Both the position numbers and the translations under genes were made by a program. Below the pieces are notes generated by a model. The model did no database searches. It saw only the letters and a list, made by a program, of their open reading frames with translations, and had not been told where the DNA came from. Below are positions 1 through 64,000 of a stretch of 64,000 nt of DNA, piece by piece. The DNA is from Oceanospirillales bacterium (lineage in GTDB: Bacteria; Pseudomonadota; Gammaproteobacteria; Pseudomonadales; Balneatricaceae). How positions within the stretch are numbered: the first letter of the stretch is position 1; every line of letters starts with the position of its first letter. The DNA lies in assembly GCA_029027825.1 (NCBI GenBank), contig CP093399.1, positions 177,828-241,827 on the forward strand, read 5' to 3'.

Positions 1-750
1 TCTTTGGCAGACCTTGTCGAAGGGTTAAATACTGTACTTGGCGAGGTACAATATAATTACTTAGATACTGGTGTTATCGGCACTGATGTAATTAAAGTGG
101 GCTTTATTTACAAAGTAGCAAAAATCCAGGCAGTGGGTGACTTTGCAATCTTGAATCAAAGCGTAGCTGGAGGGTTTAACGATGCCAAGAATCGCCCTTC
201 GCTGATCCAGACTTTTTTAGAAGTCACTTCAAATGAGAAACTTACGCTGGCAGTTAATCATTTTAAATCTAAGGGATCTAGTTGTGATGATGTGCAGGAT
301 CCCGATGCACATGACGGGCAAGGAAATTGTAACGGTACTCGTACTCAAGCTGCCAAAGCCTTAGTGAGCTATTTAGCAACCGATCCTACTCGCAGTGGTG
401 ATCCGGATTTCTTAATCATTGGTGACTTGAACGCCTATGCAAAAGAAGATCCGATAGCGGCCATAAAGACAGCAGGGTATAAAGATTTACTAGCTACCGC
501 AGTGCCAAATAATCACTACTCTTACGTGTTCAAAGGTGTGTTTGGCTATTTAGATCACGCTTTGGCAAGTGCCAGTTTGGCGCGACAAGTGACAGATATT
601 GGCGTGCTGCATATTAACGCAGATGAGCCGCGAGTGACCGATTATAATGTAGAAAACAAAACCGATAGGCAAGTATCGCTGATGTTTACGCGCGACGCTT
701 TTAGGTCATCTGATCATGATCCAGTGGTGATTGAATTAACCTTAGAATAA
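1..750 (+). CDS. ExeM/NucH family extracellular endonuclease, C-terminal part (5' truncated by window edge)
   Basis: Frame open from base 1; EEP-type motifs NHFKSKG, IIGDLNAYAKEDP, GYLDHALAS, SSDHDPV. Confidence 0.85.
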   Translation, partial: SLADLVEGLNTVLGEVQYNYLDTGVIGTDVIKVGFIYKVAKIQAVGDFAILNQSVAGGFNDAKNRPSLIQTFLEVTSNEKLTLAVNHFKSKGSSCDDVQDPDAHDGQGNCNGTRTQAAKALVSYLATDPTRSGDPDFLIIGDLNAYAKEDPIAAIKTAGYKDLLATAVPNNHYSYVFKGVFGYLDHALASASLARQVTDIGVLHINADEPRVTDYNVENKTDRQVSLMFTRDAFRSSDHDPVVIELTLE

Positions 751-765
751 GCGGCACTAGCGCTG

Positions 766-792
766 GATAGTGACAAAAGTTCTGTCACTATC
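766..792. terminator. Stem-loop after nuclease gene
   Basis: Perfect 10-bp stem gatagtgaca/tgtcactatc, 7-nt loop, no U-tract. Confidence 0.4.
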
Positions 793-1095
793 TAAACGGC
801 AGAAGATGGTTAGAATCTAGGGCCGCTTGAAAAATAAAAGCAAAAATAGGAATGATCAGCTGTTGGCTGATTAAGGTGGTTCCGGTCGTTGCAAGTGCTC
901 TCGATATATTTTGCAGGACGATCACTGATAGCTGCCTTGCAAATGTTGGTGAATTTTACCGACAATATGCGATGGGCAGGCGCAGGCTGCGCGGCTCCGA
1001 AAAAATTTACGGTTATCTACAATTCTCTGGCAAGTTCGACAGGTCCCTAGTATATAATATTCGCTTGTAACTAAATTTTAAAGAGCGTACATACT

Positions 1096-1773
1096 ATGGA
1101 TTTCACGGGCGTTTATAATAATAGCCTAACGGATATAAATCAGTGGCTCTCCCAAGACAGCTCCTCAGTGTTTATTGAATACGCTTGGCTATTATCCGGT
1201 ATTACAATCGTTTTTTTGTTCAGCTTGTGGAGTATTAACCGGACCATAAGCAAGTCCATCCTACATACATTGGCTCAGCAGCTAAAAGCAGCAGCGGACC
1301 AAGAGGAAAATTTAATAAGCGGTTTTTTACAAGCACTACAGTTGGAATCCAAAATTAATTTTTCCCGCTACCAGCATGATATAGGCTCGTTATTAGAAAA
1401 TATCACTGAAAATGACGCCCTGTACCTTCGCTGTTCAATTGATAGCGAGAGTGCCCTCATCTATCGGTCCAATACCCACTTATTAGCGAAACTTAAAAAT
1501 TCAGCGCTACGTTTGCAAGTAGTCAAAGCACACACACTTTTTCATAGCCTGCAGATCGTTTTACAAGATCATCAAAAGCAATACCATCAATTTTTGGAAT
1601 TAGACAATCAAGCGCAAGTATCAGATAAACCGATAGAGTTAAATCGTGCTCAGCAAGAGTTTAATCGGCTGCAGTTACAAGCTAAGCAATTGCAAAAAGA
1701 TCACTTACTGATGACGACGCAAATGCAGCAAATGATAAATATGTTACGTGCTTACCGAGTTTCTCAAAAATGA
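1096..1773 (+). CDS. Hypothetical protein, one N-terminal TM segment and Gln-rich coiled-coil C-terminus
   Basis: 225-aa ORF with no competing ORF; hydrophobic AWLLSGITIVFLFSLW; TATAAT-like sequence upstream. Confidence 0.65.
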   Translation: MDFTGVYNNSLTDINQWLSQDSSSVFIEYAWLLSGITIVFLFSLWSINRTISKSILHTLAQQLKAAADQEENLISGFLQALQLESKINFSRYQHDIGSLLENITENDALYLRCSIDSESALIYRSNTHLLAKLKNSALRLQVVKAHTLFHSLQIVLQDHQKQYHQFLELDNQAQVSDKPIELNRAQQEFNRLQLQAKQLQKDHLLMTTQMQQMINMLRAYRVSQK

Positions 1774-1884
1774 CGATCTCACTGATGCAGGACATAAGTC
1801 ATAGCAGCACTGTAGATATGCAAGCTAACCCACAGTGAAAACTTAAAAGTGAACTGGATTTTTAAATCGGAACTATTTGTGGCA

Positions 1885-2238
1885 TTAAACTACCAGTACG
1901 GCCAAAAAATAGATGCTCTTATCGACGTGCTGATGGTTAGCTAAGATACGAATCGTTAAGCCTCGGGCGGCTAAATCTTTATTGATGGTACTGTTAAACA
2001 ATAGAGAGCGAAATTTTTTATAGCTAGGCGGTTCTTTGAGTTTTAAAAAAGAGAGTGTGAATGAATACAGCTCGGGTAGAGTGAACTGCCATTGTCGATT
2101 GACGACTGCTGAGCTAGAGTGCTTTCGCAACTGTTGAATCAGCTTTTGATCATTTTTTGAAAAAAGCACAAAAAGCTCAGTGATCTGGTCTGCATTTAAC
2201 ATCAAACAGCAGCAGAATCGGTGGATTGAGGACTGCAC
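1885..2238 (-). CDS. Hypothetical protein (start may be the internal Met of MLNADQ)
   Basis: 117-aa ORF downstream of and co-oriented with cbtA; no recognised motif. Confidence 0.55.
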   Translation of the reverse strand: MQSSIHRFCCCLMLNADQITELFVLFSKNDQKLIQQLRKHSSSAVVNRQWQFTLPELYSFTLSFLKLKEPPSYKKFRSLLFNSTINKDLAARGLTIRILANHQHVDKSIYFLAVLVV

Positions 2239-2378
2239 TTAACTAAAAATATTGATTTTACAGAGCTAATAGCAAACATTACCTTAAACTATGCTCGCTG
2301 CTAAACGGTTAAAATTCGATTGTAAAATCAATATTTAGCTTCCCTTATTCTACTTTTCATTCACTGATGTATAGTTGA

Positions 2379-3113
2379 TTAAACTGAATGAGTAAAAAAT
2401 CTTTTTAGACTAAAGCCGGACAGTGCGCCCATCATGATAAATAAGATCAACATGCCGACAGCAGTCATCAGATAAAACTCGCTGGTCAATTCTAACAGGT
2501 GCTGGATAGCTACAGGATCAGAGTTAGCAAACCCAGGCTCGCTAGCTAAAGGTGCGCCGATAAGATGTGGCAAAGCGATGACAAGGACGCCTGCAAGCTT
2601 AAATTTGTTCGCTGTATAATAGAGAATCGCAATACCTACCGCACTGGAAATAGCGCAAAAGAGCCACCAAATTTGACGGTGTTCAAGCTCTGCAGCATTG
2701 GTGCCAGGGACTTCTGGGTGTAATCCGAGCAGTGCTGGAGCGATAAAGATGCAAAACATAGCCACTATCCCCCAAGCAACCCCACGCACGGCATTCAATT
2801 TAGGCTTGACTGATTTTTGATTGTGCAGAGCCATCAAAGAAATCATAATCAGTGCGAGGGCGAAGGCGATCGTAATATTTGCAGCTAAGGTGGAAATGAT
2901 GCGAGGCATACCATCTTCTGGTGACCATGCCTCACCATGTGCGTGACCTGTGGTTACTGCTGCATGATGATGAGCGACCGTCGGTTCTGTTACTTCATAG
3001 GCTTCAGCTGCATAGATGATCGGATTGATTTGTAGTTGTTGGAAAAGCCCGTAGCTCAGGCCTGAAATGATACCGACCATCAAAGCCGATAATATTAGAT
3101 TGCGCAAAGTCAT
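2379..3113 (-). CDS. cbtA: Cobalt transporter subunit CbtA
   Basis: PIIYAAEAYE, His-rich loop HHHA...GHAHGEAWSPEDG, LHPEVPG..AAEL..RQIWW; downstream of cbtB and a B12 riboswitch. Confidence 0.88.
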   Translation of the reverse strand: MTLRNLILSALMVGIISGLSYGLFQQLQINPIIYAAEAYEVTEPTVAHHHAAVTTGHAHGEAWSPEDGMPRIISTLAANITIAFALALIMISLMALHNQKSVKPKLNAVRGVAWGIVAMFCIFIAPALLGLHPEVPGTNAAELEHRQIWWLFCAISSAVGIAILYYTANKFKLAGVLVIALPHLIGAPLASEPGFANSDPVAIQHLLELTSEFYLMTAVGMLILFIMMGALSGFSLKRFFTHSV

Positions 3114-3268
3114 TGTTTTGTTCCATGGAAAAAATTGAATTGATCATGAATGCTTGAAATTTAGACGTCTCAAAGCCACTCAATATAGGAGCTGTTGAGT
3201 GAATGTTGTCCACGGTAAGTTTGCTGTAGAACTTAAATTAATAGCAGGCCGCGGTAGATAGCTAAATT

Positions 3269-3454
3269 TTAATGGCAGGGAAACGCAAAGGCGTGACGGG
3301 CATCATGAGCGGCATTGTGTACAAGTTCCATAGGAGCGAAGCCAACAAATAGAACTAATGCAACGCCTATTCCAAGGGCGACAAGGATTTGCTTAGTATT
3401 TGAAACAGCAAAGCTTGCTGTTTGACTAGGGGTAGATGATTGAACATTTTGCAT
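3269..3454 (-). CDS. cbtB: Cobalt transporter subunit CbtB
   Basis: 61 aa, one TM helix, C-terminal VHNAAHDARHAFAFPCH signature. Confidence 0.9.
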   Translation of the reverse strand: MQNVQSSTPSQTASFAVSNTKQILVALGIGVALVLFVGFAPMELVHNAAHDARHAFAFPCH

Positions 3455-3465
3455 GATTTTCTCCA

Positions 3466-3762
3466 GTACACATCCCCGTGTACAGACAGTAGTTAGGTTA
3501 AAATTTGCTATTTTACAAAATACAGGCTGTGGCTGGTTCCGGGCTCGTGTTCTAAATACCTAATGTAATGTTTGACCTTATTACTAGGTGAACCATACCG
3601 TTGCGGGGGCAGCGAAGGCAACATCGAAAAATCGATAGTCTCACTTCCCATTTAACCTTTTAGTACCTTTCAGCATACTGAAATCGATTAAAAACTAAAC
3701 TGAATTTGAGATTGTTTAGTAAAGGATATTGCTGACTAACTCCTTTGGCACCACAGCCTATA
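3466..3762 (-). promoter_or_regulatory. Cobalamin riboswitch with P13 expression-platform hairpin
   Basis: Minus strand: P1 taggctgtgg/ccacagcct, AGGTTAAATGGGAA, GCTGCCCCCGCAACGGTA, GAGCCCGGAACC; downstream hairpin GTACAC-GGGGAT-GTGTAC next to the GGAG RBS, loop complementary to L5 CCCC; precedes a cobalt transporter. Confidence 0.9.
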
Positions 3763-3918
3763 GATTAGCAGAACTGTCAGTGTAGGTGAATGAGAAAAAT
3801 GATAAATAATACCCTTTGTCTCACTAAGATCATTCACTGTCGGTTTCGTTTCACCTGAATACGTGCCTTAGGAGTGGATGCAGAGCTTATGTTAAACTTT
3901 TGCATTGCATTGCGGAAT

Positions 3919-4539
3919 TCAGGACAAAGCTAGCCAGCAACCGACCAAAATTATTAAAGTCCCAGAAATACGATTTAATAATTTAACATTGTGCTTGTTC
4001 ATCAGCAGATGACGGAGTGCTTTCCCGCCAGATGCATACAGCATCATCGAACAGAACTCCAATAGTAAAATGATAGCAATCATTACACTCAACTGTGGTG
4101 CTAATGGTTGATCGGCGATTAAGAAAGAGGGTAATAAGGTGACAAAAAAAGCCCAAGCTTTGGGGTTGGCGATGGCGGTGACAAAGCCATTGAGCGCCAG
4201 CTGTGATCCGGCTTTTTTCGGTGTGGAGCCAGTTCCATCATCGAGTACTAGTTTACCTCTCGAACGGCACATTTGATAACCTAGCCACACTAAATAGGCG
4301 CCTCCGAGTAATTTTAAAACGATAAATGCCTCAGGGAGTTTTAGCAGCAGTGCAGCGACTCCTAATGCTGCTGCGCAGGCGACCAGGGCAACGCCTAGTA
4401 ATTCCCCGCACATCATAAACATCGCTTTTTTTATCCCGACTGACATCCCCAAAGTAAGCGCTAATAACATGCACATACCAGGAGTGATAGAGACGAAAAA
4501 GAAAGTAGGTACAAAAAGGTAAATCAAAGTTAATGACAT
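3919..4539 (-). CDS. LysE/RhtB family translocator
   Basis: SITPGMCMLLAL, LKLLGGAYLVWLG, GFVTAIANPKAWAFF motifs. Confidence 0.9.
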   Translation of the reverse strand: MSLTLIYLFVPTFFFVSITPGMCMLLALTLGMSVGIKKAMFMMCGELLGVALVACAAALGVAALLLKLPEAFIVLKLLGGAYLVWLGYQMCRSRGKLVLDDGTGSTPKKAGSQLALNGFVTAIANPKAWAFFVTLLPSFLIADQPLAPQLSVMIAIILLLEFCSMMLYASGGKALRHLLMNKHNVKLLNRISGTLIILVGCWLALS

Positions 4540-4661
4540 AAAGTTACTTCTAGGGCGATGAAATTTAGCTTAAGGAGCTTAACTGAACAGACTTGAGCTC
4601 AGTAGTTTAGTCTATTTACGGTCAGCTTCTTAGGACTAGTCTCGCTTGATTTAATGAGTGT

Positions 4662-5525
4662 TTACAGAGGATTCATAGCTAATAGTTGTTCGAAGCTAGG
4701 AAATTCTTGTTTATCTTCACGTTGCAGCCAATTGTATTCAGGGTACTTGGCTTGACCTTCAATAATATGTAAGGTGTAAGCATGTCGGGTTTTCTCTGAT
4801 CTATTGGCTTTTGAAAAGTGCGGAAATCGACCATCAAACATGATTAAAGTACCGGCCTTTACTGGTAGAGGTACAAAGTCTTGCTGTTGATATTGATTGT
4901 CAGCAAACTGTTGAAACTCTACACCTATACCATTTTTTTTACGCTTCATGATTTTTTCAAGTGGGGCTTTCTGGCCACCAGGCATACCCCATAAACAGCC
5001 ATTTTCGAGTGTAGCATCTTCTAGTGCGAACCAAAAACCAACCACGCTCATCGGTTCGGTATAGAGGAAGGTAGAATCTTGGTGAATATCGACAACCCCT
5101 CCGATACGGGGCTGTTTAAAAATATACATGCTCTGTAGTAATCGAGGATCTTTAAATCCTATTTGTCGACAAATATTTTGGATCTTCTGGTCAGTGCTGA
5201 AATGTCGAAAAGTAGCATCGTATTGGTGCATAGCATGACCGAGTTTATTAATGGCGAGGTCTTTATCGACGGTGATGTCGCCTTTCTCGTCAATGGCTTC
5301 CTCTTCGAAAAAACAGCGAATCTTGTCTCCCGAGCTTAAAAAATAATCATCGGCATTACGCTGTTGTTCACGGGTGCTGAAAATTGAGATATCGGCGGCT
5401 GAAAATTGATTGACGATTTGCTTCGCTCTCTGTCGTAACAGCTGGCACTGGGCTAAATCTTTAAAATTTTCAATCACACAATAACCGTGATTATGATAAC
5501 TATTTAGCTGATCATCATTTAACAT
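4662..5525 (-). CDS. Phytanoyl-CoA dioxygenase (PhyH/PHYHD1-like) Fe(II)/2OG oxygenase; start placed at MLNDDQ
   Basis: QSMYIFKQPRIGG, HQD Fe ligands, WFALEDATLENGCL, distal His in FPHFSKAN. Confidence 0.88.
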   Translation of the reverse strand: MLNDDQLNSYHNHGYCVIENFKDLAQCQLLRQRAKQIVNQFSAADISIFSTREQQRNADDYFLSSGDKIRCFFEEEAIDEKGDITVDKDLAINKLGHAMHQYDATFRHFSTDQKIQNICRQIGFKDPRLLQSMYIFKQPRIGGVVDIHQDSTFLYTEPMSVVGFWFALEDATLENGCLWGMPGGQKAPLEKIMKRKKNGIGVEFQQFADNQYQQQDFVPLPVKAGTLIMFDGRFPHFSKANRSEKTRHAYTLHIIEGQAKYPEYNWLQREDKQEFPSFEQLLAMNPL

Positions 5526-5677
5526 ATTAATACCCAATACAAGTTTGATAACACGACAGATTAGAGTAGTAATAAGGTAATAGTAACCTTGAGTCAAATA
5601 GTTATTTGATTAATCAATATTTTCAGTTAGCTGTGTACTGAAACAGTAGTTTTATGGTTTTGCAGTTGATATTCATC

Positions 5678-5889
5678 TATAAGAGACCTCTGCATAACGT
5701 TGCGCGTGAAGGTAAAACAAGGCAAAAACCGGCGAGATAGCGGAGTTAGTATGCCCCTCACTTTGGGTTCAGTGTGCGCTTCTTTATAGGTGTTACTGGT
5801 GTAAAAGGGCATATTGAACTGGTTTTTAACGCCGTATTACCGAGCGCAGTTATCATACACTTTGGGTAAGTTATGCAGAGGTTTTTATA
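5678..5889 (+). mobile_element. MITE-like repeat family B, full copy (~212 bp)
   Basis: Perfect 13-bp terminal IR acctctgcataac (5686-5698)/gttatgcagaggt (5870-5882), TATA at both ends; related copies at 18.9 and 60.7 kb. Confidence 0.7.
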
Positions 5890-6086
5890 AAATACTTAGT
5901 CACTAAATTAAGCTACTGGAGCTGCAAAGTGTGCGAGAATTCACGTTAAATTTATTCCGCTGGTGCCGCTAATATTTTATTCGCTGCAGTTAATGATAGA
6001 TGACGCTGGATTCAGGCAATAAGTTGGCATAATCAGTTAACCCCTAGCTCCCAGCGAGTGAAAAGGTCCAATATGAGCAGGTTGAA

Positions 6087-7628
6087 CTATTGGAACGTGG
6101 TGCTTAATTCGATGATTAATTTAGTTTTGTCTCGAATAGCATCTCCATTTTTCTTAACTACGCTAGAGAGCTGGGTGTTTTGTTGGGATATATTATCGAT
6201 CTCTTGTAAGCTATGGGTAAATTGATTAGCCACTGTACGCTGCTGTTCAGTGGTTGAGCTTATCGACAAGGTCATACTGCTAACTTGACTCATCAGCTCG
6301 GTAATGTTGCTGATGGAATCGCGAGTAAGGCGACTTTCTCTGGAGCAGTCGTCCGCCTGTGATTGACTTATTTTCATCATATTACTGAAGTTGCCTAGTA
6401 CTTCTTGTAACTGCGTAATTGAACTTTGGATGTTGCTGGCCGCTTGCTGGGTTCGCTTTGACAGGTTCCTAACTTCATCGGCAACCACTGCGAAGCCTCG
6501 ACCTTGCTCTCCTGCCCTAGCGGCTTCAATAGCGGCGTTAAGAGCAAGTAAGTTGGTTTGCGAGGCAATGCCGTTAATCTCTTCCATCGTTTGATTGATG
6601 TGGTTGGCATTTTCTATCATCCCCATCGCTGTGTTCGACGCGCTCCCGACGTTTTCAGCCAAATCTGAAGTTTTTTGTTGGGTGATCTCTATCACCGATG
6701 TTGCATTTTGACACTCAGCGTAAACGCTTTCTACCTTGTGGTGGGTCTCAACTGTATTGTGGTTAACGGTGCTAATACTCTCGTTTAATTCATTTAAAGA
6801 GAGTAATAAGTTGGTTAAATGCTGTTTTTCGTTCTTCAGCCCCTGTCGTGACTGTTGTGCTGATTCATCTAATGATTCCGATATGTCTGACAACTGGTAG
6901 CCAATATCTAGGCCTCTGCCTAGTACGGTAGAGATTCTGGACTGTAATAATTGACTCTGGTATTTGATAATCGCGGTATAGCCTTTGCCGGAAATGATTA
7001 GCCGTGTCGGGCTGTCTATTTTGGCGGCCAATTTTTTTGCATAGCGTGGGAAAGTCAGTAGCTCCTCTGAAAAAATGGCAAAGATGCTGGCGATAAAGAT
7101 GAGTTGGATGATGATGCTTGCTTCGACGCGACTAAAATATAATTGGCAACCAATAGAGATGCTGAAAGACATGAGTGTAAGTAGGTATTTTAATCTGGAG
7201 TTAGCATGAAAATCGAAGACTTTTTTTCTTTGGTGTAGACCGGCATACAATGCTTGCGCTGCCTGTTTGTGCTGGCTACATGGTTTTGTTCTAACTGATT
7301 GATAACCAATAATTATATTGTTTTCGTAGAGCGGGGTTACATATGCGTCTACCCAGTAGTAGCCTCCTTGTTTGCAGCGGTTTTTGACTAGGCCGCGCCA
7401 TGCAGAATCGCTTTTCAGTTTACTCCACAAATCAGCGAAAGCGGCTTTTGGCATGTCTTTATGCCGAACAATATTGTGATCTTCGCCTAGGAGTTCCTCC
7501 CTCGTAAATCCACTTATTTCACAAAAATAGTCATTAACGTACAAAATTTTACCTTGTAAGTCAGTGATAGAGACTAATTGCTGGTCGCTTGGGAAGTGAA
7601 TTTCATGAGTTGAAGAATTAGTCATCAT
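6087..7628 (-). CDS. aer: Aer-like PAS-domain methyl-accepting chemotaxis (aerotaxis) receptor
   Basis: N-terminal PAS ([13 protein letters not shown]...[10 protein letters not shown]...[15 protein letters not shown]), TM hairpin, MCP tip [31 protein letters not shown]; GGAGG RBS before ATG 7628. Confidence 0.85.
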
Positions 7629-7909
7629 ATTTTGCCTCCATAGCAATCTGCAGGGCGGTCTTTTGAGTGCTAAAAATATTAACAGTTTTGTAAGTATGTA
7701 AGCTAGGAATGTTGGCTTTGTTTATGTTACGTTCATCAAAAATAATAAAAATGCTTAGAGCTAAAAAAGGTCAGTCGCTCAAGTTGGAATAGGTTATTTG
7801 AGTGGTTTGTCAGTTTCTTTTGAAAGGTGAAAATAATACTTTAGAGTGGGCTGTTTAAATATGATATAGACAGAATTTATAATGATTGTTAGTTCCAAAT
7901 TAACTTATG

Positions 7910-8069
7910 CCTGAATCCGTGACTTCAAAGTGAATACAGAGTGTAAGATATTGGCTCTACAGTGGAATTGAAAAATCTTAGCGGCACCCATAGGCTCAGC
8001 GGGTATTTTTCTAACCACTGTAGAATCAAGAGCTTGTGCTATGTTGTGCAGTGAAGTCACTGATTTAGG
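7910..8069 (+). mobile_element. MITE-like repeat family A, 160-bp internally deleted copy
   Basis: 18-bp imperfect TIR cctgaatccgtgacttca/tgaagtcactgatttagg; matches the 208-bp copies except for a 48-bp internal deletion. Confidence 0.8.
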
Positions 8070-8208
8070 TTATAAAAATCATAACTGCGATTTAGCTTTC
8101 CTTGAGTTTAGCACTAGCTAGATCAATTTCTGGGTTTATGGTGTGCCCCTGAAAGTTTCTACTGAGTATGCCAAGCAATCGGTTGGTCCGTACGGCTTAA
8201 ACCTGGAC

Positions 8209-8320
8209 CCGCTAAATAAAAGCATCCCTGCATAAAACCCATGGCTTCAGTGGTTCTTTTGCTAATTGCCGTACAGATTAGAGCTTGCGCTCTGTGGCGC
8301 TGTCAATTCATTGATTCAAG
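8209..8320 (+). repeat. Degenerate family A copy (3' half recognisable)
   Basis: cgctaaataaaagcatccctgcataaaacccat...gagcttgcgct...gattcaag aligns with the 3' half of 39497-39704. Confidence 0.6.
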
Positions 8321-8376
8321 TTAAAACTAGGGGTAATTAAAAGCTTCTAGATTGTAATTGAATCTACATTCTGTAT

Positions 8377-8395
8377 GATAATGCTAATAATTCCT
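8377..8395 (+). promoter_or_regulatory. Fur box upstream of the TonB operon
   Basis: GATAATGCTAATAATTCCT, 14/19 match to GATAATGATAATCATTATC, 15 bp before ATG. Confidence 0.65.
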
Positions 8396-8410
8396 ATTTA
8401 GATTAATATA

Positions 8411-9148
8411 ATGAAAATATTCCACTATAACTTGCTTTATTTTGTTTTGATGATGTCTTCTAATCATATTTTTGCTGACAGCCTTAATAAAGCAGAGGAT
8501 TCGGCTGGAGTAATCGCTGCTCATTCGCAGCAGCAAGCTAAAACTGATGATCCAGTAAGTCGTTTGAATCTAGAGTACAGCGGGCTGCTTGCCGAACTTG
8601 ATGTTGCTGTCGATTACAACAGTAAGCTACAGAAAAAATTAACGCTGCAAAAAGGTCAATTGTTGAATTTGCAGCAACAGTTAGTATCGCTGCCGAATAT
8701 AGAGAAGAATATTTACCCTTTGATAAAGCGCATGCAGGGTAGTTTGGAGAGTTTTGTTACTGAAGATTTGCCTTTTAGGGTTGAGCAAAGGCAGCAGAGT
8801 TTGCGGCAGTTAGATAAAGATTTAAGTAGTGATAGTCTTTCTTTGAGTCAAAAGTATCATAAATTATTACAGGCATACAAAAAAGAAGCTGAATATGCCC
8901 ATAAGATGCAAACATACCAAGGTGAGTTGTCTGACAATGGCTCCCAAGTGAACTTTTTAGTATTAGGTAGGGTTGCCTTTTTTTATCAAACATTAGATAG
9001 GCGCTATTCGGCAAAATGGTCGGCGGCTTCTTCGAAATGGATAGCCCTGAATCCGAAGTTCAACGATGAGATCAGCAAGGCTATAAATATGGCTAGTGGT
9101 GCCAGCGTTGATAAGCTGATTAACTTTCCAATGTTGGGGTTGAAATAA
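8411..9148 (+). CDS. DUF3450 family protein (TtpB-like TonB system accessory)
   Basis: Signal peptide, coiled coil, PLIKRM..SLE.FV..DLPF...R, FLVLGRVAFFYQT; first gene of a ttpC-exbB-exbD-tonB operon. Confidence 0.85.
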   Translation: MKIFHYNLLYFVLMMSSNHIFADSLNKAEDSAGVIAAHSQQQAKTDDPVSRLNLEYSGLLAELDVAVDYNSKLQKKLTLQKGQLLNLQQQLVSLPNIEKNIYPLIKRMQGSLESFVTEDLPFRVEQRQQSLRQLDKDLSSDSLSLSQKYHKLLQAYKKEAEYAHKMQTYQGELSDNGSQVNFLVLGRVAFFYQTLDRRYSAKWSAASSKWIALNPKFNDEISKAINMASGASVDKLINFPMLGLK

Positions 9149-10599
9149 TGATTAGCGGTTTGAAGTGTTTTTGTCTTAGCGTTTTTCTGGTGGTCAGCAC
9201 GCCATTATTGGCACTCGATGAACTGGAACGACTGGTAGAGAAGGTTAAAGATCAGCATGCTCTACTTCTGCAAGAAGATCTTCGTTTAACACAGTTTAAG
9301 CGAGCTGGAGATGGTAAGGAAGATGTTATTCGCTTGCTTAAAGCGGAGTTGGAAAGTATTGGGCTAACCCAGTTGCAGTTGTTAGAGCAGTTTGAACTCG
9401 CTAATTTACAGATTGAAGATTTAAATAGTCAGTTGATGTCGCAAAGCTCTGAGCTGAATGAATTATTCCCTCTAGTCAAAAAGCAATCCCAAGATTTATC
9501 AGTACAGTTTGAATCATCGTTAACTAGTGGTCAATTTGGATTGAGGAAGCAGGAATTGGCTTTTGCTAGCAGTGAGAATATTCCGCAGTTAAGCAATATA
9601 GAGATGATGTGGTTTTTGACCTTGCAAGAGATGATTGGCAATGTGGCATTGCAGCGCTATCACACTGAAATTATTGATGTCGATGGAAAGTTAGTCGATC
9701 GAAAAGTTTTGCAGGTAGGGGCTTTTTCCGCAATTGATGAAACTGGGCAGTATCTTAAATTTAATAAGAGCGCGGCAAAATTGCAGGTGATTGCAAAACA
9801 AAGTTCCGCAATTCAAGAACAGGCAGAAGGATTTTTTGTCTCTACCACCAATCAACTTTTAGTAGACACTCTTCAAGGTAAGCTGTTGTTACAGCAGAGT
9901 CAGCTACCTAGTTTCCAGCAGCGTTTGCAGCAGGGGGGATTGGTTGGTTATATAATTTTGGGATTGGGCGGGCTGGGGTTATTGATTGCAATGTGGAGGA
10001 TTCTCTATATTGCGATTGTTGAAATTCGCTTTAAAAAACAGCTGAAATCCAATGTTTATTTGGCGACTAATCCTCTGGGTAGAGTGTTGCTTGCGGCGCA
10101 GAACGTAACGGTGATGGAAAAAGCCGAGTTGTTGATTGACCAGGCCATATTGCAAGAGTTGCATAAGCTTGAGCGAGGTCATAGCCTGATTAAATTATTG
10201 GCTGCAGTGGCTCCTCTGTTAGGTTTGTTGGGGACAGTGACGGGTATGATCGAAACTTTTCAAAGTATTAAGCTGCTAGGAGCAAGTGACCCAAAGCTGA
10301 TGGCTGGGGGGATTTCTCAGGCTTTGATGACAACTGTGATGGGCTTGTGTGTGGCTATTCCGCTGTTGTTTTGTCATAGCTTTGTGAGTGGTAAGGCAAA
10401 ATACATGTTATTGCTTTTGCAGCAGAGAAGCTTATTGCTGTTAAGTGATTTTTTTGAAGCTGATGCAGATCAGAAAAATATTCCTCAGAGAGTCAATTCC
10501 GTCAGCGGCTCGAGCGCACCGCCCGGTCAGTCTAAAATACCGAGTGTGGAAAGTAGTGTTGTGGAAGAGTCTAGCGAAGGAAGGCCAGCACTTGCTTGA
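9148..10599 (+). CDS. TtpC-like long MotA/TolQ/ExbB proton channel protein
   Basis: Long periplasmic N-domain plus C-terminal APLLGLLGTVTGMIETF...MAGGISQALMTT. Confidence 0.88.
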   Translation: MISGLKCFCLSVFLVVSTPLLALDELERLVEKVKDQHALLLQEDLRLTQFKRAGDGKEDVIRLLKAELESIGLTQLQLLEQFELANLQIEDLNSQLMSQSSELNELFPLVKKQSQDLSVQFESSLTSGQFGLRKQELAFASSENIPQLSNIEMMWFLTLQEMIGNVALQRYHTEIIDVDGKLVDRKVLQVGAFSAIDETGQYLKFNKSAAKLQVIAKQSSAIQEQAEGFFVSTTNQLLVDTLQGKLLLQQSQLPSFQQRLQQGGLVGYIILGLGGLGLLIAMWRILYIAIVEIRFKKQLKSNVYLATNPLGRVLLAAQNVTVMEKAELLIDQAILQELHKLERGHSLIKLLAAVAPLLGLLGTVTGMIETFQSIKLLGASDPKLMAGGISQALMTTVMGLCVAIPLLFCHSFVSGKAKYMLLLLQQRSLLLLSDFFEADADQKNIPQRVNSVSGSSAPPGQSKIPSVESSVVEESSEGRPALA

Positions 10600-11146
10600 G
10601 GAATATGTAACTACGCTTTTTAGTCGTATTGGTTTAATAGGCAATATTTATTTGGAAGGTTTGCAGTCTCTTTTTGCTGCGGGTGGAGTTGTGTTGCAAG
10701 TGCTTTTTGTAACCGCCCTAGTAATATGCTGGTTATTAAGTGCAAAACTCTGGTTTCGAATATTTGAATACCCTAGGGCATTGTATCAGTGTCAAAGATC
10801 TGCAGATCAACGAACTTTTTATATAAAATACTTTGATTTACAGCAGTCGTTACGTCAGTCAATGGGGTTAATACGTACCAGTATTAATGTCTGTCCTTTA
10901 CTTGGGTTAGTAGGAACTGTAGTTGGTATGATCGAAATTTTTGATGTGATTTCCCTTAGTGGTGTGAGTAATGCCCGAATAATGGCTGCAGGGGTGTCTA
11001 GGGCAATTTTGCCGACTATGGCGAGTATGGTGATTGCTATTAGTGCGATGTTTGTATTTGCTTATCTACAGCGCTGGTCAGCGAAGCAGCAAATGCTGTT
11101 GAAGAGCCTGTCTGTTTCTTGGAGGCCAAAAAATCATGCGATCTAG
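10592..11146 (+). CDS. exbB: ExbB (MotA/TolQ/ExbB family); TTG start at 10592 inferred
   Basis: CPLLGLVGTVVGMIEIF, MAAGVSRAILPTMASM; GGAAGG upstream of the TTG. Confidence 0.85.
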   Translation: MLEEYVTTLFSRIGLIGNIYLEGLQSLFAAGGVVLQVLFVTALVICWLLSAKLWFRIFEYPRALYQCQRSADQRTFYIKYFDLQQSLRQSMGLIRTSINVCPLLGLVGTVVGMIEIFDVISLSGVSNARIMAAGVSRAILPTMASMVIAISAMFVFAYLQRWSAKQQMLLKSLSVSWRPKNHAI

Positions 11147-11543
11147 GCTAAATTTTGATACTCAGGGGGAAGAGGCTAGCATTGATATGACTCCTATGTT
11201 GGATGTTGTGTTCATTATGCTGATATTTTTTATCGTATCTACAACATTTATCCGTGATGAAGGGGTGGATATAAACACTCCTAGTGCGAATCATGGGGTT
11301 GAGAAAACGACTCAGGGAGTGATAGTGGCTATCGATAAATCTGGGGCGGTATGGCTTGACCAAAATAGGATATCGATTGATGAATTGCAGGACTCTTTGT
11401 CTCTTGCTATCAGTAAAAAAGCGGCTGAATCAGTCTTGATAAAAGCTGACGAAAAGACCGCCACTAAAGATTTGATTGCAGTCATTGATATTTTGAAAAT
11501 ATTAAATGTTAAACAAGTGGCCGTAGCTACTAAGTCGCCATGA
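11136..11543 (+). CDS. exbD: Biopolymer transporter ExbD
   Basis: IDMTPMLDVVFIMLIFFIVSTTF; IKADEK. Confidence 0.92.
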   Translation: MRSRLNFDTQGEEASIDMTPMLDVVFIMLIFFIVSTTFIRDEGVDINTPSANHGVEKTTQGVIVAIDKSGAVWLDQNRISIDELQDSLSLAISKKAAESVLIKADEKTATKDLIAVIDILKILNVKQVAVATKSP

Positions 11544-11567
11544 GTTTGATCTTTTAACGTAGCGTGT

Positions 11568-12467
11568 TTGAGGTTGGTTTTCCTTTTGAAAATAAAATAT
11601 TTGATCTTGCCTCTTCTGACAATACTCATCGTTTCGTTGTTATTTATACTAATGTCTCTGCTTTCAGGGCAGGCCATTGATAAGCGTAAGCCCAATCTAG
11701 AACCTTTATTAGCAAAAAGTTTCGATTTGAGTACTATCTCGTTTAATAGTGCTGATTTGAGCATCGAGCCTCAATTAGAGAAAATTAGTGGCTTACCAGA
11801 GAAAATGCAGCCACCTAAGGAAGTGATTTTACCGGTAAAAGTGGTCCCGCCGAAAAAATCAATTCAGCCCAGTAGCGCTCCTGAAAAGATAGTAGACGAA
11901 GAGTCGGCAGATGGAGCTGATTTGGCTGAGTTGAAATCAGCTAGCGTCGAGGATTTACAGGTTAAAGTTGTCAAGCCAAAAGCCGTAGAAAAAAACAAAC
12001 CGCTGCTAAAGCCAGTTGAGAAAGCTAAGCCTAAACCGGTGAAAGTTGTAAAGAAAAAAAAGCCTTTAAAGAAGGTAGTGAAGGCTATTAAAAGACACTC
12101 CAGTAAAGTTGTGGCCAAGACAAGCGGTAAAAAGAGCAATGTTAATGCTGTTCGCTCTAATGACGGTGCTCTGTCAGATACATCCTCCCAAGTTGTCTCC
12201 CATGTAAGAAATTCTAAGCCGGTACAAAGAATTCCACCTGTATATCCAAGGCGTGCTAGAAGAAGAAATATAGAAGGTGAGGTAATCATACATTTCTTGG
12301 TGACTAGAAGTGGGGATGTGGATGGAAAAACACTGCGGATTACTCATGCTAAACCTGCTAACGTCTTTAATAAATCAGTGCTAAAAGCGGTTTCTAAATG
12401 GAAGTTTTCTCCTGGTAGTATGCCATACACGACCAGTCAGAGATTAGTGTTTAGTCTTAAACGTTAA
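11568..12467 (+). CDS. tonB: Energy transducer TonB (start uncertain)
   Basis: N-terminal TM anchor, Lys/Pro-rich linker, C-domain PPVYPRRARRRNIEGEVIIHFLV...AVSKWKF. Confidence 0.88.
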   Translation: MRLVFLLKIKYLILPLLTILIVSLLFILMSLLSGQAIDKRKPNLEPLLAKSFDLSTISFNSADLSIEPQLEKISGLPEKMQPPKEVILPVKVVPPKKSIQPSSAPEKIVDEESADGADLAELKSASVEDLQVKVVKPKAVEKNKPLLKPVEKAKPKPVKVVKKKKPLKKVVKAIKRHSSKVVAKTSGKKSNVNAVRSNDGALSDTSSQVVSHVRNSKPVQRIPPVYPRRARRRNIEGEVIIHFLVTRSGDVDGKTLRITHAKPANVFNKSVLKAVSKWKFSPGSMPYTTSQRLVFSLKR

Positions 12468-12578
12468 TGTTTTCAAATAACTAGTAAAGCTGTAGTTCTG
12501 AATTGGTGCCTGTAATCAGACGCTAAGCGAGATAAATACTAAATAAGTATTGCTGCTAATTTATAAAAATGCTTAAAT

Positions 12579-12597
12579 ACAAATCGTTATCATTACC
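12579..12597 (+). promoter_or_regulatory. Probable Fur box upstream of hemP
   Basis: acaaatcgttatcattacc, 13/19 match to the Fur consensus (reverse form), overlapping hexamers. Confidence 0.55.
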
Positions 12598-12618
12598 ATT
12601 AAAATTGGTGGTCGAAAA

Positions 12619-12783
12619 ATGTCATTAATAAACCAAAATTTAACGCAAAGTTCTCTGAAACAAGATAAATTTGTTTCTACTGAGGCATTGATGCAAGGGA
12701 AAAATGAGCTAATCATTGTGCATAGTGATCAAAAGTATATTTTGCGTATTACCCGAAATGGAAAGCTTATTCTAACAAAATAA
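12619..12783 (+). CDS. hemP: Hemin uptake protein HemP/HmuP (54 aa, absent from the ORF track)
   Basis: Manual translation MSLINQNLTQSSLKQDKFVSTEALMQGKNELIIVHSDQKYILRITRNGKLILTK; C-terminal YxLRITRNGKLILTK is the HemP signature. Confidence 0.92.
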   Translation: MSLINQNLTQSSLKQDKFVSTEALMQGKNELIIVHSDQKYILRITRNGKLILTK

Positions 12784-12968
12784 ATCTCAGTTTGACGCTG
12801 GAGTTTCCAAGCTGCTTGCTATGTCTTGATTACTAAACTCTTCGTCTAAACATCATTTTTAATATCTTTATTCTGCATGAAATAGCCACTTGATCGGCAG
12901 CCAGTTAGTGCAAATTTAAGAGTTATCACCAACAGTAATTCAATTAGATTTAACTATCAGGTCGTACT

Positions 12969-14885
12969 ATGAAATCCCCACTTATTATGCTTAGCGGTGC
13001 TTTAATCCTAGCAAATTCTTCTCTAATACTCGCCGCTTCTTCAACAGAAGTCGTTAAAAATCCAGATTCCCAGATTAAAGATACAATATTTATATCTGCC
13101 AAAGCACCGATCAGTGCTAAAGAATTTTCGGGTTCAGTCAGTGTCGTGACTGCAAAAGAAATAAAAGCTAGTGGAGCCACCACCTTGGCGCAGGCACTTG
13201 ATGGTGTGCCGGGGGTGTCGATTGGTATTACGGGTAGCAATGGTGGAGAAGAAATAAGAATACGTGGTATGTCTGCTGAATATGGTTTGATTTTGATTGA
13301 TGGTAAAAGAATTCCGAATGCGGAGCGCAATGTTCCCTTTAACCCCGCTAACCGTAACCGTTGGGTCGCAATAGAAAATATCGAAAGAATTGAAGTGATT
13401 CGAGGTGCAGGTTCCAGCTTATATGGAACTGATGCACTTTCAGGGGTCATTAATATCATTACTAAAAAAGCAACTAAAAATTGGCGTAGTAGTGTGACGC
13501 TAAATGCACGAGGCTTTAAAAGTTCCGGAGGAGAGGGTACAGGGATAAATATTAGTACCAGTGGCCCACTATCAGAACGAGTAGCAATGAAGTTTTCCGT
13601 AGACCATCAAGATGATAACTCACTTGATGACGATTCGGGATTATCGATTAGATCGAAAAGACAGGTGACTAATACTCAGCTGGGCTTAAGTATCGAGATT
13701 GATGCGGAATCACAATTAGATCTGGGAGTTATTTATGGAGAAGAGCAAGCTACAGATACTGATGCGCCAAGGCATGGTAGTTCCCTTATTTCTAGTAAAG
13801 AGTTAAAACAGATAAAACGGCTTTTTTCTGTTGATTACTCCACAAAAATAGCAGGTTTTAATACCAGATTAAGCCTGTCAAATGCGAATACCACGATTAA
13901 ACAAGGTAAGGATGATTGGAAGGTAAGTGATGATAATTTTGCCGTGGATTTTGATGGATCTTTAAGTGAAAGCCATTACTTAAGTACTGGCTTTGGCTAT
14001 AGAAATGAAAAAGCTAATCGATATGACAAAGATTTTTCAAATGCTTTTAAATCGACCACAGGATTTGTTCAAGATGTTATTGATATCAGCGAAAATCATG
14101 CTTTAACCTTAGGTTTTTCTTTTGAGAATCATAATAAATATGGGAGTGAATCCAGTCCGAAACTCTATTGGAGTTGGATGGCTAGTCCGCAATGGACAGT
14201 AAAAGCAGGCTATTCGGAAGGTAGAATAGCTCCAGCTATTCGTGAGGGTTCATCTGAATATATTATTTCAGCAGGACCTTTCAGAACTTATCAAGGGAAT
14301 GATGATCTTCGACCAGAAGAAAGCCAGACTTTTGAAGTCAGTGTTGGCTATGAAGCTGAGAGTGTAGCTGCATCAGTTTCGTTATTTAATACAAATATTA
14401 CTGATTTGATCGCTACTAAAGAAATTAAGACCGGTCCACATGTTTTAGCCCTATATAGCAATATAAACAAAGCTAGGGTTCGTGGTTTAGAAAGTTCAGT
14501 GGCGTGGGAAATTAATCAACAATCAAAATTATCTTTTAATTACACTTACTTAAATACAGAAAATCGTAGTGGCTCAAATAGTGGAAATCAATTGACAAGA
14601 CGACCACAACATGCTGCAAATCTTAAATTTGGTCATTATTTAAGCCAAGCGGATGCCAATATATCCATCTCCCTCAAAGGGGTCAGCTCTCAGTATACGG
14701 ATGATAAAAACACCAAAAAAATTAGTGGTCACGGCATTGTTAATGTTGGATTTGTTAAGCAGTTAACCAAGCAAATTGACATCTCTGCCACTATTGATAA
14801 CTTAAATAACAGAAAAGTTATGGATGGATTTGAGTCTATATATGCCGGCAGAGAATACCGTATATCGTTAACTGGCAGATTTTAA
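12969..14885 (+). CDS. TonB-dependent outer membrane receptor in the heme uptake cluster (CirA/IrgA-like sequence)
   Basis: TonB box DTIFISA, plug motifs IRIRGM, ILIDGKR, IERIEVIRG..SSLYG.DALSGVINIITKK, C-terminal Phe. Confidence 0.9.
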   Translation: MKSPLIMLSGALILANSSLILAASSTEVVKNPDSQIKDTIFISAKAPISAKEFSGSVSVVTAKEIKASGATTLAQALDGVPGVSIGITGSNGGEEIRIRGMSAEYGLILIDGKRIPNAERNVPFNPANRNRWVAIENIERIEVIRGAGSSLYGTDALSGVINIITKKATKNWRSSVTLNARGFKSSGGEGTGINISTSGPLSERVAMKFSVDHQDDNSLDDDSGLSIRSKRQVTNTQLGLSIEIDAESQLDLGVIYGEEQATDTDAPRHGSSLISSKELKQIKRLFSVDYSTKIAGFNTRLSLSNANTTIKQGKDDWKVSDDNFAVDFDGSLSESHYLSTGFGYRNEKANRYDKDFSNAFKSTTGFVQDVIDISENHALTLGFSFENHNKYGSESSPKLYWSWMASPQWTVKAGYSEGRIAPAIREGSSEYIISAGPFRTYQGNDDLRPEESQTFEVSVGYEAESVAASVSLFNTNITDLIATKEIKTGPHVLALYSNINKARVRGLESSVAWEINQQSKLSFNYTYLNTENRSGSNSGNQLTRRPQHAANLKFGHYLSQADANISISLKGVSSQYTDDKNTKKISGHGIVNVGFVKQLTKQIDISATIDNLNNRKVMDGFESIYAGREYRISLTGRF

Positions 14886-14946
14886 TAATATTTCTAGCAA
14901 CTATTTAATATATAACAACTATTTAATATGAAAGAGGGACAGTAAA

Positions 14947-16110
14947 ATGAATAATTTATTAGCACTTTTTAACAACCAAGAAAAAAGCTTGGATGACGCT
15001 GCGAATTCGTTGTTTATTAGTCATCAGCAACTTGTAGAAAAAACTCGGCTTGAGAAAGGCCGTCCCTTGCATCGCAGGGATATCGCTCAGAAACTACAAG
15101 TACCTGAAGCTGCCCTCATTGATCAACAGTGCGGAGTCAAAAGTATTAGGTTGTTAGCTAATTTTGCAAAAATTATTTATGCCATGCCTAAGTTGGGTTA
15201 CATAATGACCTTAACTCGCAACGAAAGTGCTGTGCATGAACGAAAAGGTACCTATAGTAATGTTAGTGTGAAAGGTCCTATGGGCTTAGTGATCACTGAT
15301 GATAGAAAAATTGATTTGAGAATTATTGTCAGTCGTTGGGCGAGTGGTTTTGCTGTTCAGGAACCAATTGGTTCTGGTTTTAGATATAGCTTACAATTTT
15401 TTGATCAAGCTGGAGGAGCTATTCAAAAAATATTTCTACAGCTGCCAGATATGAGTTCGTCACAAGAAAAGAATACTGACTCAGCGAGTCAAAGTAGTGA
15501 TATTGATGGTTATTGCGAGGTGGTTAATGAATTTATCGATGCGGATGCTTCTTCTCATTTATCCTTTAAAGAAATAACTATCGTTGATAAAAGGGTCGAC
15601 TCTTCGCAAGTTGATAGTGAAGAACTGATAGCACAGTGGCAGGGCATGACTAATGTTCATCAGTTCTTTGGCATGCTTAAAAAACATAAAATTAGCAGGG
15701 AGCAAGCTTTTAGTATTGTTGGAGCGCCCTTAGCTCAACAATTTGATCCCTATCTGCTTGAAGGATTGTTGCTAGCAGTTGTAAAGGAACAGCTGCCAAT
15801 AATGTGTTTTGTTGGCAACGCTGGCAATATTCAAATCCATACCGGGGAAATTAAAACCGTAAAAAGAGTGGGGCCATGGCTCAACATTCTAGACCCTGAA
15901 TTTAATTTACATTTATTAGAAAATAATGTCGCTAATGCGTGGGTGATTAGAAAACCGACGGAAGACGGGGACGTTACTTCAGTAGAACTCTACGATGCAG
16001 CTGGTGAAACTATTGCGCAATTCTTTGGTCAGCGCATTGAGGGAAATCCGGAAAATACGCAGTGGCGTGCTTTTGCAGAAGGCCTGGTGGAACAGGAAGT
16101 AGTTGCATGA
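14947..16110 (+). CDS. hemS: Hemin-degrading/trafficking factor HemS/ChuS/HmuS
   Basis: MTLTRNESAVHERKG, IDLR, VHQFFGML (heme His), IMCFVGN.GNIQIHTG, WLNILDPEFNLHL. Confidence 0.92.
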   Translation: MNNLLALFNNQEKSLDDAANSLFISHQQLVEKTRLEKGRPLHRRDIAQKLQVPEAALIDQQCGVKSIRLLANFAKIIYAMPKLGYIMTLTRNESAVHERKGTYSNVSVKGPMGLVITDDRKIDLRIIVSRWASGFAVQEPIGSGFRYSLQFFDQAGGAIQKIFLQLPDMSSSQEKNTDSASQSSDIDGYCEVVNEFIDADASSHLSFKEITIVDKRVDSSQVDSEELIAQWQGMTNVHQFFGMLKKHKISREQAFSIVGAPLAQQFDPYLLEGLLLAVVKEQLPIMCFVGNAGNIQIHTGEIKTVKRVGPWLNILDPEFNLHLLENNVANAWVIRKPTEDGDVTSVELYDAAGETIAQFFGQRIEGNPENTQWRAFAEGLVEQEVVA

Positions 16111-17030
16111 AATTGTTCGACAATAAACCTGCGTTAAGACTGCTGTGTGCAGTCTTATCATGTATGGCTGTTAGCCTCCAAGCTGCTAGCTTAGAAAAGC
16201 CAGCAGTGCTTGATAGGATTGTATCAGCAGATGGTTCGCTCACTGAAATAGTTTACGCTTTAGGCCAAGAAAAGCGCTTAGTCGGCGTCGATACTACGAG
16301 TGGCTATCCACTAGTGGCGAAAAAATTACCGCAAATTGGCTATAAAAGAAATATATCAGCAGAGGGGGTGTTGTCTTTATCTCCGCAAATTTTAATTGTT
16401 ACTGAAGATTCAGGCCCAGATAAAATTCTTCAACAAATTGAAGCCGCAGGTGTGGTGGTAAAACGCTATAGCGCCAATCCTAGTTTAGATGTGGTGAGAG
16501 AAAAAATCCTGGGAGTGGCTAAGTTATTGGCGGTAGAAGAAGCGGGAGCAAACTTGTGGCAGAAAGTGCAATCCCAAGTGCTACAGGCACGCTCTAAACT
16601 TAAAAATGTTCGTCAGCCTGCGAAAATTATGTTTGTGCTTAGCGCAAAATCAGGTAGCCCTTTGATTTCAGGAAGTGACACTATGGCCGATGCCATTATA
16701 AAACTTGCTGGGGGAATGAATGCCGCTCAAGGTTTTAGTGGCTATAAGCCGATGTCGATAGAATCTATTATCGCAGCGGCTCCGGACGGTATATTAATGA
16801 TGAATCGCTCAGGAAACCACAGCGGTGCAGCTGATATATTACTGCAAGCCGGTTTTAAAGTGACGCCCGCTGCTGCTAATAAGCGTTTGATCGTTATGGA
16901 CGGGATGTTGCTGTTGGGCTTTGGACCACGCATTGGTGAGGCAGTAGAGCGCTTAATTACGGAGTTTTATCCGCATCTTAGTGTCGCTAACTCTGAGCTA
17001 AATGCCCTTTCAGTTAACAGTAATGACTGA
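16107..17030 (+). CDS. hmuT: Heme ABC transporter periplasmic binding protein; ATG 16107 overlaps the hemS stop
   Basis: RIVSADGSLTEIVYALG, GVDTTS.YP, LPQIGYKRNISAEGVLSL with conserved Tyr ligand, LLGFGPR. Confidence 0.88.
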   Translation: MKLFDNKPALRLLCAVLSCMAVSLQAASLEKPAVLDRIVSADGSLTEIVYALGQEKRLVGVDTTSGYPLVAKKLPQIGYKRNISAEGVLSLSPQILIVTEDSGPDKILQQIEAAGVVVKRYSANPSLDVVREKILGVAKLLAVEEAGANLWQKVQSQVLQARSKLKNVRQPAKIMFVLSAKSGSPLISGSDTMADAIIKLAGGMNAAQGFSGYKPMSIESIIAAAPDGILMMNRSGNHSGAADILLQAGFKVTPAAANKRLIVMDGMLLLGFGPRIGEAVERLITEFYPHLSVANSELNALSVNSND

Positions 17031-18099
17031 GGCTGCTCTTCTATATTCGAACCCCAAAGCACTGCGAATTAAATGGAGTTTGATTTGTTTGGTCACTGCA
17101 TTAATAGTGGCTTTGATAGTATCGGTTGGCATAGGGCCAATGCATATCAGTATGTATGATGCCGTCAGTGTGGTGTTGTCAAAATTGGGTTTAGTAGAAA
17201 GCCAAGTGTCGACGGCAATGCAGAATATTATAGAATCAATTCGTCTGCCTAGATCGATACTCGGCATGCTGGTCGGGGCTTCGTTGGCGGTGAGTGGCGC
17301 AGCTATGCAAGGCCTGTTCCGCAATCCATTAGCCGACCCTGGATTGATTGGGGTTACAGGTGGAGCATCTTTAGCCGCGGTTTTACTGATTGTGTTAGGT
17401 GGCACTACCTTGAACTTCCTCTTCGACATATTCGGCGAGTATACGTTAATGATTGCGGCCTTTGGCGGTGCGTTTTTGACCACAATGCTAGTGGCTAAAG
17501 TTGCAACCACCCAATTTGGTACATCTATCACTAGCATGTTGTTAGCGGGTATCGCGATTGGCATAGTGACCGGTGCCGCCGTTGGTCTACTGACTTTTAT
17601 GGCAGATGATGGGCAGTTGCGTACTTTGACTTTTTGGTCAATGGGCAGCTTAGGTGGTGCAACTTGGAGTACCGTGCTTGCCGCTGGGTCACTCATTATT
17701 ATTCCGCTGATATGCATTCCAACGCACGCTAAAAATTTAAATGCATTACTGTTGGGTGAGTCAGAGGCGCGACACTTGGGAGTAGATGTAGAAAAGGTCA
17801 AGCGGCAAATAATTTTGCTCACTGCGATTGGCGTGGGTGCTGCGGTCGCCGTATCGGGAATGATTGGCTTCGTCGGTTTGATAGTGCCGCACATCGTACG
17901 TTTAGGACTGGGGCCTGATCATCGCTACTTGCTACCGATTAGTGCAGGTTTGGGCGCATTATTTCTATTGGTCGCAGATATGATTTCTCGTACTATTATT
18001 GCGCCAGCGGAATTGCCTATCGGGTTAATTACTACCATTATTGGCGGGCCATTTTTTATCACTATGGTTATTTATCGAGCGCGGAGTAATTCCCTATGA
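17023..18099 (+). CDS. hmuU: Heme ABC transporter permease (FecCD/HmuU)
   Basis: IRLPR, MQGLFRNPLADPG, LLGESEARHLG, GMIGFVGLIVPH. Confidence 0.9.
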   Translation: MTEAALLYSNPKALRIKWSLICLVTALIVALIVSVGIGPMHISMYDAVSVVLSKLGLVESQVSTAMQNIIESIRLPRSILGMLVGASLAVSGAAMQGLFRNPLADPGLIGVTGGASLAAVLLIVLGGTTLNFLFDIFGEYTLMIAAFGGAFLTTMLVAKVATTQFGTSITSMLLAGIAIGIVTGAAVGLLTFMADDGQLRTLTFWSMGSLGGATWSTVLAAGSLIIIPLICIPTHAKNLNALLLGESEARHLGVDVEKVKRQIILLTAIGVGAAVAVSGMIGFVGLIVPHIVRLGLGPDHRYLLPISAGLGALFLLVADMISRTIIAPAELPIGLITTIIGGPFFITMVIYRARSNSL

Positions 18100-18884
18100 G
18101 CTTGGTGTTAACAAATATTGGTTTAACCATAAACGGCAAGACTTTAATTGAAAATATTAATCTCACTGTCACCCCCGGTGAGGTACTTGCTATTTTAGGG
18201 CCTAATGGCGCAGGTAAATCGACAGTCTTTAAAGTGATGGCTGGAGAGTATCGGCATTTTAGCGGTGAAATGACGATTAATGGTCAAACTTATCAAAGTT
18301 ACTCATCGAATAGCCGGGCCAAAATGATTGGCGTGTTACCGCAATCATCCGAATTAGCATTTCCTTTTAGTGTCTATGAAGTAGTGATGCTCGGGCGTTT
18401 ACCGCACAGTACTGGTAGTAAAAAAGATCGGGGAATTGCGGTGGCAGCGATGCAGCAACTAGATGTTCTTAAGTTGGCTGATGCGCTGTATCCCTCTCTA
18501 TCTGGCGGGGAGAAGCAGCGGGTACAGTTAGCTAGGGTGTTATGTCAAATATGGCAGACACCGACAGCTAATTTAGATGCTGAACATCGGTATTTACTAT
18601 TGGATGAGCCAACTTCGGCACTAGATTTATCCCATCAACATCAGACGCTATCTTTAGCAAGGGAATTGGCAGCCAGCGGAATGGGGGTATTATGTATACT
18701 GCATGATTTGAATTTAGCCGCTCAATATGCCGATAAAATTTTGATGTTAAGTGCTGGAAAAATAATGAACCAAGGCAACGTATCTGAGGTGCTGACCAGT
18801 GAGCGTATTGCTCGGCTGTACGGTATCGACGTCACTGTTATACCGCACCCTAATCGCAATCATCCATTAGTCATCACCGGTTAA
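18096..18884 (+). CDS. hmuV: Heme ABC transporter ATP-binding protein
   Basis: GPNGAGKS, LSGGEKQRVQLARVLCQIW, LLLDEPTSALDLSHQH, ILHDLNLAAQYAD. Confidence 0.92.
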   Translation: MSLVLTNIGLTINGKTLIENINLTVTPGEVLAILGPNGAGKSTVFKVMAGEYRHFSGEMTINGQTYQSYSSNSRAKMIGVLPQSSELAFPFSVYEVVMLGRLPHSTGSKKDRGIAVAAMQQLDVLKLADALYPSLSGGEKQRVQLARVLCQIWQTPTANLDAEHRYLLLDEPTSALDLSHQHQTLSLARELAASGMGVLCILHDLNLAAQYADKILMLSAGKIMNQGNVSEVLTSERIARLYGIDVTVIPHPNRNHPLVITG

Positions 18885-18943
18885 AAACACCGTAATACCG
18901 AGCGCAGTTATCATGCCCTCAGGGTAAGTTATGCAGAGGTCTC
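18878..18943 (+). repeat. Family B right-end fragment overlapping the hmuV stop codon
   Basis: taccgagcgcagttatcat...gggtaagttatgcagaggtctc matches 5838-5882. Confidence 0.75.
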
Positions 18944-18957
18944 AGGGAATAAAAAAT

Positions 18958-20448
18958 TTATTGAGTCAATACTTTCTCTACCGATTGCTGCCAGCGCTGC
19001 TGGTGGATCTGACGCTGCTGATCATTCCAATCGGGGCTGAACTCAGATTGGCATTGCCAGCGACTGCTAATGTCATCTAGTGAGCTAAATATTCCCGCTT
19101 GCAATCCCGCTAAATAAGCGACGCCCAGTGCGGTTGTCTCTACTAGTGCGGGGCGCTGTACATCTACAGCTGTTAAATCACTTAGGAATTGTAACATCCA
19201 GCTGTTGTTCGCCATGCCACCATCTACTCTGAGTTTATTTAATTGGATGTTTTCATCTTCTATCGCGGTGATTAGGTCTTTAGTTTGATAGCAGACCGCT
19301 TTTAAGGCCGCCGCCACAATGTCGGCAATACCGGTATCCCGCGTGAGGCCAAAAATAGCACCCCTTGCGTTAGGGTCCCAATGCGGCGCACCGAGCCCTG
19401 TAAAGGCCGGCACCATCACTACTTGAGAGTCACTATTTGCCGATTCAGCAAGCTTTTCTACTTCTCTTACATCATCGATAATTTTAAGACCATCGCGCAG
19501 CCATTGAATCGCTGCACCGGCGATAAAAATACTGCCCTCCAATGCGTAAGTTACTTGTCCATTCAGGCGATAGGCAACCGTGGTTAGCAATCGATGTTGT
19601 GATTTAATCGCTTTATTACCAGTATTTATAATTAAGAAACAGCCTGTACCGTAAGTGCATTTAGCCATTCCAGTGTTAAAACAGGCTTGGCCAAAGAGTG
19701 CTGCTTGTTGATCGCCAGCTATGCCGCCGATTGGAATGCTGGCGCCAAATAGCTGCTTGTCGCAGCGACCAAAATCCGCTGAACAATCTAAGACTTGAGG
19801 CAGCATAGACGCCGGTATATTGAAAAGAGCTAAAAGTTCAGCATCCCATTGTTGGGTGTGAATATTAAAAAGCATAGTTCTAGAGGCATTAGTCGCATCG
19901 GTATAGTGGCTTTCACCTGCCGTTAAATGCCAGAGTAAATAGCAGTCGACGGTGCCAAATAGTAATTCACCTGCTAGAGCCCTGGCTTTGACACCGGCAA
20001 TATTCTGCAAAATCCAATTAATTTTGCTGGCAGAAAAATAGGAATCAATTAATAATCCGGTTTTATCGGTAATTAATTCACTGTATCCTTGCTCCACTAA
20101 ATCAGCACAATATTGGTGGGTACGCCTATCTTGCCAAACGATAGCGTTATACACTGGATCGCCGGTTTTTTTATCCCAAACAATGGTGGTCTCTCGCTGG
20201 TTGGTAATGCCGATAGAGCGGATTTGATCGGGTTTAAGCTGGGCTTGTTTTATCACTTGTCTACAAGTTGCAAGTACGGTATTTAAAATATCTAGTGGGC
20301 AATGCTCAACCCAGCCGTCAGCGGGGAATACCTGACTGAACTCTTGCTGAGCTTGACTAATTAATTGCGCATCGCTATCAAAAATAATTGCTCTAGAGCT
20401 TGTCGTACCTTGATCTATAGAGAGAATGTATGATTTCATTCTTTGCAT
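18958..20448 (-). CDS. glpK: Glycerol kinase (start 20448 or 20439)
   Basis: [58 protein letters not shown]. Confidence 0.96.
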
Positions 20449-20601
20449 GCCTTGCTATTAAGGTGCGGGCGCAATAACCTACACAATATTATTTGTAGAA
20501 TGAATGGAAATCTCACTATTACAATTACGGCACTGAGAGACAAAGCCGCAGTCCCCATTCGAGATACTTACATTTAGCCATAACTGGATGATAGACATTT
20601 A

Positions 20602-21363
20602 ATGACTAGCCAGCAGAGACAAAGCAAAATATTAGCCCTGATTAACCAGAAAGGCTTTATAAGTATTGATGAATTAGTAGAGCTTTTTGATGTGACACCG
20701 CAAACTATTCGGCGGGATCTTAATCAAATGGCAGATGCTAATAAAATACGTCGTCATCATGGCGGAGCAGAGAGAGAATCTAGCACAGAGAATGAAAATT
20801 ATCAAAGTCGGAAAATTCAAAATTTAGCGGCTAAAAAAGCGATGGCTCAGCAAGTAGCGGCAATGGTACCCAACGGATCCGCTATCTTTATTAATATAGG
20901 TACTTCTACTGAATTAGTTGCCAGGGCTCTCTTGCAACATACTGCTTTGAGGATAGTGACCAATAATATCCATGTCGCGTCTATTTTATCGGCCAATAAA
21001 GATTTTCAAGTTATCATTGCAGCGGGAGAAGTGCGGCACAGTGACGGTGGCATCGTTGGCGAGGCAACCTGTGACTTTATTAGCCAATTCAATATGGATA
21101 TTGGAATCATCGGCATTAGTGGCATCGGCAATGACGGCTCATTACTGGATTATGACTTCCGGGAAGTCAAAGTTGCTCAGGCAATCATCGCTAACTCAAG
21201 TAAGGTGATACTGACAGCTGATCATTCAAAATTTGGCCGTAGTGCGATGGTTAAACAAGCGAATATCAATCAAATAGATGTCTTAGTGACAGATCAAGCG
21301 GTGCCTGAAAATGTTGCCAATATCTTGTCGGAACAAAATATAGCGGTGATCATTTGTGACTGA
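20602..21363 (+). CDS. glpR: DeoR family glycerol-3-phosphate regulon repressor
   Basis: VTPQTIRRDLN HTH, RRHHGGA, FINIGTSTE; divergent from glpK. Confidence 0.92.
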   Translation: MTSQQRQSKILALINQKGFISIDELVELFDVTPQTIRRDLNQMADANKIRRHHGGAERESSTENENYQSRKIQNLAAKKAMAQQVAAMVPNGSAIFINIGTSTELVARALLQHTALRIVTNNIHVASILSANKDFQVIIAAGEVRHSDGGIVGEATCDFISQFNMDIGIIGISGIGNDGSLLDYDFREVKVAQAIIANSSKVILTADHSKFGRSAMVKQANINQIDVLVTDQAVPENVANILSEQNIAVIICD

Positions 21364-21497
21364 TAAAGTGGATTAATTGCAAATAGTCATCTTAAATGTA
21401 AAGAGTTAGTGTTAAAAAAACACGTCTTTGATAGCGTTCATATTTATAGTAAAAGTTGCACCTATCGTCATAGGTATAACTGTTTAAGGGGTTAACA

Positions 21498-22733
21498 GTG
21501 GTAGATCAAATTAAACGCCTGGGTGAGGAACAAGAGCTCGATATATTGTTTGCTCGACATTCTATTTATACAAAAAACCGAGATGTAGAATACTACGAGT
21601 TGTTGTTCCGTAGTAAAGATAATGCTTTTGATCCTAATATTGCTGATGAACAAGCAACTTTTGAGGTGATTGTAAATAACTATGCCAACGTGATTAAAGA
21701 CGGCATGCAAAAAACAGTACCTTGTTTTATTAAAGTGACTGATGATTTATTGTTGAATAACAAGTTGCCTGACTTGCCAAAAGGCCGTTTTGTTTTGTCA
21801 CTATTAGGTCGATCAAAGATAACACCTGAGTTAGTTGAAAAGTTAAAAGAACTGGGCAATCAAGGTGTGAGGTTGGCGCTTTCAGACTATGATCCTAGAG
21901 AGCGACGTTTTGACGTGTTGTTGAATATAGTACATATCATTAAGCTGGATATTCAACGCTTAGGTATGGAAAACCTACCTGGTTTGATCGCTAAGCTCAA
22001 GCCGTTCCATCTTGAATTGCTCGCAGATAAAGTAGAGTCACAAGAGCAATATAATCAATGTGCCACTATGGGTTTTTCGCTTTACCAAGGATTTTTTCTC
22101 AGCGAGCCAACCACCGTTAAAGGCAAAAAAATAGCTGCGAACAAAACAGTATTATTACAATTGTTGGCGGAGTTTGACCGCCCTGGTGCAAATGCTAAAA
22201 GCATCGAAGAGCTGGCGTTAAATGATCCAAATCTAACCTATAAAATTTTAAAAGTAGTTAACTCTGCGGCGTTTAATACGCCTAAGGAAATCATTTCACT
22301 ATCTCACGCGATAAGTATACTGGGAATGGCCCAGATAAAACGTTGGGTGGTTATATTTATGACAACCGGGGAAGAGCACGCCGTTCCCGACCTGGTATCG
22401 AATATGCTTGTACGAGGGAGAATGTGTGAAATAATTTCTGAGATGACCGGACAACATGATCCGATTAGCCATTTCATGGTAGGTTTACTGTCCCAGTTAG
22501 ATGTGCTGCTGAATATTGAAATGAGTGATTTATTAGATCAGATGCCCTTAAGCAATGAAATTAGCAACGCTATTTTAGATCATAAAGGTAAAATGGGTGA
22601 GATATTAAGCGATGTTAAATACTACCAACACGGTGACTTTGATTCAGTGAAAGGCAATATGAACAGCACTGTCTATCAAGTCGCCTATCGGCATAGTATT
22701 AAATGGGCAGATCAAGTGATGAAAGCTACCTAG
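21498..22733 (+). CDS. EAL-HDOD domain protein (EAL degenerate)
   Basis: YELLFRS; ALSDY and ADKVE in place of ALDDF and AEKVE; HDOD motifs DPNLTYKILKVVNSAAF, RGRMCE, GLLSQLDVLL. Confidence 0.85.
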   Translation: MVDQIKRLGEEQELDILFARHSIYTKNRDVEYYELLFRSKDNAFDPNIADEQATFEVIVNNYANVIKDGMQKTVPCFIKVTDDLLLNNKLPDLPKGRFVLSLLGRSKITPELVEKLKELGNQGVRLALSDYDPRERRFDVLLNIVHIIKLDIQRLGMENLPGLIAKLKPFHLELLADKVESQEQYNQCATMGFSLYQGFFLSEPTTVKGKKIAANKTVLLQLLAEFDRPGANAKSIEELALNDPNLTYKILKVVNSAAFNTPKEIISLSHAISILGMAQIKRWVVIFMTTGEEHAVPDLVSNMLVRGRMCEIISEMTGQHDPISHFMVGLLSQLDVLLNIEMSDLLDQMPLSNEISNAILDHKGKMGEILSDVKYYQHGDFDSVKGNMNSTVYQVAYRHSIKWADQVMKAT

Positions 22734-22772
22734 TTTTCATCTATAAGCTAAGCTACCCCCCCCTCTATAAAA

Positions 22773-22810
22773 TTAAGCCTCAGCTGCTCAGCTGGGGCTT
22801 TTTAGTTTTA
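22773..22810 (+). terminator. Rho-independent terminator (copy 1 of a 38-bp direct repeat)
   Basis: aagcctcagc-tgctca-gctggggctt followed by a T-run; 35/38 identical to 36181-36218. Confidence 0.75.
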
Positions 22811-22811
22811 A

Positions 22812-23019
22812 CCTGAATAAGTGACTTCACTGCACCACATAGCGCAAGCTCTTGATTCACGGCGGTTAGAAAAATGCCCGCTGAACCTACGGGTTTTATG
22901 CATGGATGCATTTATTTAGCGAATGCAGGACGCATATGAGCTTGCAGCTAAGATTTTTCAATTCCATCGTAAAACTAATATCTTACACTCTGTATTCACT
23001 TTGAAGTCACGGATTCAGG
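22812..23019 (-). mobile_element. MITE-like repeat family A, 208-bp copy (inverted)
   Basis: Reverse complement aligns end to end with 39497-39704; TIRs present. Confidence 0.85.
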
Positions 23020-23334
23020 TTTAACTAACGGCTCATTGCTCGTTTAGCATGATGCTTCAAAATCAGGCTTTCTAAAATCGCTGAATTACTAACAAGTTGA
23101 TTTTTAATTATATATATTAGTTCCTGATTGACCATCATACTCCGCTTGACTTGATAACTGTCTAACAAAGTGATTAATTCCAACAAGTTAAGCGAAGTTA
23201 TAATATGTTTTTATCATTTAATAATGGTTTAGATTATAGCCAGGTCATTTATTTGTAATTTTTTTTTACTTTAGGTTAGTCTGTGAAGACACAGCACTAA
23301 TCAGGTAGTGTTTTGTTTTTCCTCTGTGCAGCGC

Positions 23335-23396
23335 CTCTGTGTCCTCTGTGGTGAAAAAATCTTTAAAGGATTAGTTTTACGACAGAGGACACAGAG
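23335..23396. repeat. Long hairpin of CACAGAG/CTCTGTG type
   Basis: ctctgtgtcctctgtggtgaaaa pairs with ttttacgacagaggacacagag; inner aatctttaaaggatt. Confidence 0.6.
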
Positions 23397-23804
23397 AAGA
23401 GATTAAAAGCATCTTTTGCTGCGCTGTGGCGGAAACACATGGCTAATCAGGTATTAGTTTATCACCTGCAGGATAACTTGCATTCGTAGAATGAGCTGAT
23501 CCGATTTTGCTCTCCTTATTAATTCAGTACGTTGTCTTCTGCTGATTAAAATTATTTAGAAAAATAACTGTATTGAATAGCATTCTCTATATGCCAAATT
23601 TTTAATAGAGCGTCCAGAAGTGTTTTTAATAAAATAATTTGAAATTATCAAAAAAAACCTTACAAATTTACCTTGCGTTCATTTTGGCAAATCAATAAAC
23701 TCCTTTCCTTAGTTGTTGTTCATTTTACGTTCAGCTTTATTTCGCTTCAAATCATAGAAAGCGTATTAACCTAAACGAATGAGATCTTGCCTAGGAGGCT
23801 GTAA

Positions 23805-25520
23805 GTGTTGTCTTATATTAAATTATATGTACTTAACCTAGCGTTATTTATAGTAAAACTGCACGTTCTATTAATCGCACTAGTTTCTACCTATAGCTAC
23901 GCAAGCTCTCATATTAACCCTCAAGTTATCAATCGAGCTGTTAACGAAATAGATCGGCAAATCAGGCTGCAACGAGAAATCGAAAAATCACTGTTGCCCG
24001 AGAGCCAGCCTAAACAGACCATTCAAACTAACCCCCTGCAGCAGAGTAAAGTTTTAGAGGGTGGTCCATGTTTTAAAATCCGTAAAACAATATTAATCGA
24101 TAGCACTGGCCTTTTACCTATTCCCCTTGACTACACAAAGCTCAATGGTCAATGTGCAGATAGGAAAGCCCTTGTTCAACTATTAGAAAGCATCAATATT
24201 TACTATCAGCAGCAGGGGTTAATAACCACTCGGGTTTACCTTAAGCAGCAGAATTTAAAAAGTGGTGAATTGCTCCTTGTTGCTAAAGCGGGAATATTAA
24301 CAGGCTTTAATTATATATTTGGCAAACCAGTAGATAGACGAGTCACCAGCGCTTATCCTTTTTCTGAAGGAGATTTGATCACCCTAAGAGAGTTAGAACA
24401 GGGATTAGATAACTTAAATAGACTGCAATCACAATCCGCTAAAACTGAATTACAACCAGGTGAACAGCTAGGCCAATCGCAATTAGCCATTGATATAACC
24501 AATGCCAAACCTTGGAGAATTGATTTAGGGTTAAATAACTACGGCGTTAAAACAACCGGAACACGTAAAGCATCCATTGGTTTTGGCTATGATAACCTAT
24601 TGAACCTTAATGATGATTTATATGTAAGCTACAACCAAAATACCAACTCTAGTGCTGCGAACAAACGCAGTAAGAGCTTATCTTTTAGCTACAATATTCC
24701 CTATAAAAATTGGCTGTTTAACTTTTCAACCAGCCAGTACAACTATCGACGGGTACTCTCTGGTATCAATCAAAATTACGACATCGATGGCTTTAGCAAC
24801 AATCGCCGCGTCGGTGCCGATTATCTGTTGTTTCGAAATCAGCAATCACGCGTGTATGCCACTTCCAGCCTAACCCTTAAAAAAAGCCGCAACTTCATTG
24901 AAGATACTGAAATTGAATCACAGTACCGTCGCATAACTTTATTGGAGTTGGGCTTAAAGGGAGATCATCAATTCCAAAATCAAAACTTTATCGACTGGTC
25001 AGTTAGGGTGGTTAAAAACCTAAAAATCCTCACTAGTATGCATGTCATACCGGGGCTTGCTGATGATGATTTTAAATACTTAAGGGGGGGTATAAAACTT
25101 GATGTTCCCCTGGCAAAAAATCGCTACAAATATTCTACCGAGCTAGTATTTCAATATTCAGACGATGAGTTAACTGGCTCTGAGCAATTTAGCGCAGGCG
25201 GCTTAGGCAGTGTCAGAGGCTTCCACACTGAGTCGATCTACGGCAATACCGGTATGTATTGGAGAAACACCTTCTCCACCGCCAATAAAAGTTTTGGTAA
25301 ATGGCAGCTAAAGCCTGAAATATCGTTTGATCTAGGCGCCGTAAAAAGCCCCGCTACTATCACTTGGAGCGACCCTTTGGTGGCAGGTGTCGGTTTAGGA
25401 CTAAGTGCAACATACAAAAAACTTTCAATTAAATTAAATGTGGCTAGGGCAATAAAGCGCCCTAATCAATTAAGAGGCTCAAAAAACCAAGCCTTCTTTT
25501 CACTAAATTACGCATTTTAA
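23805..25520 (+). CDS. cdiB: TpsB/CdiB (ShlB/FhaC/HecB family) secretion pore
   Basis: POTRA motifs GLITTRVYL and LRELEQGLDNLNRL, EQFSAGGLGSVRGF (VRGF motif), C-terminal Phe; directly upstream of TpsA. Confidence 0.9.
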   Translation: MLSYIKLYVLNLALFIVKLHVLLIALVSTYSYASSHINPQVINRAVNEIDRQIRLQREIEKSLLPESQPKQTIQTNPLQQSKVLEGGPCFKIRKTILIDSTGLLPIPLDYTKLNGQCADRKALVQLLESINIYYQQQGLITTRVYLKQQNLKSGELLLVAKAGILTGFNYIFGKPVDRRVTSAYPFSEGDLITLRELEQGLDNLNRLQSQSAKTELQPGEQLGQSQLAIDITNAKPWRIDLGLNNYGVKTTGTRKASIGFGYDNLLNLNDDLYVSYNQNTNSSAANKRSKSLSFSYNIPYKNWLFNFSTSQYNYRRVLSGINQNYDIDGFSNNRRVGADYLLFRNQQSRVYATSSLTLKKSRNFIEDTEIESQYRRITLLELGLKGDHQFQNQNFIDWSVRVVKNLKILTSMHVIPGLADDDFKYLRGGIKLDVPLAKNRYKYSTELVFQYSDDELTGSEQFSAGGLGSVRGFHTESIYGNTGMYWRNTFSTANKSFGKWQLKPEISFDLGAVKSPATITWSDPLVAGVGLGLSATYKKLSIKLNVARAIKRPNQLRGSKNQAFFSLNYAF

Positions 25521-25535
25521 TACAGAGCCATCATC

Positions 25536-28500
25536 ATGAATAATACTATCACCCCCACTAACAACGTGCTTAAACTTCACTGTACTCGAGTGTTAGTCGC
25601 GCTATTAACCTTTCAATTAGCTTTTCAACCGATGACGGCCCTTGCTGAAAATTTTAAACTTGAAGGTGGTGGGAATCACGCACCCAGTACAAGTCGCCCA
25701 TTTGTAGATGGCGCTAATAATGGTGTACCCGTTGTAAATATCAACACGCCTAATAGCCAAGGGCTATCCCACAACACTTACCAGCATTTCAATGTATCCC
25801 CTAGTGGGGTGGTGCTCAATAATAATGCCACCAATGTAAATAGCCAACAGGCGGGTTGGATTGGAGGAAACCCTAATTTGCGGACGGGCAACGAAGCTCG
25901 AATAATTCTCAATGAAGTCATAGGTGCCAGCCGATCACAACTGAATGGCTACATAGAAGTAGCCGGTAAAAAAGCCAATGTGATAGTAGCAAACCCCAAT
26001 GGGGTTACTTGTAATGGCTGTGGTTTTGTCAATACAGATCGAGTAATCCTCACCACCGGTGCTGCACAATTTAACAATGATGGATCATTAAACGCATTTA
26101 GGACCACCACTGGCGACATTCAAATCTTAGGTAATGGTTTAGATGGATCAGGTCAACAGCGAGTAGATATTTTAGGTCAGGCCGTAAAAGTATATGGCAA
26201 AATAAAAGTACAAGGTAAGCTAAATGTTGTCACAGGTAACAACAGCATTGATTACTTAAATGGCCAAGTCACTAAAAATTCAGAGACTGCGGAAGATGGA
26301 AGCATCGGTTTAGATGTATCCAATTTAGGGGGTATGTACGCCAATCAAATCAACTTACAAGTTATTGATAAAGGTGCGGGCGTCAACATGCAAGCGGGGG
26401 AGCTGATTGCCATTGATCAGATATTTTTATCCGCTGATGGTGAGGTTGCTATTGCAGGAGGAAGAATAGAGAGCAGCCAAGCAGACATCATCATCAATGC
26501 TAACAAACTCAGCATAAATGCTGACGAAAATGATACCACTAGCCAGTGGTTAGCCAAACAAGATATCGTTATTAGCACCCAAGCTGATACTAGCCTTAAT
26601 AAAGTCAGTTTTGCTAGCGAAAAGAACATTTCAATTAGCCAAACCAAGTCTGAGTTAGCAGCAAATAGCCATGTATTGCACATAAAGAACAGTCAGTTAG
26701 AAGCCAAGGGAAATCTAAATATAACCGCTGATAAATTAATAATAAGCAACCAATCGGCACTGATAGCAGAGATAAAACTACAGCTGCAAGGCATTGACAT
26801 TGAACTGACTGACAGTGCATTAGTGGTACACACCGATTCTGTAAACAGCAACTATGGTGATCTGCTGATAAGCGCAGAAAAATCTTTTTCAATGACTGGC
26901 GGCTCAATCACTGCAGCCAACAACTTAGATCTACAAGCCAGTTATATTGAAATTAAAAACGCACGGGTAGCGGCACTACACAACTTAACCTTGAATGGAG
27001 TTGGCAGTTTAGCGGCAGACATCGTCAAGGCCGGGCAAATCACTATCGAAGACAGCTACGTGATAGCCGCAGCCGGTGATTTAAAACTTTTTGCCAATAC
27101 CGTAGAGATTAAAGGCACATATGAGTTAGATATCAACAACCTGGAAATTAGAGACGCTAATGGCAATGCGAAGAGCAAAAGCCAACTCTGGGCAGGTAAT
27201 AACATTGAAATCCAAAGTTCAACATTCACCAATACTAACGGCTTACTGTGGGCCGCAAATGATCTACAAATAGATTTAGATGGCCAAGGCACGCGTGCAG
27301 AACGGATTAGCAACCAACAAGGGACCTTAGTGGTAGCCAATGGTGACGTCACTCTAGCAGCAGATTTGGTTGAAAACACCGGTCAAAAGCCCACTTTTAT
27401 TGTCGATGGCATCAATGAAACCTGGACTGACTTAGCAGGCGTTTCAGCAACAGATGTTATTGGCGACACTTATAAATTAATTGATGCGCAATACCTTACC
27501 AACGGCAAGGTAGATAGTACTAACAATGCCGCCTATTTAGATTTATTAATAAGCTTAATGGAAGGAACCCCACTGACAACGGCTGCTAAGAACTTGCTAA
27601 AAGATAGTGTGATCGACGGCGATAAAGTGAAGTCAGAGCTGCGAAACAGCTGGAATTTATTAAAAACCAAAGCCACCGCTCAAAGTATTGCCGATTTAGA
27701 TACTTATTTAAAAGGCTTGCTTGCAACCACCATTGAAAAAGAGATAGCGGGTGTTACCCAAGAGATTACCGTCAGCTTGGCCAGTGGCCTTAATCCTTTA
27801 ATATTAGATGATTACTTAGCACTGTGGGAAGCCGTTATTAACGGAGGCACAATCCCTACCAACAGTTTATCGTTGATTAAAGCTGAAAATAAAACAGATG
27901 AGCAACTGATTAGCAGTGTAAATACTAAGTTCGTTAACATGCGCGCCAGTACCAATGTGCCTTATGAAATCAAGTACTTTTTAAAGGCTGATAAATTAAA
28001 TTTAGACGGCTTTCTCGGTCGAATAATTGCCGGCAATGATATAAATATTGATAGCGATCGCTTTAAAAATATCCACGCAAACCTAGCCGCTGGTAATGAC
28101 ATCACTATTACTGCAGATTCAGAGATGGTCAATCAATCTTTCGCCGCATCAAAAGTAATCGTAGAAGTACACAAAAAAGCCTGTTTTACCTGTCATGAGG
28201 GAAAACAGGGTTATGGGGATAGCTTTGGTGGCAAGCTACAAGCTAAAAATAACTTCTTGTTAAACGTAGCCATAGGTAATTTAAGTAGTACGGTTGAAGA
28301 GAGCAGTAACGGCGACAGTAAAATTGCAGATTTGGTGGTGGCAGTCAATCAAGATACAAGTGCTACCCGTGACCAGTTAGATGAAACCCACGATAATCGC
28401 AGCGACGAAGCTGCTGTCATTACCGCAAAACAGGATTCAGTGGATAGCCTAGGCACTCGTCAAACTGAAGTAAGTGCGGACACAAGAGTAGACAATGCAA

Positions 28501-31500
28501 CAGTCATTAACGGTGAAAATACCAGTGTCAAAATAGTGACCACTGATGGTGTAGTGATAAACATACCAAGGTCACTGATCGGGGTTATCGAAGACAAAAT
28601 TGATACCAGTGAAGTCCCTTTATCTGAAGCACAACTCTACCCCCGTGAGTTGAATTTAAATTATACGGATTATCTAACCTTCTTATCTTCCGCTTTTACA
28701 GCAGGACGATTAGGTAACCATCGTGAATTACGTGACGCAGCGTTTGGTGATGGTTTTCCAAGCCCTGGACAGCTAGCAGACGGCTTCGACAATACTTTAG
28801 GTGATGGTTGGTCTAACCGCAATACCGCTATCGCCAATGAGAATGCATTGACCCGAGAAGAATGGTTACAGCGTACTCAAAGAGCCATGAGAAAAATACA
28901 GCAGCAAATAAAAATCGAGACCTTTATTAGTGGTGCACTCGTTTCAATAATGGATAAAGGTGCTATTAATACACAAAATAGCCTTCACCAAGGTGGCGCA
29001 CTAATTGCCGCACAACAGATTAATTTAAATGTAAAAGGTGATATTAACTTACAAGGTGAAGTTAATGCTGAGCAGCAATTAACCATAGCTACTCAAGGGG
29101 ATCTAAATAGCGAGGCGCAGTTAACCGCTACAAATCAACTGACGATAGACGCTGAAAATATTAAGCAAACAGGCGGTGCTATTAAGGCTAAAAATGTAAT
29201 TTTAAAATCCCAACAAGACACTGACATAATTGCCAGTAATATTGCAGCAGAACAAAATCTTAGTATCGAAGCTGGTAATGACATAAGCATCGGCTCGCAA
29301 TTAAACAAGAGCACCGGCATTAGAGCTGGAAAGCGCTGGAACAGTGAAAAACGAATCGCCTCAGAAATAAACGCCGGTGGTGATATTTCTTTGACCTCCG
29401 GGCAAGATGTCAACATCAAAGGCAGCAGTGTTACCGCACAACAGGCGATAGATGTCACAGCTGGTCGCGATATAAATATTCTATCAGAAACTGAAAAGCG
29501 CGATTATTCCTACACTCAGACAACGGAAAAAATTCTAACTGAGCAAAGCCCTACAGTAAAATCTAGAGACACAGCCGTTGTATCAACCATCACCAAAACG
29601 ACAGTTAACGCTACTGAGCTTGCACAAGCGAAATCCATCCTGAACAGCGGTGCAGATATAACCTTAAATGCAGGTCGCGACTTAAACATCAGCGCTTCTG
29701 ATTTAGTAACTGATAGTAATATTGTTGCACATGCGGATGGCGAGATAAATATAAGCTCGGCCATTACAGAACGCAATGAAGCGAAAGCCGTATCGAAAGC
29801 GACAGTGGTTAAACCTGCCTACAGAGCAAACACGGGTAAATACCGCGACAGAGACGTTGTCTTCAGTGAAGAGAATCAACTCAACGAGCATAAAAAAATC
29901 CAAGTCGCCAGCCACTTAGATGCCCTTGGCAACATACAGCTTAGCTCAGGAACTGATACGACCATTAATGCCAGTCAACTGAATGCCGGTGGCTATATTG
30001 CGATCAAAGCTGCGGATGACATCAATATCACCGCTGAAAATAATCAAATCAATACCTATACAAAGATAGGCAATACCACACAAGCGAACCAAGATACTGT
30101 CGCCGCAGTGTCTGAACTTAAGTCTATCGGCAATTTAATTCTCGAATCAGGCGCTGATGTAAACTTAGAAGGCACTGTACTAGCGGCAATAGAGAAATTA
30201 GAAGTGACCGCCGCAGGGAATATCAACGTAGCAGCGGTGAAACAGCAGCATAATCAACAGCAGCGAACTACAGGCAGTTATACAGAGAATAGACGTCGTA
30301 GAGACGATGACTATACGGTGACCATAGAAACTAGCAATAGCAAGAACTCTCAGTTGACAGACTATAAAGGTGCTAGCTTAAAAGGCGATGGTGTCAGTAT
30401 TTCATCAGGTAAGAGTATTACCGCCACAGCGGCTAATATTGTCAGTGACGATAAGCTAACGCTTAGCGCTGGCGATGATGTTAATTTGGAGGCCGCACAA
30501 GGTACAAGTCAGACACAAACCGATAATACCGGCGGGTCAAAAGGTTTCTTGGGTGGCAGAGGAGCGGCTAAAGTCCAAACAAATACAACCTTCCAACAAG
30601 GCACAACGCTTGAATCAACAGGGGATACTGAAATAACAGCCCTGCAAGATATAAACGTAGCGAGTTCGACTATTCGTGCAAAGCAAGATATCAATATTGC
30701 TGCTGCCAATAATATAATAATCACATCAGAGCGCGAATCCTCAAGTACAAAGAAGGCTTACAGAAATACTTACAATAATAATATGACCCAATCGGGCAGT
30801 GAAATATCTGCCGATGGTAGTACATTGTTATACGCGCAGCAAAACATTGGTGTCGAGGGCTCGCTTATCGATGCCAAAGAAACAACTAAGCTGCAAGCAG
30901 ATGAAAACATTGTAATAAGTTCTGCCGAGGAGTTTAGAACATCAGGCTACTCTTATAAAAAGAAAAGTGGCTTCATGGGGCATCGCAAAAAATCGATCAA
31001 ACACAGCGAACAATACTTAACACACAAAGCCGCGACGCTAAGCGGGGATGAAGGGGTTGAAATAAGCTCTGGTGCTAACACTCAAATAGTTGCGTCAGAT
31101 GTCATCTCTTCCAAGAGTGATATAAACATCGCAACAGGTGGTGAGTTACTACAGTTAGCTCAACTAGATAAAACCCGTATACAACACTCCAAGAAAAAGT
31201 CTTCTGCGTGGGGCTTAGTCAAAAAAAATCATACTTTAGATAAAGTTAATCACTCGGCAAATGGCAGTATTTCTGAAGCGATGGGTAATGTTGCTCTGCG
31301 CTCTGGTGGTAGCACACGATTACAGGCAAGCGAGTTCAAAGCAGCGTCGGTCAACATAACAGCGGGTATTGATACTCAAGGGCAAGTCATCAACCCTAAC
31401 GCTAAAATATACCTAGATTCCATCACCGAGTTTTCTTCACTGCGTGAATCAATTTTTGACTCATCTGGCCTTAAATACATCAGCATAGATAAAGGTTTTG

Positions 31501-34500
31501 AAAAAACCCAAGAAGCACAGACTAAAATCAGTGCCGATACTATTGCTTTAAAAGCAGCAGCGGGTATTGATGCCTCTGTGGGGGTTGCACCTGAGGGAAG
31601 CTTAGAGCAAGCCATGGATAAGCTGGTGGCAGAGCCGGGCATGGAATGGCTCAAAGAGCTTAAGCAACGAGACGATGTTAATTGGCAGGCAGTCGAAACT
31701 GAATTTAATGATTGGCACTACGAGCAGTCGGGTTTAAGCGCGCTAGCTTCACTGATTATTGCAATTGCCGTGGGTGTGGCGATGGGGCCGATGGGAGCTG
31801 GCTATGTCGGAGGATCTGGTGGGGTTGGTGCTGCAGCAGCTGCAGGAGGAGGCTCAATTGGCACCGCAGTGGGAAGTGGTGCGTTGGGGATAGCTTTAGA
31901 GGCAGGTACAGTTTCTTTAGCGACAACAGCAAGCATTAGCTTAATTAATAATAAGGGTGATATAGGCGCTGTATTCAAAGAGCTAGGTAGTAGCGCCAAT
32001 GTTAAAAGCTTAATTACCAGCATGGTTACAGCTGGTGTTGTTAATAAGGCTGGTCTTTCAAAGCTGACAAATGTGGATGCCAGCTTTACAGATCATCTAA
32101 AAGGTGCCATCTATACTAGCGCGATTGAAACAAGTGCTAAAGTAGCGATTAATGGTGGCAGTTTCAAAGACAGTTTCAAAGACAGTTTAAAAGGCAGTTT
32201 CTTGAGTAACTTAGTAGATGTAGCAGGTAAAAATGTTACTAAGCTAATAGGTGATCAAGAGCATACGGATACTGGAGGTCTTGGCTGGAAGCAAGCTGGA
32301 GTTGAGAAAACATTAGCCCATGCTTTAGTAGGCTGTGTAACAAGTGCAGCCAAAGGCGGAGATTGTAAAGCAGGTGCGATAGGTGCCGCAGTCGCCGAAC
32401 AGTTATCACCATATTTGGAAGATAACAGTGAAAATAAAGAATGGGAGATTGAGCTAACTAATCAGCTGAGTTTAGCATTAATCAGCGCAGGGGCGGCCGC
32501 AATAGCTGGTGGTAGCGATGAAGAACTTGTTGATGCGGCGAACAGTGCGAAACAGACCGACAACTATAACCGTAAATTGCACTTAGATGAAATCCAAGCG
32601 ATTAAAGAAAAAGCTAAGCAATTAAGTGTATTACACCCTGAAAAAACAGAAGTTGAATGGATTGAAGCGCTAGGCATGGAAGCACTGCGCAGAACAGATA
32701 AGCTTCACCGCATACAAAACAAGGTTACTCTAGATCCTCTGGTCGTTAAATCATTGGATGAGCTTGCATTCAAACATGGCACAGCGTTCAGTAAGAAGGT
32801 AGCAGGCCAGTTTAACTTCCTAGGTCAAGATGCTTACTATGAAAACTCAGCGACTTTTGCTGGTAATATTTTAACTAATCGTGAATTTTATGATGATGTC
32901 TTTGCCAGTGCGGTACCTGAAAACAATTTAGGATTTACCGGCAGCGATGTCGCATTAATTCACTCTATGGCCAATGTTGGAATAAAAACTTATGGCTTTA
33001 ATGACAATACCTTTGATGCAGATGACTTCCAGATCCTAGACCCTAGCGACGAGAAATCTGATTTAGATAATATGCTGACGTTAAAAATGTTAGGCAATGA
33101 ATTAAATCAAACTTTAAAAAAGTCGCGTGTAATCGATCGATTGGCAAAAAAAGAATATTTTACTTTAAAAAATCAGCGTGAATCCGATCCGAATACAGTG
33201 ACTCAACAGCAAGTTGAGAGTGCTTATGATAAATGGGGTGTAACGGGTAATATCGTTCGAATCGCATCTAAAGGGCAAAAAGTTGTCACTTTTGAAATAG
33301 GCGCGTTGCTTAATAAGGGAATTCGCGGTGGAGCGGCAAATGCTGTCGGTAAGATCGCAGAAGATACTCTTAGATTATTAGCAGGCGTGCCATTCGCAGT
33401 GACGCTACTTGCGAGTGCGGCTGCAGGTGATGAAAGCTCACGGGCTGAAGTTAACCAAGCATTAGCCGCTGTTGCTGATGTCCTACAAAACTTAGATAAA
33501 CTGCCACAGCAGACCGCAGATGCAATAATGGCAGATTTAGAGCGTGCAGAAGCAGCTTACAATAACGGTGAACTCGAAAAAGCTGGTGAAATAGTCGGTC
33601 AGTTACAAGCCGAAATGATTTCAGCCGCAGGTGCAGTAGGCGGAGCAGCAAAAGGTTTAAGCTCTGGCTTGCAATACTTTGCGAAGAAAGTGAACAAACC
33701 TAATGCAGATAAATACGGCTCTGAGTTAGCGACAAATTGCTCTTTCGCAGGTAATACACAAGTATTAACCTCTAACGGGTATATCCAAATAAGCCAGTTA
33801 CGTGAAGGTGAGAGCGTTTGGTCAAGAAACAGTAATAATGGTCAAATGGGCTGGAAAACAGTCTTAGCGCAATATTCTAATCCTTATAAATACACGGTGA
33901 ATGTGAGTATTGCAGATAGGCAATCAGGTGAGATACAAACGATTACTTCTAATCGCATCCATCCGTTTTTCGTACAAACTGTAGAAAAAGTAGCTAAGAA
34001 CTCTGAAGAACATGATTATCAAGGACCAATAGCAAATGGGCAGTGGGTAGATGCCTCTGAATTAAAAGCAGGCTATAAGCTTTTAAATGATGATCAGAGC
34101 TGGTCAGAAGTCGTATCTATTAGTGTTGAAACTAAGTCATTTACAGCATACAATTTAACAGTTGATGATTACCATACCTATTTTGTAAAGGGAGAATCTT
34201 CTAGGGAAGTGAGGCCAGTTTGGGTTCATAATGATTGTTGGGATAGTAAACCAGATAGTGCAGAGGGTCTTACTGATACAAAAGATCCAATATCAACAAA
34301 CTTATCTCAACCTGGCGGGCTTAATGCAACAGAAGGAGATAGGGTCGTCAAACCAAATGGGAAGCTCACTAAACCGACACATCCTCTCGCTAAACATGGC
34401 CCTGATGTAACTGATGAGTACTTAATCACGCGTGTTGAAACTGAGTTATTAAAAGGTAAACGGCCAAGAGAAGGGTTTCGTACGAAATTTAATGATAGAG

Positions 34501-34769
34501 CCCAAATGGAGGAAGCTATCAATAATGTCGTAGAAACGCGCAAAGTTGATATTGATGATTGGTTAACTTCAAACCCTAATCCCGGTTCTTTAATGAGCTT
34601 CAGTGCAAGTTCGAAAATTGATAACTTAGGGAAAGGATTTCAAAGTGTAAAGCAAGCTGATGGCAGCTTTAAAATCGAACCGATTACGAGACCATTAAAT
34701 GAAGTTAATTTAGTTCTCAAGTCTGATGGCGCAGGCGGTTATCTAATACACACAGCTCATCCACAGTAG
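25536..34769 (+). CDS. cdiA: CdiA-like TpsA: signal peptide, TPS domain, FHA repeats, DUF637-like region, pre-toxin Hint, RNase A-like C-terminal toxin
   Basis: NPNL and VANPNGVTCNGCGF, hemagglutinin repeats, MEWLKELKQRDDVNWQAVE...GLSALASLIIAIAV, Hint CSF...YFV...WVHN, tip HPLAKH..TDE.L.R...F.DR..V.LVLK...YLIHTAHP. Confidence 0.88.
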   Translation: MNNTITPTNNVLKLHCTRVLVALLTFQLAFQPMTALAENFKLEGGGNHAPSTSRPFVDGANNGVPVVNINTPNSQGLSHNTYQHFNVSPSGVVLNNNATNVNSQQAGWIGGNPNLRTGNEARIILNEVIGASRSQLNGYIEVAGKKANVIVANPNGVTCNGCGFVNTDRVILTTGAAQFNNDGSLNAFRTTTGDIQILGNGLDGSGQQRVDILGQAVKVYGKIKVQGKLNVVTGNNSIDYLNGQVTKNSETAEDGSIGLDVSNLGGMYANQINLQVIDKGAGVNMQAGELIAIDQIFLSADGEVAIAGGRIESSQADIIINANKLSINADENDTTSQWLAKQDIVISTQADTSLNKVSFASEKNISISQTKSELAANSHVLHIKNSQLEAKGNLNITADKLIISNQSALIAEIKLQLQGIDIELTDSALVVHTDSVNSNYGDLLISAEKSFSMTGGSITAANNLDLQASYIEIKNARVAALHNLTLNGVGSLAADIVKAGQITIEDSYVIAAAGDLKLFANTVEIKGTYELDINNLEIRDANGNAKSKSQLWAGNNIEIQSSTFTNTNGLLWAANDLQIDLDGQGTRAERISNQQGTLVVANGDVTLAADLVENTGQKPTFIVDGINETWTDLAGVSATDVIGDTYKLIDAQYLTNGKVDSTNNAAYLDLLISLMEGTPLTTAAKNLLKDSVIDGDKVKSELRNSWNLLKTKATAQSIADLDTYLKGLLATTIEKEIAGVTQEITVSLASGLNPLILDDYLALWEAVINGGTIPTNSLSLIKAENKTDEQLISSVNTKFVNMRASTNVPYEIKYFLKADKLNLDGFLGRIIAGNDINIDSDRFKNIHANLAAGNDITITADSEMVNQSFAASKVIVEVHKKACFTCHEGKQGYGDSFGGKLQAKNNFLLNVAIGNLSSTVEESSNGDSKIADLVVAVNQDTSATRDQLDETHDNRSDEAAVITAKQDSVDSLGTRQTEVSADTRVDNATVINGENTSVKIVTTDGVVINIPRSLIGVIEDKIDTSEVPLSEAQLYPRELNLNYTDYLTFLSSAFTAGRLGNHRELRDAAFGDGFPSPGQLADGFDNTLGDGWSNRNTAIANENALTREEWLQRTQRAMRKIQQQIKIETFISGALVSIMDKGAINTQNSLHQGGALIAAQQINLNVKGDINLQGEVNAEQQLTIATQGDLNSEAQLTATNQLTIDAENIKQTGGAIKAKNVILKSQQDTDIIASNIAAEQNLSIEAGNDISIGSQLNKSTGIRAGKRWNSEKRIASEINAGGDISLTSGQDVNIKGSSVTAQQAIDVTAGRDINILSETEKRDYSYTQTTEKILTEQSPTVKSRDTAVVSTITKTTVNATELAQAKSILNSGADITLNAGRDLNISASDLVTDSNIVAHADGEINISSAITERNEAKAVSKATVVKPAYRANTGKYRDRDVVFSEENQLNEHKKIQVASHLDALGNIQLSSGTDTTINASQLNAGGYIAIKAADDINITAENNQINTYTKIGNTTQANQDTVAAVSELKSIGNLILESGADVNLEGTVLAAIEKLEVTAAGNINVAAVKQQHNQQQRTTGSYTENRRRRDDDYTVTIETSNSKNSQLTDYKGASLKGDGVSISSGKSITATAANIVSDDKLTLSAGDDVNLEAAQGTSQTQTDNTGGSKGFLGGRGAAKVQTNTTFQQGTTLESTGDTEITALQDINVASSTIRAKQDINIAAANNIIITSERESSSTKKAYRNTYNNNMTQSGSEISADGSTLLYAQQNIGVEGSLIDAKETTKLQADENIVISSAEEFRTSGYSYKKKSGFMGHRKKSIKHSEQYLTHKAATLSGDEGVEISSGANTQIVASDVISSKSDINIATGGELLQLAQLDKTRIQHSKKKSSAWGLVKKNHTLDKVNHSANGSISEAMGNVALRSGGSTRLQASEFKAASVNITAGIDTQGQVINPNAKIYLDSITEFSSLRESIFDSSGLKYISIDKGFEKTQEAQTKISADTIALKAAAGIDASVGVAPEGSLEQAMDKLVAEPGMEWLKELKQRDDVNWQAVETEFNDWHYEQSGLSALASLIIAIAVGVAMGPMGAGYVGGSGGVGAAAAAGGGSIGTAVGSGALGIALEAGTVSLATTASISLINNKGDIGAVFKELGSSANVKSLITSMVTAGVVNKAGLSKLTNVDASFTDHLKGAIYTSAIETSAKVAINGGSFKDSFKDSLKGSFLSNLVDVAGKNVTKLIGDQEHTDTGGLGWKQAGVEKTLAHALVGCVTSAAKGGDCKAGAIGAAVAEQLSPYLEDNSENKEWEIELTNQLSLALISAGAAAIAGGSDEELVDAANSAKQTDNYNRKLHLDEIQAIKEKAKQLSVLHPEKTEVEWIEALGMEALRRTDKLHRIQNKVTLDPLVVKSLDELAFKHGTAFSKKVAGQFNFLGQDAYYENSATFAGNILTNREFYDDVFASAVPENNLGFTGSDVALIHSMANVGIKTYGFNDNTFDADDFQILDPSDEKSDLDNMLTLKMLGNELNQTLKKSRVIDRLAKKEYFTLKNQRESDPNTVTQQQVESAYDKWGVTGNIVRIASKGQKVVTFEIGALLNKGIRGGAANAVGKIAEDTLRLLAGVPFAVTLLASAAAGDESSRAEVNQALAAVADVLQNLDKLPQQTADAIMADLERAEAAYNNGELEKAGEIVGQLQAEMISAAGAVGGAAKGLSSGLQYFAKKVNKPNADKYGSELATNCSFAGNTQVLTSNGYIQISQLREGESVWSRNSNNGQMGWKTVLAQYSNPYKYTVNVSIADRQSGEIQTITSNRIHPFFVQTVEKVAKNSEEHDYQGPIANGQWVDASELKAGYKLLNDDQSWSEVVSISVETKSFTAYNLTVDDYHTYFVKGESSREVRPVWVHNDCWDSKPDSAEGLTDTKDPISTNLSQPGGLNATEGDRVVKPNGKLTKPTHPLAKHGPDVTDEYLITRVETELLKGKRPREGFRTKFNDRAQMEEAINNVVETRKVDIDDWLTSNPNPGSLMSFSASSKIDNLGKGFQSVKQADGSFKIEPITRPLNEVNLVLKSDGAGGYLIHTAHPQ
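33738..34232 (+). other. Pre-toxin Hint (bacterial intein-like) domain within CdiA, Cys2735 to C-terminal His-Asn (165 aa)
   Basis: CSFAGNTQV, NRIHPFF, AYNLTVDDYHTYFV, VWVHN; next residue is Asp. Confidence 0.88.
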
Positions 34770-34778
34770 GTCGATATC

Positions 34779-35069
34779 ATGAATTGGGAAAAAGGTCTAG
34801 GAAACATATTTGGTGCATACATCAATCAGCAAACATTAGAAGATGGTGTTGAAGAAATGACAGATGTTAGTGCAGACGATATTAGTTGTCACAATGACTT
34901 CTTGTCATGTATTGAGAATGGTATTAACTCATGTAAACAAAATGAACAGACTTCTATATCCTTAATTAATAAAAGTGGTTATCAAGTTAGAAATCTCGAG
35001 TCCGCATTAGAAATTCTTCAAGATTTAATGGAAGCATATAAAGAAAGTTACTCTAATAAATGTAATTAA
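34779..35069 (+). CDS. cdiI: CdiI immunity protein for the RNase A-like toxin
   Basis: 96-aa acidic ORF 9 bp after the cdiA stop; LGNIFGAYINQ resembles the L.xFgaYFHQD start of immunity proteins paired with RNase A-like tips. Confidence 0.75.
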   Translation: MNWEKGLGNIFGAYINQQTLEDGVEEMTDVSADDISCHNDFLSCIENGINSCKQNEQTSISLINKSGYQVRNLESALEILQDLMEAYKESYSNKCN

Positions 35070-35106
35070 AAATTTGATGGGAGTAGCTTTACCTTCTGCG
35101 CCGTAG

Positions 35107-35670
35107 ACTATTAGTGCAGAGGGTAATGCAGCTTCAACAAATAAGCCAAACTCTGGTACTCAGCCGGGGGCAACTGACGCTGAAGCTGGCACTGCGGGTA
35201 GTGGAATTAAATCAGGTTTCGGTGTGCCAGAAAACATGCCACCTCGACACGAGTTATTTGATGTAGAAGGAATTTCTGTAAATCGTCAGTCTCATGTGCT
35301 TGATGGACAAGTAAATCAAAGCGGAACAAGAGCTACAGGTGGTCATTGGCTGGGATCAACGAATGTACGACCAGTTTCTGGCTCAGCTCAAGAAATTGGT
35401 AACGGTGTGATTTCGGCTGAAATCAAAATCCTTGATTCTAATACTGGCGCTTATATCCTCAAGTCTAACAACGGAGGCCGATCTACTTTATTCCCTGCAA
35501 ATTGGAATTCTAATAGAGTTATGGATGAGGTGTCTGTTGCAAATAACAATGCAGTTCGGGTTGGCAATAGTAATTATTACGATGGTGTTTCTCCGTCAGG
35601 CGTCATAGTTAGGTTCGTAAAACCTAACGGTAAAGACTCAGTTACTTTTTATCCAAGAGATCCGCAATGA
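35107..35670 (+). pseudogene. Orphan toxin C-terminal module, bacterial EndoU-like RNase
   Basis: Frame open from 35107 with no ATG before the linker (possible GTG 35224/ATG 35236); SHVLDG...GGH, STLFPANW, YDGVSPSGV, TFYP. Confidence 0.78.
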
Positions 35671-36137
35671 ATAAGAAAGAAGTAAATTTGAAAAGTACTT
35701 CGGTAAATATTAAGTGGTCTGATGATAACCCAAAATTACGCCACTATATTGTTGATGGTAGTGATCGTGCTCAAAGTGTGATTTCTTGGGTTTATAATAC
35801 GAGTTGTTCTACTCCTCAACTGATTATTAATGATTGTAAGTCTGTATTAGACAAAATAAACCTTTTGAAAGAAACAGGATTGAACTCAAGCCATGGTTCT
35901 CTCTATTCATATAATCAGTTGTTCAATTTAGATAACCTAGCAGAGATAAGGGATGAGTGGGACTTCAATGATTGTGTATTCTTACCTATAGAAGAGCTTA
36001 TAAAAGTCATTGAGCACTTTCATCGGCTGTTTGTTGATCAGAGGTCTGGTGTTATAAATTTTTCTCTTTATGACTTAGAGCCATCTTATCGATCTGATGC
36101 TGAGCACTTTGATGAAAACGGAAATGTTGTTTTTTGA
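35667..36137 (+). CDS. Putative immunity protein for the orphan EndoU toxin
   Basis: ATGA overlap with the toxin stop; 156-aa acidic protein; position typical of CT/immunity pairs. Confidence 0.65.
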   Translation: MNKKEVNLKSTSVNIKWSDDNPKLRHYIVDGSDRAQSVISWVYNTSCSTPQLIINDCKSVLDKINLLKETGLNSSHGSLYSYNQLFNLDNLAEIRDEWDFNDCVFLPIEELIKVIEHFHRLFVDQRSGVINFSLYDLEPSYRSDAEHFDENGNVVF

Positions 36138-36180
36138 GATAATTGAGGTCAGACAAAAATTAATATCCAACCTACTAGGT

Positions 36181-36218
36181 TTAAACCTCAGCTACCCAGC
36201 TGGGGCTTTTTAGTTTTA
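36181..36218 (+). terminator. Rho-independent terminator (copy 2 of the 38-bp direct repeat)
   Basis: aaacctcagc-taccca-gctggggctt plus T-run. Confidence 0.7.
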
Positions 36219-36292
36219 GCTAGCCTGCTGTTGAATAATGGCATCTAGAAAGGCAATGGGGTCGCGTCTTGCCTTCAGGACAGACACCTACT

Positions 36293-36508
36293 TTGCCAGC
36301 AATCTTCCAGCAGAACAAAATCTTAGTATCGAAGCTGGTAATGACATAAGCATCGGCTCGCAATTAAACAAGAGCACCGGCATTAGAGCTGGAAAGCGCT
36401 GGAACAGTGAAAAACGAATCGCCTCAGAAATAAACGCCGGTGGTGGAATTTCTTTGACCTCCGGACAAGATGTCAACATCAAAGGCAGCAGTGTTACCGC
36501 ACAACAGG
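36293..36508 (+). repeat. 216-bp duplicate of cdiA stalk segment 29230-29445, carried in ORF 36238-36546
   Basis: Direct comparison: 3 mismatches in the 201-bp core plus 3 in the first 15 bp; same codon phase as cdiA. Confidence 0.92.
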
Positions 36509-36726
36509 GGGTGGCGTCTACAGAATTAGACCAGAGCTGGACATAGCTGCTAAAAATAGAGATTGTTTACAATTGTTTATAAATTATTTCAGTAATCATT
36601 TAAAGAAACCGGTAAAAAGTTGTAGTATATCAATGACTGAAACGTCTTGACGTTCCACTGTCCGTAAATTTTTTACATAGAATTTAATTGAATATGTTTT
36701 TATTTGTAACTGTCTAAGGTAATTGA

Positions 36727-39474
36727 TTGAATACTGAGAAGAAAGAAAGAGGTGCTAGGTATAAAATACGAAAGTTTGTACCATCATTTTTGCTGCAAAT
36801 ATGGGTGATATTAGTTGTTTGTGTGGTATTGGTTTCTGAGTTTCTTTGGTTGCCAAGCAACTTAGAATCTACCCTTAATCAGCACATCAATCGTTTTCAA
36901 TTTGTTTTGCAGGTTTCTAGTCGATTATTTGCTGCACAATCCTCTGATTTAGAACGCGATCTGTTACTTACTCTGCTTAATAAAAATGCTGAGTCACAAC
37001 ACTGGCTGGAAATAGTATATGCTGAAGAGGCTAGCCTAAGGCTGCAAGCGGCGGCTAATACAGAGCTGCAACTGTTACTTCAACCTTTATCTGATTCCTC
37101 TTTAGCCTATGGATTATGGTTCAACCCCACTGAAATTTTACGTGAGAAAGAAGCTTTATATCGCTGTTTTGAGTTAATTCTAATTGCTTTTGTTACCTTT
37201 ATTATAGCTATCATTTGGGTTAGGCGCTGTTCCTTTATAGCCTCGCTAAAGAAATTGATTGAATCTGCTAAATCATTAGCAGACGGCGATTTTAATACGC
37301 CATTTCCCAAGGTTAATCGTCATTCTGGATTAATTGGATTATATAACGCTTTTGAGGTTAGTCGTAAAGCTCTGTCAAAAAGCCGCTCGGAATTGCTCGA
37401 TCAAGTAGACACTAACAAGCTCAGTGAACAACGACTACACGATTCACAGGAAGTTGCTAAATTAGGTAGCTGGGAGTGGATAGTCCAAGAGGACACTATT
37501 TGGTTTTCAACCAGCTTAGAAAAGATACTGTCTATAAAGAAAAGCTCAGAACATCTTGGAATTAATGAGTTTTTTCAACAAGTACATCCCGCAGATAGAA
37601 AGGCATTGCTGCAAGGTCTCGGAGCAAAATTGCAAGTGGGCACGATCGTCTCTACTGATTTTCGAGTTTCAGTAGAAGGTGATATTAAGCATGTGCATTT
37701 GATGGCCAATGTGAAGCAACAAGCAGATGGGAAATTACGTCTGATTGGAACTTGCCAGGACATTAGTGAGCGCAAAGATATTGAATCACTACTGAAAAAA
37801 TTATCTAGTGCTATTACTGCCAGTAGTTCAGGGGTGATGATTACCGATTTGATCGGTATTGTTGAGTATTTAAACCCTAAGTTTACTGAAACTACCGGTT
37901 ATGAACTGGAGGACTTAGCGGGGAGTGCTTCAGTGATTCTATCTCGGGATTGCCTACCTGAAGGTCATTATGATGAAATTTGGGGGGATATACTCTCTGG
38001 AAAAAGCTGGCGTGGAGATTTACAAAATATCCGTAAAGATGGCAGTTTGTTTTGGTCCGTCGTCTCCATTTCTCCAATTAACAATGAATATAACGAATTA
38101 ACCCACTTTGTTATTGTCTGTGAAGATGTATCTGAGCTCAAAGATGCCCATGCAAAAATGGAACAACTAGCATTATTTGATGAATTAACCGGTCTGCCAA
38201 ACCGGAGATTACTGTTTAGAAAACTGACGGAATTATTTCGTCATGATGTTATGAAATCCCCTGCGGTAGTGATGTTATTAGATTTAGATAATTTTAAGGC
38301 AATAAATGACACCCAAGGTCATCCTGCGGGAGATAAATTATTAATTGAAGTGGCTAACCGTCTTAAATTGAGTCTGCCGGACGAAGGGTTCGCAGCACGT
38401 TTAGGAGGAGATGAATTTGCGATACTTATCAGTCCTGTCAAAAATGTAGAACAAATTGAAAACCTCGCTAAACAAGTACTTGATGATATTGCACGACCCT
38501 TTATTATCAATGGAAACGAGATAAAAATTAGCACTAGTATCGGGCTTGCCTGGCTGCCAAAAGATGGCAATATGCCCGATACTATTTTAAAACATGCAGA
38601 TTTAGCAATGTATCAAGCTAAGGAAATGGGGCGAAATCAATATCGTCAATTCACTGAGCAACTGCATGACCAGCTCCAGCGCTACATACGTTTCTCAAGG
38701 GAGTTACCTGAGGCACTAGCGAATGGCGATTTTTATTTATGCTTCCAGCCTAAAGTAGATCTAACCGCGAAAAAAATTATTGGGGTCGAGACTCTCATTC
38801 GCTGGAAACATCCTGAACTGGGAAATATTCCTCCTTTTGATTTTATCTCGATAGCGGAAGACAGCGGATTTATCGTCCCGCTGGGAAATTGGGTATTTGC
38901 TGAAGCCTGCCGACAAATGAAAAAATTGCGAGAAATGGGCTATGCCGATTTAACTTGCGCGATTAATATTTCACTGCGACAGTTTAGTGATCCTTCGCTA
39001 TTGGGGGTTATCGAAAAATCTGTTCGTGATAATGGTTTGAATCCGCAGAACCTCGAAGTTGAAATCACAGAATCATTGTTAATGGAAGATGTCGATAAAG
39101 CCATAATGACCTTGAAAAAAATTCAGAAGTTAGGGATTAGTGTCGCTATTGATGACTTCGGTACTGGATACTCTTCCTTTAGTTATTTGAAAAATTTACC
39201 GATCAATGTTTTAAAAGTAGATAGATGTTTTATTAAAGACATTCCGGAAAGCCAAGAAGACATGAAAATCACCTCGGCGATTATATCAATGGCACATAGC
39301 TTGAATCTAAAAGTGGTGGCTGAAGGTATAGAAACAGAGAGCCAGAGTGAAATATTGTTAGAGCAAAAGTGTGATATTGGACAAGGTTATTTATTTGGCA
39401 AGCCAATGAGGCTAGCTGAATTGAAGCAACAACTTGATCAAGAGGAATTTTTAAGGCAACTAGACCAAGGGTGA
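36727..39474 (+). CDS. Membrane HAMP-PAS-PAS-GGDEF-EAL diguanylate cyclase/phosphodiesterase
   Basis: DELTGLPNRR, DLDNFKAINDTQGH.AGD, RLGGDEF, FQPKV...VETLIRW, IDDFGTGYSS, VAEGIE. Confidence 0.92.
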   Translation: MNTEKKERGARYKIRKFVPSFLLQIWVILVVCVVLVSEFLWLPSNLESTLNQHINRFQFVLQVSSRLFAAQSSDLERDLLLTLLNKNAESQHWLEIVYAEEASLRLQAAANTELQLLLQPLSDSSLAYGLWFNPTEILREKEALYRCFELILIAFVTFIIAIIWVRRCSFIASLKKLIESAKSLADGDFNTPFPKVNRHSGLIGLYNAFEVSRKALSKSRSELLDQVDTNKLSEQRLHDSQEVAKLGSWEWIVQEDTIWFSTSLEKILSIKKSSEHLGINEFFQQVHPADRKALLQGLGAKLQVGTIVSTDFRVSVEGDIKHVHLMANVKQQADGKLRLIGTCQDISERKDIESLLKKLSSAITASSSGVMITDLIGIVEYLNPKFTETTGYELEDLAGSASVILSRDCLPEGHYDEIWGDILSGKSWRGDLQNIRKDGSLFWSVVSISPINNEYNELTHFVIVCEDVSELKDAHAKMEQLALFDELTGLPNRRLLFRKLTELFRHDVMKSPAVVMLLDLDNFKAINDTQGHPAGDKLLIEVANRLKLSLPDEGFAARLGGDEFAILISPVKNVEQIENLAKQVLDDIARPFIINGNEIKISTSIGLAWLPKDGNMPDTILKHADLAMYQAKEMGRNQYRQFTEQLHDQLQRYIRFSRELPEALANGDFYLCFQPKVDLTAKKIIGVETLIRWKHPELGNIPPFDFISIAEDSGFIVPLGNWVFAEACRQMKKLREMGYADLTCAINISLRQFSDPSLLGVIEKSVRDNGLNPQNLEVEITESLLMEDVDKAIMTLKKIQKLGISVAIDDFGTGYSSFSYLKNLPINVLKVDRCFIKDIPESQEDMKITSAIISMAHSLNLKVVAEGIETESQSEILLEQKCDIGQGYLFGKPMRLAELKQQLDQEEFLRQLDQG

Positions 39475-39496
39475 ACTGATTCTTTACTAAAACATA

Positions 39497-39704
39497 CCTG
39501 AATCCGTGACTTCAAAGTGAATACAGAGTGTAAGATATTGGTTCTACAGTGGAACTGAAAAATCTTAGCTGCAAGCTCATATGCTCCTGCATTCGCTAAA
39601 TAAATGCATCCATGCATAAAACCCATAGGTTCAGCGGGTATTTTTCTAACCGCTGTAAAATCAAGAGCTTGCGCTATGTGGTGCAGTGAAGTCACTGATT
39701 TAGG
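39497..39704 (+). mobile_element. MITE-like repeat family A, 208-bp copy
   Basis: TIR cctgaatccgtgacttca/tgaagtcactgatttagg with TA-rich flanks. Confidence 0.85.
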
Positions 39705-39778
39705 ATATAGTTAGCCCTTAACAGTGTCGATTAGCGCAGATTCCTCTAATCTCTATCTGTGGTTGATAAGGAGAAAAC

Positions 39779-40750
39779 TTGAATAACGTGAAAAAAACAG
39801 ACAGCACTCAGCTGGCGGTGCTCGAGCAGTTAGTGGCTGCCATTGGTCAGGTTCTATTAGGTAAGCAAACACAAATAAAGCTCGCACTCACTTGTATTCT
39901 GGCCAGCGGCCATCTGCTAATTGAAGACCTACCAGGTATGGGAAAAACCACACTAGCACACGCTATAGCTGACGTACTAGGACTGCGTTATAACCGAGTA
40001 CAATTTACCAGTGATTTACTGCCGACTGATTTGCTCGGGGTGTCTATTTTTAATCGCACCGAGCAAAATTTTGAATTTCATCAAGGTCCTATTTTCACTC
40101 AATTACTGCTTGCCGATGAAATTAATCGCACTACTCCTAAGACTCAAAGCGCTCTATTAGAAGCGATGGAAGAGGGGCAGGTGAGCATTGAGGGAACCAC
40201 CTATGAGCTCCCCAACCCTTTCTTTGTGATCGCCACGCAAAACCCTTCACACAATAGTGGCACATATCCACTGCCTGAATCTCAGCTAGATAGATTTATG
40301 ATGCGTATCGAGCTGGGGTATCCATCTAGAGAAGCTGAGCTGTGTATGTTGCGCAGCGTATCGAATCATGTTGGAGTTAGAAATAGAAGTAACAGTAGCC
40401 GCGCTAAAGTATCGGCATTAATTAGCCTGGATCAGCTTGAGAGTTTGCAAAACAACGCCGCTAGCGTAGTGGTGAGTGATCACTTACTTGATTATCTACA
40501 GAGGCTTATTCAATTCAGTCGTGAAGACAGTACCTTTAAATTTGGTATATCACCTCGGGGTTCAATGGCTTTACTGTGTGCTGCGAAAGCTTGGGCCTTC
40601 TTAGATAATCGCAATTATTTATTACCGGAAGATGTCCAGCAAGTGTTTGTCGCAGTGATCGGGCATCGGCTGGTTGGCGCGGCGAGCGATCAAGCTACTG
40701 GTACTTTAGCTGAATATATATTGGCCCAAGTAGATGTGTTGTATGAGTAA
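39779..40750 (+). CDS. moxR: MoxR family AAA ATPase
   Basis: HLLIEDLPGMGKT, RVQFTSDLLPTD, LLADEINR, ATQNP, PLPESQLDRF. Confidence 0.93.
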   Translation: MNNVKKTDSTQLAVLEQLVAAIGQVLLGKQTQIKLALTCILASGHLLIEDLPGMGKTTLAHAIADVLGLRYNRVQFTSDLLPTDLLGVSIFNRTEQNFEFHQGPIFTQLLLADEINRTTPKTQSALLEAMEEGQVSIEGTTYELPNPFFVIATQNPSHNSGTYPLPESQLDRFMMRIELGYPSREAELCMLRSVSNHVGVRNRSNSSRAKVSALISLDQLESLQNNAASVVVSDHLLDYLQRLIQFSREDSTFKFGISPRGSMALLCAAKAWAFLDNRNYLLPEDVQQVFVAVIGHRLVGAASDQATGTLAEYILAQVDVLYE

Positions 40751-40782
40751 GGGCTGCTCGTTTAAAAACAGACACAAAGCGC

Positions 40783-41790
40783 ATGCACTCCAGTATTAGG
40801 CAGCGATTAGTCTCCTATAAAAGTAATTTCCTAGCGCAGCGCAGGCCGCGTAAAAATCAGCATCGCCTCAAGCAAAATAACCTATTCATATTTCCCTCTA
40901 TATTAGGTGGCTGCTATTTATTACTGATCATGCTGCTGTGGCTATTGGGGACTAATTACGATAACAACCTAATTCTCGGGCTGTGTTATCTGTTATTAAG
41001 TATTATGTTGGTCAGTATTTTACACTGCTATTTTAACCTGCAGGGGCTGCAAGTTTCCAGTTGCAAAAGCAGTGCAGTGTTTTGCGGTGAATTGGCGATG
41101 ATCAAATTAAAATTTGAGCGTGCCAGCCTTAAGACACATTCTAGTATCGCGGTGAACTGGCACTCGCAAGTTCATAACGGAACTGTACAGCAGTCTGGCG
41201 AAGTTCAGATTTTAGATTGGCAAAACCGCACCACTGTGGAAGTGTTGTTTCCTGTGGTTACTATAAGCCGAGGTATCTTTCAGCCCCCTAGGCTAGCAAT
41301 TAAAAGTTATTACCCGCTCGGTTTGTTGCGATGTTGGTGTGTGTTGGCAATCGATAGCCCGGTGATTGTGTACCCTAAGCCAATCGCGGGAAATGCTGAT
41401 CAGATCGCGTCATCGGTAAGTAATAGCTCTGCTAAGCCGCGTGATACACAGGCACACGCCGCTGAACGAGAGTATCAAGATTTACAACTATATCGAGAGG
41501 GCGAACCCGTCAACCAGATTGCCTGGAAGCAATATGCACGTACTGAAGTACTGTACAAAAAAAATTATGCGTACCTGACGGGAGATCATCGCAGCTTAAG
41601 CTGGCATAACTACCCGGGTATCGCCTCGGAATTACGCTTGCAGTATCTCTGCCACCAGGCGATAAAGTTAAGCGCCTTAGGGAAAACGTTTAGCCTTGAA
41701 TTACCGGGATGTACTATTGCAATGGCTAGTGGTGAAGAACATCATCGTCAAGTTTTGCACGCCCTTGCGTTGTTTCCTGTAAATGTATAA
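40783..41790 (+). CDS. DUF58 domain protein
   Basis: RG.F...RL.I.SYYPLGL, VYPKP, EYQDL..YREGEPV.QIAWK; between moxR and the transglutaminase gene. Confidence 0.88.
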   Translation: MHSSIRQRLVSYKSNFLAQRRPRKNQHRLKQNNLFIFPSILGGCYLLLIMLLWLLGTNYDNNLILGLCYLLLSIMLVSILHCYFNLQGLQVSSCKSSAVFCGELAMIKLKFERASLKTHSSIAVNWHSQVHNGTVQQSGEVQILDWQNRTTVEVLFPVVTISRGIFQPPRLAIKSYYPLGLLRCWCVLAIDSPVIVYPKPIAGNADQIASSVSNSSAKPRDTQAHAAEREYQDLQLYREGEPVNQIAWKQYARTEVLYKKNYAYLTGDHRSLSWHNYPGIASELRLQYLCHQAIKLSALGKTFSLELPGCTIAMASGEEHHRQVLHALALFPVNV

Positions 41791-41851
41791 GCACTTATGT
41801 ATAAGCAGCTATTTAAGCAACTATGTTAAGAAACTATGTTAAGAAACTATG
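41783..41851 (+). repeat. Degenerate 12-14 bp tandem repeat (5 units) spanning the DUF58 stop to the next ATG
   Basis: atgtataagcactt atgtataagcagct atttaagcaact atgttaagaaact atgttaagaaact ATG. Confidence 0.8.
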
Positions 41852-43936
41852 AATAATCGAGGGGCAAAGCTGCGACCGGCAGATATTAATTGGCTAGCGA
41901 CAGCTCTATTACTGGCGATGCTGCCACTGCTAAATGAGCTTCCCTGGTGGATGTTGATACTCGCTGTGTTGATGTATGGCTGGCGTGTCCAAATAAATAG
42001 AAAAAAGCTGCTAAACCCTCATAAATTATTTAAGTTTGTAGTGCTCGTTATCAGCATCGCTCTACTTGCAGTTAGCACTAAAAATATATTTTCTCTGCAG
42101 AGCTTCGTTGGATTATTGACGCTAACCGCCTCGCTAAAAATCATTGAATTAGAACAGCGCAGAGACTACTTGCTACTGGTTTTTTTAGGCTGCTTTATCA
42201 GTGCAAGTCAATTGCTCTTCGACAATAGTGTGCTGGTCTTCATCTATACACTGGGCTGCTTTTTTGTATTACATTTGTGTCTGTTGCGTGCGAACTTCTC
42301 ACCACTAGTGAGTGCTTTATTACCGGCGCGAGAGCTGCGCAAAGTAATGGTGATATTTTTACAAGCGCTGCCGATTGCTGTCGTTCTGTTTCTGGTAGTG
42401 CCCAGAATTGGTGGTTTGTGGAAAGTTCCATTGAACACCGATGTAGCTAAAACAGGGGTCTCAGATAGTTTAACATTGGGTAGCATTGGCAGTTTAAATC
42501 AAGACTTTTCTCCGGCAATGCGGGTTACATTTGATGGACAGCAAAAGCCGAGCAATGCCGAACTGTATTGGCGAGGTGTAGTGCTTCCCCATTTTGATGG
42601 CCGTACTTGGTCTCGTCAAGTCCTGCAAAATTCCGCTCAACCTGCCAGCATAAAGCCTTTACCTAAGCCTCAACAACAGCAATTACATAGTTTTTCAAAG
42701 CAAGCTACGAGTACCAAATATAGTTATCAAGTGATGTTAGAAGCGACCGGGCGTCGCTGGTTGTACGTATTAAATACTGCAGTGATCGCGCCACAGAGCA
42801 GCGACTGGGATTTAACCCAAGCACCAGATTATAGTATTGCGCGCTTGACCCCGGTTGTGGACAGATATCAGTATCAGGTAGATTCTTTCCCCGAGTTTAC
42901 TGACACACGAGAGTTGAGTGCTGCGCAATACCAAACCTATACCCAGTTACCTGAGCAGTCAGATGCTAGCGGTAGTAAACCACCAACTAATATCAAAAGC
43001 CGAGCTCTCGGGCAGCAGCTGCGAGCGGAGTATCCAGAGCCAGAGGCATTAATTGCTGCGCTGATGGCGCGTTTTAATCAAGACTTTAGCTATACACTGA
43101 CTCCTGGCAAGTTAGAGTCGAAGAGTGCGATAGATGATTTTTTATTTACCACTAAGCGAGGTTATTGTGAGCACTTTGCCAGTAGCACCGCTTTTGTATT
43201 ACGAGCCGCGGGAATACCCGCAAGAATAGCAGCAGGCTATCAAGGAGGGCAGTGGAGTAGTGACAGTAGCTACTTACTAGTTACCCAAGCAGAAGCACAC
43301 GCATGGGTTGAGGTATGGCTGGCGGGAAAAGGCTGGGTCAGGTTAGACCCGACCACGGCTGTCGCCCCAGAGCGAATAGAGCTAGGTAGTTCATCCTTAA
43401 TAGCTGCATTAAATATCAACATGGGACTCGCTGTTAAACTCAATCAGCTCAGTTTGGTTAGGAAATTTCGACTGAGTTGGGATAAAGTGAATTATCAATG
43501 GCATCGCTGGGTAATAGGCTATGATAATCAACTGCAATTCTCGCTGGTTAAAAAACTGCTCGGTGGTGTCGATGCTTGGCGAATTGGGTTGCTAATCTTG
43601 CTGGTGGTAAGTGCCATATTATTGCCGGTCTTGCTAATGGCATATTGGCCGCGTCGAAAAACTCGATCAGATCCACTGTTAACCAGTTTACAAAAGCTCG
43701 ATAAAAAAATAGCTGGATTAAAAGTGTATAGACGTAAGGGAGAAACTCTGGCTGCCTTTTTAGAGCGAGCCTCTATAGTGAGCCGAGTGAATAAAAACAT
43801 CTTTAGCATCCTCGGCGATAAATTAAATAGCGCTCTGTATGGGGTGACAGCGTCTAAATTGACTGATGATGTGCCGAGAGCTCGAAAAGTAAGCTTAGAA
43901 ATAGATGCTTTAATCAAAAAAATTAAAGTCAATTGA
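41849..43936 (+). CDS. DUF3488 plus transglutaminase-like membrane protein (TgpA-like)
   Basis: Multi-TM N-terminus; LYWRG; triad motifs GYCEHFAS, AHAWVE, RLDPT. Confidence 0.9.
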   Translation: MNNRGAKLRPADINWLATALLLAMLPLLNELPWWMLILAVLMYGWRVQINRKKLLNPHKLFKFVVLVISIALLAVSTKNIFSLQSFVGLLTLTASLKIIELEQRRDYLLLVFLGCFISASQLLFDNSVLVFIYTLGCFFVLHLCLLRANFSPLVSALLPARELRKVMVIFLQALPIAVVLFLVVPRIGGLWKVPLNTDVAKTGVSDSLTLGSIGSLNQDFSPAMRVTFDGQQKPSNAELYWRGVVLPHFDGRTWSRQVLQNSAQPASIKPLPKPQQQQLHSFSKQATSTKYSYQVMLEATGRRWLYVLNTAVIAPQSSDWDLTQAPDYSIARLTPVVDRYQYQVDSFPEFTDTRELSAAQYQTYTQLPEQSDASGSKPPTNIKSRALGQQLRAEYPEPEALIAALMARFNQDFSYTLTPGKLESKSAIDDFLFTTKRGYCEHFASSTAFVLRAAGIPARIAAGYQGGQWSSDSSYLLVTQAEAHAWVEVWLAGKGWVRLDPTTAVAPERIELGSSSLIAALNINMGLAVKLNQLSLVRKFRLSWDKVNYQWHRWVIGYDNQLQFSLVKKLLGGVDAWRIGLLILLVVSAILLPVLLMAYWPRRKTRSDPLLTSLQKLDKKIAGLKVYRRKGETLAAFLERASIVSRVNKNIFSILGDKLNSALYGVTASKLTDDVPRARKVSLEIDALIKKIKVN

Positions 43937-43961
43937 TGAGACTTCTTGATAGAATCCATCT

Positions 43962-44005
43962 AACTGAACTGAACTGAACTGAACTGAACTGAACTGAACT
44001 GAACT
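43962..44005 (+). repeat. Pentanucleotide microsatellite (GAACT)8 plus partial unit
   Basis: Read directly: aact followed by eight perfect gaact units. Confidence 0.97.
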
Positions 44006-44117
44006 TATCAATATCGTTCCAATTCAGTTGAGTGCTAATAATTGACCACTATATTCAGCTGCTCTAGGGTCAATGCTTAACTAATTTTCCTCGGCCAAGT
44101 AACCATAAAGTGATGTT

Positions 44118-44618
44118 ATGAAAACGTTAATCTTAAAAGTACTATTTATTTTATCTTTAGCAGTCAGTCAGCAAGTTTTAGCCATTGATTTGCAGGCTTT
44201 TAATGGTCACAAAAGCTCACTGAGTGAGCAAATTGGCCGAGGGAAATGGTCGGTAGTGGTATTTTGGAGCCACAGTTGTGTTATTTGCCGCCGCGAAACT
44301 CCCCTGTTAAATGCCTTTTATCACCAGCATAAGAATCGAGATGCACGAGTGATTGGAGTCAGTATAGATGGCAAAAAAAACCAGCGTAAAGCCGAATTGT
44401 TTATGCGTCAAACTCAGATGGCATTTCCAACCTTTATCAGTGAATTACCGATACTTGCGATCCAGTTTCAGGCGCTAACTGGAGCTGGTTTTCGTGGCAC
44501 GCCAACATTTTTACTGTTCGATCCAAGTGGCGAATTAGTCGCAATGCAGACAGGACCGGTTAGCATGGCTGCATTGGAACGCTTTATCGGTGGCGGAGAT
44601 GTTACTGAAAAAAAGTGA
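44118..44618 (+). CDS. TlpA/redoxin family thiol-disulfide oxidoreductase
   Basis: Signal peptide, VFWSHSCVICRRE (CxxC), GTPTFLLFDPSG. Confidence 0.85.
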   Translation: MKTLILKVLFILSLAVSQQVLAIDLQAFNGHKSSLSEQIGRGKWSVVVFWSHSCVICRRETPLLNAFYHQHKNRDARVIGVSIDGKKNQRKAELFMRQTQMAFPTFISELPILAIQFQALTGAGFRGTPTFLLFDPSGELVAMQTGPVSMAALERFIGGGDVTEKK

Positions 44619-44759
44619 TAGGAGAAAATTATTCTGAAAGAAAGCGAGGGCTGAAGAGTTCCAAGTAGAGAGAGTTAATCAATGCTGTAGTTAGTGCTGT
44701 AGTTAAAGTCAGCAACACTGATTACTCTCAAATATTATAGAGCATCACACCGTGGTGAC

Positions 44760-45224
44760 TTAATAACTTACTCTAACTGTATCGCCTTGGGTAAGTACTC
44801 TGACTCTATCGTTAACGGCGAAAAAATTTGCCTGACTGATTTGCTGCACAATAGAGATTGTTTCACCGGAGTCCATACGAACAGTGATTTCTTGTCCTTG
44901 TTTGCGGGTGTACTTCTCCTCTACTTGCTGGCCTAAAATACCACCGACTACAGCGCCAATCCCCGCTGCTATATCGCTGCCACTGCCACCACCGACATTA
45001 CTGGCGATCACGCCCCCTAAAATACCTCCCGCAGCGGTACCTAACACGCCATTTTGACGGCCATCGATCACTACCGGGCGCTCAGAGACAACCCGGCCGT
45101 ATTCAACAGCTTGTACTTTTCTGGCCTCTGATGCTGAGTAATTGTCACCGGTTAAATTGTTGGCACAACCAGTCAGGAAAAAAAGTGCCGCCAGCAGTGG
45201 GTAGAGTTTGCCTTTAAATATCAT
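44760..45224 (-). CDS. slyB: Glycine-zipper outer membrane lipoprotein SlyB/Pcp
   Basis: Lipobox LTGC, GTAAGGILGG..VGGGSG...GAVVGG.LG, EITVRMDSG. Confidence 0.85.
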   Translation of the reverse strand: MIFKGKLYPLLAALFFLTGCANNLTGDNYSASEARKVQAVEYGRVVSERPVVIDGRQNGVLGTAAGGILGGVIASNVGGGSGSDIAAGIGAVVGGILGQQVEEKYTRKQGQEITVRMDSGETISIVQQISQANFFAVNDRVRVLTQGDTVRVSY

Positions 45225-45600
45225 AAATCACCTAAAAATATTGAGTTGGAATGCAGATTGGACAGTCATTAGCGCTAAACAGTCAAAAAAATTTAGCAAA
45301 TGAGAAAAATAACTAAAAAATCCTGATTAAGTATCTAAACTTAATTATTTACTGGATATTAATATACAACTGCGCTGAATTAAACCGTTAGCTTAGGGAA
45401 CTCCTGAATAAGCAGCATGCGCTCCGTAGATTTTGTCCAGAGCTGGGGAGTTAGTTGGAACGGTTGTAATTATTTAACAGCCATTTAATACTCAGTCTAA
45501 GGCTTATGTGGCAGCAATAGTATAGATGTTTCAGAGTGAATAAAAATCTATTTGCAATCAAGCTTAGATTACCCGCTGTTTTGATAAAAGGAATTAGCAA

Positions 45601-47124
45601 ATGGCACTAGCAAAAGTCTATACCCGGGCGCAAGTGGGAATTTCTGCGCCTTTGGTTGAAGTAGAAGTGCATCTATCTGCCGGTCTGCCGGCATTCCAAT
45701 TAGTCGGATTGCCTGAAGCAGCAGTTCGCGAATCTAAAGAGCGAGTGCGCAGTGCACTGCTTAATTTAGGCTTTAATTTTCCGATGAGTCGCATCACCGT
45801 TAATTTGGCCCCTGCAGACTTGCCGAAAGAGGGAGGGAGGTACGACTTGGCGATCGCGGTCGGAATATTGGCAGCTTCCCAGCAAGTTCCCGATGATTTA
45901 CTCGATCAGTGGGAGTTCATCGGTGAGCTGGCGCTGTCCGGGGACTTGCGAAAAGTGAAAGGTATTTTACCGGTGGCTATTGCCTGCCAAGCGAGCCAAC
46001 GAAAGCTGTGTCTCGCTAAACAATGTTTAAATGAAGCTGTTTTAGTGTCATCACTAGAGCTGGCCGCGGCAGAAAATTTGCTTGAAGTGTGTCAGCTACT
46101 GACTGGTCAGTTGCCGCTATTTGATTATCAATCTTATCAACCAGAGCCTCGAGAAGAGTTGCTCTCGTTAGACCTGATCGACGTAAAAGGCCAATTCCAA
46201 GCCAAGAGAGCGCTAGAAATAGCAGCAGCTGGCAGCCACCATCTACTGATGTCAGGTAGTCCTGGGAGTGGGAAAAGTATGCTGGCTGCTAGGCTGGCGG
46301 GTTTGTTGCCACCACTCAATGAAGCTGAGTGTATTGAATCGGCCGCCATTTATTCGGTGGCCGGCTTAGATACCGAGCAAGTTTGTGCGGGCATTCGCCC
46401 ATTTCGCTCACCACATCATACGGCGTCAGCAGTCTCTTTAGTCGGTGGTGGTAGTTATCCACAGCCTGGTGAGATTTCTTTAGCGCACAACGGTGTCTTG
46501 TTTTTAGATGAAGTGGTTGAGTTCTCCAGAGCTGTACTGGAAGTGTTACGAGAGCCTTTAGAGGCGGGCAAAATTCATATCTCCCGAGCGGCGCAAAAGG
46601 TCTCGTTTCCGGCACGTTTTCAATTAATCGCCGCCATGAATCCCTGTCCCTGTGGCTATGCATTGGATGCCAGTGGACTGTGTCGCTGTACCCCCGATCA
46701 AATAAAACGCTACCAAAGTAAACTCTCTGGTCCTCTGTTAGATCGTATCGATCTACATATTCAAGTTAACCCGATCCCGCCCGTAGAACTACTCGCCATC
46801 GAGCAGATAGCGGATCAAGAGAGTTCGGTCAAAATAGCCCAGCGAGTCAAAGCTAGCGTCAATACTCAGTTAGCCAGGCAAGGCTGTAGAAACGCGCATT
46901 TGGAAGGAGAGTTACTGACTAAAATTTGCGCTTTGGATGACGGTTTGCGCGATTTGCTGGCAACAGCGGCTACTAAAATGCGACTGTCTGCACGTTCTTG
47001 TAACCGAGTGTTAAAGGTTAGTCGATCAATTGCAGACCTTGAACTAAGTGAGCATATTCAGCGTCAGCATTTGCTAGAAGCTTTGAGCTATCGACAAGTA
47101 TCGGCAATAACCCCCGGCTATTAA
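45601..47124 (+). CDS. comM: ComM/YifB Mg-chelatase-like AAA+ ATPase
   Basis: VGLPEAAVRESKERVR, GSPGSGKSMLA, FRSPHHTAS, GEISLAHNGVLFLDE, AMNPCPCG. Confidence 0.93.
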   Translation: MALAKVYTRAQVGISAPLVEVEVHLSAGLPAFQLVGLPEAAVRESKERVRSALLNLGFNFPMSRITVNLAPADLPKEGGRYDLAIAVGILAASQQVPDDLLDQWEFIGELALSGDLRKVKGILPVAIACQASQRKLCLAKQCLNEAVLVSSLELAAAENLLEVCQLLTGQLPLFDYQSYQPEPREELLSLDLIDVKGQFQAKRALEIAAAGSHHLLMSGSPGSGKSMLAARLAGLLPPLNEAECIESAAIYSVAGLDTEQVCAGIRPFRSPHHTASAVSLVGGGSYPQPGEISLAHNGVLFLDEVVEFSRAVLEVLREPLEAGKIHISRAAQKVSFPARFQLIAAMNPCPCGYALDASGLCRCTPDQIKRYQSKLSGPLLDRIDLHIQVNPIPPVELLAIEQIADQESSVKIAQRVKASVNTQLARQGCRNAHLEGELLTKICALDDGLRDLLATAATKMRLSARSCNRVLKVSRSIADLELSEHIQRQHLLEALSYRQVSAITPGY

Positions 47125-49172
47125 TTACTGGGGGAGTTCTGTTTTTTTACATCATCGATTAATAAGTACTTCTGCAGTATCTTTAAGTAGTAACTCTTTT
47201 GGATGATGGCTAGCTGTTGAGCAGATAAAGGTTTTTTATGCTTACTTAATTGGGTGCTTGAGCCTGGCTTCCAGAGCAGCTGCTGTTTGCCATCGGTGCT
47301 TACACCAGTACTGAAGATATAGCCTCCTTGATCGATACTGCCATAGGCACTGTCGGCTTCTTTGTGCATCAGTGGGGTCCCGTAACCCAAATACTGTTCT
47401 CTGTTTAGTGCCAGTTCAAATAGCGTTGGAAATAAATCCTTGTGTGAACCTGGCAGTAGCTGATCAATTGCTGCCAGTTGATCGTACTGGGGCGGCAGAT
47501 AAAAATAAACCGGCACCGCATAGCGATTGTAAGCTTGATCGGCTGCTGAGTAATTTGCAAAGCCTTTCAAAACATGATCTCCAGTCGCCACTACAATGGT
47601 ATTGTCGGCAAATTTGGATTGTTTTAACCAAGTCATAAACTCACCCAATGCATTGCTTTGAAAGTGGTAACCGGTGAGTGATTGATGAGTTTTTGCGTTA
47701 TCTTTGGCAAAACCGTATTGTTCAGGGGCTAGGGGTGGCGCTAGATAATCACTGGGTAGTTTAATCGGCGGGTGATTATTGGTGGTTAGTACAAAAGAAA
47801 ACAATGGCTTTTCAGAGTTATGGTCAGTCAATTGCTTTTGTAAATACTCAAATAAATGGCTGTCATAAACCCCCCAAGGATTATCAGACTTCTGCTTGAC
47901 ATAAGCTTCGATGGTGGCTCGCCCTAAATATTGATCAAAGCCCTGTCTGGGCCAAAATTGGCCGTGTTTTCGCCAGGCGCTATTGCCGCCACTTAAAAAC
48001 AATGTCTGATAGTTTTGGCGTTTAAAAGGCAGCAAATTAGAAGTGCTAAAGCTGTACTTGCTCGCCGCCGATTGAGTAATCGGGCCTATCGGAGTATTCA
48101 GTAGTAAGCTTTCTATGGTGGGGTTAGTGCCGTATTTATCTGAAAAAAATCGCTGAAAAAAATAATCGTCAGCAATATGTTTAGCCATCTCTCCCAGTAC
48201 TTGATTTTGTGGATTGTCAGCCAGTGCTATATGGCTCGACCAGCCTTCCATCAGTACAAAAATCACATTAGGATTGGTGAATAGCGGGCCTTTATCACCA
48301 CTGGTTTTGAGTAGCGGGTGCTGTCGGTCGAAACCTGCCGCGATCTTTAATTCAGCAAGTGAGTTTAACTTTGCCGAAGCAAGTGTTTTTGCTCTGCTTA
48401 GGTTGCTAAAACTGTCGTCGTTGTAATCTTTATACGCATAGTAAAAGTGATAGGGACCGTTGAGTGCTAACGAATTGATGGTTGGATTGTCATTGATCAC
48501 TGTGGTGCGTCGTGACAGTGGGAATGTATCTAGTGAGCCTCGGCCGAATAGGCCGCACAGTATTATTAGCAATATAGTGATTAGCCAAATAAGACCCTTA
48601 TTGACGGTACTTGGCGCTAGCGGGTTGCTAACTTTAGTGGCTTTTAAAAAATATATAGCGGTGAGCAACGCTGTTACCACTGCGCTAAACATCAGTAAAA
48701 CCAGTCGCCAATCACTGAAAATACTGATCAGTACTGCGTAAGTACCATCATCTACAATGCCAAATATTAAGTTACTTATTTCGGTGCCAAAGAAAAAGTA
48801 AAAACCTATGTCTAGATAGCTAAAAAATAGGGTGATCAGCAATATCGTAAATAGTGTCAGACGCGAGTAATTTCTCAGCCAGTGCCAGCGATTGAATAGG
48901 CTGATGGGGAGTATCGGCAATAGTACAAATAAGATCAGGCAGACGGCGGATACTTTTAAATCAAAACGTAGGCCAGTGAAGAGTACCGAGGCGAGGTCAG
49001 CGGTGCTGGTATTTTGCCAATCGGCAATCAAAAATAAAATCAGCGCTCGGCAGCTGCCTAAAATGACTAGCGAAAAAGCTAAATAAATGCCGCCATTCTT
49101 TAATTGCTGTTTAAAGGGATCAATAGTTGGCAGAGTATGATTGGTTAATTTTGCTGCTACAGGCTGCTTCAA
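47121..49172 (-). CDS. LTA synthase family / sulfatase-like membrane protein
   Basis: Five N-terminal TMs, NVIFVLMEGWS, LTTNNHPP, TGDH. Confidence 0.82.
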   Translation of the reverse strand: MKQPVAAKLTNHTLPTIDPFKQQLKNGGIYLAFSLVILGSCRALILFLIADWQNTSTADLASVLFTGLRFDLKVSAVCLILFVLLPILPISLFNRWHWLRNYSRLTLFTILLITLFFSYLDIGFYFFFGTEISNLIFGIVDDGTYAVLISIFSDWRLVLLMFSAVVTALLTAIYFLKATKVSNPLAPSTVNKGLIWLITILLIILCGLFGRGSLDTFPLSRRTTVINDNPTINSLALNGPYHFYYAYKDYNDDSFSNLSRAKTLASAKLNSLAELKIAAGFDRQHPLLKTSGDKGPLFTNPNVIFVLMEGWSSHIALADNPQNQVLGEMAKHIADDYFFQRFFSDKYGTNPTIESLLLNTPIGPITQSAASKYSFSTSNLLPFKRQNYQTLFLSGGNSAWRKHGQFWPRQGFDQYLGRATIEAYVKQKSDNPWGVYDSHLFEYLQKQLTDHNSEKPLFSFVLTTNNHPPIKLPSDYLAPPLAPEQYGFAKDNAKTHQSLTGYHFQSNALGEFMTWLKQSKFADNTIVVATGDHVLKGFANYSAADQAYNRYAVPVYFYLPPQYDQLAAIDQLLPGSHKDLFPTLFELALNREQYLGYGTPLMHKEADSAYGSIDQGGYIFSTGVSTDGKQQLLWKPGSSTQLSKHKKPLSAQQLAIIQKSYYLKILQKYLLIDDVKKQNSPSN

Positions 49173-49571
49173 AATGGAGTATCCATTGCGTGGGAAAATA
49201 GCGGGCAGTATATTGGAAATTAAACTCGACTTAAACCCAGCTCAAGCCTGCAGTTAGCAATTAAGCCGTTATAATCGTCAACCGAACGGCTGGTACTCCT
49301 CTTAACTGACGAGCGAGTTGCGAGATCGGATCAAAATATCAGTGTCGGGATTACTGCTGATATAAAGATCTTAATCACCGGCGAAATTTTCAGCTAATAC
49401 GGAAAATATTTGCGCGGTACTTGATCCTCTCATTTGTACTTAAAAGAGCGCGAAGGGCTACCAGCTTGTGGCATAATGGATCTTTAATTTAGATTGTAGG
49501 TCGTTAATTAACCACTGCAGCTAAGACGATATAAACGCTGCGAATCAGGCGATAAATCAGCCGGGAATAGA

Positions 49572-51584
49572 ATGAATAAGTTAAACCCAAGACAACGTGA
49601 AGCGGTAGATTACATCAGTGGGCCGATGCTAGTACTGGCGGGAGCTGGCTCTGGTAAAACCAGTGTAATCACTCGAAAAATCGCCTATTTAGTGAATAGT
49701 TGCGGTATTGAAGCTCGGCACATAGCGGCGCTAACTTTTACTAATAAGTCTGCCAGAGAAATGAAAGAGCGGGTGGTCACTTTGTTGGCGAATGGCAAAG
49801 GGCGGGGCTTAACCGTCTCTACTTTTCATAATTTGGGCATGAATATTATTCGTAAAGAGCACAAAACGCTCAAGCTAAAATCCAGCTTTTCAATTTTTGA
49901 TGATACTGATACTCGATCGCTATTAAAAGACTTGCTGCTAAGCAGCGATGAAGACTCCGATCAAGTAGATTTGGTCAGAAATAAAATTTCCTACTGGAAA
50001 AACGAAATGATCGAAACCGATCAAGCACTGCGAGAGGCGCAGGGCCCGGAGGATGTTTTATCGGCAAGAGTTTATGAGCGCTATCAAACCACCTTACAAG
50101 CTTATAACGCGGTCGACTTTGATGACCTTATTTGGACACCGGTAAAGTTATTTAGCAATCATCCGGAAATTTTACAAAAATGGCAGAATAAAATTCGCTA
50201 CTTGTTAGTGGATGAGTACCAAGATACCAATATGAGCCAGTATAAATTGGTCAAGCAAATTGTCGGTACTCGTGGCGCATTGACGGTGGTTGGAGATGAT
50301 GATCAATCAATCTATTCTTGGCGTGGTGCTCGGCCTGAGAATTTAGCGCTGTTAAAGCAAGATTACCCCAGTTTGAAACTGGTCAAACTCGAACAAAATT
50401 ATCGATCAACCAGGCTTATCTTGAATGCCGCCAACGTGGTCATTGCCAACAACCCCCACGAGTTGAGTAAAACCTTGTGGTCCGATATGGCGCCGGGAGA
50501 TCCGATTAGAGTGCTCCATACCCGCAATGAAGATGCGGAGTGTGAAAGAGTGGCCACCGAAATACTGGATCGACACTTGCGACACAGAATTGATTTTAAA
50601 GATTTTGCAGTGTTGTATCGCGGCAATCACCAAGCGCGTTTACTCGAGCTAAAGCTGCAGGCGTTTCAGATACCTTATAAACTGTCAGGTGGTACCTCTT
50701 TTTTCGCCAGAGCTGAAATTAAAGATCTGATGTGTTACTTGAAAGTTTTAATTAATACTGCTGATGACAATGCATTTTTACGGGTGATCAATTTGCCGCG
50801 CCGTGAGATTGGTCCCAGTACCTTACAAAAACTCGGAGAGTATGCGTCCGAGCGTGAAATAAGTATGTTTGATGCCTGTAACGAGCTGGGGCTCGAGCAG
50901 GTAATGAAACCTGCTCAGGTTGAAAGGCTGCGCAAGTTTACCCACTGGCTGTCCGCTAAATATCAGCAGTGTATCCAAGGAGATCCAATCCAAGCTATCA
51001 GAGAGTTAATTTTTGATATTGACTACGAAGGGTGGATTCATCAAAACAGCGCCAGTGCCGGCACCGCTGAAAAACGCATGCAAAATGTCTATTTTTTGGT
51101 AGATTCAATCCGTAACACGATGGAGCGGCTACAGGAGGACGATCCCGAGGCAGGTGTGGAAGAGGCTATTAACCGTCTGATATTAATTGATTTGATGGAT
51201 CGGCAAGAGGAGGAGGAAGACGAGAACAAAGTGCAGTTGATGACCTTGCATGCCTCTAAAGGTCTTGAGTTTCCGCATGTGTTTCTAATCGGTATGGAGG
51301 AGGAAATTTTACCGCATCGAAACAGCATTGAAAATGGTGACATTGAAGAGGAGCGCCGACTGATGTATGTGGGGATTACGCGAGCCAAAGTCACTCTGAC
51401 TATCACCTTAGCTCGACAGCGCAAGCAGTTTGGCGAAGTGTTAGATTGTCAGCCGAGTCGTTTTTTAGACGAGCTGCCACAAGATGATTTACAAATTGAA
51501 GGCAACGGCGAAAAAGACCCCAAGGTGAATAAAGCGAGAGGCAAGGCAACACTCAACAGCTTGCGCAGTTTATTTGATGACTAG
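49572..51584 (+). CDS. rep: ATP-dependent DNA helicase Rep
   Basis: LAGAGSGKTSVITRKIAYL, LVDEYQDTN, VGDDDQSIYSWRGA, LEQNYRS, TLHASKGLEF, EERRLMYVGITRA. Confidence 0.96.
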   Translation: MNKLNPRQREAVDYISGPMLVLAGAGSGKTSVITRKIAYLVNSCGIEARHIAALTFTNKSAREMKERVVTLLANGKGRGLTVSTFHNLGMNIIRKEHKTLKLKSSFSIFDDTDTRSLLKDLLLSSDEDSDQVDLVRNKISYWKNEMIETDQALREAQGPEDVLSARVYERYQTTLQAYNAVDFDDLIWTPVKLFSNHPEILQKWQNKIRYLLVDEYQDTNMSQYKLVKQIVGTRGALTVVGDDDQSIYSWRGARPENLALLKQDYPSLKLVKLEQNYRSTRLILNAANVVIANNPHELSKTLWSDMAPGDPIRVLHTRNEDAECERVATEILDRHLRHRIDFKDFAVLYRGNHQARLLELKLQAFQIPYKLSGGTSFFARAEIKDLMCYLKVLINTADDNAFLRVINLPRREIGPSTLQKLGEYASEREISMFDACNELGLEQVMKPAQVERLRKFTHWLSAKYQQCIQGDPIQAIRELIFDIDYEGWIHQNSASAGTAEKRMQNVYFLVDSIRNTMERLQEDDPEAGVEEAINRLILIDLMDRQEEEEDENKVQLMTLHASKGLEFPHVFLIGMEEEILPHRNSIENGDIEEERRLMYVGITRAKVTLTITLARQRKQFGEVLDCQPSRFLDELPQDDLQIEGNGEKDPKVNKARGKATLNSLRSLFDD

Positions 51585-51638
51585 TAAGGGGTTTCAGTGA
51601 GAGGCTACTAGTTTGAATTAATAGGTGGGATCAGTGAT

Positions 51639-52187
51639 TCACTGGTGCGTCTCTATATAGTGCCTCGCCATGTATAAACCAGCGATGGCACGGCCCTCGG
51701 TAAACTCGGGGTTTAAAGCTAATGCATCAATATCACGCAGTGGCCATTTAACCACCTCAAGGGGCTCAGGCTCATCTCCTGTTAGGCGACAAGGATATAA
51801 ATCCCTAGCGATAACCGCCTGCAGTTTATGCCCCATGTAATTTGGGGCTGTGGTTAGTTCTTTGAGAAAATCAATTCGTCTAGCACCAAAGCCAATTTCT
51901 TCTTTAAGTTCGCGATCAGCGGCTTGATAGATTGTTTCACCTTCGTCTACCGCTCCTTTGGGGAGAGATAGCGTGTAATCATCAATTCCGCCAGCATATT
52001 CGCGAACCAGTAATAAATTGTCATCACTGTCGAGGACTATCATCATGACAGCGCCATGCCCTCTACTAGCTAAACGCTCATAAGTGCGTTCAACACCGTT
52101 GCTGAAACGTAATTTTAGCTCTTCAACTAAAAACAATTTGCTCTTTGCAACTTGATTAATCTGCAAAATTTCAGGTTTAATGGGCAT
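51639..52187 (-). CDS. nudE: ADP compounds hydrolase NudE
   Basis: LRFSNGVERTYERL, Nudix box G.VD.GET..QAA.RELKEEIG. Confidence 0.92.
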   Translation of the reverse strand: MPIKPEILQINQVAKSKLFLVEELKLRFSNGVERTYERLASRGHGAVMMIVLDSDDNLLLVREYAGGIDDYTLSLPKGAVDEGETIYQAADRELKEEIGFGARRIDFLKELTTAPNYMGHKLQAVIARDLYPCRLTGDEPEPLEVVKWPLRDIDALALNPEFTEGRAIAGLYMARHYIETHQ

Positions 52188-52339
52188 ACTGCATCAGATC
52201 CTAAATATTTACCTAAATTTGTGGTATTTAAAGCGGTAATTGAGTATAAAAAATTCTTATTCACAGCGATATTCAAAATATATTAGTTTAACACATCGTT
52301 TAAGCTGGTAAGTTTTGTAGCTGGGTCAGAAACAAAATA

Positions 52340-53089
52340 TTGTACTCATACAACCAATTATTTCGTCACTCACAGTGGAAGTTTATTTTGTTAGCTATAG
52401 ATTCGCTCGATTGGTCACAAATCGACACGGTGCTATTAGATATGGATGGTACTTTATTAGATCTACATTTTGACAGCTTTTTTTGGTTGGAGCATCTGCC
52501 GGTGCGATACGCACAAATTCATCGGCAAGATTTAGCCCAAAGTCGGGCATATTTATTTCTCGAACTAGCAAAAAATCGAGGTACAATTGATTGGTATTGT
52601 ACTGATTTTTGGAGCGAAAAATTCAATCTAGACATCGCCAGTTTACGAGCTGAAGTAGCACACAATATCGCTTATCGACCTTATGTCGAAGCGTTCTTGA
52701 AATTGCTGAAACGCTCTGGGAAACGGGTGGTGTTAGTAACCAATGATCATCGCTCGGGCTTAGCGCTGAAACTTGCAGCGACTGGACTGGAGAAATATCT
52801 GGATAATATCGTCGTGTCACACGATTACAGTGTAGCAAAAGAACAGCAAGCATTTTGGCAACAGATGCAAGCTGATGAGGCATTTGATCCACAAAAGTCA
52901 CTGTTTGTTGATGATACGGTCGCGGTGTTGGACTCGGCGAAAAAATACGGTATCGCCCATTTAAGATATATAGTGCAGCCTAATTCGCAATTAACTCGCG
53001 AGCACTGTGATAAACATTTGGGTATTGATTGCTTCTCGCAATTTAATCGGGCACTAATGCCATTGACTAGCCAAAAGGTGCCGTTATGA
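52340..53089 (+). CDS. yrfG: GMP/IMP nucleotidase YrfG (true start possibly TTG 52388)
   Basis: IDTVLLDMDGTLLDLHFD, WYCTDFWS, LFVDD. Confidence 0.9.
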   Translation: MYSYNQLFRHSQWKFILLAIDSLDWSQIDTVLLDMDGTLLDLHFDSFFWLEHLPVRYAQIHRQDLAQSRAYLFLELAKNRGTIDWYCTDFWSEKFNLDIASLRAEVAHNIAYRPYVEAFLKLLKRSGKRVVLVTNDHRSGLALKLAATGLEKYLDNIVVSHDYSVAKEQQAFWQQMQADEAFDPQKSLFVDDTVAVLDSAKKYGIAHLRYIVQPNSQLTREHCDKHLGIDCFSQFNRALMPLTSQKVPL

Positions 53090-53478
53090 AGGGTAACATT
53101 CGATTAGATAAGTGGCTTTGGGCGGCGCGTTTTTTCAAGACTAGAGCGCTGGCTAAAAAAGCCATTGAAGGCGGTAAAATACACTATCAAGGCCAGCGCA
53201 GTAAATGTAGTAAAGTGGTTGAAATCGGTGCCTTTGTTAAAATTACGCAAGGTTGGGAAGAACGAATTGTCGAGATAAAAGCACTGGCAGAGCAGCGCAG
53301 GGGAGCACCTGAAGCAGCGCTGTTGTACGTCGAAACCGCTCTCAGCATTGACAAGAGAGTGGAGCAAGCAGAGCAGCGTAAAATATTGCGAGTATCTGAT
53401 ATGACCCCAGTCAAGAAACCCGATAAACGCAACCGCCGGCTGATTCAAAAAACTAAACAATTGTTGCTCGCTGAATAA
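53086..53478 (+). CDS. hslR: Ribosome-associated heat shock protein Hsp15
   Basis: RLDKWLWAARFFKTRALA, KPDKRNRR. Confidence 0.94.
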   Translation: MKGNIRLDKWLWAARFFKTRALAKKAIEGGKIHYQGQRSKCSKVVEIGAFVKITQGWEERIVEIKALAEQRRGAPEAALLYVETALSIDKRVEQAEQRKILRVSDMTPVKKPDKRNRRLIQKTKQLLLAE

Positions 53479-53905
53479 AAGTATTAACGCTTCTATAGGA
53501 AGGCTATGAATAAGTCCTGTATGTACCCTGTGGGGCGCAAGTTATTTAGAGGCTCGTTAGCTCATCAGTATTGCAAAACATGCAGCTTAATGTCCTGTAT
53601 AAGCGACGTATAAATTGCATGTTAGGATTTAAATGTTTAAAAATTTTCAAACCATTAATTACCGCACAAATTATATTTAAATCGCGCATTACTAAACTAA
53701 TTTTTATGTTAAAATTTGCCGAGTAGCTGGTTGTGAATATGACTAGGATACACCCAGCCTAGTATACATAGCAGTAAAGGCGCGCCAAGCAGCTAATAAT
53801 AGCTATTTGTAAATGTCGAAAAATTATTTTTATTCGGCTGGCGCAGTACTATTTCGACTTATTGAAAGTTGAGAAATTGAGAAATTGAACCAGTGAAATT
53901 GAATA

Positions 53906-54772
53906 ATGAGTAATAAAGACCAAATCCAACGTATATTGTTTGATAATATTGATGTTCGTGGGGTCATTACCAGTTTAGACCAAAGCTTTCAAGATATTAT
54001 GGCGCGCCACAACTACCCAGTTATTATTGAGCAAGTGCTAGGCGAAATGCTGGCCGCGGTAACCATTCTTAGTACCAATCTTAAATTTAATGGGAAATTG
54101 ATTTTACAGGCTAAGGGGGAGGGCTGTGTCTCTACTTTGATGGCTGAATGTAATCACCTTAAACACTGTCGTGCTATCGCGCAATCTGATGACAGTATTC
54201 CCGCCGGCTTAAGTTTTAAACAAATGTTAGCAAAAGGTCATTTAGTACTAACTATTGAGCCTGAAGTTGGGCAGCGGTATCAGGGGTACGTGCCTCTAGA
54301 AAATGATACTTTAGCTGAGTGTTTGGCAGACTATTTTGATCGCTCTGAACAGTTGCAGAGCAAATTTGTATTCGCCTGTGAAAATGGTAGAGCGCGTGGT
54401 TTGATGTTGCAAGTGTTACCGGCAATGAAGTCCGCAGAAGACGATTGGTCGCGGTTATCTATGTTGGCGCAGACTTTGACGGTTGATGAATTGCTTTCAC
54501 TGGACAATGAAACGCTGTTGTTTAGACTGTTTCACGATGAGCAGTGTCGCCTGTTTGAAGGGCTGAGCATTGAGTTTAAATGTCAGTGCTCTAGAGAGCG
54601 CAGCGAAAGTGCATTAAAATTATTAGCCAATGAAGAGCTATTGGATATTATTGCCGAGCGTAGTTTTATCGAGATCGACTGTCAATTTTGTAATAGTAAC
54701 TACAGCTTTGACGCTAGTGATGTAAACGAAATTATCCTTAAAAAAGAGTTGGATTCTGAGCAGTTACATTGA
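53906..54772 (+). CDS. hslO: Redox-regulated chaperone Hsp33
   Basis: FKCQCSRER and DCQFCN Zn ligands, YQGYVPL. Confidence 0.94.
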   Translation: MSNKDQIQRILFDNIDVRGVITSLDQSFQDIMARHNYPVIIEQVLGEMLAAVTILSTNLKFNGKLILQAKGEGCVSTLMAECNHLKHCRAIAQSDDSIPAGLSFKQMLAKGHLVLTIEPEVGQRYQGYVPLENDTLAECLADYFDRSEQLQSKFVFACENGRARGLMLQVLPAMKSAEDDWSRLSMLAQTLTVDELLSLDNETLLFRLFHDEQCRLFEGLSIEFKCQCSRERSESALKLLANEELLDIIAERSFIEIDCQFCNSNYSFDASDVNEIILKKELDSEQLH

Positions 54773-55191
54773 GAATAGTGCTAGACAAAGTAAGTCAGTG
54801 GACTAGTTGATCAGCGACTTTTAAATAGAGGCGCAGACAGCTTCGTCACAGCAATAGATAAGGTATACCACCACTGCTGCTGGGGTGTGATTTAATCATT
54901 AAATGAGATTGACGCTAAACAGAGAAATTCTAAAAGTACCAAGTAGCGATTTGTGGTTTATGATTTATTTTTGCTAACTCGGATGTTGCGTGCAATATTC
55001 GGGCTAAATTGCCAGTTCATAGACCCTGCTAAATGGCCACTGATTAGATAATAGCCATATTACTGATAGAAAATATTATTCTTATTTGTGATAATGCGCG
55101 CCATAAATTCACGCAAAGACGTGAAAAATAAAATTTAAATTAATTTTTCGCTTACAGGTGGAGTTTGGTTAACAGCCAAAGGATTTAGTAA

Positions 55192-56739
55192 ATGACCAAT
55201 AAAACAGATATGGTGCATAGCAATTTAAGTCGAGCAGAACTTATTCAACAAGCTATCGTAAGAGGCGAAGGTGAATTGGCCAATTCAGGGGCTTTAGTGG
55301 TTAATACCGGTGCAAGAACTGGAAGATCTCCCTTAGACCGCTTTATCGTGGACGAGCCTAGCACTTCAGATCTTATCGATTGGGGTGGGGTTAACCGACC
55401 TTTCGATGCTGATAAATTTGATGCCCTTTGGGAACGTGTAGAAAGCTACATCGCTAGCAGAGAGCATTTTGTTTCCAACGTACATGTCGGATCAGATAGC
55501 AATCACTATCTAGCGGTTAAAATGTCAACCGAGACCGCATGGCAAAACTTGTTTGGTCAAAATCTATTTATCCTTCCCGAAGAGTATAATCCAAAGTCTA
55601 AGGAAGAGTGGCAAATCATTAATGCAGCGGACTTTAAATGCGATCCTGAGCGTGACGGTACTAACAGCGACGGCTGTGTGATCTTAAATTTCGCCAAGCG
55701 CAAAGTTCTTTTAGCAGGTATGCGCTACGCAGGCGAGATGAAAAAAGCAATGTTTTCAGTACAAAACTTCCTATTACCGGAAAAAGATGTGCTGCCGATG
55801 CACTGTTCGGCAAATGTTGGCGAGGATGGTGATACTACGTTGTTCTTCGGTTTGTCTGGCACCGGTAAAACCACCTTATCTGCCGATCCTGAACGCTACT
55901 TGATTGGTGATGACGAGCACGGCTGGGGCAAGGGAGTCGTTTTTAATCTTGAAGGCGGTTGCTACGCTAAAACTATCAACCTGTCACAGAAAAACGAGCC
56001 TATTATTTGGGATGCGATTCGCTTCGGAGCGATCGTCGAGAACGTGGTGCTAGATGCTGCTAAGGTGGCTGATTATAATGATACTAGCCGCACTGAGAAT
56101 GGCCGTTGTGCCTACCCACTCGAACATGTCGAAAAACGAACTACTAATAATTTAGGTGGTGAGCCGAAAGCGATTATATTCCTGACTTGCGATTTGACCG
56201 GGGTATTGCCTCCGGTTTCAATACTCTCAAACGAAGCGGCCGCTTATCACTTTCTGTCGGGCTATACGGCGTTAGTTGGCTCTACGGAAATGGGTTCAGG
56301 TGGCGGTATTAAATCCACATTCTCAACTTGCTTTGGCGCGCCGTTCTTTCCAAGAGCAGCTAGTGTCTATGCAGAGTTGCTGATTAAACGTGTCGAAGAG
56401 TTTGGCTCGCAAGTATACTTGGTCAATACCGGCTGGACAGGTGGAGCATACGGCACTGGTACTCGTTTTGATATCCCCACTACGCGCGCTATTATTGCAG
56501 CGATTCAAAGTGGCGCATTAGTCGGCGCTGAAACAGTACACTTAGATGGTTTGAACTTAAATGTACCTGTCGCGGTAGCCGGTGTAGATAGCGCTTTGCT
56601 ACAGCCTAGAACTACTTGGGCAGATCCTGCAGCTTACGATACAGAAGCGGCAAAGTTGATTGAAAAGTTTACCACCAACTTTACTAAGTTTAATGCGGTA
56701 TCGGCGAGCATTGTCGCCGCTGGTCCTAAACTTAAGTAA
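55192..56739 (+). CDS. pckA: Phosphoenolpyruvate carboxykinase (ATP)
   Basis: [46 protein letters not shown]. Confidence 0.96.
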
Positions 56740-56867
56740 AGATGCTAGTTGAGGTTTAATGGCTACGGCTTGTTAAACCTAAGCTAGCGGTTGAAAATTT
56801 GATAAAGCACTCCATTATAGTTGTAGGTTTTTTAGAACTGGGTTGAGCTTATGGGTGTTACCTTAAG

Positions 56868-56936
56868 CCTGAATAGGTGGCTTTAAAGTGAATCTAGAGC
56901 TTGTGCTATGTGTTGCATTGAGGTCACAGATTCAAG
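56868..56936 (+). mobile_element. Family A minimal 69-bp derivative (left end fused to right end)
   Basis: cctgaataggtggctttaaagtgaat (22/26 match to left end) joined at gaat to ctagagcttgtgctatgtg...gattcaag (right end). Confidence 0.7.
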
Positions 56937-56979
56937 TTAAAGTTGCAACTCAGTGTTTGCGGTTTTTAGGAGAGAGTTA

Positions 56980-57309
56980 ATGAGCGAAAATATTATAAAC
57001 GTGACCGATGCTTCATTTGAAGAGCAAGTGTTAAAAGCTGAGGGCACAGTTCTTGTTGATTACTGGGCTGAGTGGTGTGGTCCCTGTAAAATGATCGCCC
57101 CAGTGTTAGAAGAAATAGCTCAAGACTATGCGGCAAAAGGGTTGACTGTCTGCAAGTTGAATATCGACGAAAATAATGAAACGCCGCCAAAATTCGGTAT
57201 CCGCGGTATTCCAACGCTGATGATTTTTAAAGCGGGTAATTTGGAAGCAACCAAAGTAGGAGCGCTGTCTAAGTCACAGTTGGCCGCTTTTATCGACGCT
57301 AATATTTAA
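56980..57309 (+). CDS. trxA: Thioredoxin 1
   Basis: [21 protein letters not shown]; AGGAGAG RBS before ATG 56980. Confidence 0.96.
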
Positions 57310-57338
57310 CCATTATTTGAGTAATAAGCAGTTAAACG

Positions 57339-57371
57339 AAGGTAGATATCATTAATATTGAAATCTACCTT
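57339..57371 (+). terminator. Stem-loop between trxA and rho
   Basis: aaggtagat/atctacctt 9-bp stem followed by tattttt-like T-rich bases. Confidence 0.45.
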
Positions 57372-57544
57372 TATTTTACTGGACAGTTAACGATCAACCT
57401 TCTATATTTAACAGGAATTTGCTGCTAGCTGATCTGTTATAGCGCAAGTTATCCTGAAATTCCAAAAATTTCCACGTCATTTAGTTTTGCAAACTAACAA
57501 ATTATTCTCAAGCTTCGCCCAAAAGGGCCATCACTTCAAATTAT

Positions 57545-58804
57545 ATGAATCTTACCCAATTAAAAACTAAAAATGTTCACGATTTAATCGAGACAGCAAC
57601 TGAAATGGGCCTAGAAAACTTAGGCCGTGCCCGTAAACAAGATGTAATCTTTGCAATACTTAAAAAGCATGCTAAAAGCGGTGAAGATATTTATGGGGAT
57701 GGTGTCCTTGAAATACTGCAAGATGGCTATGGTTTTTTAAGATCTGCAGATGCTTCTTATCTTGCTGGTCCCGATGATATCTATGTTTCCCCTAGCCAAA
57801 TTAGACGTTTTAATTTACGCACGGGCGATACAGTTGCCGGTAAAATACGCCCTCCAAAAGACAGCGAACGTTATTTTGCGCTACTTAAAGTTAATGAAAT
57901 TAACTACGATCGTCCGGATAATGCCAAAAACAAGGTGCTCTTCGAAAATCTGACACCGCTGTATGCACAAGAGCGTTTAACGCTGGAAATGGGCAATGGT
58001 AGCACCGAAGATTTAACCGCTCGGGTGATTGATTTAATGGCACCGATAGGCAAGGGGCAACGTGCATTAATTGTATCCCCGCCTAAGGCTGGTAAAACTT
58101 TAATGCTGCAAAATATTGCTAACAGCATTACCAAAAACAACCCTGAGTGTCATCTTATAGTACTCTTGATCGATGAGCGCCCTGAGGAAGTAACTGAAAT
58201 GCAGCGTACAGTACGCGGCGAAGTTGTTGCCTCTACTTTCGATGAGCCGCCAGCGCGTCATGTACAAGTCGCTGAGATGGTTATTGAAAAAGCTAAGCGT
58301 CTCACCGAGCACAAAAAAGATGTGGTGATTTTATTAGACTCTATTACCCGTCTAGCAAGAGCTTACAATACGGTTATTCCATCCTCTGGTAAGGTGTTGA
58401 CCGGTGGTGTTGATGCACATGCTCTGGAGCGTCCAAAGCGTTTCTTTGGTGCAGCACGTAATATTGAAGAAGGTGGCAGTTTAACCATTATAGCGACCGC
58501 TTTAATCGATACCGGTTCGAAAATGGACGAGGTTATCTTCGAAGAGTTTAAAGGTACCGGTAACTCTGAAATTCACTTAGATCGCCGCGCGGCTGAAAAG
58601 CGTATTTACCCGGCGATTAATATTCGTCGCTCTGGTACTCGCCGTGAAGACTTGCTGACCTCAGATGAAGAGTTGCAGCGGATGTGGATCTTACGTAAGT
58701 TGCTTGATCCGATGGACGATACAGCGGCAATTGAGTTCGTTTTAGAAAAGCTAAAAGACTTTAAAACCAACGAAGAATTTTTCCAGTCAATGCGTAGAAA
58801 GTAA
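57545..58804 (+). CDS. rho: Transcription termination factor Rho
   Basis: [44 protein letters not shown]. Confidence 0.97.
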
Positions 58805-58867
58805 TCAGTAAAATGTCTACAACACCGTGACAGGTGAATTGTCTTTGACGACAATTGCATAGATAAT

Positions 58868-58897
58868 AAGGGTGAACTTAAGTTCGCCCTTTTTTTT
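58868..58897 (+). terminator. Rho-independent terminator after rho
   Basis: aagggtgaac-ttaa-gttcgccctt plus T-run. Confidence 0.75.
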
Positions 58898-58935
58898 AAC
58901 TATTTTTAATAGCTAGCTGTTTTTTGAGAGCCCTG

Positions 58936-60429
58936 ATGACCCAGTTAAAGTATAAAGATCTTAGAGACTTTATTGCAATTTTATAAGCTCTTGGTGAGCT
59001 GGTAAGGATCAAACAAGAAATAGATCCCTATCTTGAAATGACAGAAATTAGTGATAGAACTCTAAAGGCCGGTGGTCCGGCGCTGTTGTTTGAAAACCCT
59101 AAGGGCTATAAATTTCCAGAGCTGACTAATTTATTTGGTACCGCTGAGCGAGTGGCGCTGGGGATGGGGCAGCAAAATGTAGCGGCATTGCGTGAGGTCG
59201 GCAAAGTGCTGGCTATGCTCAAAGAGCCAGAGCCCCCTAAAGGAATGCGCGACGCCTGGGAGAAAATGCCAATTTTCAAGCAAGTCTTGAATATGGCGCC
59301 TAAAGTCATCAAAAAAGCACCCTGTCAGCAATTTGTGTTAAAAGGTGATGAGGTTGATTTAAGAAAGCTGCCTATTCAAACTTGCTGGCCAGGAGACGCG
59401 GGGCCATTAGTTACTTGGCCGTTAGTGGTCACTCGAGGTCCGTACAAAGAACGGCAAAATTTAGGCATATATCGGCAGCAGTTGATCGGTAAGAATAAGC
59501 TTATCATGCGTTGGTTGTCGCACCGCGGTGGCGCGCTAGATTTTCAAGAGTGGCAGAAAGAGCATCCGGGAAAACCTTTTCCGGTAGCGGTGGCTTTAGG
59601 TGCTGACCCGGCAACTATATTAGGGGCCGTTACTCCGGTGCCTGACACGCTCTCTGAATACGCCTTTGCCGGTTTGCTGCGTGGCGGTAAAACAGAAGTG
59701 ACTGCCTGTCTGTTGAGTGATCTACAAGTCCCTGCCAGTGCTGAGTTTATCCTAGAAGGGTTTATATATCCGGGTGAGATGGCAGATGAGGGGCCCTTCG
59801 GCGATCATACCGGTTACTATAATGAAGTTGATCAGTTTCCGGTGTTTACCGTTGAGGTTATTACCCACCGAGAAAATCCAATTTACCACAGCACTTATAC
59901 AGGGCGCCCGCCAGATGAGCCCGCTATCTTAGGGGTCGCTCTCAATGAAGTGTTTGTGCCTATTTTACAAAAGCAGTTTCCAGAAATCGTTGATTTCTAT
60001 CTGCCACCAGAGGGGTGTTCGTACCGCTTGGCGATAGTCACTATTAAAAAACAGTACCCCGGGCATGCTAAGCGCATTATGTTGGGGGTCTGGTCTTTTT
60101 TGCGGCAATTTATGTATACCAAATTCGTGATTGTCTGTGATGATGATATTGACGCCAGAAACTGGGAAGATGTTATCTGGGCTATTACTACGCGCATGGA
60201 TCCGTCCAGAGACACGGTATTAATTGACAATACACCGATTGATTACCTAGATTTTGCCTCGCCAGTTTCTGGTTTAGGATCGAAAATGGGTATGGATGCT
60301 ACCAACAAGTGGCAAGGCGAGACCACACGAGAATGGGGGGAGCCGATAGTGATGGATCAAGCGGTGACTGCCAAGATTGATGAAATTTGGCAGCAGTTGG
60401 GAATCGATAAGTCAGACATTGAACGCTAG
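58936..60429 (+). CDS. ubiD: 4-hydroxy-3-polyprenylbenzoate decarboxylase with in-frame TAA at codon 17 (58984-58986); downstream open frame 59038-60429
   Basis: ATG 58936 reads [54 protein letters not shown], matching the conserved UbiD N-terminus; [11 protein letters not shown] motif intact. Confidence 0.9.
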
Positions 60430-60654
60430 GAACTTGTCTGATTTAGTGCTGTTTCCTGTAAAATAGCGAGTATTATGCCGCAAATCTGATTCTTTTCTCG
60501 AGCATAATTACCGATAGATAGGCCAAGCCGGCAGGCTCCTTGTTGGGCTATCTATTGGCAATTATAGTCGCGCTTTAGTTACAGCACAGTTTATGGATGA
60601 AAAACAGTTATTTAAGCTATACTTTGAGCGGTAATGGCATTAAGTTATCGAATA

Positions 60655-60830
60655 AAGGTACCAAGGCAAAAACCGAAGAATAGCGGAGTCAGTGTGCCCC
60701 TAACTTTGGGTATAGTATGCCCTCACTTTGGGTGTAGCGTACCCTTATCTATTGGTGCCACTGCTGTAAATACACATATTTAACCGGGTTTTACGCCGAT
60801 TTACCGCGTGTTCTAGTTATGTATAGGTTT
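60655..60830 (+). repeat. Family B degenerate copy with internal 22-23 bp tandem duplication
   Basis: aaggcaaaaaccg, tagcggagt, agtatgccctcactttgggt and right end agttatgtataggttt match 5712-5885. Confidence 0.7.
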
Positions 60831-60933
60831 CAACGACACTATTTAACATGCAGTAGCCGTTCAATTTTCTGCTACTACATCGAGTGATCTTAGTATATAG
60901 ATTGATGGGCTAAGATGCTCAGGGGAATATATA

Positions 60934-61677
60934 ATGAAAAAAGTAAATTGCAGTATTGAGAGTGTGCAAAAATTAAATCACGATGTCTATCAGGTGAAGT
61001 TACTGTTACCTGAAATGACAGACCACAACATCGAGTATCGCGCTGGGCAATATGTAGATCTGTTCTTGGCGAGTGGTAAAAGTGCTTCGTTTTCAATCGG
61101 CTCTGCGCCTGAAGCCGGTCGTCATTTAGAGCTGCATATCAGGCACAATTCGCAAAGTGAATTTTCAAATGCGCTGCTTGCACATCTACAAAATGAAACG
61201 GCTATTGAGGTCGAGATAGCTAAAGGGACCGCCTGTATTACTGCCAATAGTTTGGTGGCGAAAGATCGAGTGATTTTGGCGGCGGCTAGCACCGGTTTTT
61301 CTCAAGTGAAAAGCGTTGTTGAGCACTTGTTGGCACAAGGTGTCAGCAATCAAATTCATATTTATTGGGGAGTTCGGGTCGCCAGTGATCTCTATTGGTC
61401 CCTGCTACCTGAAAGCTGGGCGGCTGAGCACAGTAACATTACTTATCACCCGGTGATTAGTGATCCTACTGAAGCTTGTGAATGGACTGGTAGAGTGGAT
61501 TTGTTGCCGGCGGCAGTGCTGCAAGACTTTAGTGACTTTAGCGATGTTAAAATGCTGGCGAGCGGTTCACCGGATATGGTGTACGCGCTATTGGATGCCT
61601 GTGAAAGTAAAGGGATGCTAGAGTCACAGCTAGTGTCGGATGTGCTGGCATACGCGCCTAGAAATAAAAAAATCTAG
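60934..61677 (+). CDS. fre: NAD(P)H-flavin reductase (Fre-like FAD/NAD-binding oxidoreductase)
   Basis: YRAGQY, FSIGSAP, LELHI, AASTGFS, YWGVR, SGSPDMV; follows ubiD. Confidence 0.8.
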   Translation: MKKVNCSIESVQKLNHDVYQVKLLLPEMTDHNIEYRAGQYVDLFLASGKSASFSIGSAPEAGRHLELHIRHNSQSEFSNALLAHLQNETAIEVEIAKGTACITANSLVAKDRVILAAASTGFSQVKSVVEHLLAQGVSNQIHIYWGVRVASDLYWSLLPESWAAEHSNITYHPVISDPTEACEWTGRVDLLPAAVLQDFSDFSDVKMLASGSPDMVYALLDACESKGMLESQLVSDVLAYAPRNKKI

Positions 61678-61758
61678 TGCTTTATTCAGCTAAGCTGCAA
61701 CGAGCCGCTTAGCTGGCAGAGGGCTAAAATCAGCCTCATTCCCTATTTTAAATCGATT

Positions 61759-63036
61759 TTATTGGCGCGCATCAAAGACCAATTCTCCGCCGAGTAGTGT
61801 TTGCGTGACTTTACCGGTCAGGGTCGATCCTATAAACATCGAGTTTTTCCCCGCTGACGCTAAACTGCGTTCATCGACCAGCCAAGTTGCGTGCTGATCA
61901 AAAATAGTAATATCAGCTACGGCACCTATCTCCAGAGAGCCGGCGGCAATATTTAGAATTTTAGCTGGCCCACTACTCAGTTTTTCGATGAGTTGCGAGA
62001 GATTGATCAAGCCTTGTTCAACCAGTTGTAAGCCTAAAGGTAAGAGTGTTTCCAAACCGGAAATGCCGGCGGCAGTGGCTGCGAAAGGCGCGTGCTTGGC
62101 TGCTTCTTCATGCGGTTGGTGGTCGGAGCAAATCGCTTGAATTTCATCGGTGACTATGGCATTTAAAAGGCCGGCTCTGTCCAGTTGGCTGCGTAGAGGA
62201 GGTTGTAAATGAAACATGCTGTTAAATCCTTTGGCATTTTCATCGGTAAAAAACAAATGGTGCATGGCAACATCAACGGTCACATTGAGGCCGTTTTTTC
62301 TGGCCTGCGAGACCATGCTAATTGAGCGCTCACAGCTAAGTTGACCAAAGTGAGCGCGGACCCCCGCTTGTTCTATCAGTAGCAAGCAGCGAGAAACGTC
62401 TATAGTTTCAGCCGACTCAGGAATACCTACTAGCCCCATGTCTGAAGAAGTATATCCCTCGTGCAGTACTCCATTGGCGACTAAGCTGTTGTCCTGCGGC
62501 GTGAAAATCACCAAATAATCGTGGGTGGCTGCGTACTCAAGGCAGCGCAACAGCGCCTGGCTGTTCTCAATTGTTGCCCGATGGTTAGAAAATGCAATGC
62601 AGCCAGAGTTGGTTAGTGCCGCCATAGGTGCAAGTTGCTGACCTTTTAGGCCGATGGTTAAAGCGCCGATAGGTAGTACTCGAGCTTTGGCAGATGCCTT
62701 GGCTCGGTCTTGGATGAGTTCCGCGACCGCAGTGCTATCTATGACCGGCTGAGTGTTTGGAGGGCAGACTAAGGTGGTGATCCCCGCACTGGCGGCAGCT
62801 GTCGTTTCACTGGCAATGTTGGCCTTATGGGTGAAGCCGGGTTCTCTCAAGTGTGCACTTAAATCAACTATTCCGGGGCACACTACTTTAGAGGTGGCAT
62901 CTATAGTTATTTGCGTCGTGAAATTAGCTGGTTGCGTACCTATTCCGGCAACAACACCGTTTTTAATATACAGATCAGTAATGGTATCAATGTTGTTTTT
63001 AGGATCTATTAAATGGCCGTTTTCAATTTTAATCAT
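61759..63036 (-). CDS. pyrC: Dihydroorotase-like PyrC-prime, probably non-catalytic ATCase partner (start 63036 or 63063)
   Basis: PGIVDLSAHLREPG (first metal His replaced by Ser), AAASAGITT, PPLR, SDHQPH; directly downstream of pyrB. Confidence 0.85.
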   Translation of the reverse strand: MIKIENGHLIDPKNNIDTITDLYIKNGVVAGIGTQPANFTTQITIDATSKVVCPGIVDLSAHLREPGFTHKANIASETTAAASAGITTLVCPPNTQPVIDSTAVAELIQDRAKASAKARVLPIGALTIGLKGQQLAPMAALTNSGCIAFSNHRATIENSQALLRCLEYAATHDYLVIFTPQDNSLVANGVLHEGYTSSDMGLVGIPESAETIDVSRCLLLIEQAGVRAHFGQLSCERSISMVSQARKNGLNVTVDVAMHHLFFTDENAKGFNSMFHLQPPLRSQLDRAGLLNAIVTDEIQAICSDHQPHEEAAKHAPFAATAAGISGLETLLPLGLQLVEQGLINLSQLIEKLSSGPAKILNIAAGSLEIGAVADITIFDQHATWLVDERSLASAGKNSMFIGSTLTGKVTQTLLGGELVFDARQ

Positions 63037-63146
63037 GGGTCTGCTTACCTGGTAAACGTGCAACTGGCGAACTGGAGTAAATTACCCAGTTGAACGGGTA
63101 TTTACTACATTAATAATGCTCAATATTTATCGGCTACACAAAGTGA

Positions 63147-64000
63147 TCAATTTACCAATGAATGGTGATTTGCTTCGTTTAATTGGCCGGTAATAGCCAT
63201 CGACATGACAGCCATACGCACTGCAATACCATTAGTGACTTGCTGTAGTATAGTGGACTGTGGCCCATCGGCCACCGCGGACTCAATTTCTACCCCTCGG
63301 TTAATCGGGCCCGGGTGCATAACAATCGCATCAGGTTTAGCCAGCTTCAGTTTTTCAGTACTCAAGCCGTAGAGTTTAAAAAACTCTGCTTCACTGGGGA
63401 GCAGCGCGCTGTTCATGCGCTCTTTTTGTAATCTCAACATTCCGACCACATCGCAGTCTTTAATGCCCTGCGCAAAGTTAGTAAATACTTTAACGCCCAT
63501 CGCCTCAATGTTTTTTGGCAGCAGTGTTTTTGGTGCTATCACCCGGACTTCAGCGACGCCCAAAGTTTTTAAAGCATGAATTTGTGATCTGGCAACTCTG
63601 GAGTGCAAAATGTCACCGACAATAGCGACTACTAGACCTTTAAATCCGCCCTTACAGCGCTGGATCGTCAGCATGTCCAGCATCGCTTGGGTTGGATGGG
63701 CGTGGCGACCATCGCCGGCGTTAATCACGGCGATTTTAGGTGTTACTTGATTGGCTATGAAGTGGGCGGCGCCGCTATCAAAATGTCGAACCACAAACAT
63801 GTCAGCATGCATTGCTTCCAAGGTCATTAAAGTATCTTTTAAGGTCTCGCCTTTAGTGGTCGATGAGCTGCTGATGTTGAGATTTAAAACATCGGCCGAG
63901 AGACGCTTAGCGGCTAATTCAAAGGTGCTAGAAGTGCGGGTGCTGGGCTCAAAAAATAAATTCACCACGGTTTTTCCGCGTAATAGTGGCACTTTTTTTA
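63147..64000 (-). CDS. pyrB: Aspartate carbamoyltransferase catalytic subunit (5' end outside window)
   Basis: [52 protein letters not shown]. Confidence 0.96.

Follow-up and report, generated by a model that had tools for sequence, protein, structure and literature searches.

A Cys-x-x-Cys-His loop conserved across three proteobacterial classes appears to mark a rare CdiA subfamily and may be closed by a disulfide

A CdiA-type exoprotein of an Oceanospirillales bacterium contains a single CXXCH motif, C883-F-T-C886-H887, in a module that recurs in Alpha-, Beta-, and Gammaproteobacteria and, judging from sequence comparisons, defines a rare CdiA subfamily as the unit common to all of its members. 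The motif (positions 28182 to 28196, forward strand, of the 64,000-nucleotide stretch of DNA analyzed here, “the window”) has the form of a covalent heme attachment site and lies in the part of the protein that is expected to meet the target cell. We favor, at somewhat less than even odds, the reading that the two cysteines form a disulfide-closed turn that staples a functional loop.

The exoprotein gene, cdiA/tpsA (25536 to 34769, forward strand), encodes 3,077 amino acids and is directly preceded by cdiB/tpsB (23805 to 25520, forward strand), which encodes a 571-amino-acid outer membrane transporter with a ShlB domain (Pfam, 1e-76) and two POTRA domains (POTRA_2 and POTRA_3). From the N to the C terminus, CdiA consists of a signal peptide, a TPS domain (PF05860, 5e-53, residues 54 to 304), FHA-1, a middle region, FHA-2, a DUF637 pretoxin domain (residues 2120 to 2284), PT-HINT, and an RNase A-like toxin tip (RNAse_A_bac, 29.9 bits versus a cutoff of 27), with Fil_haemagg_2 repeats starting at residue 1269. 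The hydrophobic signal sequence read at the N terminus, VLVALLTFQLAFQPMTALA, fits Sec export. Based on the TPS domain, the TpsB neighbor, the hemagglutinin repeats, the pretoxin, and the toxin tip, we regard this open reading frame as an ordinary member of the CdiA/TpsA family of two-partner secretion proteins.

The original prediction described a CXXCH heme attachment motif in a CdiA-like exoprotein at this location, and the sequence (TGT TTT ACC TGT CAT, in the frame of the open reading frame at 25536 to 34769; context HKKACFTCHEG) agrees with that description exactly. Its placement of the motif in a cysteine-poor region between two FHA blocks also holds, as the protein has 9 cysteines in 3,077 residues (0.29%) and Pfam puts CXXCH between TPS/FHA-1 and Fil_haemagg_2. 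The motif occurs once in CdiA, with ∼3.5e-4 occurrences expected by chance from the protein's own composition.

Residues 640 to 1130 of CdiA matched no Pfam family and no PDB sequence, and a Foldseek search of this region against the PDB was empty at an E value of ≤0.001. AlphaFold models and alignments point to a mostly helical insert after the last FHA-1 rungs (residues 640 to 800; 27453 to 27935, forward strand), which holds repeated A-Y-x-x-L-W-type helices (model residues 84 to 246; pLDDT mostly 80 to 92) and is kept in part of the CXXCH subfamily. The conserved module (residues 808 to 927; 27957 to 28316, forward strand) was delimited from alignments and HMM matches in 68 sequences. It comprises ∼120 amino acids that form three beta-helix rungs and the Cys-x-x-Cys-His loop, with the loop pattern V-x-K-x2-3-C-[FY]-x-C-H-x8-9-[ST]-[FW]-G-G; in the window, the conserved loop runs from E877 to G899 (EVHKKACFTCHEGKQGYGDSFGG; 28164 to 28232, forward strand). 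The last FHA-1 rungs, succeeded in some members, including this protein, by the helical insert, lead into the module, which is itself followed by a poorly conserved, acidic, low-complexity linker (residues 926 to 1030; 28311 to 28625, forward strand; pLDDT of <50 at the end of the model) and then by a YP-like segment (residues 1031 to 1130; 28626 to 28925, forward strand) recognized by alignment with diverse TpsA proteins. This segment opens with Y-T-D-Y-L-T-F-L-S-S-A-F, with YTDYLTFLSSAF beginning at residue ∼1040, and its start aligns as a homolog of P-x-Y-L-I-E-T...F-L-G-S-D-Y, with which the YP domain of other CdiA classes begins.

A heme site at this position implied a conserved histidine, and the histidine and both cysteines are indeed unchanged, in the form C-[FY]-x-C-H, in all 68 sequences whose match to the module profile spans the site (34 nonredundant sequences at about 90% similarity). 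These sequences span at least six deep lineages in the three proteobacterial classes. In a 21-sequence alignment, in which identity to the window sequence falls to 21 to 25%, 14 of 145 positions are invariant, including C, C, and H; other invariant module positions are D/G/N/A residues of the rung type, V at −5, and G-G at +15/+16. An exhaustive phmmer search of 1.84 billion representative proteins with residues 640 to 1130 was free of motif anchoring because the query was 491 amino acids long, and it returned just 20 clusters, every site-covering one of which has C-[FY]-x-C-H. A second search, seeded with the most divergent member, added 26 Limnohabitans-type (betaproteobacterial) clusters, all with AAC[FY]NCHQT.

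We also located 11 genome loci with a degenerate DNA pattern, which was anchored on CXXCH and thus informs distribution, not conservation. They belong to Haematospirillum (two species), Pseudovibrio (two), Celeribacter, Thalassospira, Roseibium, Neorhizobium, a Thiothrix metagenome-assembled genome (MAG), an Oceanospirillaceae MAG from the same genus as the window, and a MAG labeled Paraglaciecola; a tblastn search of plasmids revealed the module in Sinorhizobium meliloti and Haematospirillum jordaniae as well. Nonpathogenic carriers include Pseudovibrio ascidiaceicola DSM 16392, Celeribacter persicus DSM 100434, Roseibium sediminis KCTC 52373, and S. meliloti Ak57. The genome that contains the window has two cdiA genes with identical modules, and a sample of 400 other genomes of the class yielded no full module. 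Our literature searches returned no relevant description of CdiA together with CXXCH or of two-partner secretion together with a heme-binding motif. The module and its CdiA subfamily appear to be undescribed in that literature, in which the carrier protein family is known.

In the published model, CdiA displays its receptor-binding domain, which is bounded by FHA-1 and the YP domain, at the distal tip (PMC9086364). Based on that position at the filament tip, we expect the motif, which is ∼165 residues N-terminal to the YP-like segment, to be in the fully exported part of the protein. The module occupies the same place as the receptor-binding region of Escherichia coli CdiA classes I to IV, which follows FHA-1, precedes the YP domain, and is located at the distal tip (PMC9086364); a close cysteine pair is present there in E. 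coli 1303 CdiA, too, and in many other classes. Receptor-binding domains differ greatly among CdiA classes, whereas the module is conserved in all three of the proteobacterial classes named above. It is also distinguished by the two-residue spacing of its cysteines and by the invariant histidine, and CXXCH occurs in none of the other classes retrieved. A first AlphaFold run (12 sequences; mean pLDDT of 82) placed the motif at a turn between a long strand at model residues 299 to 323 and a return strand at residues 330 to 340, with a pLDDT of <50 at residues 324 to 329. In a second run on the module alone (21 sequences), residues 92 to 105 formed a loop with a pLDDT of <50 between strands with a pLDDT of >90. 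Both models suggest that the motif is on a surface loop or hairpin tip whose conformation is uncertain.

We propose that a four-residue disulfide turn staples a strictly conserved surface loop of ∼20 residues that would project from the last FHA-1 beta-helix rungs. This places it close to the distal end of the CdiA filament, the site of the receptor-binding domain in other classes. The chain would be exported unfolded via Sec, and the cysteine pair would be oxidized in the periplasm by DsbA or, once exported, by oxygen; at four residues, the ring would be small enough to pass through CdiB. The staple could then present the invariant histidine, the aromatic residue after the first cysteine, and the upstream lysine as a defined surface that may serve in target contact or as a redox- or pH-sensitive latch. 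We infer the disulfide itself and the role of the histidine from the motif, its invariance, its position, and the cysteine pairs observed in other CdiA classes.

Those cysteine pairs come from distant TpsA/CdiA proteins that align across the whole region at 28 to 33% identity and match the module profile over the rungs only, without CXXCH. In the 300 residues before the YP-start motif and after the last FHA-1 rungs, most of the proteobacterial proteins have exactly two (sometimes four) cysteines, in close pairs 2 to 18 residues apart, and fusobacterial proteins have none in those 300 residues. Two of the pairs are CXXC without a directly following histidine (CLECR and CLDCG), and E. coli 1303 CdiA has C1449-x5-C1455, ∼300 amino acids before FLGSSYF. 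A cysteine-closed loop is thus recurrent at the CdiA tip, and in these other classes, which lack CXXCH, it cannot be a heme site.

The window protein also has a first CXXC, C159-N-G-C162 (26010 to 26021, forward strand), in its TPS domain, which belongs to a widespread TpsA motif, C-x-G-C-G-F-I-N, found in most TpsA proteins retrieved. In the crystal structure of the HpmA265 TPS domain, this CXXC pair reportedly forms a disulfide in a beta-turn. Like that turn (HpmA/ShlA type), CFTCH is a CXXC in a cysteine-poor, beta-helical TpsA protein; unlike it, CFTCH has no glycine after the second cysteine, has an aromatic residue after the first, has an invariant histidine, and lies 720 residues downstream, outside the TPS domain. 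Since cysteine pairs recur at the position of the module and the same protein has the TPS-domain CXXC, a disulfide is the more economical reading of the two cysteines. It is also consistent with the cysteine-poor nature of type V passengers and their secretion in an unfolded state (PMC5422565). Further points in its favor are that the motif is modeled as a turn or loop between confident beta-strands in both AlphaFold runs, that the alignments show no conserved methionine or second histidine to act as a distal heme ligand or fourth metal ligand, and that both cdiA copies keep the motif despite a stop codon in the strain's ccmF (see below).

The original prediction had allowed for a plain disulfide, and the cysteine pairs that other CdiA classes have at this site speak for it, but a plain staple leaves unexplained why the histidine directly after the second cysteine is invariant throughout the 34 nonredundant modules. 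Structural CXXC disulfides are strained and uncommon, and the pLDDT of <50 across the loop makes the modeled hairpin geometry uncertain. Also against the staple, all 16 other exported CXXCH proteins of the genome belong to recognized heme c families. The prior strongly favors a disulfide, with many such cysteine pairs at this position and no known heme-bearing type V passenger; the exact, invariant histidine shifts the balance roughly an order of magnitude toward heme.

Covalent attachment of heme c is accordingly a reading to which we give appreciable weight, although we consider it less likely than not. CcmFH would link heme to C883 and C886 in the periplasm, with H887 as an axial ligand, and the heme loop would be shown near the filament tip. 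Heme at the tip might act as a redox or gas sensor, as a peroxidase-like center, or as bait that docks the toxin on a competitor's heme receptor. This one assumption would account for the invariance of C, C, and H in every module down to about 21 to 25% local identity. The families of the 16 exported proteins mentioned above are cytochrome c1, cytochrome c4, CcoO/P, NapB/C, Tll0287-like sensors, DHOR, CCP_MauG, and others, whereas the non-heme CXXCH proteins of the genome are cytoplasmic Zn-ribbon, MerR, or CMD types. The genome's own cytochromes also share the basic and small residues before the first cysteine (K-x-A-C), as in KAACLACHS, and the most conserved stretch of the module is the least confidently modeled, which would be expected if a cofactor absent from the model shapes the loop. 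The Ccm system needs little beyond an accessible CXXCH in an unfolded periplasmic chain, and because it demands so little, the CdiA motif should be a Ccm substrate unless this is prevented. CdiA would offer such a chain, being Sec exported and unfolded in the periplasm (TPS domain and TpsB partner; PMC5422565).

The likeness to the attachment sites of c-type cytochromes (Ccm System I and Ccs System II) thus extends to the exact motif, its invariance, Sec export, and the presence of maturation genes, but not to a cytochrome fold or family. The best Pfam match was Cytochrome_CBB3 (E = 0.12; 13 bits versus a cutoff of 27), which covered the motif only, and searches for a cytochrome c fold or sequence gave no PDB sequence match and no Foldseek match at an E value of ≤0.001. 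Neither a conserved distal ligand nor a hydrophobic pocket is evident, and the related CdiA classes have non-CXXCH cysteine pairs at the same position. The carrier is, moreover, a type Vb passenger and has to be unfolded when it crosses the outer membrane, and a heme-peptide, which is bulkier than an extended chain, would still have to traverse CdiB. We know of no type V or two-partner secretion passenger with covalent heme, and literature searches for a heme-carrying type V passenger found none.

The original prediction also made heme depend on a cytochrome c maturation system. A ccmABCDEFGH cluster is present in the window genome, but in the sole ccmF of this strain, an in-frame TAA at codon 232 (genome positions 2811288 to 2811290), within the WWD motif, takes the place of the Tyr in WWAY-Y-ELGWGGWWFWDP. 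Eleven congeners lack this TAA and have an intact ccmF. If the stop is real, the strain would be unable to make any c-type cytochrome, yet both of its cdiA modules stay intact; we treat this as weak evidence against heme, as the stop may have arisen recently or may reflect a sequencing error. More broadly, the window genome encodes CcmE. Of 12 other genomes with the module that were checked, 11 encode it as well, and the incomplete Thiothrix MAG has a CcsA-like protein instead, so that one or the other occurs in 12 of 12. This co-occurrence has no discriminating power, because these aerobic Proteobacteria nearly all make c-type cytochromes. Neither a dedicated heme lyase nor a thiol oxidoreductase was seen in the cdiBA locus or in the homologous loci inspected. 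The covalent heme first proposed for this motif may thus still be attached, given the invariant CXXCH and the ccm genes, and the ccmF stop and the missing cytochrome match weigh on the other side.

A heme uptake cluster was described ∼7 kb upstream of the locus, and it is there: genes for a TonB-dependent receptor, HemS/ChuX, a periplasmic binding protein, an FecCD permease, and an ABC ATPase occupy positions 12969 to 18884, ending 4.9 kb before cdiB and 6.7 kb before cdiA. Its suggested connection to the motif did not hold up. Glycerol kinase-like, DeoR, and HDOD genes lie between the cluster and cdiB, and heme genes are absent at the second, identical cdiA locus and at the Haematospirillum and Sinorhizobium loci. 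On the basis of these unrelated intervening genes and the missing cluster at the other loci, we rejected a functional link and regard the closeness of the cluster to cdiA as coincidence.

The same three residues could also serve as metal ligands, which we think is unlikely. C883, C886, and H887, together with H879 or E877 in most members, would bind Zn, Cu, or Fe at the loop tip in a knuckle that provides the fold of the loop or a metal-dependent function. Cys, Cys, and His are classic ligands, a CXXC at a hairpin turn has zinc-knuckle geometry, E877 and H879 are conserved in most members of the module, and two other CdiA classes have C-x2-C with a His 4 to 5 residues on. However, just three ligands (C, C, and H) are invariant, with no further invariant His, Cys, or Asp within the loop, and several lineages have Trp or Val in place of H879. 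Neighboring Cys and His residues seldom chelate one ion, and thiolates that had passed through a periplasm with DsbA would be unlikely to last at an extracellular tip in oxic water. AlphaFold is usually confident on zinc knuckles, in contrast to the pLDDT of <50 for the CdiA loop.

The original prediction further suggested that the motif arrests export, and this fits poorly. A heme or a disulfide would act as a plug that keeps the C-terminal two-thirds of CdiA periplasmic until a target is bound. CdiA export does pause midprotein (PMC9086364), and at the C termini of HMW1 and HxuA a disulfide-bonded loop locks TpsA in the TpsB pore (PMC5422565), which offers a precedent. Like the cysteine pair of CdiA, that anchor is a cysteine pair in a TpsA protein with a proposed role in passage through TpsB (PMC5422565). 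It is, however, larger, C-terminal, and retained in the periplasm, whereas the CdiA pair is midprotein, has two-residue spacing, and is predicted to be exported. In the E. coli CdiA model, everything N-terminal to the YP domain is already extracellular and the pause falls at or after the YP domain (PMC9086364), and the motif precedes the YP-like segment by the ∼165 residues noted above. A covalent block would not be removable once export resumes, and a four-residue disulfide ring would be too small to block the pore. The two strands that flank the loop are predicted to pair with each other, which is possible only if they share one side of the membrane. We therefore hold a plug to be highly improbable. 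The share of probability that we assign to none of these readings covers possibilities such as a redox-active CXXC engaged in exchange with a partner.

Because they must pass the outer membrane unfolded, type V passengers, CdiA among them, are generally regarded as almost free of cysteines and cofactors. In the CdiA subfamily described here, the exact heme attachment signature is nevertheless kept throughout, in the region that comes into contact with the target cell. If heme is attached, this would be the first heme c protein secreted by the type V (two-partner) pathway and would overturn the view of two-partner secretion as barred to bulky modifications. The cell surface, reached via Omp85-type pores, would become a new compartment for cytochrome c biology, and a new mode of target recognition or sensing by a toxin would be suggested. 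If heme is not attached, the motif would be a natural case of an accessible, unfolded, periplasmic CXXCH that escapes Ccm and would inform how Ccm selects its substrates. The module would then be a conserved, nonvariable element of the CdiA tip, in a protein family whose tips are otherwise hypervariable.

Many otherwise unrelated CdiA/TpsA classes (seen among the retrieved distant proteins P0064-P0131 and in the CdiA of Escherichia coli 1303) carry exactly one close Cys pair, with a spacing of 2 to 18, before the YP domain, the segment that follows the receptor-binding region. A His often lies near this pair, and in the E. coli 1303 protein (L037:10670-20698) the sequence reads C-N-G-H-G-A-C. 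The close Cys pair looks like a general, so far undescribed trait of CdiA receptor-binding regions.

In the cdiA of the window, a helical insert (27453-27935; aa 640-800) separates the end of FHA-1 from the CXXCH module and contains two to three repeats of the motif P-x-x-x-x-A-Y-x-x-L-W-x-x-L-x-x-G. No Pfam or PDB match was found for aa 640-800. The insert is carried by marine gamma- and alphaproteobacterial members of the CXXCH-module subfamily, and the betaproteobacterial Limnohabitans-type group appears to lack it. Separately, we observed that the CXXCH module from a gammaproteobacterial metagenome-assembled genome labeled Paraglaciecola (L033) is nearly identical to that of the alphaproteobacterial Celeribacter persicus type (L024), which suggests misbinning or, alternatively, a recent horizontal transfer.

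We also found a second cdiA in the source strain's own genome (G000:C1:2575591-2585322, minus strand), encoding 3,243 aa, whose N-terminal and middle regions, including the CXXCH module, are identical to those of the window's cdiA. A tpsB of its own and several small ORFs downstream accompany this second cdiA, and no haem-related genes flank it. Downstream of the window's cdiA, positions 35224-35670 contain an orphan ORF for an EndoU-type nuclease, and a short ORF at 36238-36546 includes a haemagglutinin-repeat fragment. The window also encodes a complete haem-uptake cluster (12969-18884), comprising a TonB-dependent receptor, a HemS/ChuX-type haem-degrading protein, a periplasmic binding protein, a FecCD permease, and an ABC ATPase. 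Because a glycerol-kinase-like gene, a DeoR regulator, and an HDOD/EAL protein gene intervene before cdiB, this cluster is probably unconnected with the CDI locus.

Outside the window, the genome's sole copy of ccmF, which encodes the cytochrome c haem lyase (G000:C1:2810028-2811983, minus strand), is interrupted at codon 232 by an in-frame TAA (G000:C1 2811288-2811290). The stop falls within the conserved WWD motif (WWAY*ELGWGGWWFWDP), and the gene is uninterrupted in all 11 congeners searched. The source strain encodes about 16 c-type cytochromes; if the stop is real, it would be unable to make any of them.

What the first reader, a model, noticed from the sequence alone, without database searches (positions are those of the whole stretch)
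34256..35124. 13-bp in-frame microhomology links the orphan EndoU tip to the post-Hint linker
Seen: tagtgcagagggt occurs at 34256-34268 (eight codons after the Hint Asn) and at 35112-35124 (start of the orphan frame), encoding SAEG in both reading frames. The linkers stay similar (SAEG...QPG..AT). Deleting the 856 bp between them would replace the RNase A tip and its immunity gene with the EndoU tip, in frame. The orphan has no Hint fragment as a long homology arm, so exchange would rely on microhomology, or the 13-mer is the scar of the event that displaced EndoU.
Basis: partly seen in the sequence, partly recalled or inferred. Interest (0 to 1): 0.72.

Follow-up and report, generated by a model that had tools for sequence, protein, structure and literature searches.

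The report
Conserved junction box for toxin cassettes
The 13-base repeat is real and is the core of a short sequence "box" at every toxin-tip junction in this bacterium's two contact-dependent toxin loci (two full genes, four spare tips), so it most likely marks where tips are swapped, a new variant of a known design with no swap yet observed.

Summary
TAGTGCAGAGGGT occurs only at 34256-34268 and 35112-35124 in the whole 4.79-Mb genome. It reads SAEG in both frames, and removing the 856 bp between the copies gives an open 3092-aa CdiA-EndoU frame.

It is not an isolated microhomology or a one-off scar. A second cdi locus lies 2.36 Mb away. Its cdiB and the first 4953 nt of its cdiA are about 99% identical to those in the window. 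That gene has the same junction (GAT-GGT-GCA-GAG-GGA, DGAEG).

That locus carries three orphan tips: a deaminase, a tRNase and an unknown toxin. Each starts, like the window's EndoU orphan, with a nearby stop codon followed by ACT-MTT-RGT-GCA-GAG-GGN (T[I/L][S/G]AEG). This 17-nt orphan box is present at 4 of 4 orphans and in none of 189 other genomes of the family.

Main genes and orphans share only 11-13 nt. I read the box as this lineage's counterpart of the VENN handle, meaning the toxin boundary and the likely recombination joint.

The claimed similarity of the linkers is not significant.

The parts
23805..25520 (+). cdiB-1, the TpsB outer-membrane transporter (571 aa)
   Evidence: Pfam ShlB 1e-76, POTRA_2 and POTRA_3. 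It is 99.4% identical in DNA to cdiB-2 at G000:C1:2585338-2587053.
25536..34769 (+). cdiA-1 (3077 aa): TPS domain, FHA repeats, DUF637, PT-HINT, RNase A-like tip
   Evidence: Pfam TPS 5e-53, Fil_haemagg_2, DUF637, PT-HINT 2.9e-32, RNAse_A_bac 29.9 bits against a cut-off of 27. Its first 4953 nt are 98.7% identical to cdiA-2.
33774..34232 (+). PT-HINT (bacterial intein-like) domain, residues 2747-2899, ending VWVHN
   Evidence: Pfam PF07591 and PF14890. The WVHN end is followed by DCWDSKPDSAEG, which fits the xC[WYF]xxLPxxA post-Hint motif found in 18 of 64 distinct homologues.
34254..34268 (+). Main-type junction box GAT-AGT-GCA-GAG-GGT (DSAEG); it contains copy 1 of the 13-mer (34256-34268)
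   Evidence: It matches 13 of 15 nt of the cdiA-2 junction GATGGTGCAGAGGGA.
34269..34769 (+). Variable tip: an 11-codon linker, then the RNase A-like toxin module, whose conserved part starts at LSQPGG (34302)
   Evidence: Five relatives (50-54% identity) on Pseudomonas PT-HINT CdiA, another CdiA and Rhs-type carriers all start their homology at LSQPGGLxATEG.
34779..35069 (+). cdiI-1, the presumed immunity gene for the RNase A tip (96 aa)
   Evidence: It is 32% identical (E=2e-19) to the 99-aa gene that follows the Pseudomonas CdiA carrying the related tip. It has no Pfam match.
35070..35103 (+). Non-coding spacer; 35080-35101 is the 5' arm of a stem-loop that pairs with 35114-35135
   Evidence: RNA fold -26.4 kcal/mol, z=-3.97, with 0 of 200 shuffles as stable. 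Positions 35089-35101 are an inverted 11/13 copy of GTGCAGAGGGTAA. The stem-loop is not conserved at the other three orphan junctions.
35104..35124 (+). Orphan-type junction box TAG-ACT-ATT-AGT-GCA-GAG-GGT (stop-T-I-S-A-E-G); it contains copy 2 of the 13-mer (35112-35124)
   Evidence: Genome-wide, the 21-nt consensus TAGACTMTTRGTGCAGAGGGT is found only at the four orphan starts, with 0, 0, 0 and 3 mismatches. The 17-nt core is at 4 of 4 orphans and in 0 of 189 other genomes of the family.
35107..35670 (+). Orphan cdiA-CT with no start codon at its head: a linker and an intact bacterial EndoU nuclease domain
   Evidence: Pfam EndoU_bacteria 4.3e-16 covering 2-127 of 129 positions. All 20 columns conserved at 80% or more across 44 family members are kept, including H63, GGH78-80, K119 and T127. 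The closest relatives are 61%, 59% and 50% identical, on other carriers.
35667..36137 (+). Orphan cdiI, the presumed immunity gene for the EndoU tip (156 aa); its ATG overlaps the TGA of the orphan CT
   Evidence: It is 54% identical (E=8e-60) to the gene that follows the related EndoU tip in metagenome contigs L009/L010.
36186..36215 (+). The only terminator-like hairpin with a T-run in the array, placed after the orphan cdiI
   Evidence: No such site lies between cdiA, cdiI-1 and the orphan pair, so co-transcription is likely (inferred).
36293..36508 (+). 216-nt copy of the cdiA stalk (29230-29445) with sharp ends
   Evidence: It is 97% identical to cdiA-1 and 95% identical to cdiA-2. It shows that the 3' end of the locus has been rearranged before.

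Best explanation
The 13-mer is the core of a conserved, coding junction box that marks the boundary between the constant CdiA body and the exchangeable toxin/immunity cassette. It does so in both contact-dependent inhibition (CDI) loci of this genome.

Shown:
- The two main genes read GAT-RGT-GCA-GAG-GGN (D-[S/G]-A-E-G) at the point where their toxin regions begin.
- All four orphan cassettes begin with the same core. They are EndoU in the window, and a deaminase, a tRNase and an unknown toxin at the second locus.
- In the orphans the core is extended upstream by an untranslated ACT-MTT. A stop codon sits directly upstream in three orphans and two codons further upstream in the fourth.
- Main genes and orphans share nothing else.

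Inferred: the box plays the role that the VENN-encoding segment plays in E. coli-type cdiA genes.
- New tip/immunity cassettes enter by recombination anchored in cdiA, or in a neighbouring cassette, and resolved in the box.
- This pushes the old tip downstream as an orphan that keeps its box.
- Because the box is read in one frame everywhere, any box-to-box crossover gives an in-frame toxin.
It would make CdiA-Hint-EndoU but lose cdiI-1, so it should be rare and usually counter-selected.
- In the present state the EndoU cassette is a silent spare tip whose immunity gene is probably co-transcribed with the operon.
For: 1. The 13-mer is unique to these two sites in the genome and lies at the predicted boundary.

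2. A blastn search with the junction found the second locus. It consists of cdiB-2, a 3242-aa CdiA-2 with a Toxin-deaminase tip and an Imm3 immunity gene, then three orphan tip/immunity pairs.

3. The six junctions align only over the box. The 17-mer ACTMTTRGTGCAGAGGG occurs 4 times in this genome, all at orphan starts. It occurs 0 times in 189 other genomes of the family and 0 times in the reversed-pattern control. The 21-nt consensus has no other copy with up to 4 mismatches.

4. Codon choice is identical in all six copies: GCA six of six and GAG six of six. In these genes GAG makes up only 34% of Glu codons and GCA 35% of Ala codons, giving about 3e-5 for the five further copies. The untranslated TAGACT is conserved too. 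The conservation is therefore at the DNA level and not only in the peptide.

5. The box lies 40-58 residues before each toxin domain in all cassettes that have a Pfam match.

6. Both cassettes in the window are genuine toxin/immunity units, because each pair recurs together elsewhere.

7. The closest natural relative of the EndoU cassette, in metagenome contigs L009/L010, sits in an array whose next orphan also keeps only a short linker patch of its main gene (51 nt, 84% identical) six codons after a stop.

8. Literature:
- Orphans are remnants displaced by incoming cassettes through homologous plus illegitimate recombination (PMC6336857).
- Crossovers between tpsA and tpsC cassettes map to identity stretches of 5-23 bp (PMC3848433).
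- Orphan CTs lack start codons but keep the demarcation motif (PMC3150448, PMC4725963).
Against: - No exchange has been seen. There are no close alleles of cdiA-1, cdiA-2 or any of the cassettes in 5.8 billion protein clusters, the GTDB species genomes, the JGI metagenomes or 400 genomes of the order. All three module proteins are singletons.
- 11-13 nt is below the length usually needed for efficient RecA recombination (general knowledge), so box-to-box events must be rare.
- A conserved peptide function for D[S/G]AEG is not excluded.
- The origin of the shared untranslated TAGACTMTT is unexplained. So is the stem-loop seen at only one of the four orphan junctions.
- The box is confined to one genome, so all copies could descend from very few events.
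Confidence: 0.68

Rival explanations
1. The box is conserved because the peptide D[S/G]AEG has a protein function, for example as a processing, release or translocation signal at the start of the delivered fragment. The DNA identity would then only reflect recent common descent, and the box would have no special role in recombination.
For: - The motif always lies 40-58 residues before the toxin domain.
- In cdiA-1 it overlaps the tail of a post-Hint motif (xCWxxLPxxA) conserved in 18 of 64 distinct PT-HINT homologues.
- A similar ATEG sits at the start of RNase A-type tips on five carriers.
Against: - Orphans are not translated from the box, yet they keep it, together with untranslated upstream bases (TAGACTMTT).
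- Codon choice is invariant against the local codon usage.
- The residues before AEG differ between main genes (xD) and orphans (T[I/L]).
- This rival does not exclude the recombination role.
Confidence: 0.15
2. The repeat is a one-off scar. An incoming Hint-RNase A-cdiI fragment recombined in cdiA, and its far end was joined illegitimately 13 nt upstream of the old constant/variable boundary. The 13 nt would then be a leftover with no wider meaning.
For: - The left edge is sharp, with upstream identity at background from the first base. The right edge is graded (10 of 18 nt).
- This is the published model for orphan formation (PMC6336857).
- A 216-nt stalk fragment downstream shows earlier illegitimate events.
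Against: - The sequence just left of the 13-mer (TAGACTATT) is not random. It recurs in front of the box at the orphans of the second locus.
- Four of four orphans at two loci having the same 17-21-nt start cannot arise from independent random joints.
Confidence: 0.07
3. The cassettes are moved by a dedicated site-specific system, integron-like or carried by an integrase element, that recognises the box or a hairpin containing it.
For: - The boundary sequence is conserved and includes non-coding bases.
- A strong hairpin includes the box at the window's orphan.
- A phage-integrase fragment lies after the locus-2 array.
- Earlier scan notes describe integrase elements that target PT-HINT ends in other genomes.
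Against: - The window's locus has no recombinase gene. The 856-bp insert is filled by the tip and cdiI.
- The integrase piece at locus 2 is only a 94-aa C-terminal fragment.
- The hairpin is absent at the other three orphan junctions.
- The box has no resemblance to attC or dif-type core sites (inspection only).
Confidence: 0.05
4. The 13-mer repeat is a chance match.
For: About 30 chance 13-mer pairs are expected in any 64 kb, and 99 maximal repeats of 13 nt or more are present.
Against: - There are only two copies in 4.79 Mb.
- None of 19,772 random pieces matches the post-Hint segment by 12 nt or more.
- The same core is present at four further toxin junctions.
Confidence: 0.01

Closest known systems
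Orphan cdiA-CT/cdiI modules downstream of cdiBAI loci (E. coli EC93, Yersinia pseudotuberculosis PB1/+; Poole et al. 2011, PMC3150448)
   Same: The tip has no start codon and lies just after the operon's cdiI. It keeps the motif that marks the constant/variable boundary. It is followed by its own immunity gene, which has a start codon. Several orphans are stacked in a row at locus 2.
   Different: The demarcation motif is D[S/G]AEG and not VENN. Homology to the main gene is only 11-13 nt, whereas published orphans keep variable and sometimes long stretches upstream of VENN. The orphans also share an untranslated extension with an in-frame stop (TAG-ACT-MTT) that no main gene has.
Class I (WVHN / bacterial intein-like, PT-HINT) CdiA proteins of Pseudomonas (Mercy et al. 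2016, PMC4725963)
   Same: cdiA-1 has DUF637, a PT-HINT domain ending in WVHN, and a variable tip after it. A Pseudomonas PT-HINT CdiA carries a related RNase A-type tip with a related immunity gene.
   Different: That study found orphan modules only in P. aeruginosa, in loci that are not class I. Here a WVHN-type locus has an orphan. The variable region does not start at the Hint Asn but 12 residues later, at the AEG box.
Neisseria tpsA/tpsC cassettes and maf (MafB-CT) cassette arrays (Arenas et al. 2013, PMC3848433)
   Same: These are arrays of silent tips interleaved with immunity genes. Recombination into the expressed gene is rare and costs immunity. Crossovers were mapped to identity stretches of 5-23 bp.
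   Different: In Neisseria the short identity stretches lie inside a larger homology domain. Here the box is the whole of the homology. No DNA uptake sequences or Hint fragments are present at the orphan starts.
Acinetobacter type-II cdi loci with stepwise displaced orphans (De Gregorio et al. 2019, PMC6336857)
   Same: Orphans are read as remnants pushed 5' to 3' by incoming cassettes through homologous plus illegitimate recombination. Fragments of the CdiA body occur at the 3' end of the array, like the 216-nt stalk copy here.
   Different: The orphans here have a uniform, very short conserved 5' boundary instead of ragged vestiges.

Membership tests
CDI system (CdiB/CdiA/CdiI, two-partner secretion) | TpsB transporter gene next to a large TPS-domain, FHA-repeat exoprotein | tested here: met
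   ShlB and POTRA domains in the 571-aa protein; TPS, Fil_haemagg_2 and DUF637 in the 3077-aa protein.
CDI system (CdiB/CdiA/CdiI, two-partner secretion) | Polymorphic C-terminal toxin after a pretoxin demarcation, with a small immunity gene directly downstream | tested here: met
   PT-HINT/WVHN followed by RNAse_A_bac (29.9 bits, cut-off 27). The tip recurs on five other carriers. A homologue of cdiI follows the related Pseudomonas tip.
CDI system (CdiB/CdiA/CdiI, two-partner secretion) | Contact-dependent growth inhibition and protection by the immunity protein | not testable with these tools
   This needs competition assays.
Orphan cdiA-CT/cdiI module | Lies downstream of cdiBAI on the same strand; the CT frame has no start codon or N-terminal part; it is followed by an immunity gene with its own start | tested here: met
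   The frame opens two codons after the TAG at 35104. The first in-frame starts are GTG 35224 and ATG 35236. The orphan cdiI ATG overlaps the CT stop. The pair is conserved in L009/L010.
Orphan cdiA-CT/cdiI module | Keeps the boundary motif of the main gene | tested here: met
   SAEG is encoded by the identical 12 nt in both.
Orphan cdiA-CT/cdiI module | A stretch of homology to cdiA upstream of the boundary motif, to serve as a recombination arm | tested here: not met
   Upstream identity is at background from the first base, and there is no Hint fragment. Poole et al. also describe an orphan without significant identity to its cdiA (PMC3150448), so this feature is common but not universal.
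Hint-anchored cassette arrays (MafB class 1-like) | Each orphan begins with a fragment of the Hint domain | tested here: not met
   PF07591 matches only inside cdiA-1 in the whole genome.
Bacterial EndoU nuclease toxins (PF14436) | Full-length domain match above the curated cut-off, with the family-conserved residues present | tested here: met
   59.9 bits against a cut-off of 25.3, covering profile positions 2-127 of 129. 20 of 20 conserved columns are kept. No PDB sequence match. Activity was not tested.
Site-specific cassette systems (integron-like) | An intact recombinase gene adjacent to the array and a structured recombination site at every cassette boundary | tested here: not met
   There is no recombinase in the window's locus and only a 94-aa integrase fragment after locus 2. 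A hairpin is present at 1 of 4 junctions.

The most novel reading that the evidence does not exclude
The stop-plus-box element (TAG-ACT-MTT-RGT-GCA-GAG-GGN) is a dedicated cassette boundary. It lets toxin/immunity cassettes move as units, within and between the two paralogous cdi loci and from foreign arrays, by very short-homology recombination without RecA arms or a dedicated recombinase. It may act through box-flanked circles or homology-facilitated illegitimate joins. In effect this would be an integron-like toxin cassette array built on an 11-21-nt coding box.
Probability: 0.15. Interest if true: 0.7.

Novelty: new variant of a known kind. Interest (0 to 1): 0.45.

Why it matters
Polymorphic toxin loci are thought to renew their toxin tips by recombination at a conserved handle, but how short and how specific that handle can be is poorly known.

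Here one genome offers six junctions to compare: two expressed genes on different carrier architectures (with and without a Hint domain) and four silent tips. They share only an 11-13-nt coding box, and the silent tips share a 17-21-nt version that carries a built-in stop codon.

If the box is the exchange site, this gives three things:
- A minimal natural substrate for measuring short-homology cassette switching.
- A new boundary motif (D[S/G]AEG) for annotating CdiA tips.
- A case where a WVHN/PT-HINT CdiA has orphans, which the Pseudomonas survey did not find for that class.

If the box is instead a peptide signal, it points to an unrecognised processing or delivery motif shared by unrelated toxin domains.

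Tried and rejected
**Searches for natural alleles, none found**
- The EndoU tip in the genus, the family, and by pattern scan of the GTDB species genomes.
- The Hint region in the family. Across 5.8 billion clusters the best hit apart from the gene itself is about 50% identical.
- An in-silico CdiA-EndoU fusion used only as a search query, to find long proteins ending in this tip (nothing).
- The EndoU immunity protein, by alignment scan of GTDB genomes and in 400 genomes of the order.
- The C-terminus of CdiA-2 in the family.
- Exact-sequence look-ups, which show that all module proteins are singletons.

**Read mining for the 856-bp deletion**

**Extended homology around the 13-mer**
- Rejected as not significant.

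**My own first reading**
- It was a single scar from homology-facilitated illegitimate recombination.
- I dropped it as the main explanation once the same untranslated flank was found at the second locus.

**A conserved hairpin at the box**
- It is present only at the window's orphan.

**PDB sequence matches**
- None for either tip.

**Promoter-like sites inside the array**
- No more than expected by chance.

**Composition**
- GC content does not set the 856-bp segment apart.

**Congener comparison**
- The cdiA of congener G011 shares the body (59% identity) but has another C-terminus, no orphans and no box.
Full report
**1. The observation**

TAGTGCAGAGGGT occurs at 34256-34268 and 35112-35124 and nowhere else in the window, even allowing one mismatch. 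It also occurs nowhere else in the 4.79-Mb genome.

The first copy lies in the 3077-aa ORF 25536-34769. It covers the last base of codon D2907 and codons S2908-A-E-G2911, which are +8 to +12 after the Hint Asn2899. The second copy lies two codons after an in-frame TAG (35104-35106), at the head of the open frame 35107-35670.

Deleting the 856 bp from 34256 to 35111 in silico gives a single 3092-aa frame that ends in the second toxin.

A repeated 13-mer is not rare on its own in 64 kb: the window holds 99 maximal direct repeats of 13 nt or more. The position is what makes it significant. None of 19,772 random 90-nt pieces shares 12 nt or more with the 90 nt after the Hint Asn.

**2. The locus**

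The locus runs as follows.
- cdiB (23805-25520; ShlB and POTRA domains).
- cdiA (TPS, FHA repeats, DUF637, PT-HINT at residues 2747-2900, RNAse_A_bac at 2949-3076).
- A 96-aa gene.
- The orphan frame (EndoU_bacteria, 4e-16).
- A 156-aa gene whose ATG overlaps the orphan's TGA.
- The only terminator-like hairpin with a T-run, at 36186-36215 after the orphan pair.

Both small genes behave as cognate immunity genes.
- The 96-aa protein is 32% identical (E=2e-19) to the gene that follows a Pseudomonas PT-HINT CdiA carrying the related RNase A tip.
- The 156-aa protein is 54% identical (E=8e-60) to the gene that follows a 61%-identical EndoU tip in metagenome contigs L009/L010.

The orphan EndoU domain is intact. 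It keeps all 20 columns conserved at 80% or more across 44 family members.

The orphan has no Hint fragment. PF07591 matches only inside cdiA in the whole genome.

**3. Limits of the homology**

Upstream of the 13-mer, identity is at background from the first base. Downstream, the next 18 nt are 56% identical (P about 0.012, uncorrected), and identity is back at background by 45 nt. Gapped DNA and protein alignments are at chance level (P=0.40 and P=0.23).

Five relatives on a Pseudomonas PT-HINT CdiA, another CdiA and Rhs-type proteins all begin their homology at LSQPGGLxATEG.

SAEG itself overlaps the tail of a post-Hint motif, xC[WYF]xxLPxxA. This motif is present in 18 of 64 distinct homologues of the Hint region.

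**4. The turn: a second locus with the same box**

Folding the spacer showed that copy 2 is the 3' arm of a strong stem-loop. Positions 35080-35101 pair with 35114-35135 (RNA -26.4 kcal/mol, z=-3.97).

A blastn search of that junction against the genome then found two further near-copies 2.36 Mb away. They extend into the untranslated bases left of the 13-mer.

That region is a second cdi locus on the minus strand. It consists of:
- cdiB-2.
- A 3242-aa CdiA-2 with FHA repeats, no Hint domain, a BURPS668_1122-type deaminase tip and an Imm3 immunity gene.
- Orphan A, a second deaminase 47% identical to the main tip, with its small gene.
- Orphan C, a CdiA_C_tRNase, with its small gene.
- Orphan B, an unassigned 179-aa tip, with its small gene.
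- BrnT/BrnA, a 94-aa integrase fragment and an RHH/ParE pair.

The two loci are recent paralogues. cdiB is 99.4% identical in DNA and the first 4953 nt of cdiA are 98.7% identical without gaps. After residue 1739 the proteins are unrelated.

**5. The box**

The six toxin junctions read as follows.

| Junction | Sequence |
|---|---|
| main-1 | CCA GAT AGT GCA GAG GGT |
| main-2 | GTT GAT GGT GCA GAG GGA |
| orphan EndoU (window) | TAG ACT ATT AGT GCA GAG GGT |
| orphan A | TAG ACT ATT GGT GCA GAG GGT |
| orphan C | TAG GAG AAT ACT CTT GGT GCA GAG GGA |
| orphan B | TAG ACT CTT GGT GCA GAG GGT |

- Main genes therefore share D-[S/G]-A-E-G.
- Orphans share T-[I/L]-[S/G]-A-E-G with a stop codon just upstream.
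- Main genes and orphans share only the 11-13-nt core.
- An alignment of the four orphan junctions is invariant only over A.ACT.TT.GTGCAGAGGG.

Three counts show that the box is specific.
- The 17-mer ACTMTTRGTGCAGAGGG occurs four times in this genome, all at orphan starts. It occurs in none of 189 other genomes of the family and never in the reversed control.
- The 21-nt consensus has no other genomic copy with up to 4 mismatches.
- RGTGCAGAGGGT has one unrelated genomic hit, roughly what chance predicts for a 12-mer.

Codon choice is the same in all six copies (GCA, GAG), although GAG makes up only 34% of Glu codons and GCA 35% of Ala codons in these genes. That gives about 3e-5 for five further copies. 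Together with the conserved untranslated TAGACT, this shows DNA-level conservation and not only a conserved peptide.

The box lies 40-58 residues before the toxin domain in every cassette with a Pfam match.

**6. Interpretation**

Shown: the 13-mer is the core of a conserved junction box at all toxin boundaries of two paralogous CDI loci. The cassettes behind it are unrelated toxins with their own immunity genes. No other homology links orphans to main genes.

Inferred: the box is this lineage's counterpart of the VENN-encoding handle, meaning the place where cassettes are joined to the carrier and displaced from it. The published model has incoming DNA pairing with cdiA and its non-homologous end being integrated illegitimately, with successive insertions pushing old tips downstream (PMC6336857). 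In Neisseria, crossovers between tpsA and tpsC were mapped to identity stretches of 5-23 bp and were rare, because immunity is lost (PMC3848433).

One scenario would explain two things at once: why each displaced tip keeps its box, and why it is preceded by the same inter-cassette sequence. In it, a donor fragment spans from the main gene through the first cassette to the next box, is anchored on the left, and is resolved in the box on the right. This is inference.

The 856-bp deletion is thus one possible box-to-box event. It would remove cdiI-1 and expose the cell to its siblings' RNase A toxin, so it should be rare and usually lost. The orphan cdiI is probably co-transcribed with the operon, since there is no terminator before 36186.

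The closest natural relative of the EndoU cassette gives an independent parallel. In L009/L010 the next orphan starts six codons after a stop, with a 51-nt patch 84% identical to the main gene's linker and nothing more.

**7. Rivals**

- A purely peptide-level role for D[S/G]AEG is not excluded. It does not explain the untranslated conserved bases or the invariant codons.
- A one-off illegitimate scar was my first reading. It is contradicted by the recurrence of the left flank at another locus.
- A dedicated site-specific system lacks an intact recombinase and a conserved structured site.
- Chance is excluded.

**8. What could not be done**

No close allele of either cdiA, or of any cassette, exists in the collections searched. 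Neither natural recombinants nor deletion reads could therefore be examined.

The box is so far confined to one genome. That genome is probably a marine gammaproteobacterium of the Osedax-symbiont Rs1 group, judged from one 90%-identity protein cluster.

**9. Verdict**

The feature is a new variant of a known kind: orphan cdiA-CT/cdiI cassettes with a new, very short, uniformly conserved junction box shared by two loci. Interest is moderate. It would rise if box-to-box exchange were demonstrated.

Noticed in passing
window 35080-35135: A strong stem-loop (RNA -26.4 kcal/mol, z=-3.97) is formed by the cdiI-orphan spacer and the orphan's first 22 nt, including 11 nt of the box. The in-frame TAG sits in the loop and no U-run follows. 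It is absent at the other three orphan junctions. It could be an attenuator or an mRNA 3' stabiliser, a templated insertion left by the joining event, or chance.
   Followed up: partly
G000:C1:2573361-2587270 (outside the window; loci L018 and L023): A second cdi locus holds cdiB-2, a 3242-aa CdiA-2 with a deaminase tip and Imm3, and three orphan tip/immunity pairs (deaminase, CdiA_C_tRNase, unknown). These are followed by BrnT/BrnA, a 94-aa integrase fragment and an RHH/ParE pair.
   Followed up: yes
window 23588-30488 versus G000:C1:2580370-2587270: A segment of about 6.9 kb (217 nt upstream, cdiB and the first 4953 nt of cdiA) is 98.7-99.4% identical between the two loci. The copies lie in inverted orientation 2.36 Mb apart, which makes them a substrate for gene conversion or a large chromosomal inversion.
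   Followed up: partly
window 36293-36508: A 216-nt copy of the cdiA stalk (29230-29445) with sharp ends lies after the array's terminator. It is 97.2% identical to cdiA-1 and 95.4% identical to cdiA-2. It is long enough for RecA-dependent unequal exchange, which could duplicate the 7063-bp unit or delete the toxin half.
   Followed up: partly
window about 22800-23460: The region upstream of cdiB-1 contains MITE-like repeats with hundreds of copies across the genome, seen as blastn hits at 80-95% identity.
   Followed up: no
L009 1-2502 and L010 1-2646 (metagenome contigs Ga0193952_1013471 and Ga0193959_1013541): A CdiA-like gene without a Hint domain ends in a 61%-identical EndoU tip with a 54%-identical immunity gene. 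Next comes a 114-aa ORF, then a further orphan tip that begins with a 51-nt linker patch (84% identical) six codons after a stop.
   Followed up: partly
window 34302-34340; proteins P0246-P0250: RNase A-type tips on five unrelated carriers (a PT-HINT CdiA, another CdiA and Rhs-type proteins) all start with LSQPGGLxATEG. The ATEG resembles the [S/G]AEG box, and a congener's CdiA has KGTEG before its tip. A wider xA/T-E-G pre-toxin motif is possible.
   Followed up: no
window 36186-36270; L017 (G011:C3) at several sites: A repeated intergenic element combines CAATGGGGTCG with a terminator-like hairpin (AGCCTCAGC...CTGGGGCTTTTT). It recurs after genes in the congener G011, and a version of it follows the window's orphan cdiI.
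   Followed up: no

Follow-up and report, generated by a model that had tools for sequence, protein, structure and literature searches.

A cdiA stalk fragment at the 3' edge of an inserted CDI island is probably a non-functional scar of past rearrangement

A cdiBAI locus could be identified on the forward (+) strand of the window, the whole stretch of 64,000 nt that was analyzed; coordinates are those of the window unless another sequence is named, and C1 denotes the genome. The first gene, cdiB1 (23805..25520, +), encodes a TpsB transporter of 571 aa with Pfam matches to ShlB (1e-76), POTRA_2 and POTRA_3. It is followed by cdiA1 (25536..34769, +), which encodes a TpsA protein of 3077 aa with a TPS domain (residues 54-304), a CXXCH motif (883-887) and FHA-2 repeats from about residue 1170. 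In the C-terminal part of this protein Pfam places DUF637 (2120-2284), PT-HINT (2747-2900) and an RNase A-like tip (RNAse_A_bac, 2949-3076). Directly after cdiA1 lies a gene of 96 aa (34779..35069, +) without a Pfam match, the presumed immunity gene cdiI1, to which this function is assigned from its position. With a TpsB, a TpsA that carries TPS domain, FHA-2 repeats, pretoxin domain and toxin tip, and a small downstream gene, the locus has the make-up of a cdiBAI locus. A 49%-identical CdiA from another species of the same genus (G001, L020:3834-13739) has also kept the CXXCH motif in its middle region (KGCFTCHTGK); the motif is therefore not a chance feature of one protein.

Downstream of cdiI1, an orphan cdiA-CT with an EndoU nuclease tip (about 35114..35670, +; Pfam EndoU_bacteria, 1.7e-16) starts at the shared TAGTGCAGAGGGT junction (repeat D3). 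A presumed orphan immunity gene of 156 aa follows (35667..36137, +), which is likewise assigned by position and has no Pfam match. The operon ends with a conserved element of 81 nt, T2 (36139..36219, +), in which a terminator scan and folding predict an intrinsic-terminator hairpin (36186-36205) followed by CTTTTTAGTTTT. Beyond T2 lie a spacer of 73 nt (36220..36292, +), a fragment of the cdiA stalk (36293..36508, +), a short junction filler (36509..36531, +) and the native region (36532..36726, +) upstream of a PAS-GGDEF-EAL gene (36727-39474), the first gene after the fragment.

All three TPS/CDI loci of the genome end with a conserved element of 45-81 nt, consisting of a hairpin (CCTCAGCT-loop-AGCTGGGG) and a T-run. 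Copies are located at 36139-36219 and 22765-22810 of the window, at C1:2572437-2572517 and C1:688016-688055, and at L020:174-2738. T2 shares homology with the 3' ends of both other loci, 2 and 3, and with the element that occurs five times after cdiI in G001, where it bounds small or empty, decayed cassettes. Only four copies are present in the genome, and in three cases the copy comes after the last immunity gene of one of the TPS/CDI loci. The fourth, T1 (22765..22810, +), is a partial element of about 45 nt with hairpin and T-run that is 92% identical to 36181-36218 and to the locus-2 copy; it lies 31 nt past the stop of the HDOD gene and abuts a MITE. Judged by where its copies lie, the element looks like the 3' boundary of toxin/immunity cassettes.

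A repeat scan of the region 24000-40000 reported a single long direct repeat. Its upstream copy (29230..29445, +) is located inside cdiA1, where it encodes residues 1232-1303 in the early FHA-2 region, and its downstream copy (36293..36508, +) is the stalk fragment, which is truncated at both the 5' and the 3' side. The copies are 216 nt long, 97% identical and spaced by 7063 nt from start to start. When the fragment was compared with the whole 4.79-Mb genome by BLAST, the match to cdiA1 had an E value of about 1e-101, so that the repeat is not due to chance. Six mismatches were found (cdiA positions 29237, 29241, 29244, 29383, 29384 and 29402), the first three at most 15 nt from the left edge of the repeat, while the pair 29383-29384 changes GAT to GGA; the perfect blocks measure 138, 43 and 17 nt. 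Each copy starts at codon position 2 of its own frame, which bears out an earlier note on this DNA in its description of a near-identical direct copy in the same codon phase 7063 bp away. The spacing itself is 3n+1, which has no bearing on the frame of a fusion.

Pairwise alignment with the flanks showed that both edges of the repeat are sharp. To the left of 36293, tblastn extended the match to residue 1217 with only about 1 identity per 15 to 18 residues, and no convincing homology could be found further left at the DNA or the protein level. Past 36508, the filler begins with ~16 nt of weak, decayed and frame-shifted cdiA-like sequence with an indel of 1 nt, followed by ~7-13 nt of other bases. 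The fragment begins 88 nt past the terminator hairpin of the operon. No match to the 73-nt spacer was found in either CDI locus at word size 7, and the similarity of the spacer and the T1 region to the corresponding spacer in the related genome G005 was not significant in alignments with shuffling.

An open reading frame of 102 codons (36238..36546, +) crosses the spacer, the fragment, the filler and native DNA. Beyond the repeat it runs through 12 codons of filler and native intergenic DNA that are stop-free by chance, and its TAG stop (36544-36546) lies within native intergenic DNA; the frame is therefore open by accident of read-through. Its sole Pfam match is the FHA-2 repeat (Fil_haemagg_2) carried by the fragment, and a search for the exact protein of 102 aa found no other record. 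An exact look-up of the GGDEF/EAL protein also found no record. No Shine-Dalgarno sequence precedes the ATG, no promoter signal above chance was found at the fragment, and no Rfam family matched in 36100-36800. As it has no Shine-Dalgarno sequence and lies behind a terminator, the reading frame is judged not to be a gene.

Two genomes of the same genus, G005 (closed) and G010, show the site in its island-free state. Their homology to the window starts only at about 36532, with an identity of about 85% that includes the native region upstream of the GGDEF/EAL gene. In both, a 411-aa HDOD gene and a 915-aa GGDEF/EAL gene lie ~600 nt apart with a MITE between them, and the CDI genes are absent. 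As these two genes are adjacent in G005 and G010, it is concluded that ~13.5 kb of the window, roughly 23020 to 36531, is an insertion. This island contains cdiB, cdiA, cdiI, the orphan EndoU tip with its immunity gene, and the terminator. Of the island-derived DNA, the stalk fragment comes last before the native sequence; it ends about 23 nt short of the right edge, and no toxin- or immunity-like sequence could be found 3' of it. At the junction, cdiA reads ACAGCTGG where native DNA has GAGCTGG, which fits an illegitimate, microhomology-type event and is not proof of one.

The MITE-like element, of about 85 or about 210 nt, is present at 22811-23019, 23466-23592 and 39496-39704 and at hundreds of other genomic sites. 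When 22734-23804 was used as a query against the genome itself, 668 matches were obtained, mostly to this element. One of the copies has a counterpart in G005 and G010, at the same intergenic spacer and in the same orientation. A copy of 160 nt interrupts the region upstream of cdiB2, but not that of cdiB1.

Locus 2, to which cdiB2 belongs, lies on the opposite strand at about 2572437-2587100 of the genome and has 6807 nt in common with locus 1 at 99.35% identity. This block (window 23588-30394; C1:2580464-2587270, - strand) extends from 217 nt upstream of cdiB to about codon 1620 of cdiA, after which no nucleotide similarity remains, and its 44 differences are clustered near the 3' end. Such near-identity signals a recent gene conversion or duplication. 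Loci 1 and 2 are inverted repeats 2.37 Mb apart and a substrate for a large inversion. In cdiB2 (C1:2585341-2587050, -) a change of CAA to TAA at codon 562, equivalent to window position 25488, cuts off the C-terminal 10 residues (QAFFSLNYAF) and with them the terminal Phe of the barrel, and the remaining protein is 99% identical to cdiB1. The cdiB2 transporter may therefore be impaired, and cdiB1 may then be the sole intact transporter for both CdiA proteins. Downstream of locus 2 (L006:1753-3223; C1:2570752-2572222, -), a BrnT/BrnA-like pair, a C-terminal fragment of a tyrosine recombinase and a RelE/ParE-like pair could be recognized by reading the translations, which suggests that locus 2 lies within an old integrative island.

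Locus 3 (C1:678706-688055; L015:2707-12056) encodes a TpsB of 609 aa and a TpsA of 1297 aa with ESPR, TPS, GLUG and YDG domains. After a gap of ~290 nt, a frame of 838 codons follows that contains an FHA-2 end and a Scabin-like ADP-ribosyltransferase tip, and the locus ends with a gene of 141 aa and the terminator element. From this layout, locus 3 looks like a split or internally deleted cdiA.

A third copy of the repeat, with 95% identity, is located within the second cdiA at genome positions 2581413-2581628. The fragment differs from cdiA1 at 6 positions and from cdiA2 at 10. The two genes differ from each other at 6 sites of this segment, and at 5 of these the fragment has the cdiA1 base. 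It is closest to cdiA1, and thus either derived from the neighboring gene or homogenized with it. Five substitutions are private to the fragment; three of them change an amino acid (I to L, A to P, D to G), and these cluster at its edge. Such a proportion of non-synonymous changes is as expected for neutral decay. The identity of 97% and the perfect block of 138 nt fit a recent origin and also maintenance by gene conversion.

Related genomes were searched for the same arrangement. The earlier note had named the presence of the copy in related strains as a check on its proposal; no such copy was found in the genomes of the genus, in the CDI locus of G001 or in the nearest metagenomic relative, L021. 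DNA of the fragment is absent from the other genomes of the genus. The CDI locus of G001, whose CdiA is 49% identical, contains no stalk duplicate, and in L021 cdiI is followed by an orphan tip, without a stalk stub. When residues 1150-1400 of CdiA were searched against 5.8 billion proteins, the nearest CdiA outside the genome was 52% identical; no outgroup is therefore near enough to polarize the substitutions or to serve as an alternative source of the fragment. No relatives of CdiA residues 1101-1500 were found among genome contigs. A Pfam survey (PF13332) of 81 genomes of the family found FHA-2 proteins in 5, in a search that also missed the present stub. The right-hand junction, which is common to the parental and the deletion alleles, had zero exact matches in metagenome contigs. 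Since no searched relative has a comparable stub, the stub is considered idiosyncratic and not a conserved design.

The product of a crossover between the two copies was predicted in silico. Joining cdiA up to 29445 with the sequence from 36509 onward gave an open frame of exactly 1315 aa, which ends in GVASTELDQSWT before the stop (in its longer form ...VTAQQGVASTELDQSWT). The fusion retains the N-terminal repeats, the TPS domain (54-304), the middle region with the single CXXCH (883-887) and about 130 residues of FHA-2, and it loses most of FHA-2, DUF637, PT-HINT and the RNase A-like tip. The 1315-aa TpsA with TPS domain, middle region and CXXCH that the earlier note had predicted was thus reproduced. 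By topology, deletion between the direct repeats removes 7063 bp including four genes, as cdiI, the orphan EndoU tip and the orphan immunity gene are lost as well, and it is irreversible within the cell. For RecA recombination, the minimal efficient processing segment is a few tens of bp. The perfect block of 138 nt is therefore ample for a rare RecA-type deletion or unequal exchange, and it is physically possible for the repeat pair to act as a competent substrate for either.

Taken together, the downstream copy is most probably a scar without function, left by a past rearrangement where the horizontally inserted CDI island ends on its 3' side. The earlier note had offered, as one of two readings, the relic of a recent rearrangement. 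The relic is supported by a bare piece of stalk that lies behind the terminator and ~23 nt from the edge of the island; recency is compatible with the data, which would fit homogenization by gene conversion as well. The locus is recombinogenic, as illustrated by the abrupt divergence of loci 1 and 2, the seemingly split cdiA of locus 3 and the cassette array of G001. Fragmented cdiA pieces downstream of cdiBAI have been described as displaced 3' ends, a 'fossil record' of displacement (PMC4927057, PMC9086364).

The scar could have arisen by either of two routes. In route (a), an incoming or recombining cdiBA segment would have displaced the rest of an earlier resident cdiA, of which a later deletion would have trimmed all but the stub. 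In route (b), a partial tandem duplication would have spanned the DNA between cdiA nt 3695 and a point 73 nt beyond the terminator, with its join-point at 36292|36293, and a deletion reaching into native DNA would then have removed nearly all of the second copy. After either route, the fragment would have drifted neutrally. Each would require two illegitimate events, and both would fit the data equally. The place of T1 to the left of the island is explained by neither route, nor by the Campbell-type insertion considered below.

In a Campbell-type insertion, a circle with the stalk segment, the toxin half, the immunity genes and the terminator would have entered a cdiA truncated at about codon 1308, and one homologous crossover in the 216-nt segment would have made the flanking direct repeats. 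Direct repeats around a segment of 6.8 kb are the topological signature of single-crossover integration, and the place of the right repeat, directly against native DNA, is that expected of a truncated ancestral gene. The junction of the circle must, however, join the 73-nt spacer to the middle of the cdiA stalk, and the segment contains no integrase or mobility gene. Moreover, the block in common with locus 2 runs unbroken through the repeat to 30394, so that the insert would have to match locus 2 too. Because this block crosses the repeat without a break, insertion, although topologically equivalent, is less parsimonious, and the event is regarded as unlikely.

The other reading of the earlier note was a route to a toxin-free adhesin. 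As a deletion switch, the stalk copy would be kept since RecA-dependent deletion yields a subpopulation with the toxin-free 1315-aa TpsA as an adhesin or biofilm factor. The geometry of this proposal holds, with direct repeats in phase, a perfect block of 138 nt and an open frame of 1315 aa that includes the middle region as well as the TPS domain. FHA-2 and all that lies beyond make up the delivery half in the current model of CdiA (PMC9086364), and N-terminal parts of CdiA have been reported to act in adhesion and biofilm formation independently of toxin delivery (PMC4927057, PMC9086364); a cell with the deletion could perhaps retain adhesion. As a function the route found no support. The event is irreversible and so does not amount to a switch, and the frame is open only because 12 filler and native codons happen to be free of stops. 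Comparable stubs occur in no relative searched, the deletion allele was not found in metagenome contigs, and three of the five private substitutions are non-synonymous, as for neutral decay.

The loss of immunity weighs further against such a use. CDI systems are self-stabilizing, as recombinants that delete cdiI become susceptible to parental cells and cells that lose immunity are eliminated by their siblings (PMC4927057). By analogy with these published results on CDI surveillance, a cell with the deletion would lack protection from the RNase A-like toxin of kin cells. As the deletion removes both immunity genes, its product should be eliminated by CDI+ siblings; probably, RecA-dependent deletion between the copies occurs at low frequency and is purged. 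An irreversible deletion at the cost of immunity makes the repeat a liability or a neutral fossil and not a mechanism, and retention of the copy for this purpose is decidedly unlikely.

The fragment might instead be kept as a functional patch of homology, either because it serves as donor or acceptor in gene conversion with cdiA1 and cdiA2 or because it gives rise to an RNA able to pair with cdiA mRNA. The repeat segment holds 6 of the 44 differences between cdiA1 and cdiA2 in 3% of the block, where about 1.4 are expected (Poisson P about 0.003), and the fragment has the cdiA1 base at 5 of them. However, no fragment pairs with a second and larger cluster of differences (29904-30041), and the enrichment is no longer significant once the raised divergence near the 3' end of the block is taken as the background. 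With no promoter signal above chance, no Rfam family and no conservation of the fragment elsewhere, this role appears very unlikely. Repeats within long repetitive genes are a well-known cause of assembly errors, but on sequence grounds it is very unlikely that read mis-joining created the second copy: the fragment has five positions private against both cdiA genes, its flanks are unique on either side, and two related genomes are collinear with the right one, in a genome that is a closed single contig of 4.79 Mb with 98.9% completeness.

The scar can be compared with known systems. Orphan or displaced cdiA-CT/cdiI modules and cdiA pieces after cdiBAI are attributed to Poole et al. (2011) in PMC4927057 and PMC9086364, and the 'fossil record' model published there accounts for the fragment. 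Like these modules, the fragment lies on the + strand downstream of cdiB, cdiA, cdiI and, here, a classical orphan EndoU/immunity pair; it has homology to cdiA from codon 1232 and lacks its own translation start and a TPS secretion domain. Classical orphans start near the pretoxin/toxin junction and carry a toxin tip and an immunity gene, whereas the fragment is early FHA-2 stalk cut on both sides. It contains no C-terminal toxin domain from the pretoxin junction, and no immunity gene is present 3' of it, the next gene being the native GGDEF/EAL gene. Neisseria species have silent truncated copies of exoproteins downstream of the expressed gene, namely 5'-truncated tpsA (tpsC) and mafB cassettes. 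The fragment resembles these as a silent, truncated downstream copy of a two-partner-secretion gene, but the cassettes encode alternative C-terminal toxin ends and immunity genes, whereas the fragment encodes no more than 72 residues of stalk. A further likeness is to deletion by RecA between dispersed direct repeats in bacteria, with a 216-nt repeat, its perfect block of 138 nt and a distance of 7 kb.

A duplication-recombination model exists for the orphan rhs-CT/rhsI of Salmonella Typhimurium (Koskiniemi et al., 2014, as described in PMC4927057). There, too, the main gene has direct repeats in common with a fragment downstream of it, which permits RecA-dependent deletion or duplication, and a partial tandem duplication is among the candidate origins of the present fragment. 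In Salmonella, however, the recombinant deploys a new toxin and keeps immunity by duplication, whereas here nothing is deployed and immunity is lost. It is quite unlikely that the stub, as the join-point left by a partial tandem duplication of the toxin half, belongs to a pair of copies that still drives duplication and deletion of the 7-kb toxin/immunity segment. If it did, it would represent the duplication step of the duplication-recombination model, proposed but rarely caught, by which orphan toxins are deployed with immunity kept, and it would imply heterogeneity of the population in immunity gene dosage and occasional toxin-free TpsA variants.

The fragment is a further example of known locus debris, an ordinary by-product of the evolution of such loci. 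It adds one documented bare stalk fragment to the 'fossil record' of CDI remodelling, in which such fossils are usually toxin tips. It also calls for caution, as an open, in-frame fragment beside a toxin gene can seem designed when its frame is read-through into flanking DNA. The locus would also allow a direct measurement of the loss or duplication of a 7-kb toxin/immunity segment through its repeats, and deletion variants, if they did persist, would put to the test the published view that CDI systems enforce their own maintenance.
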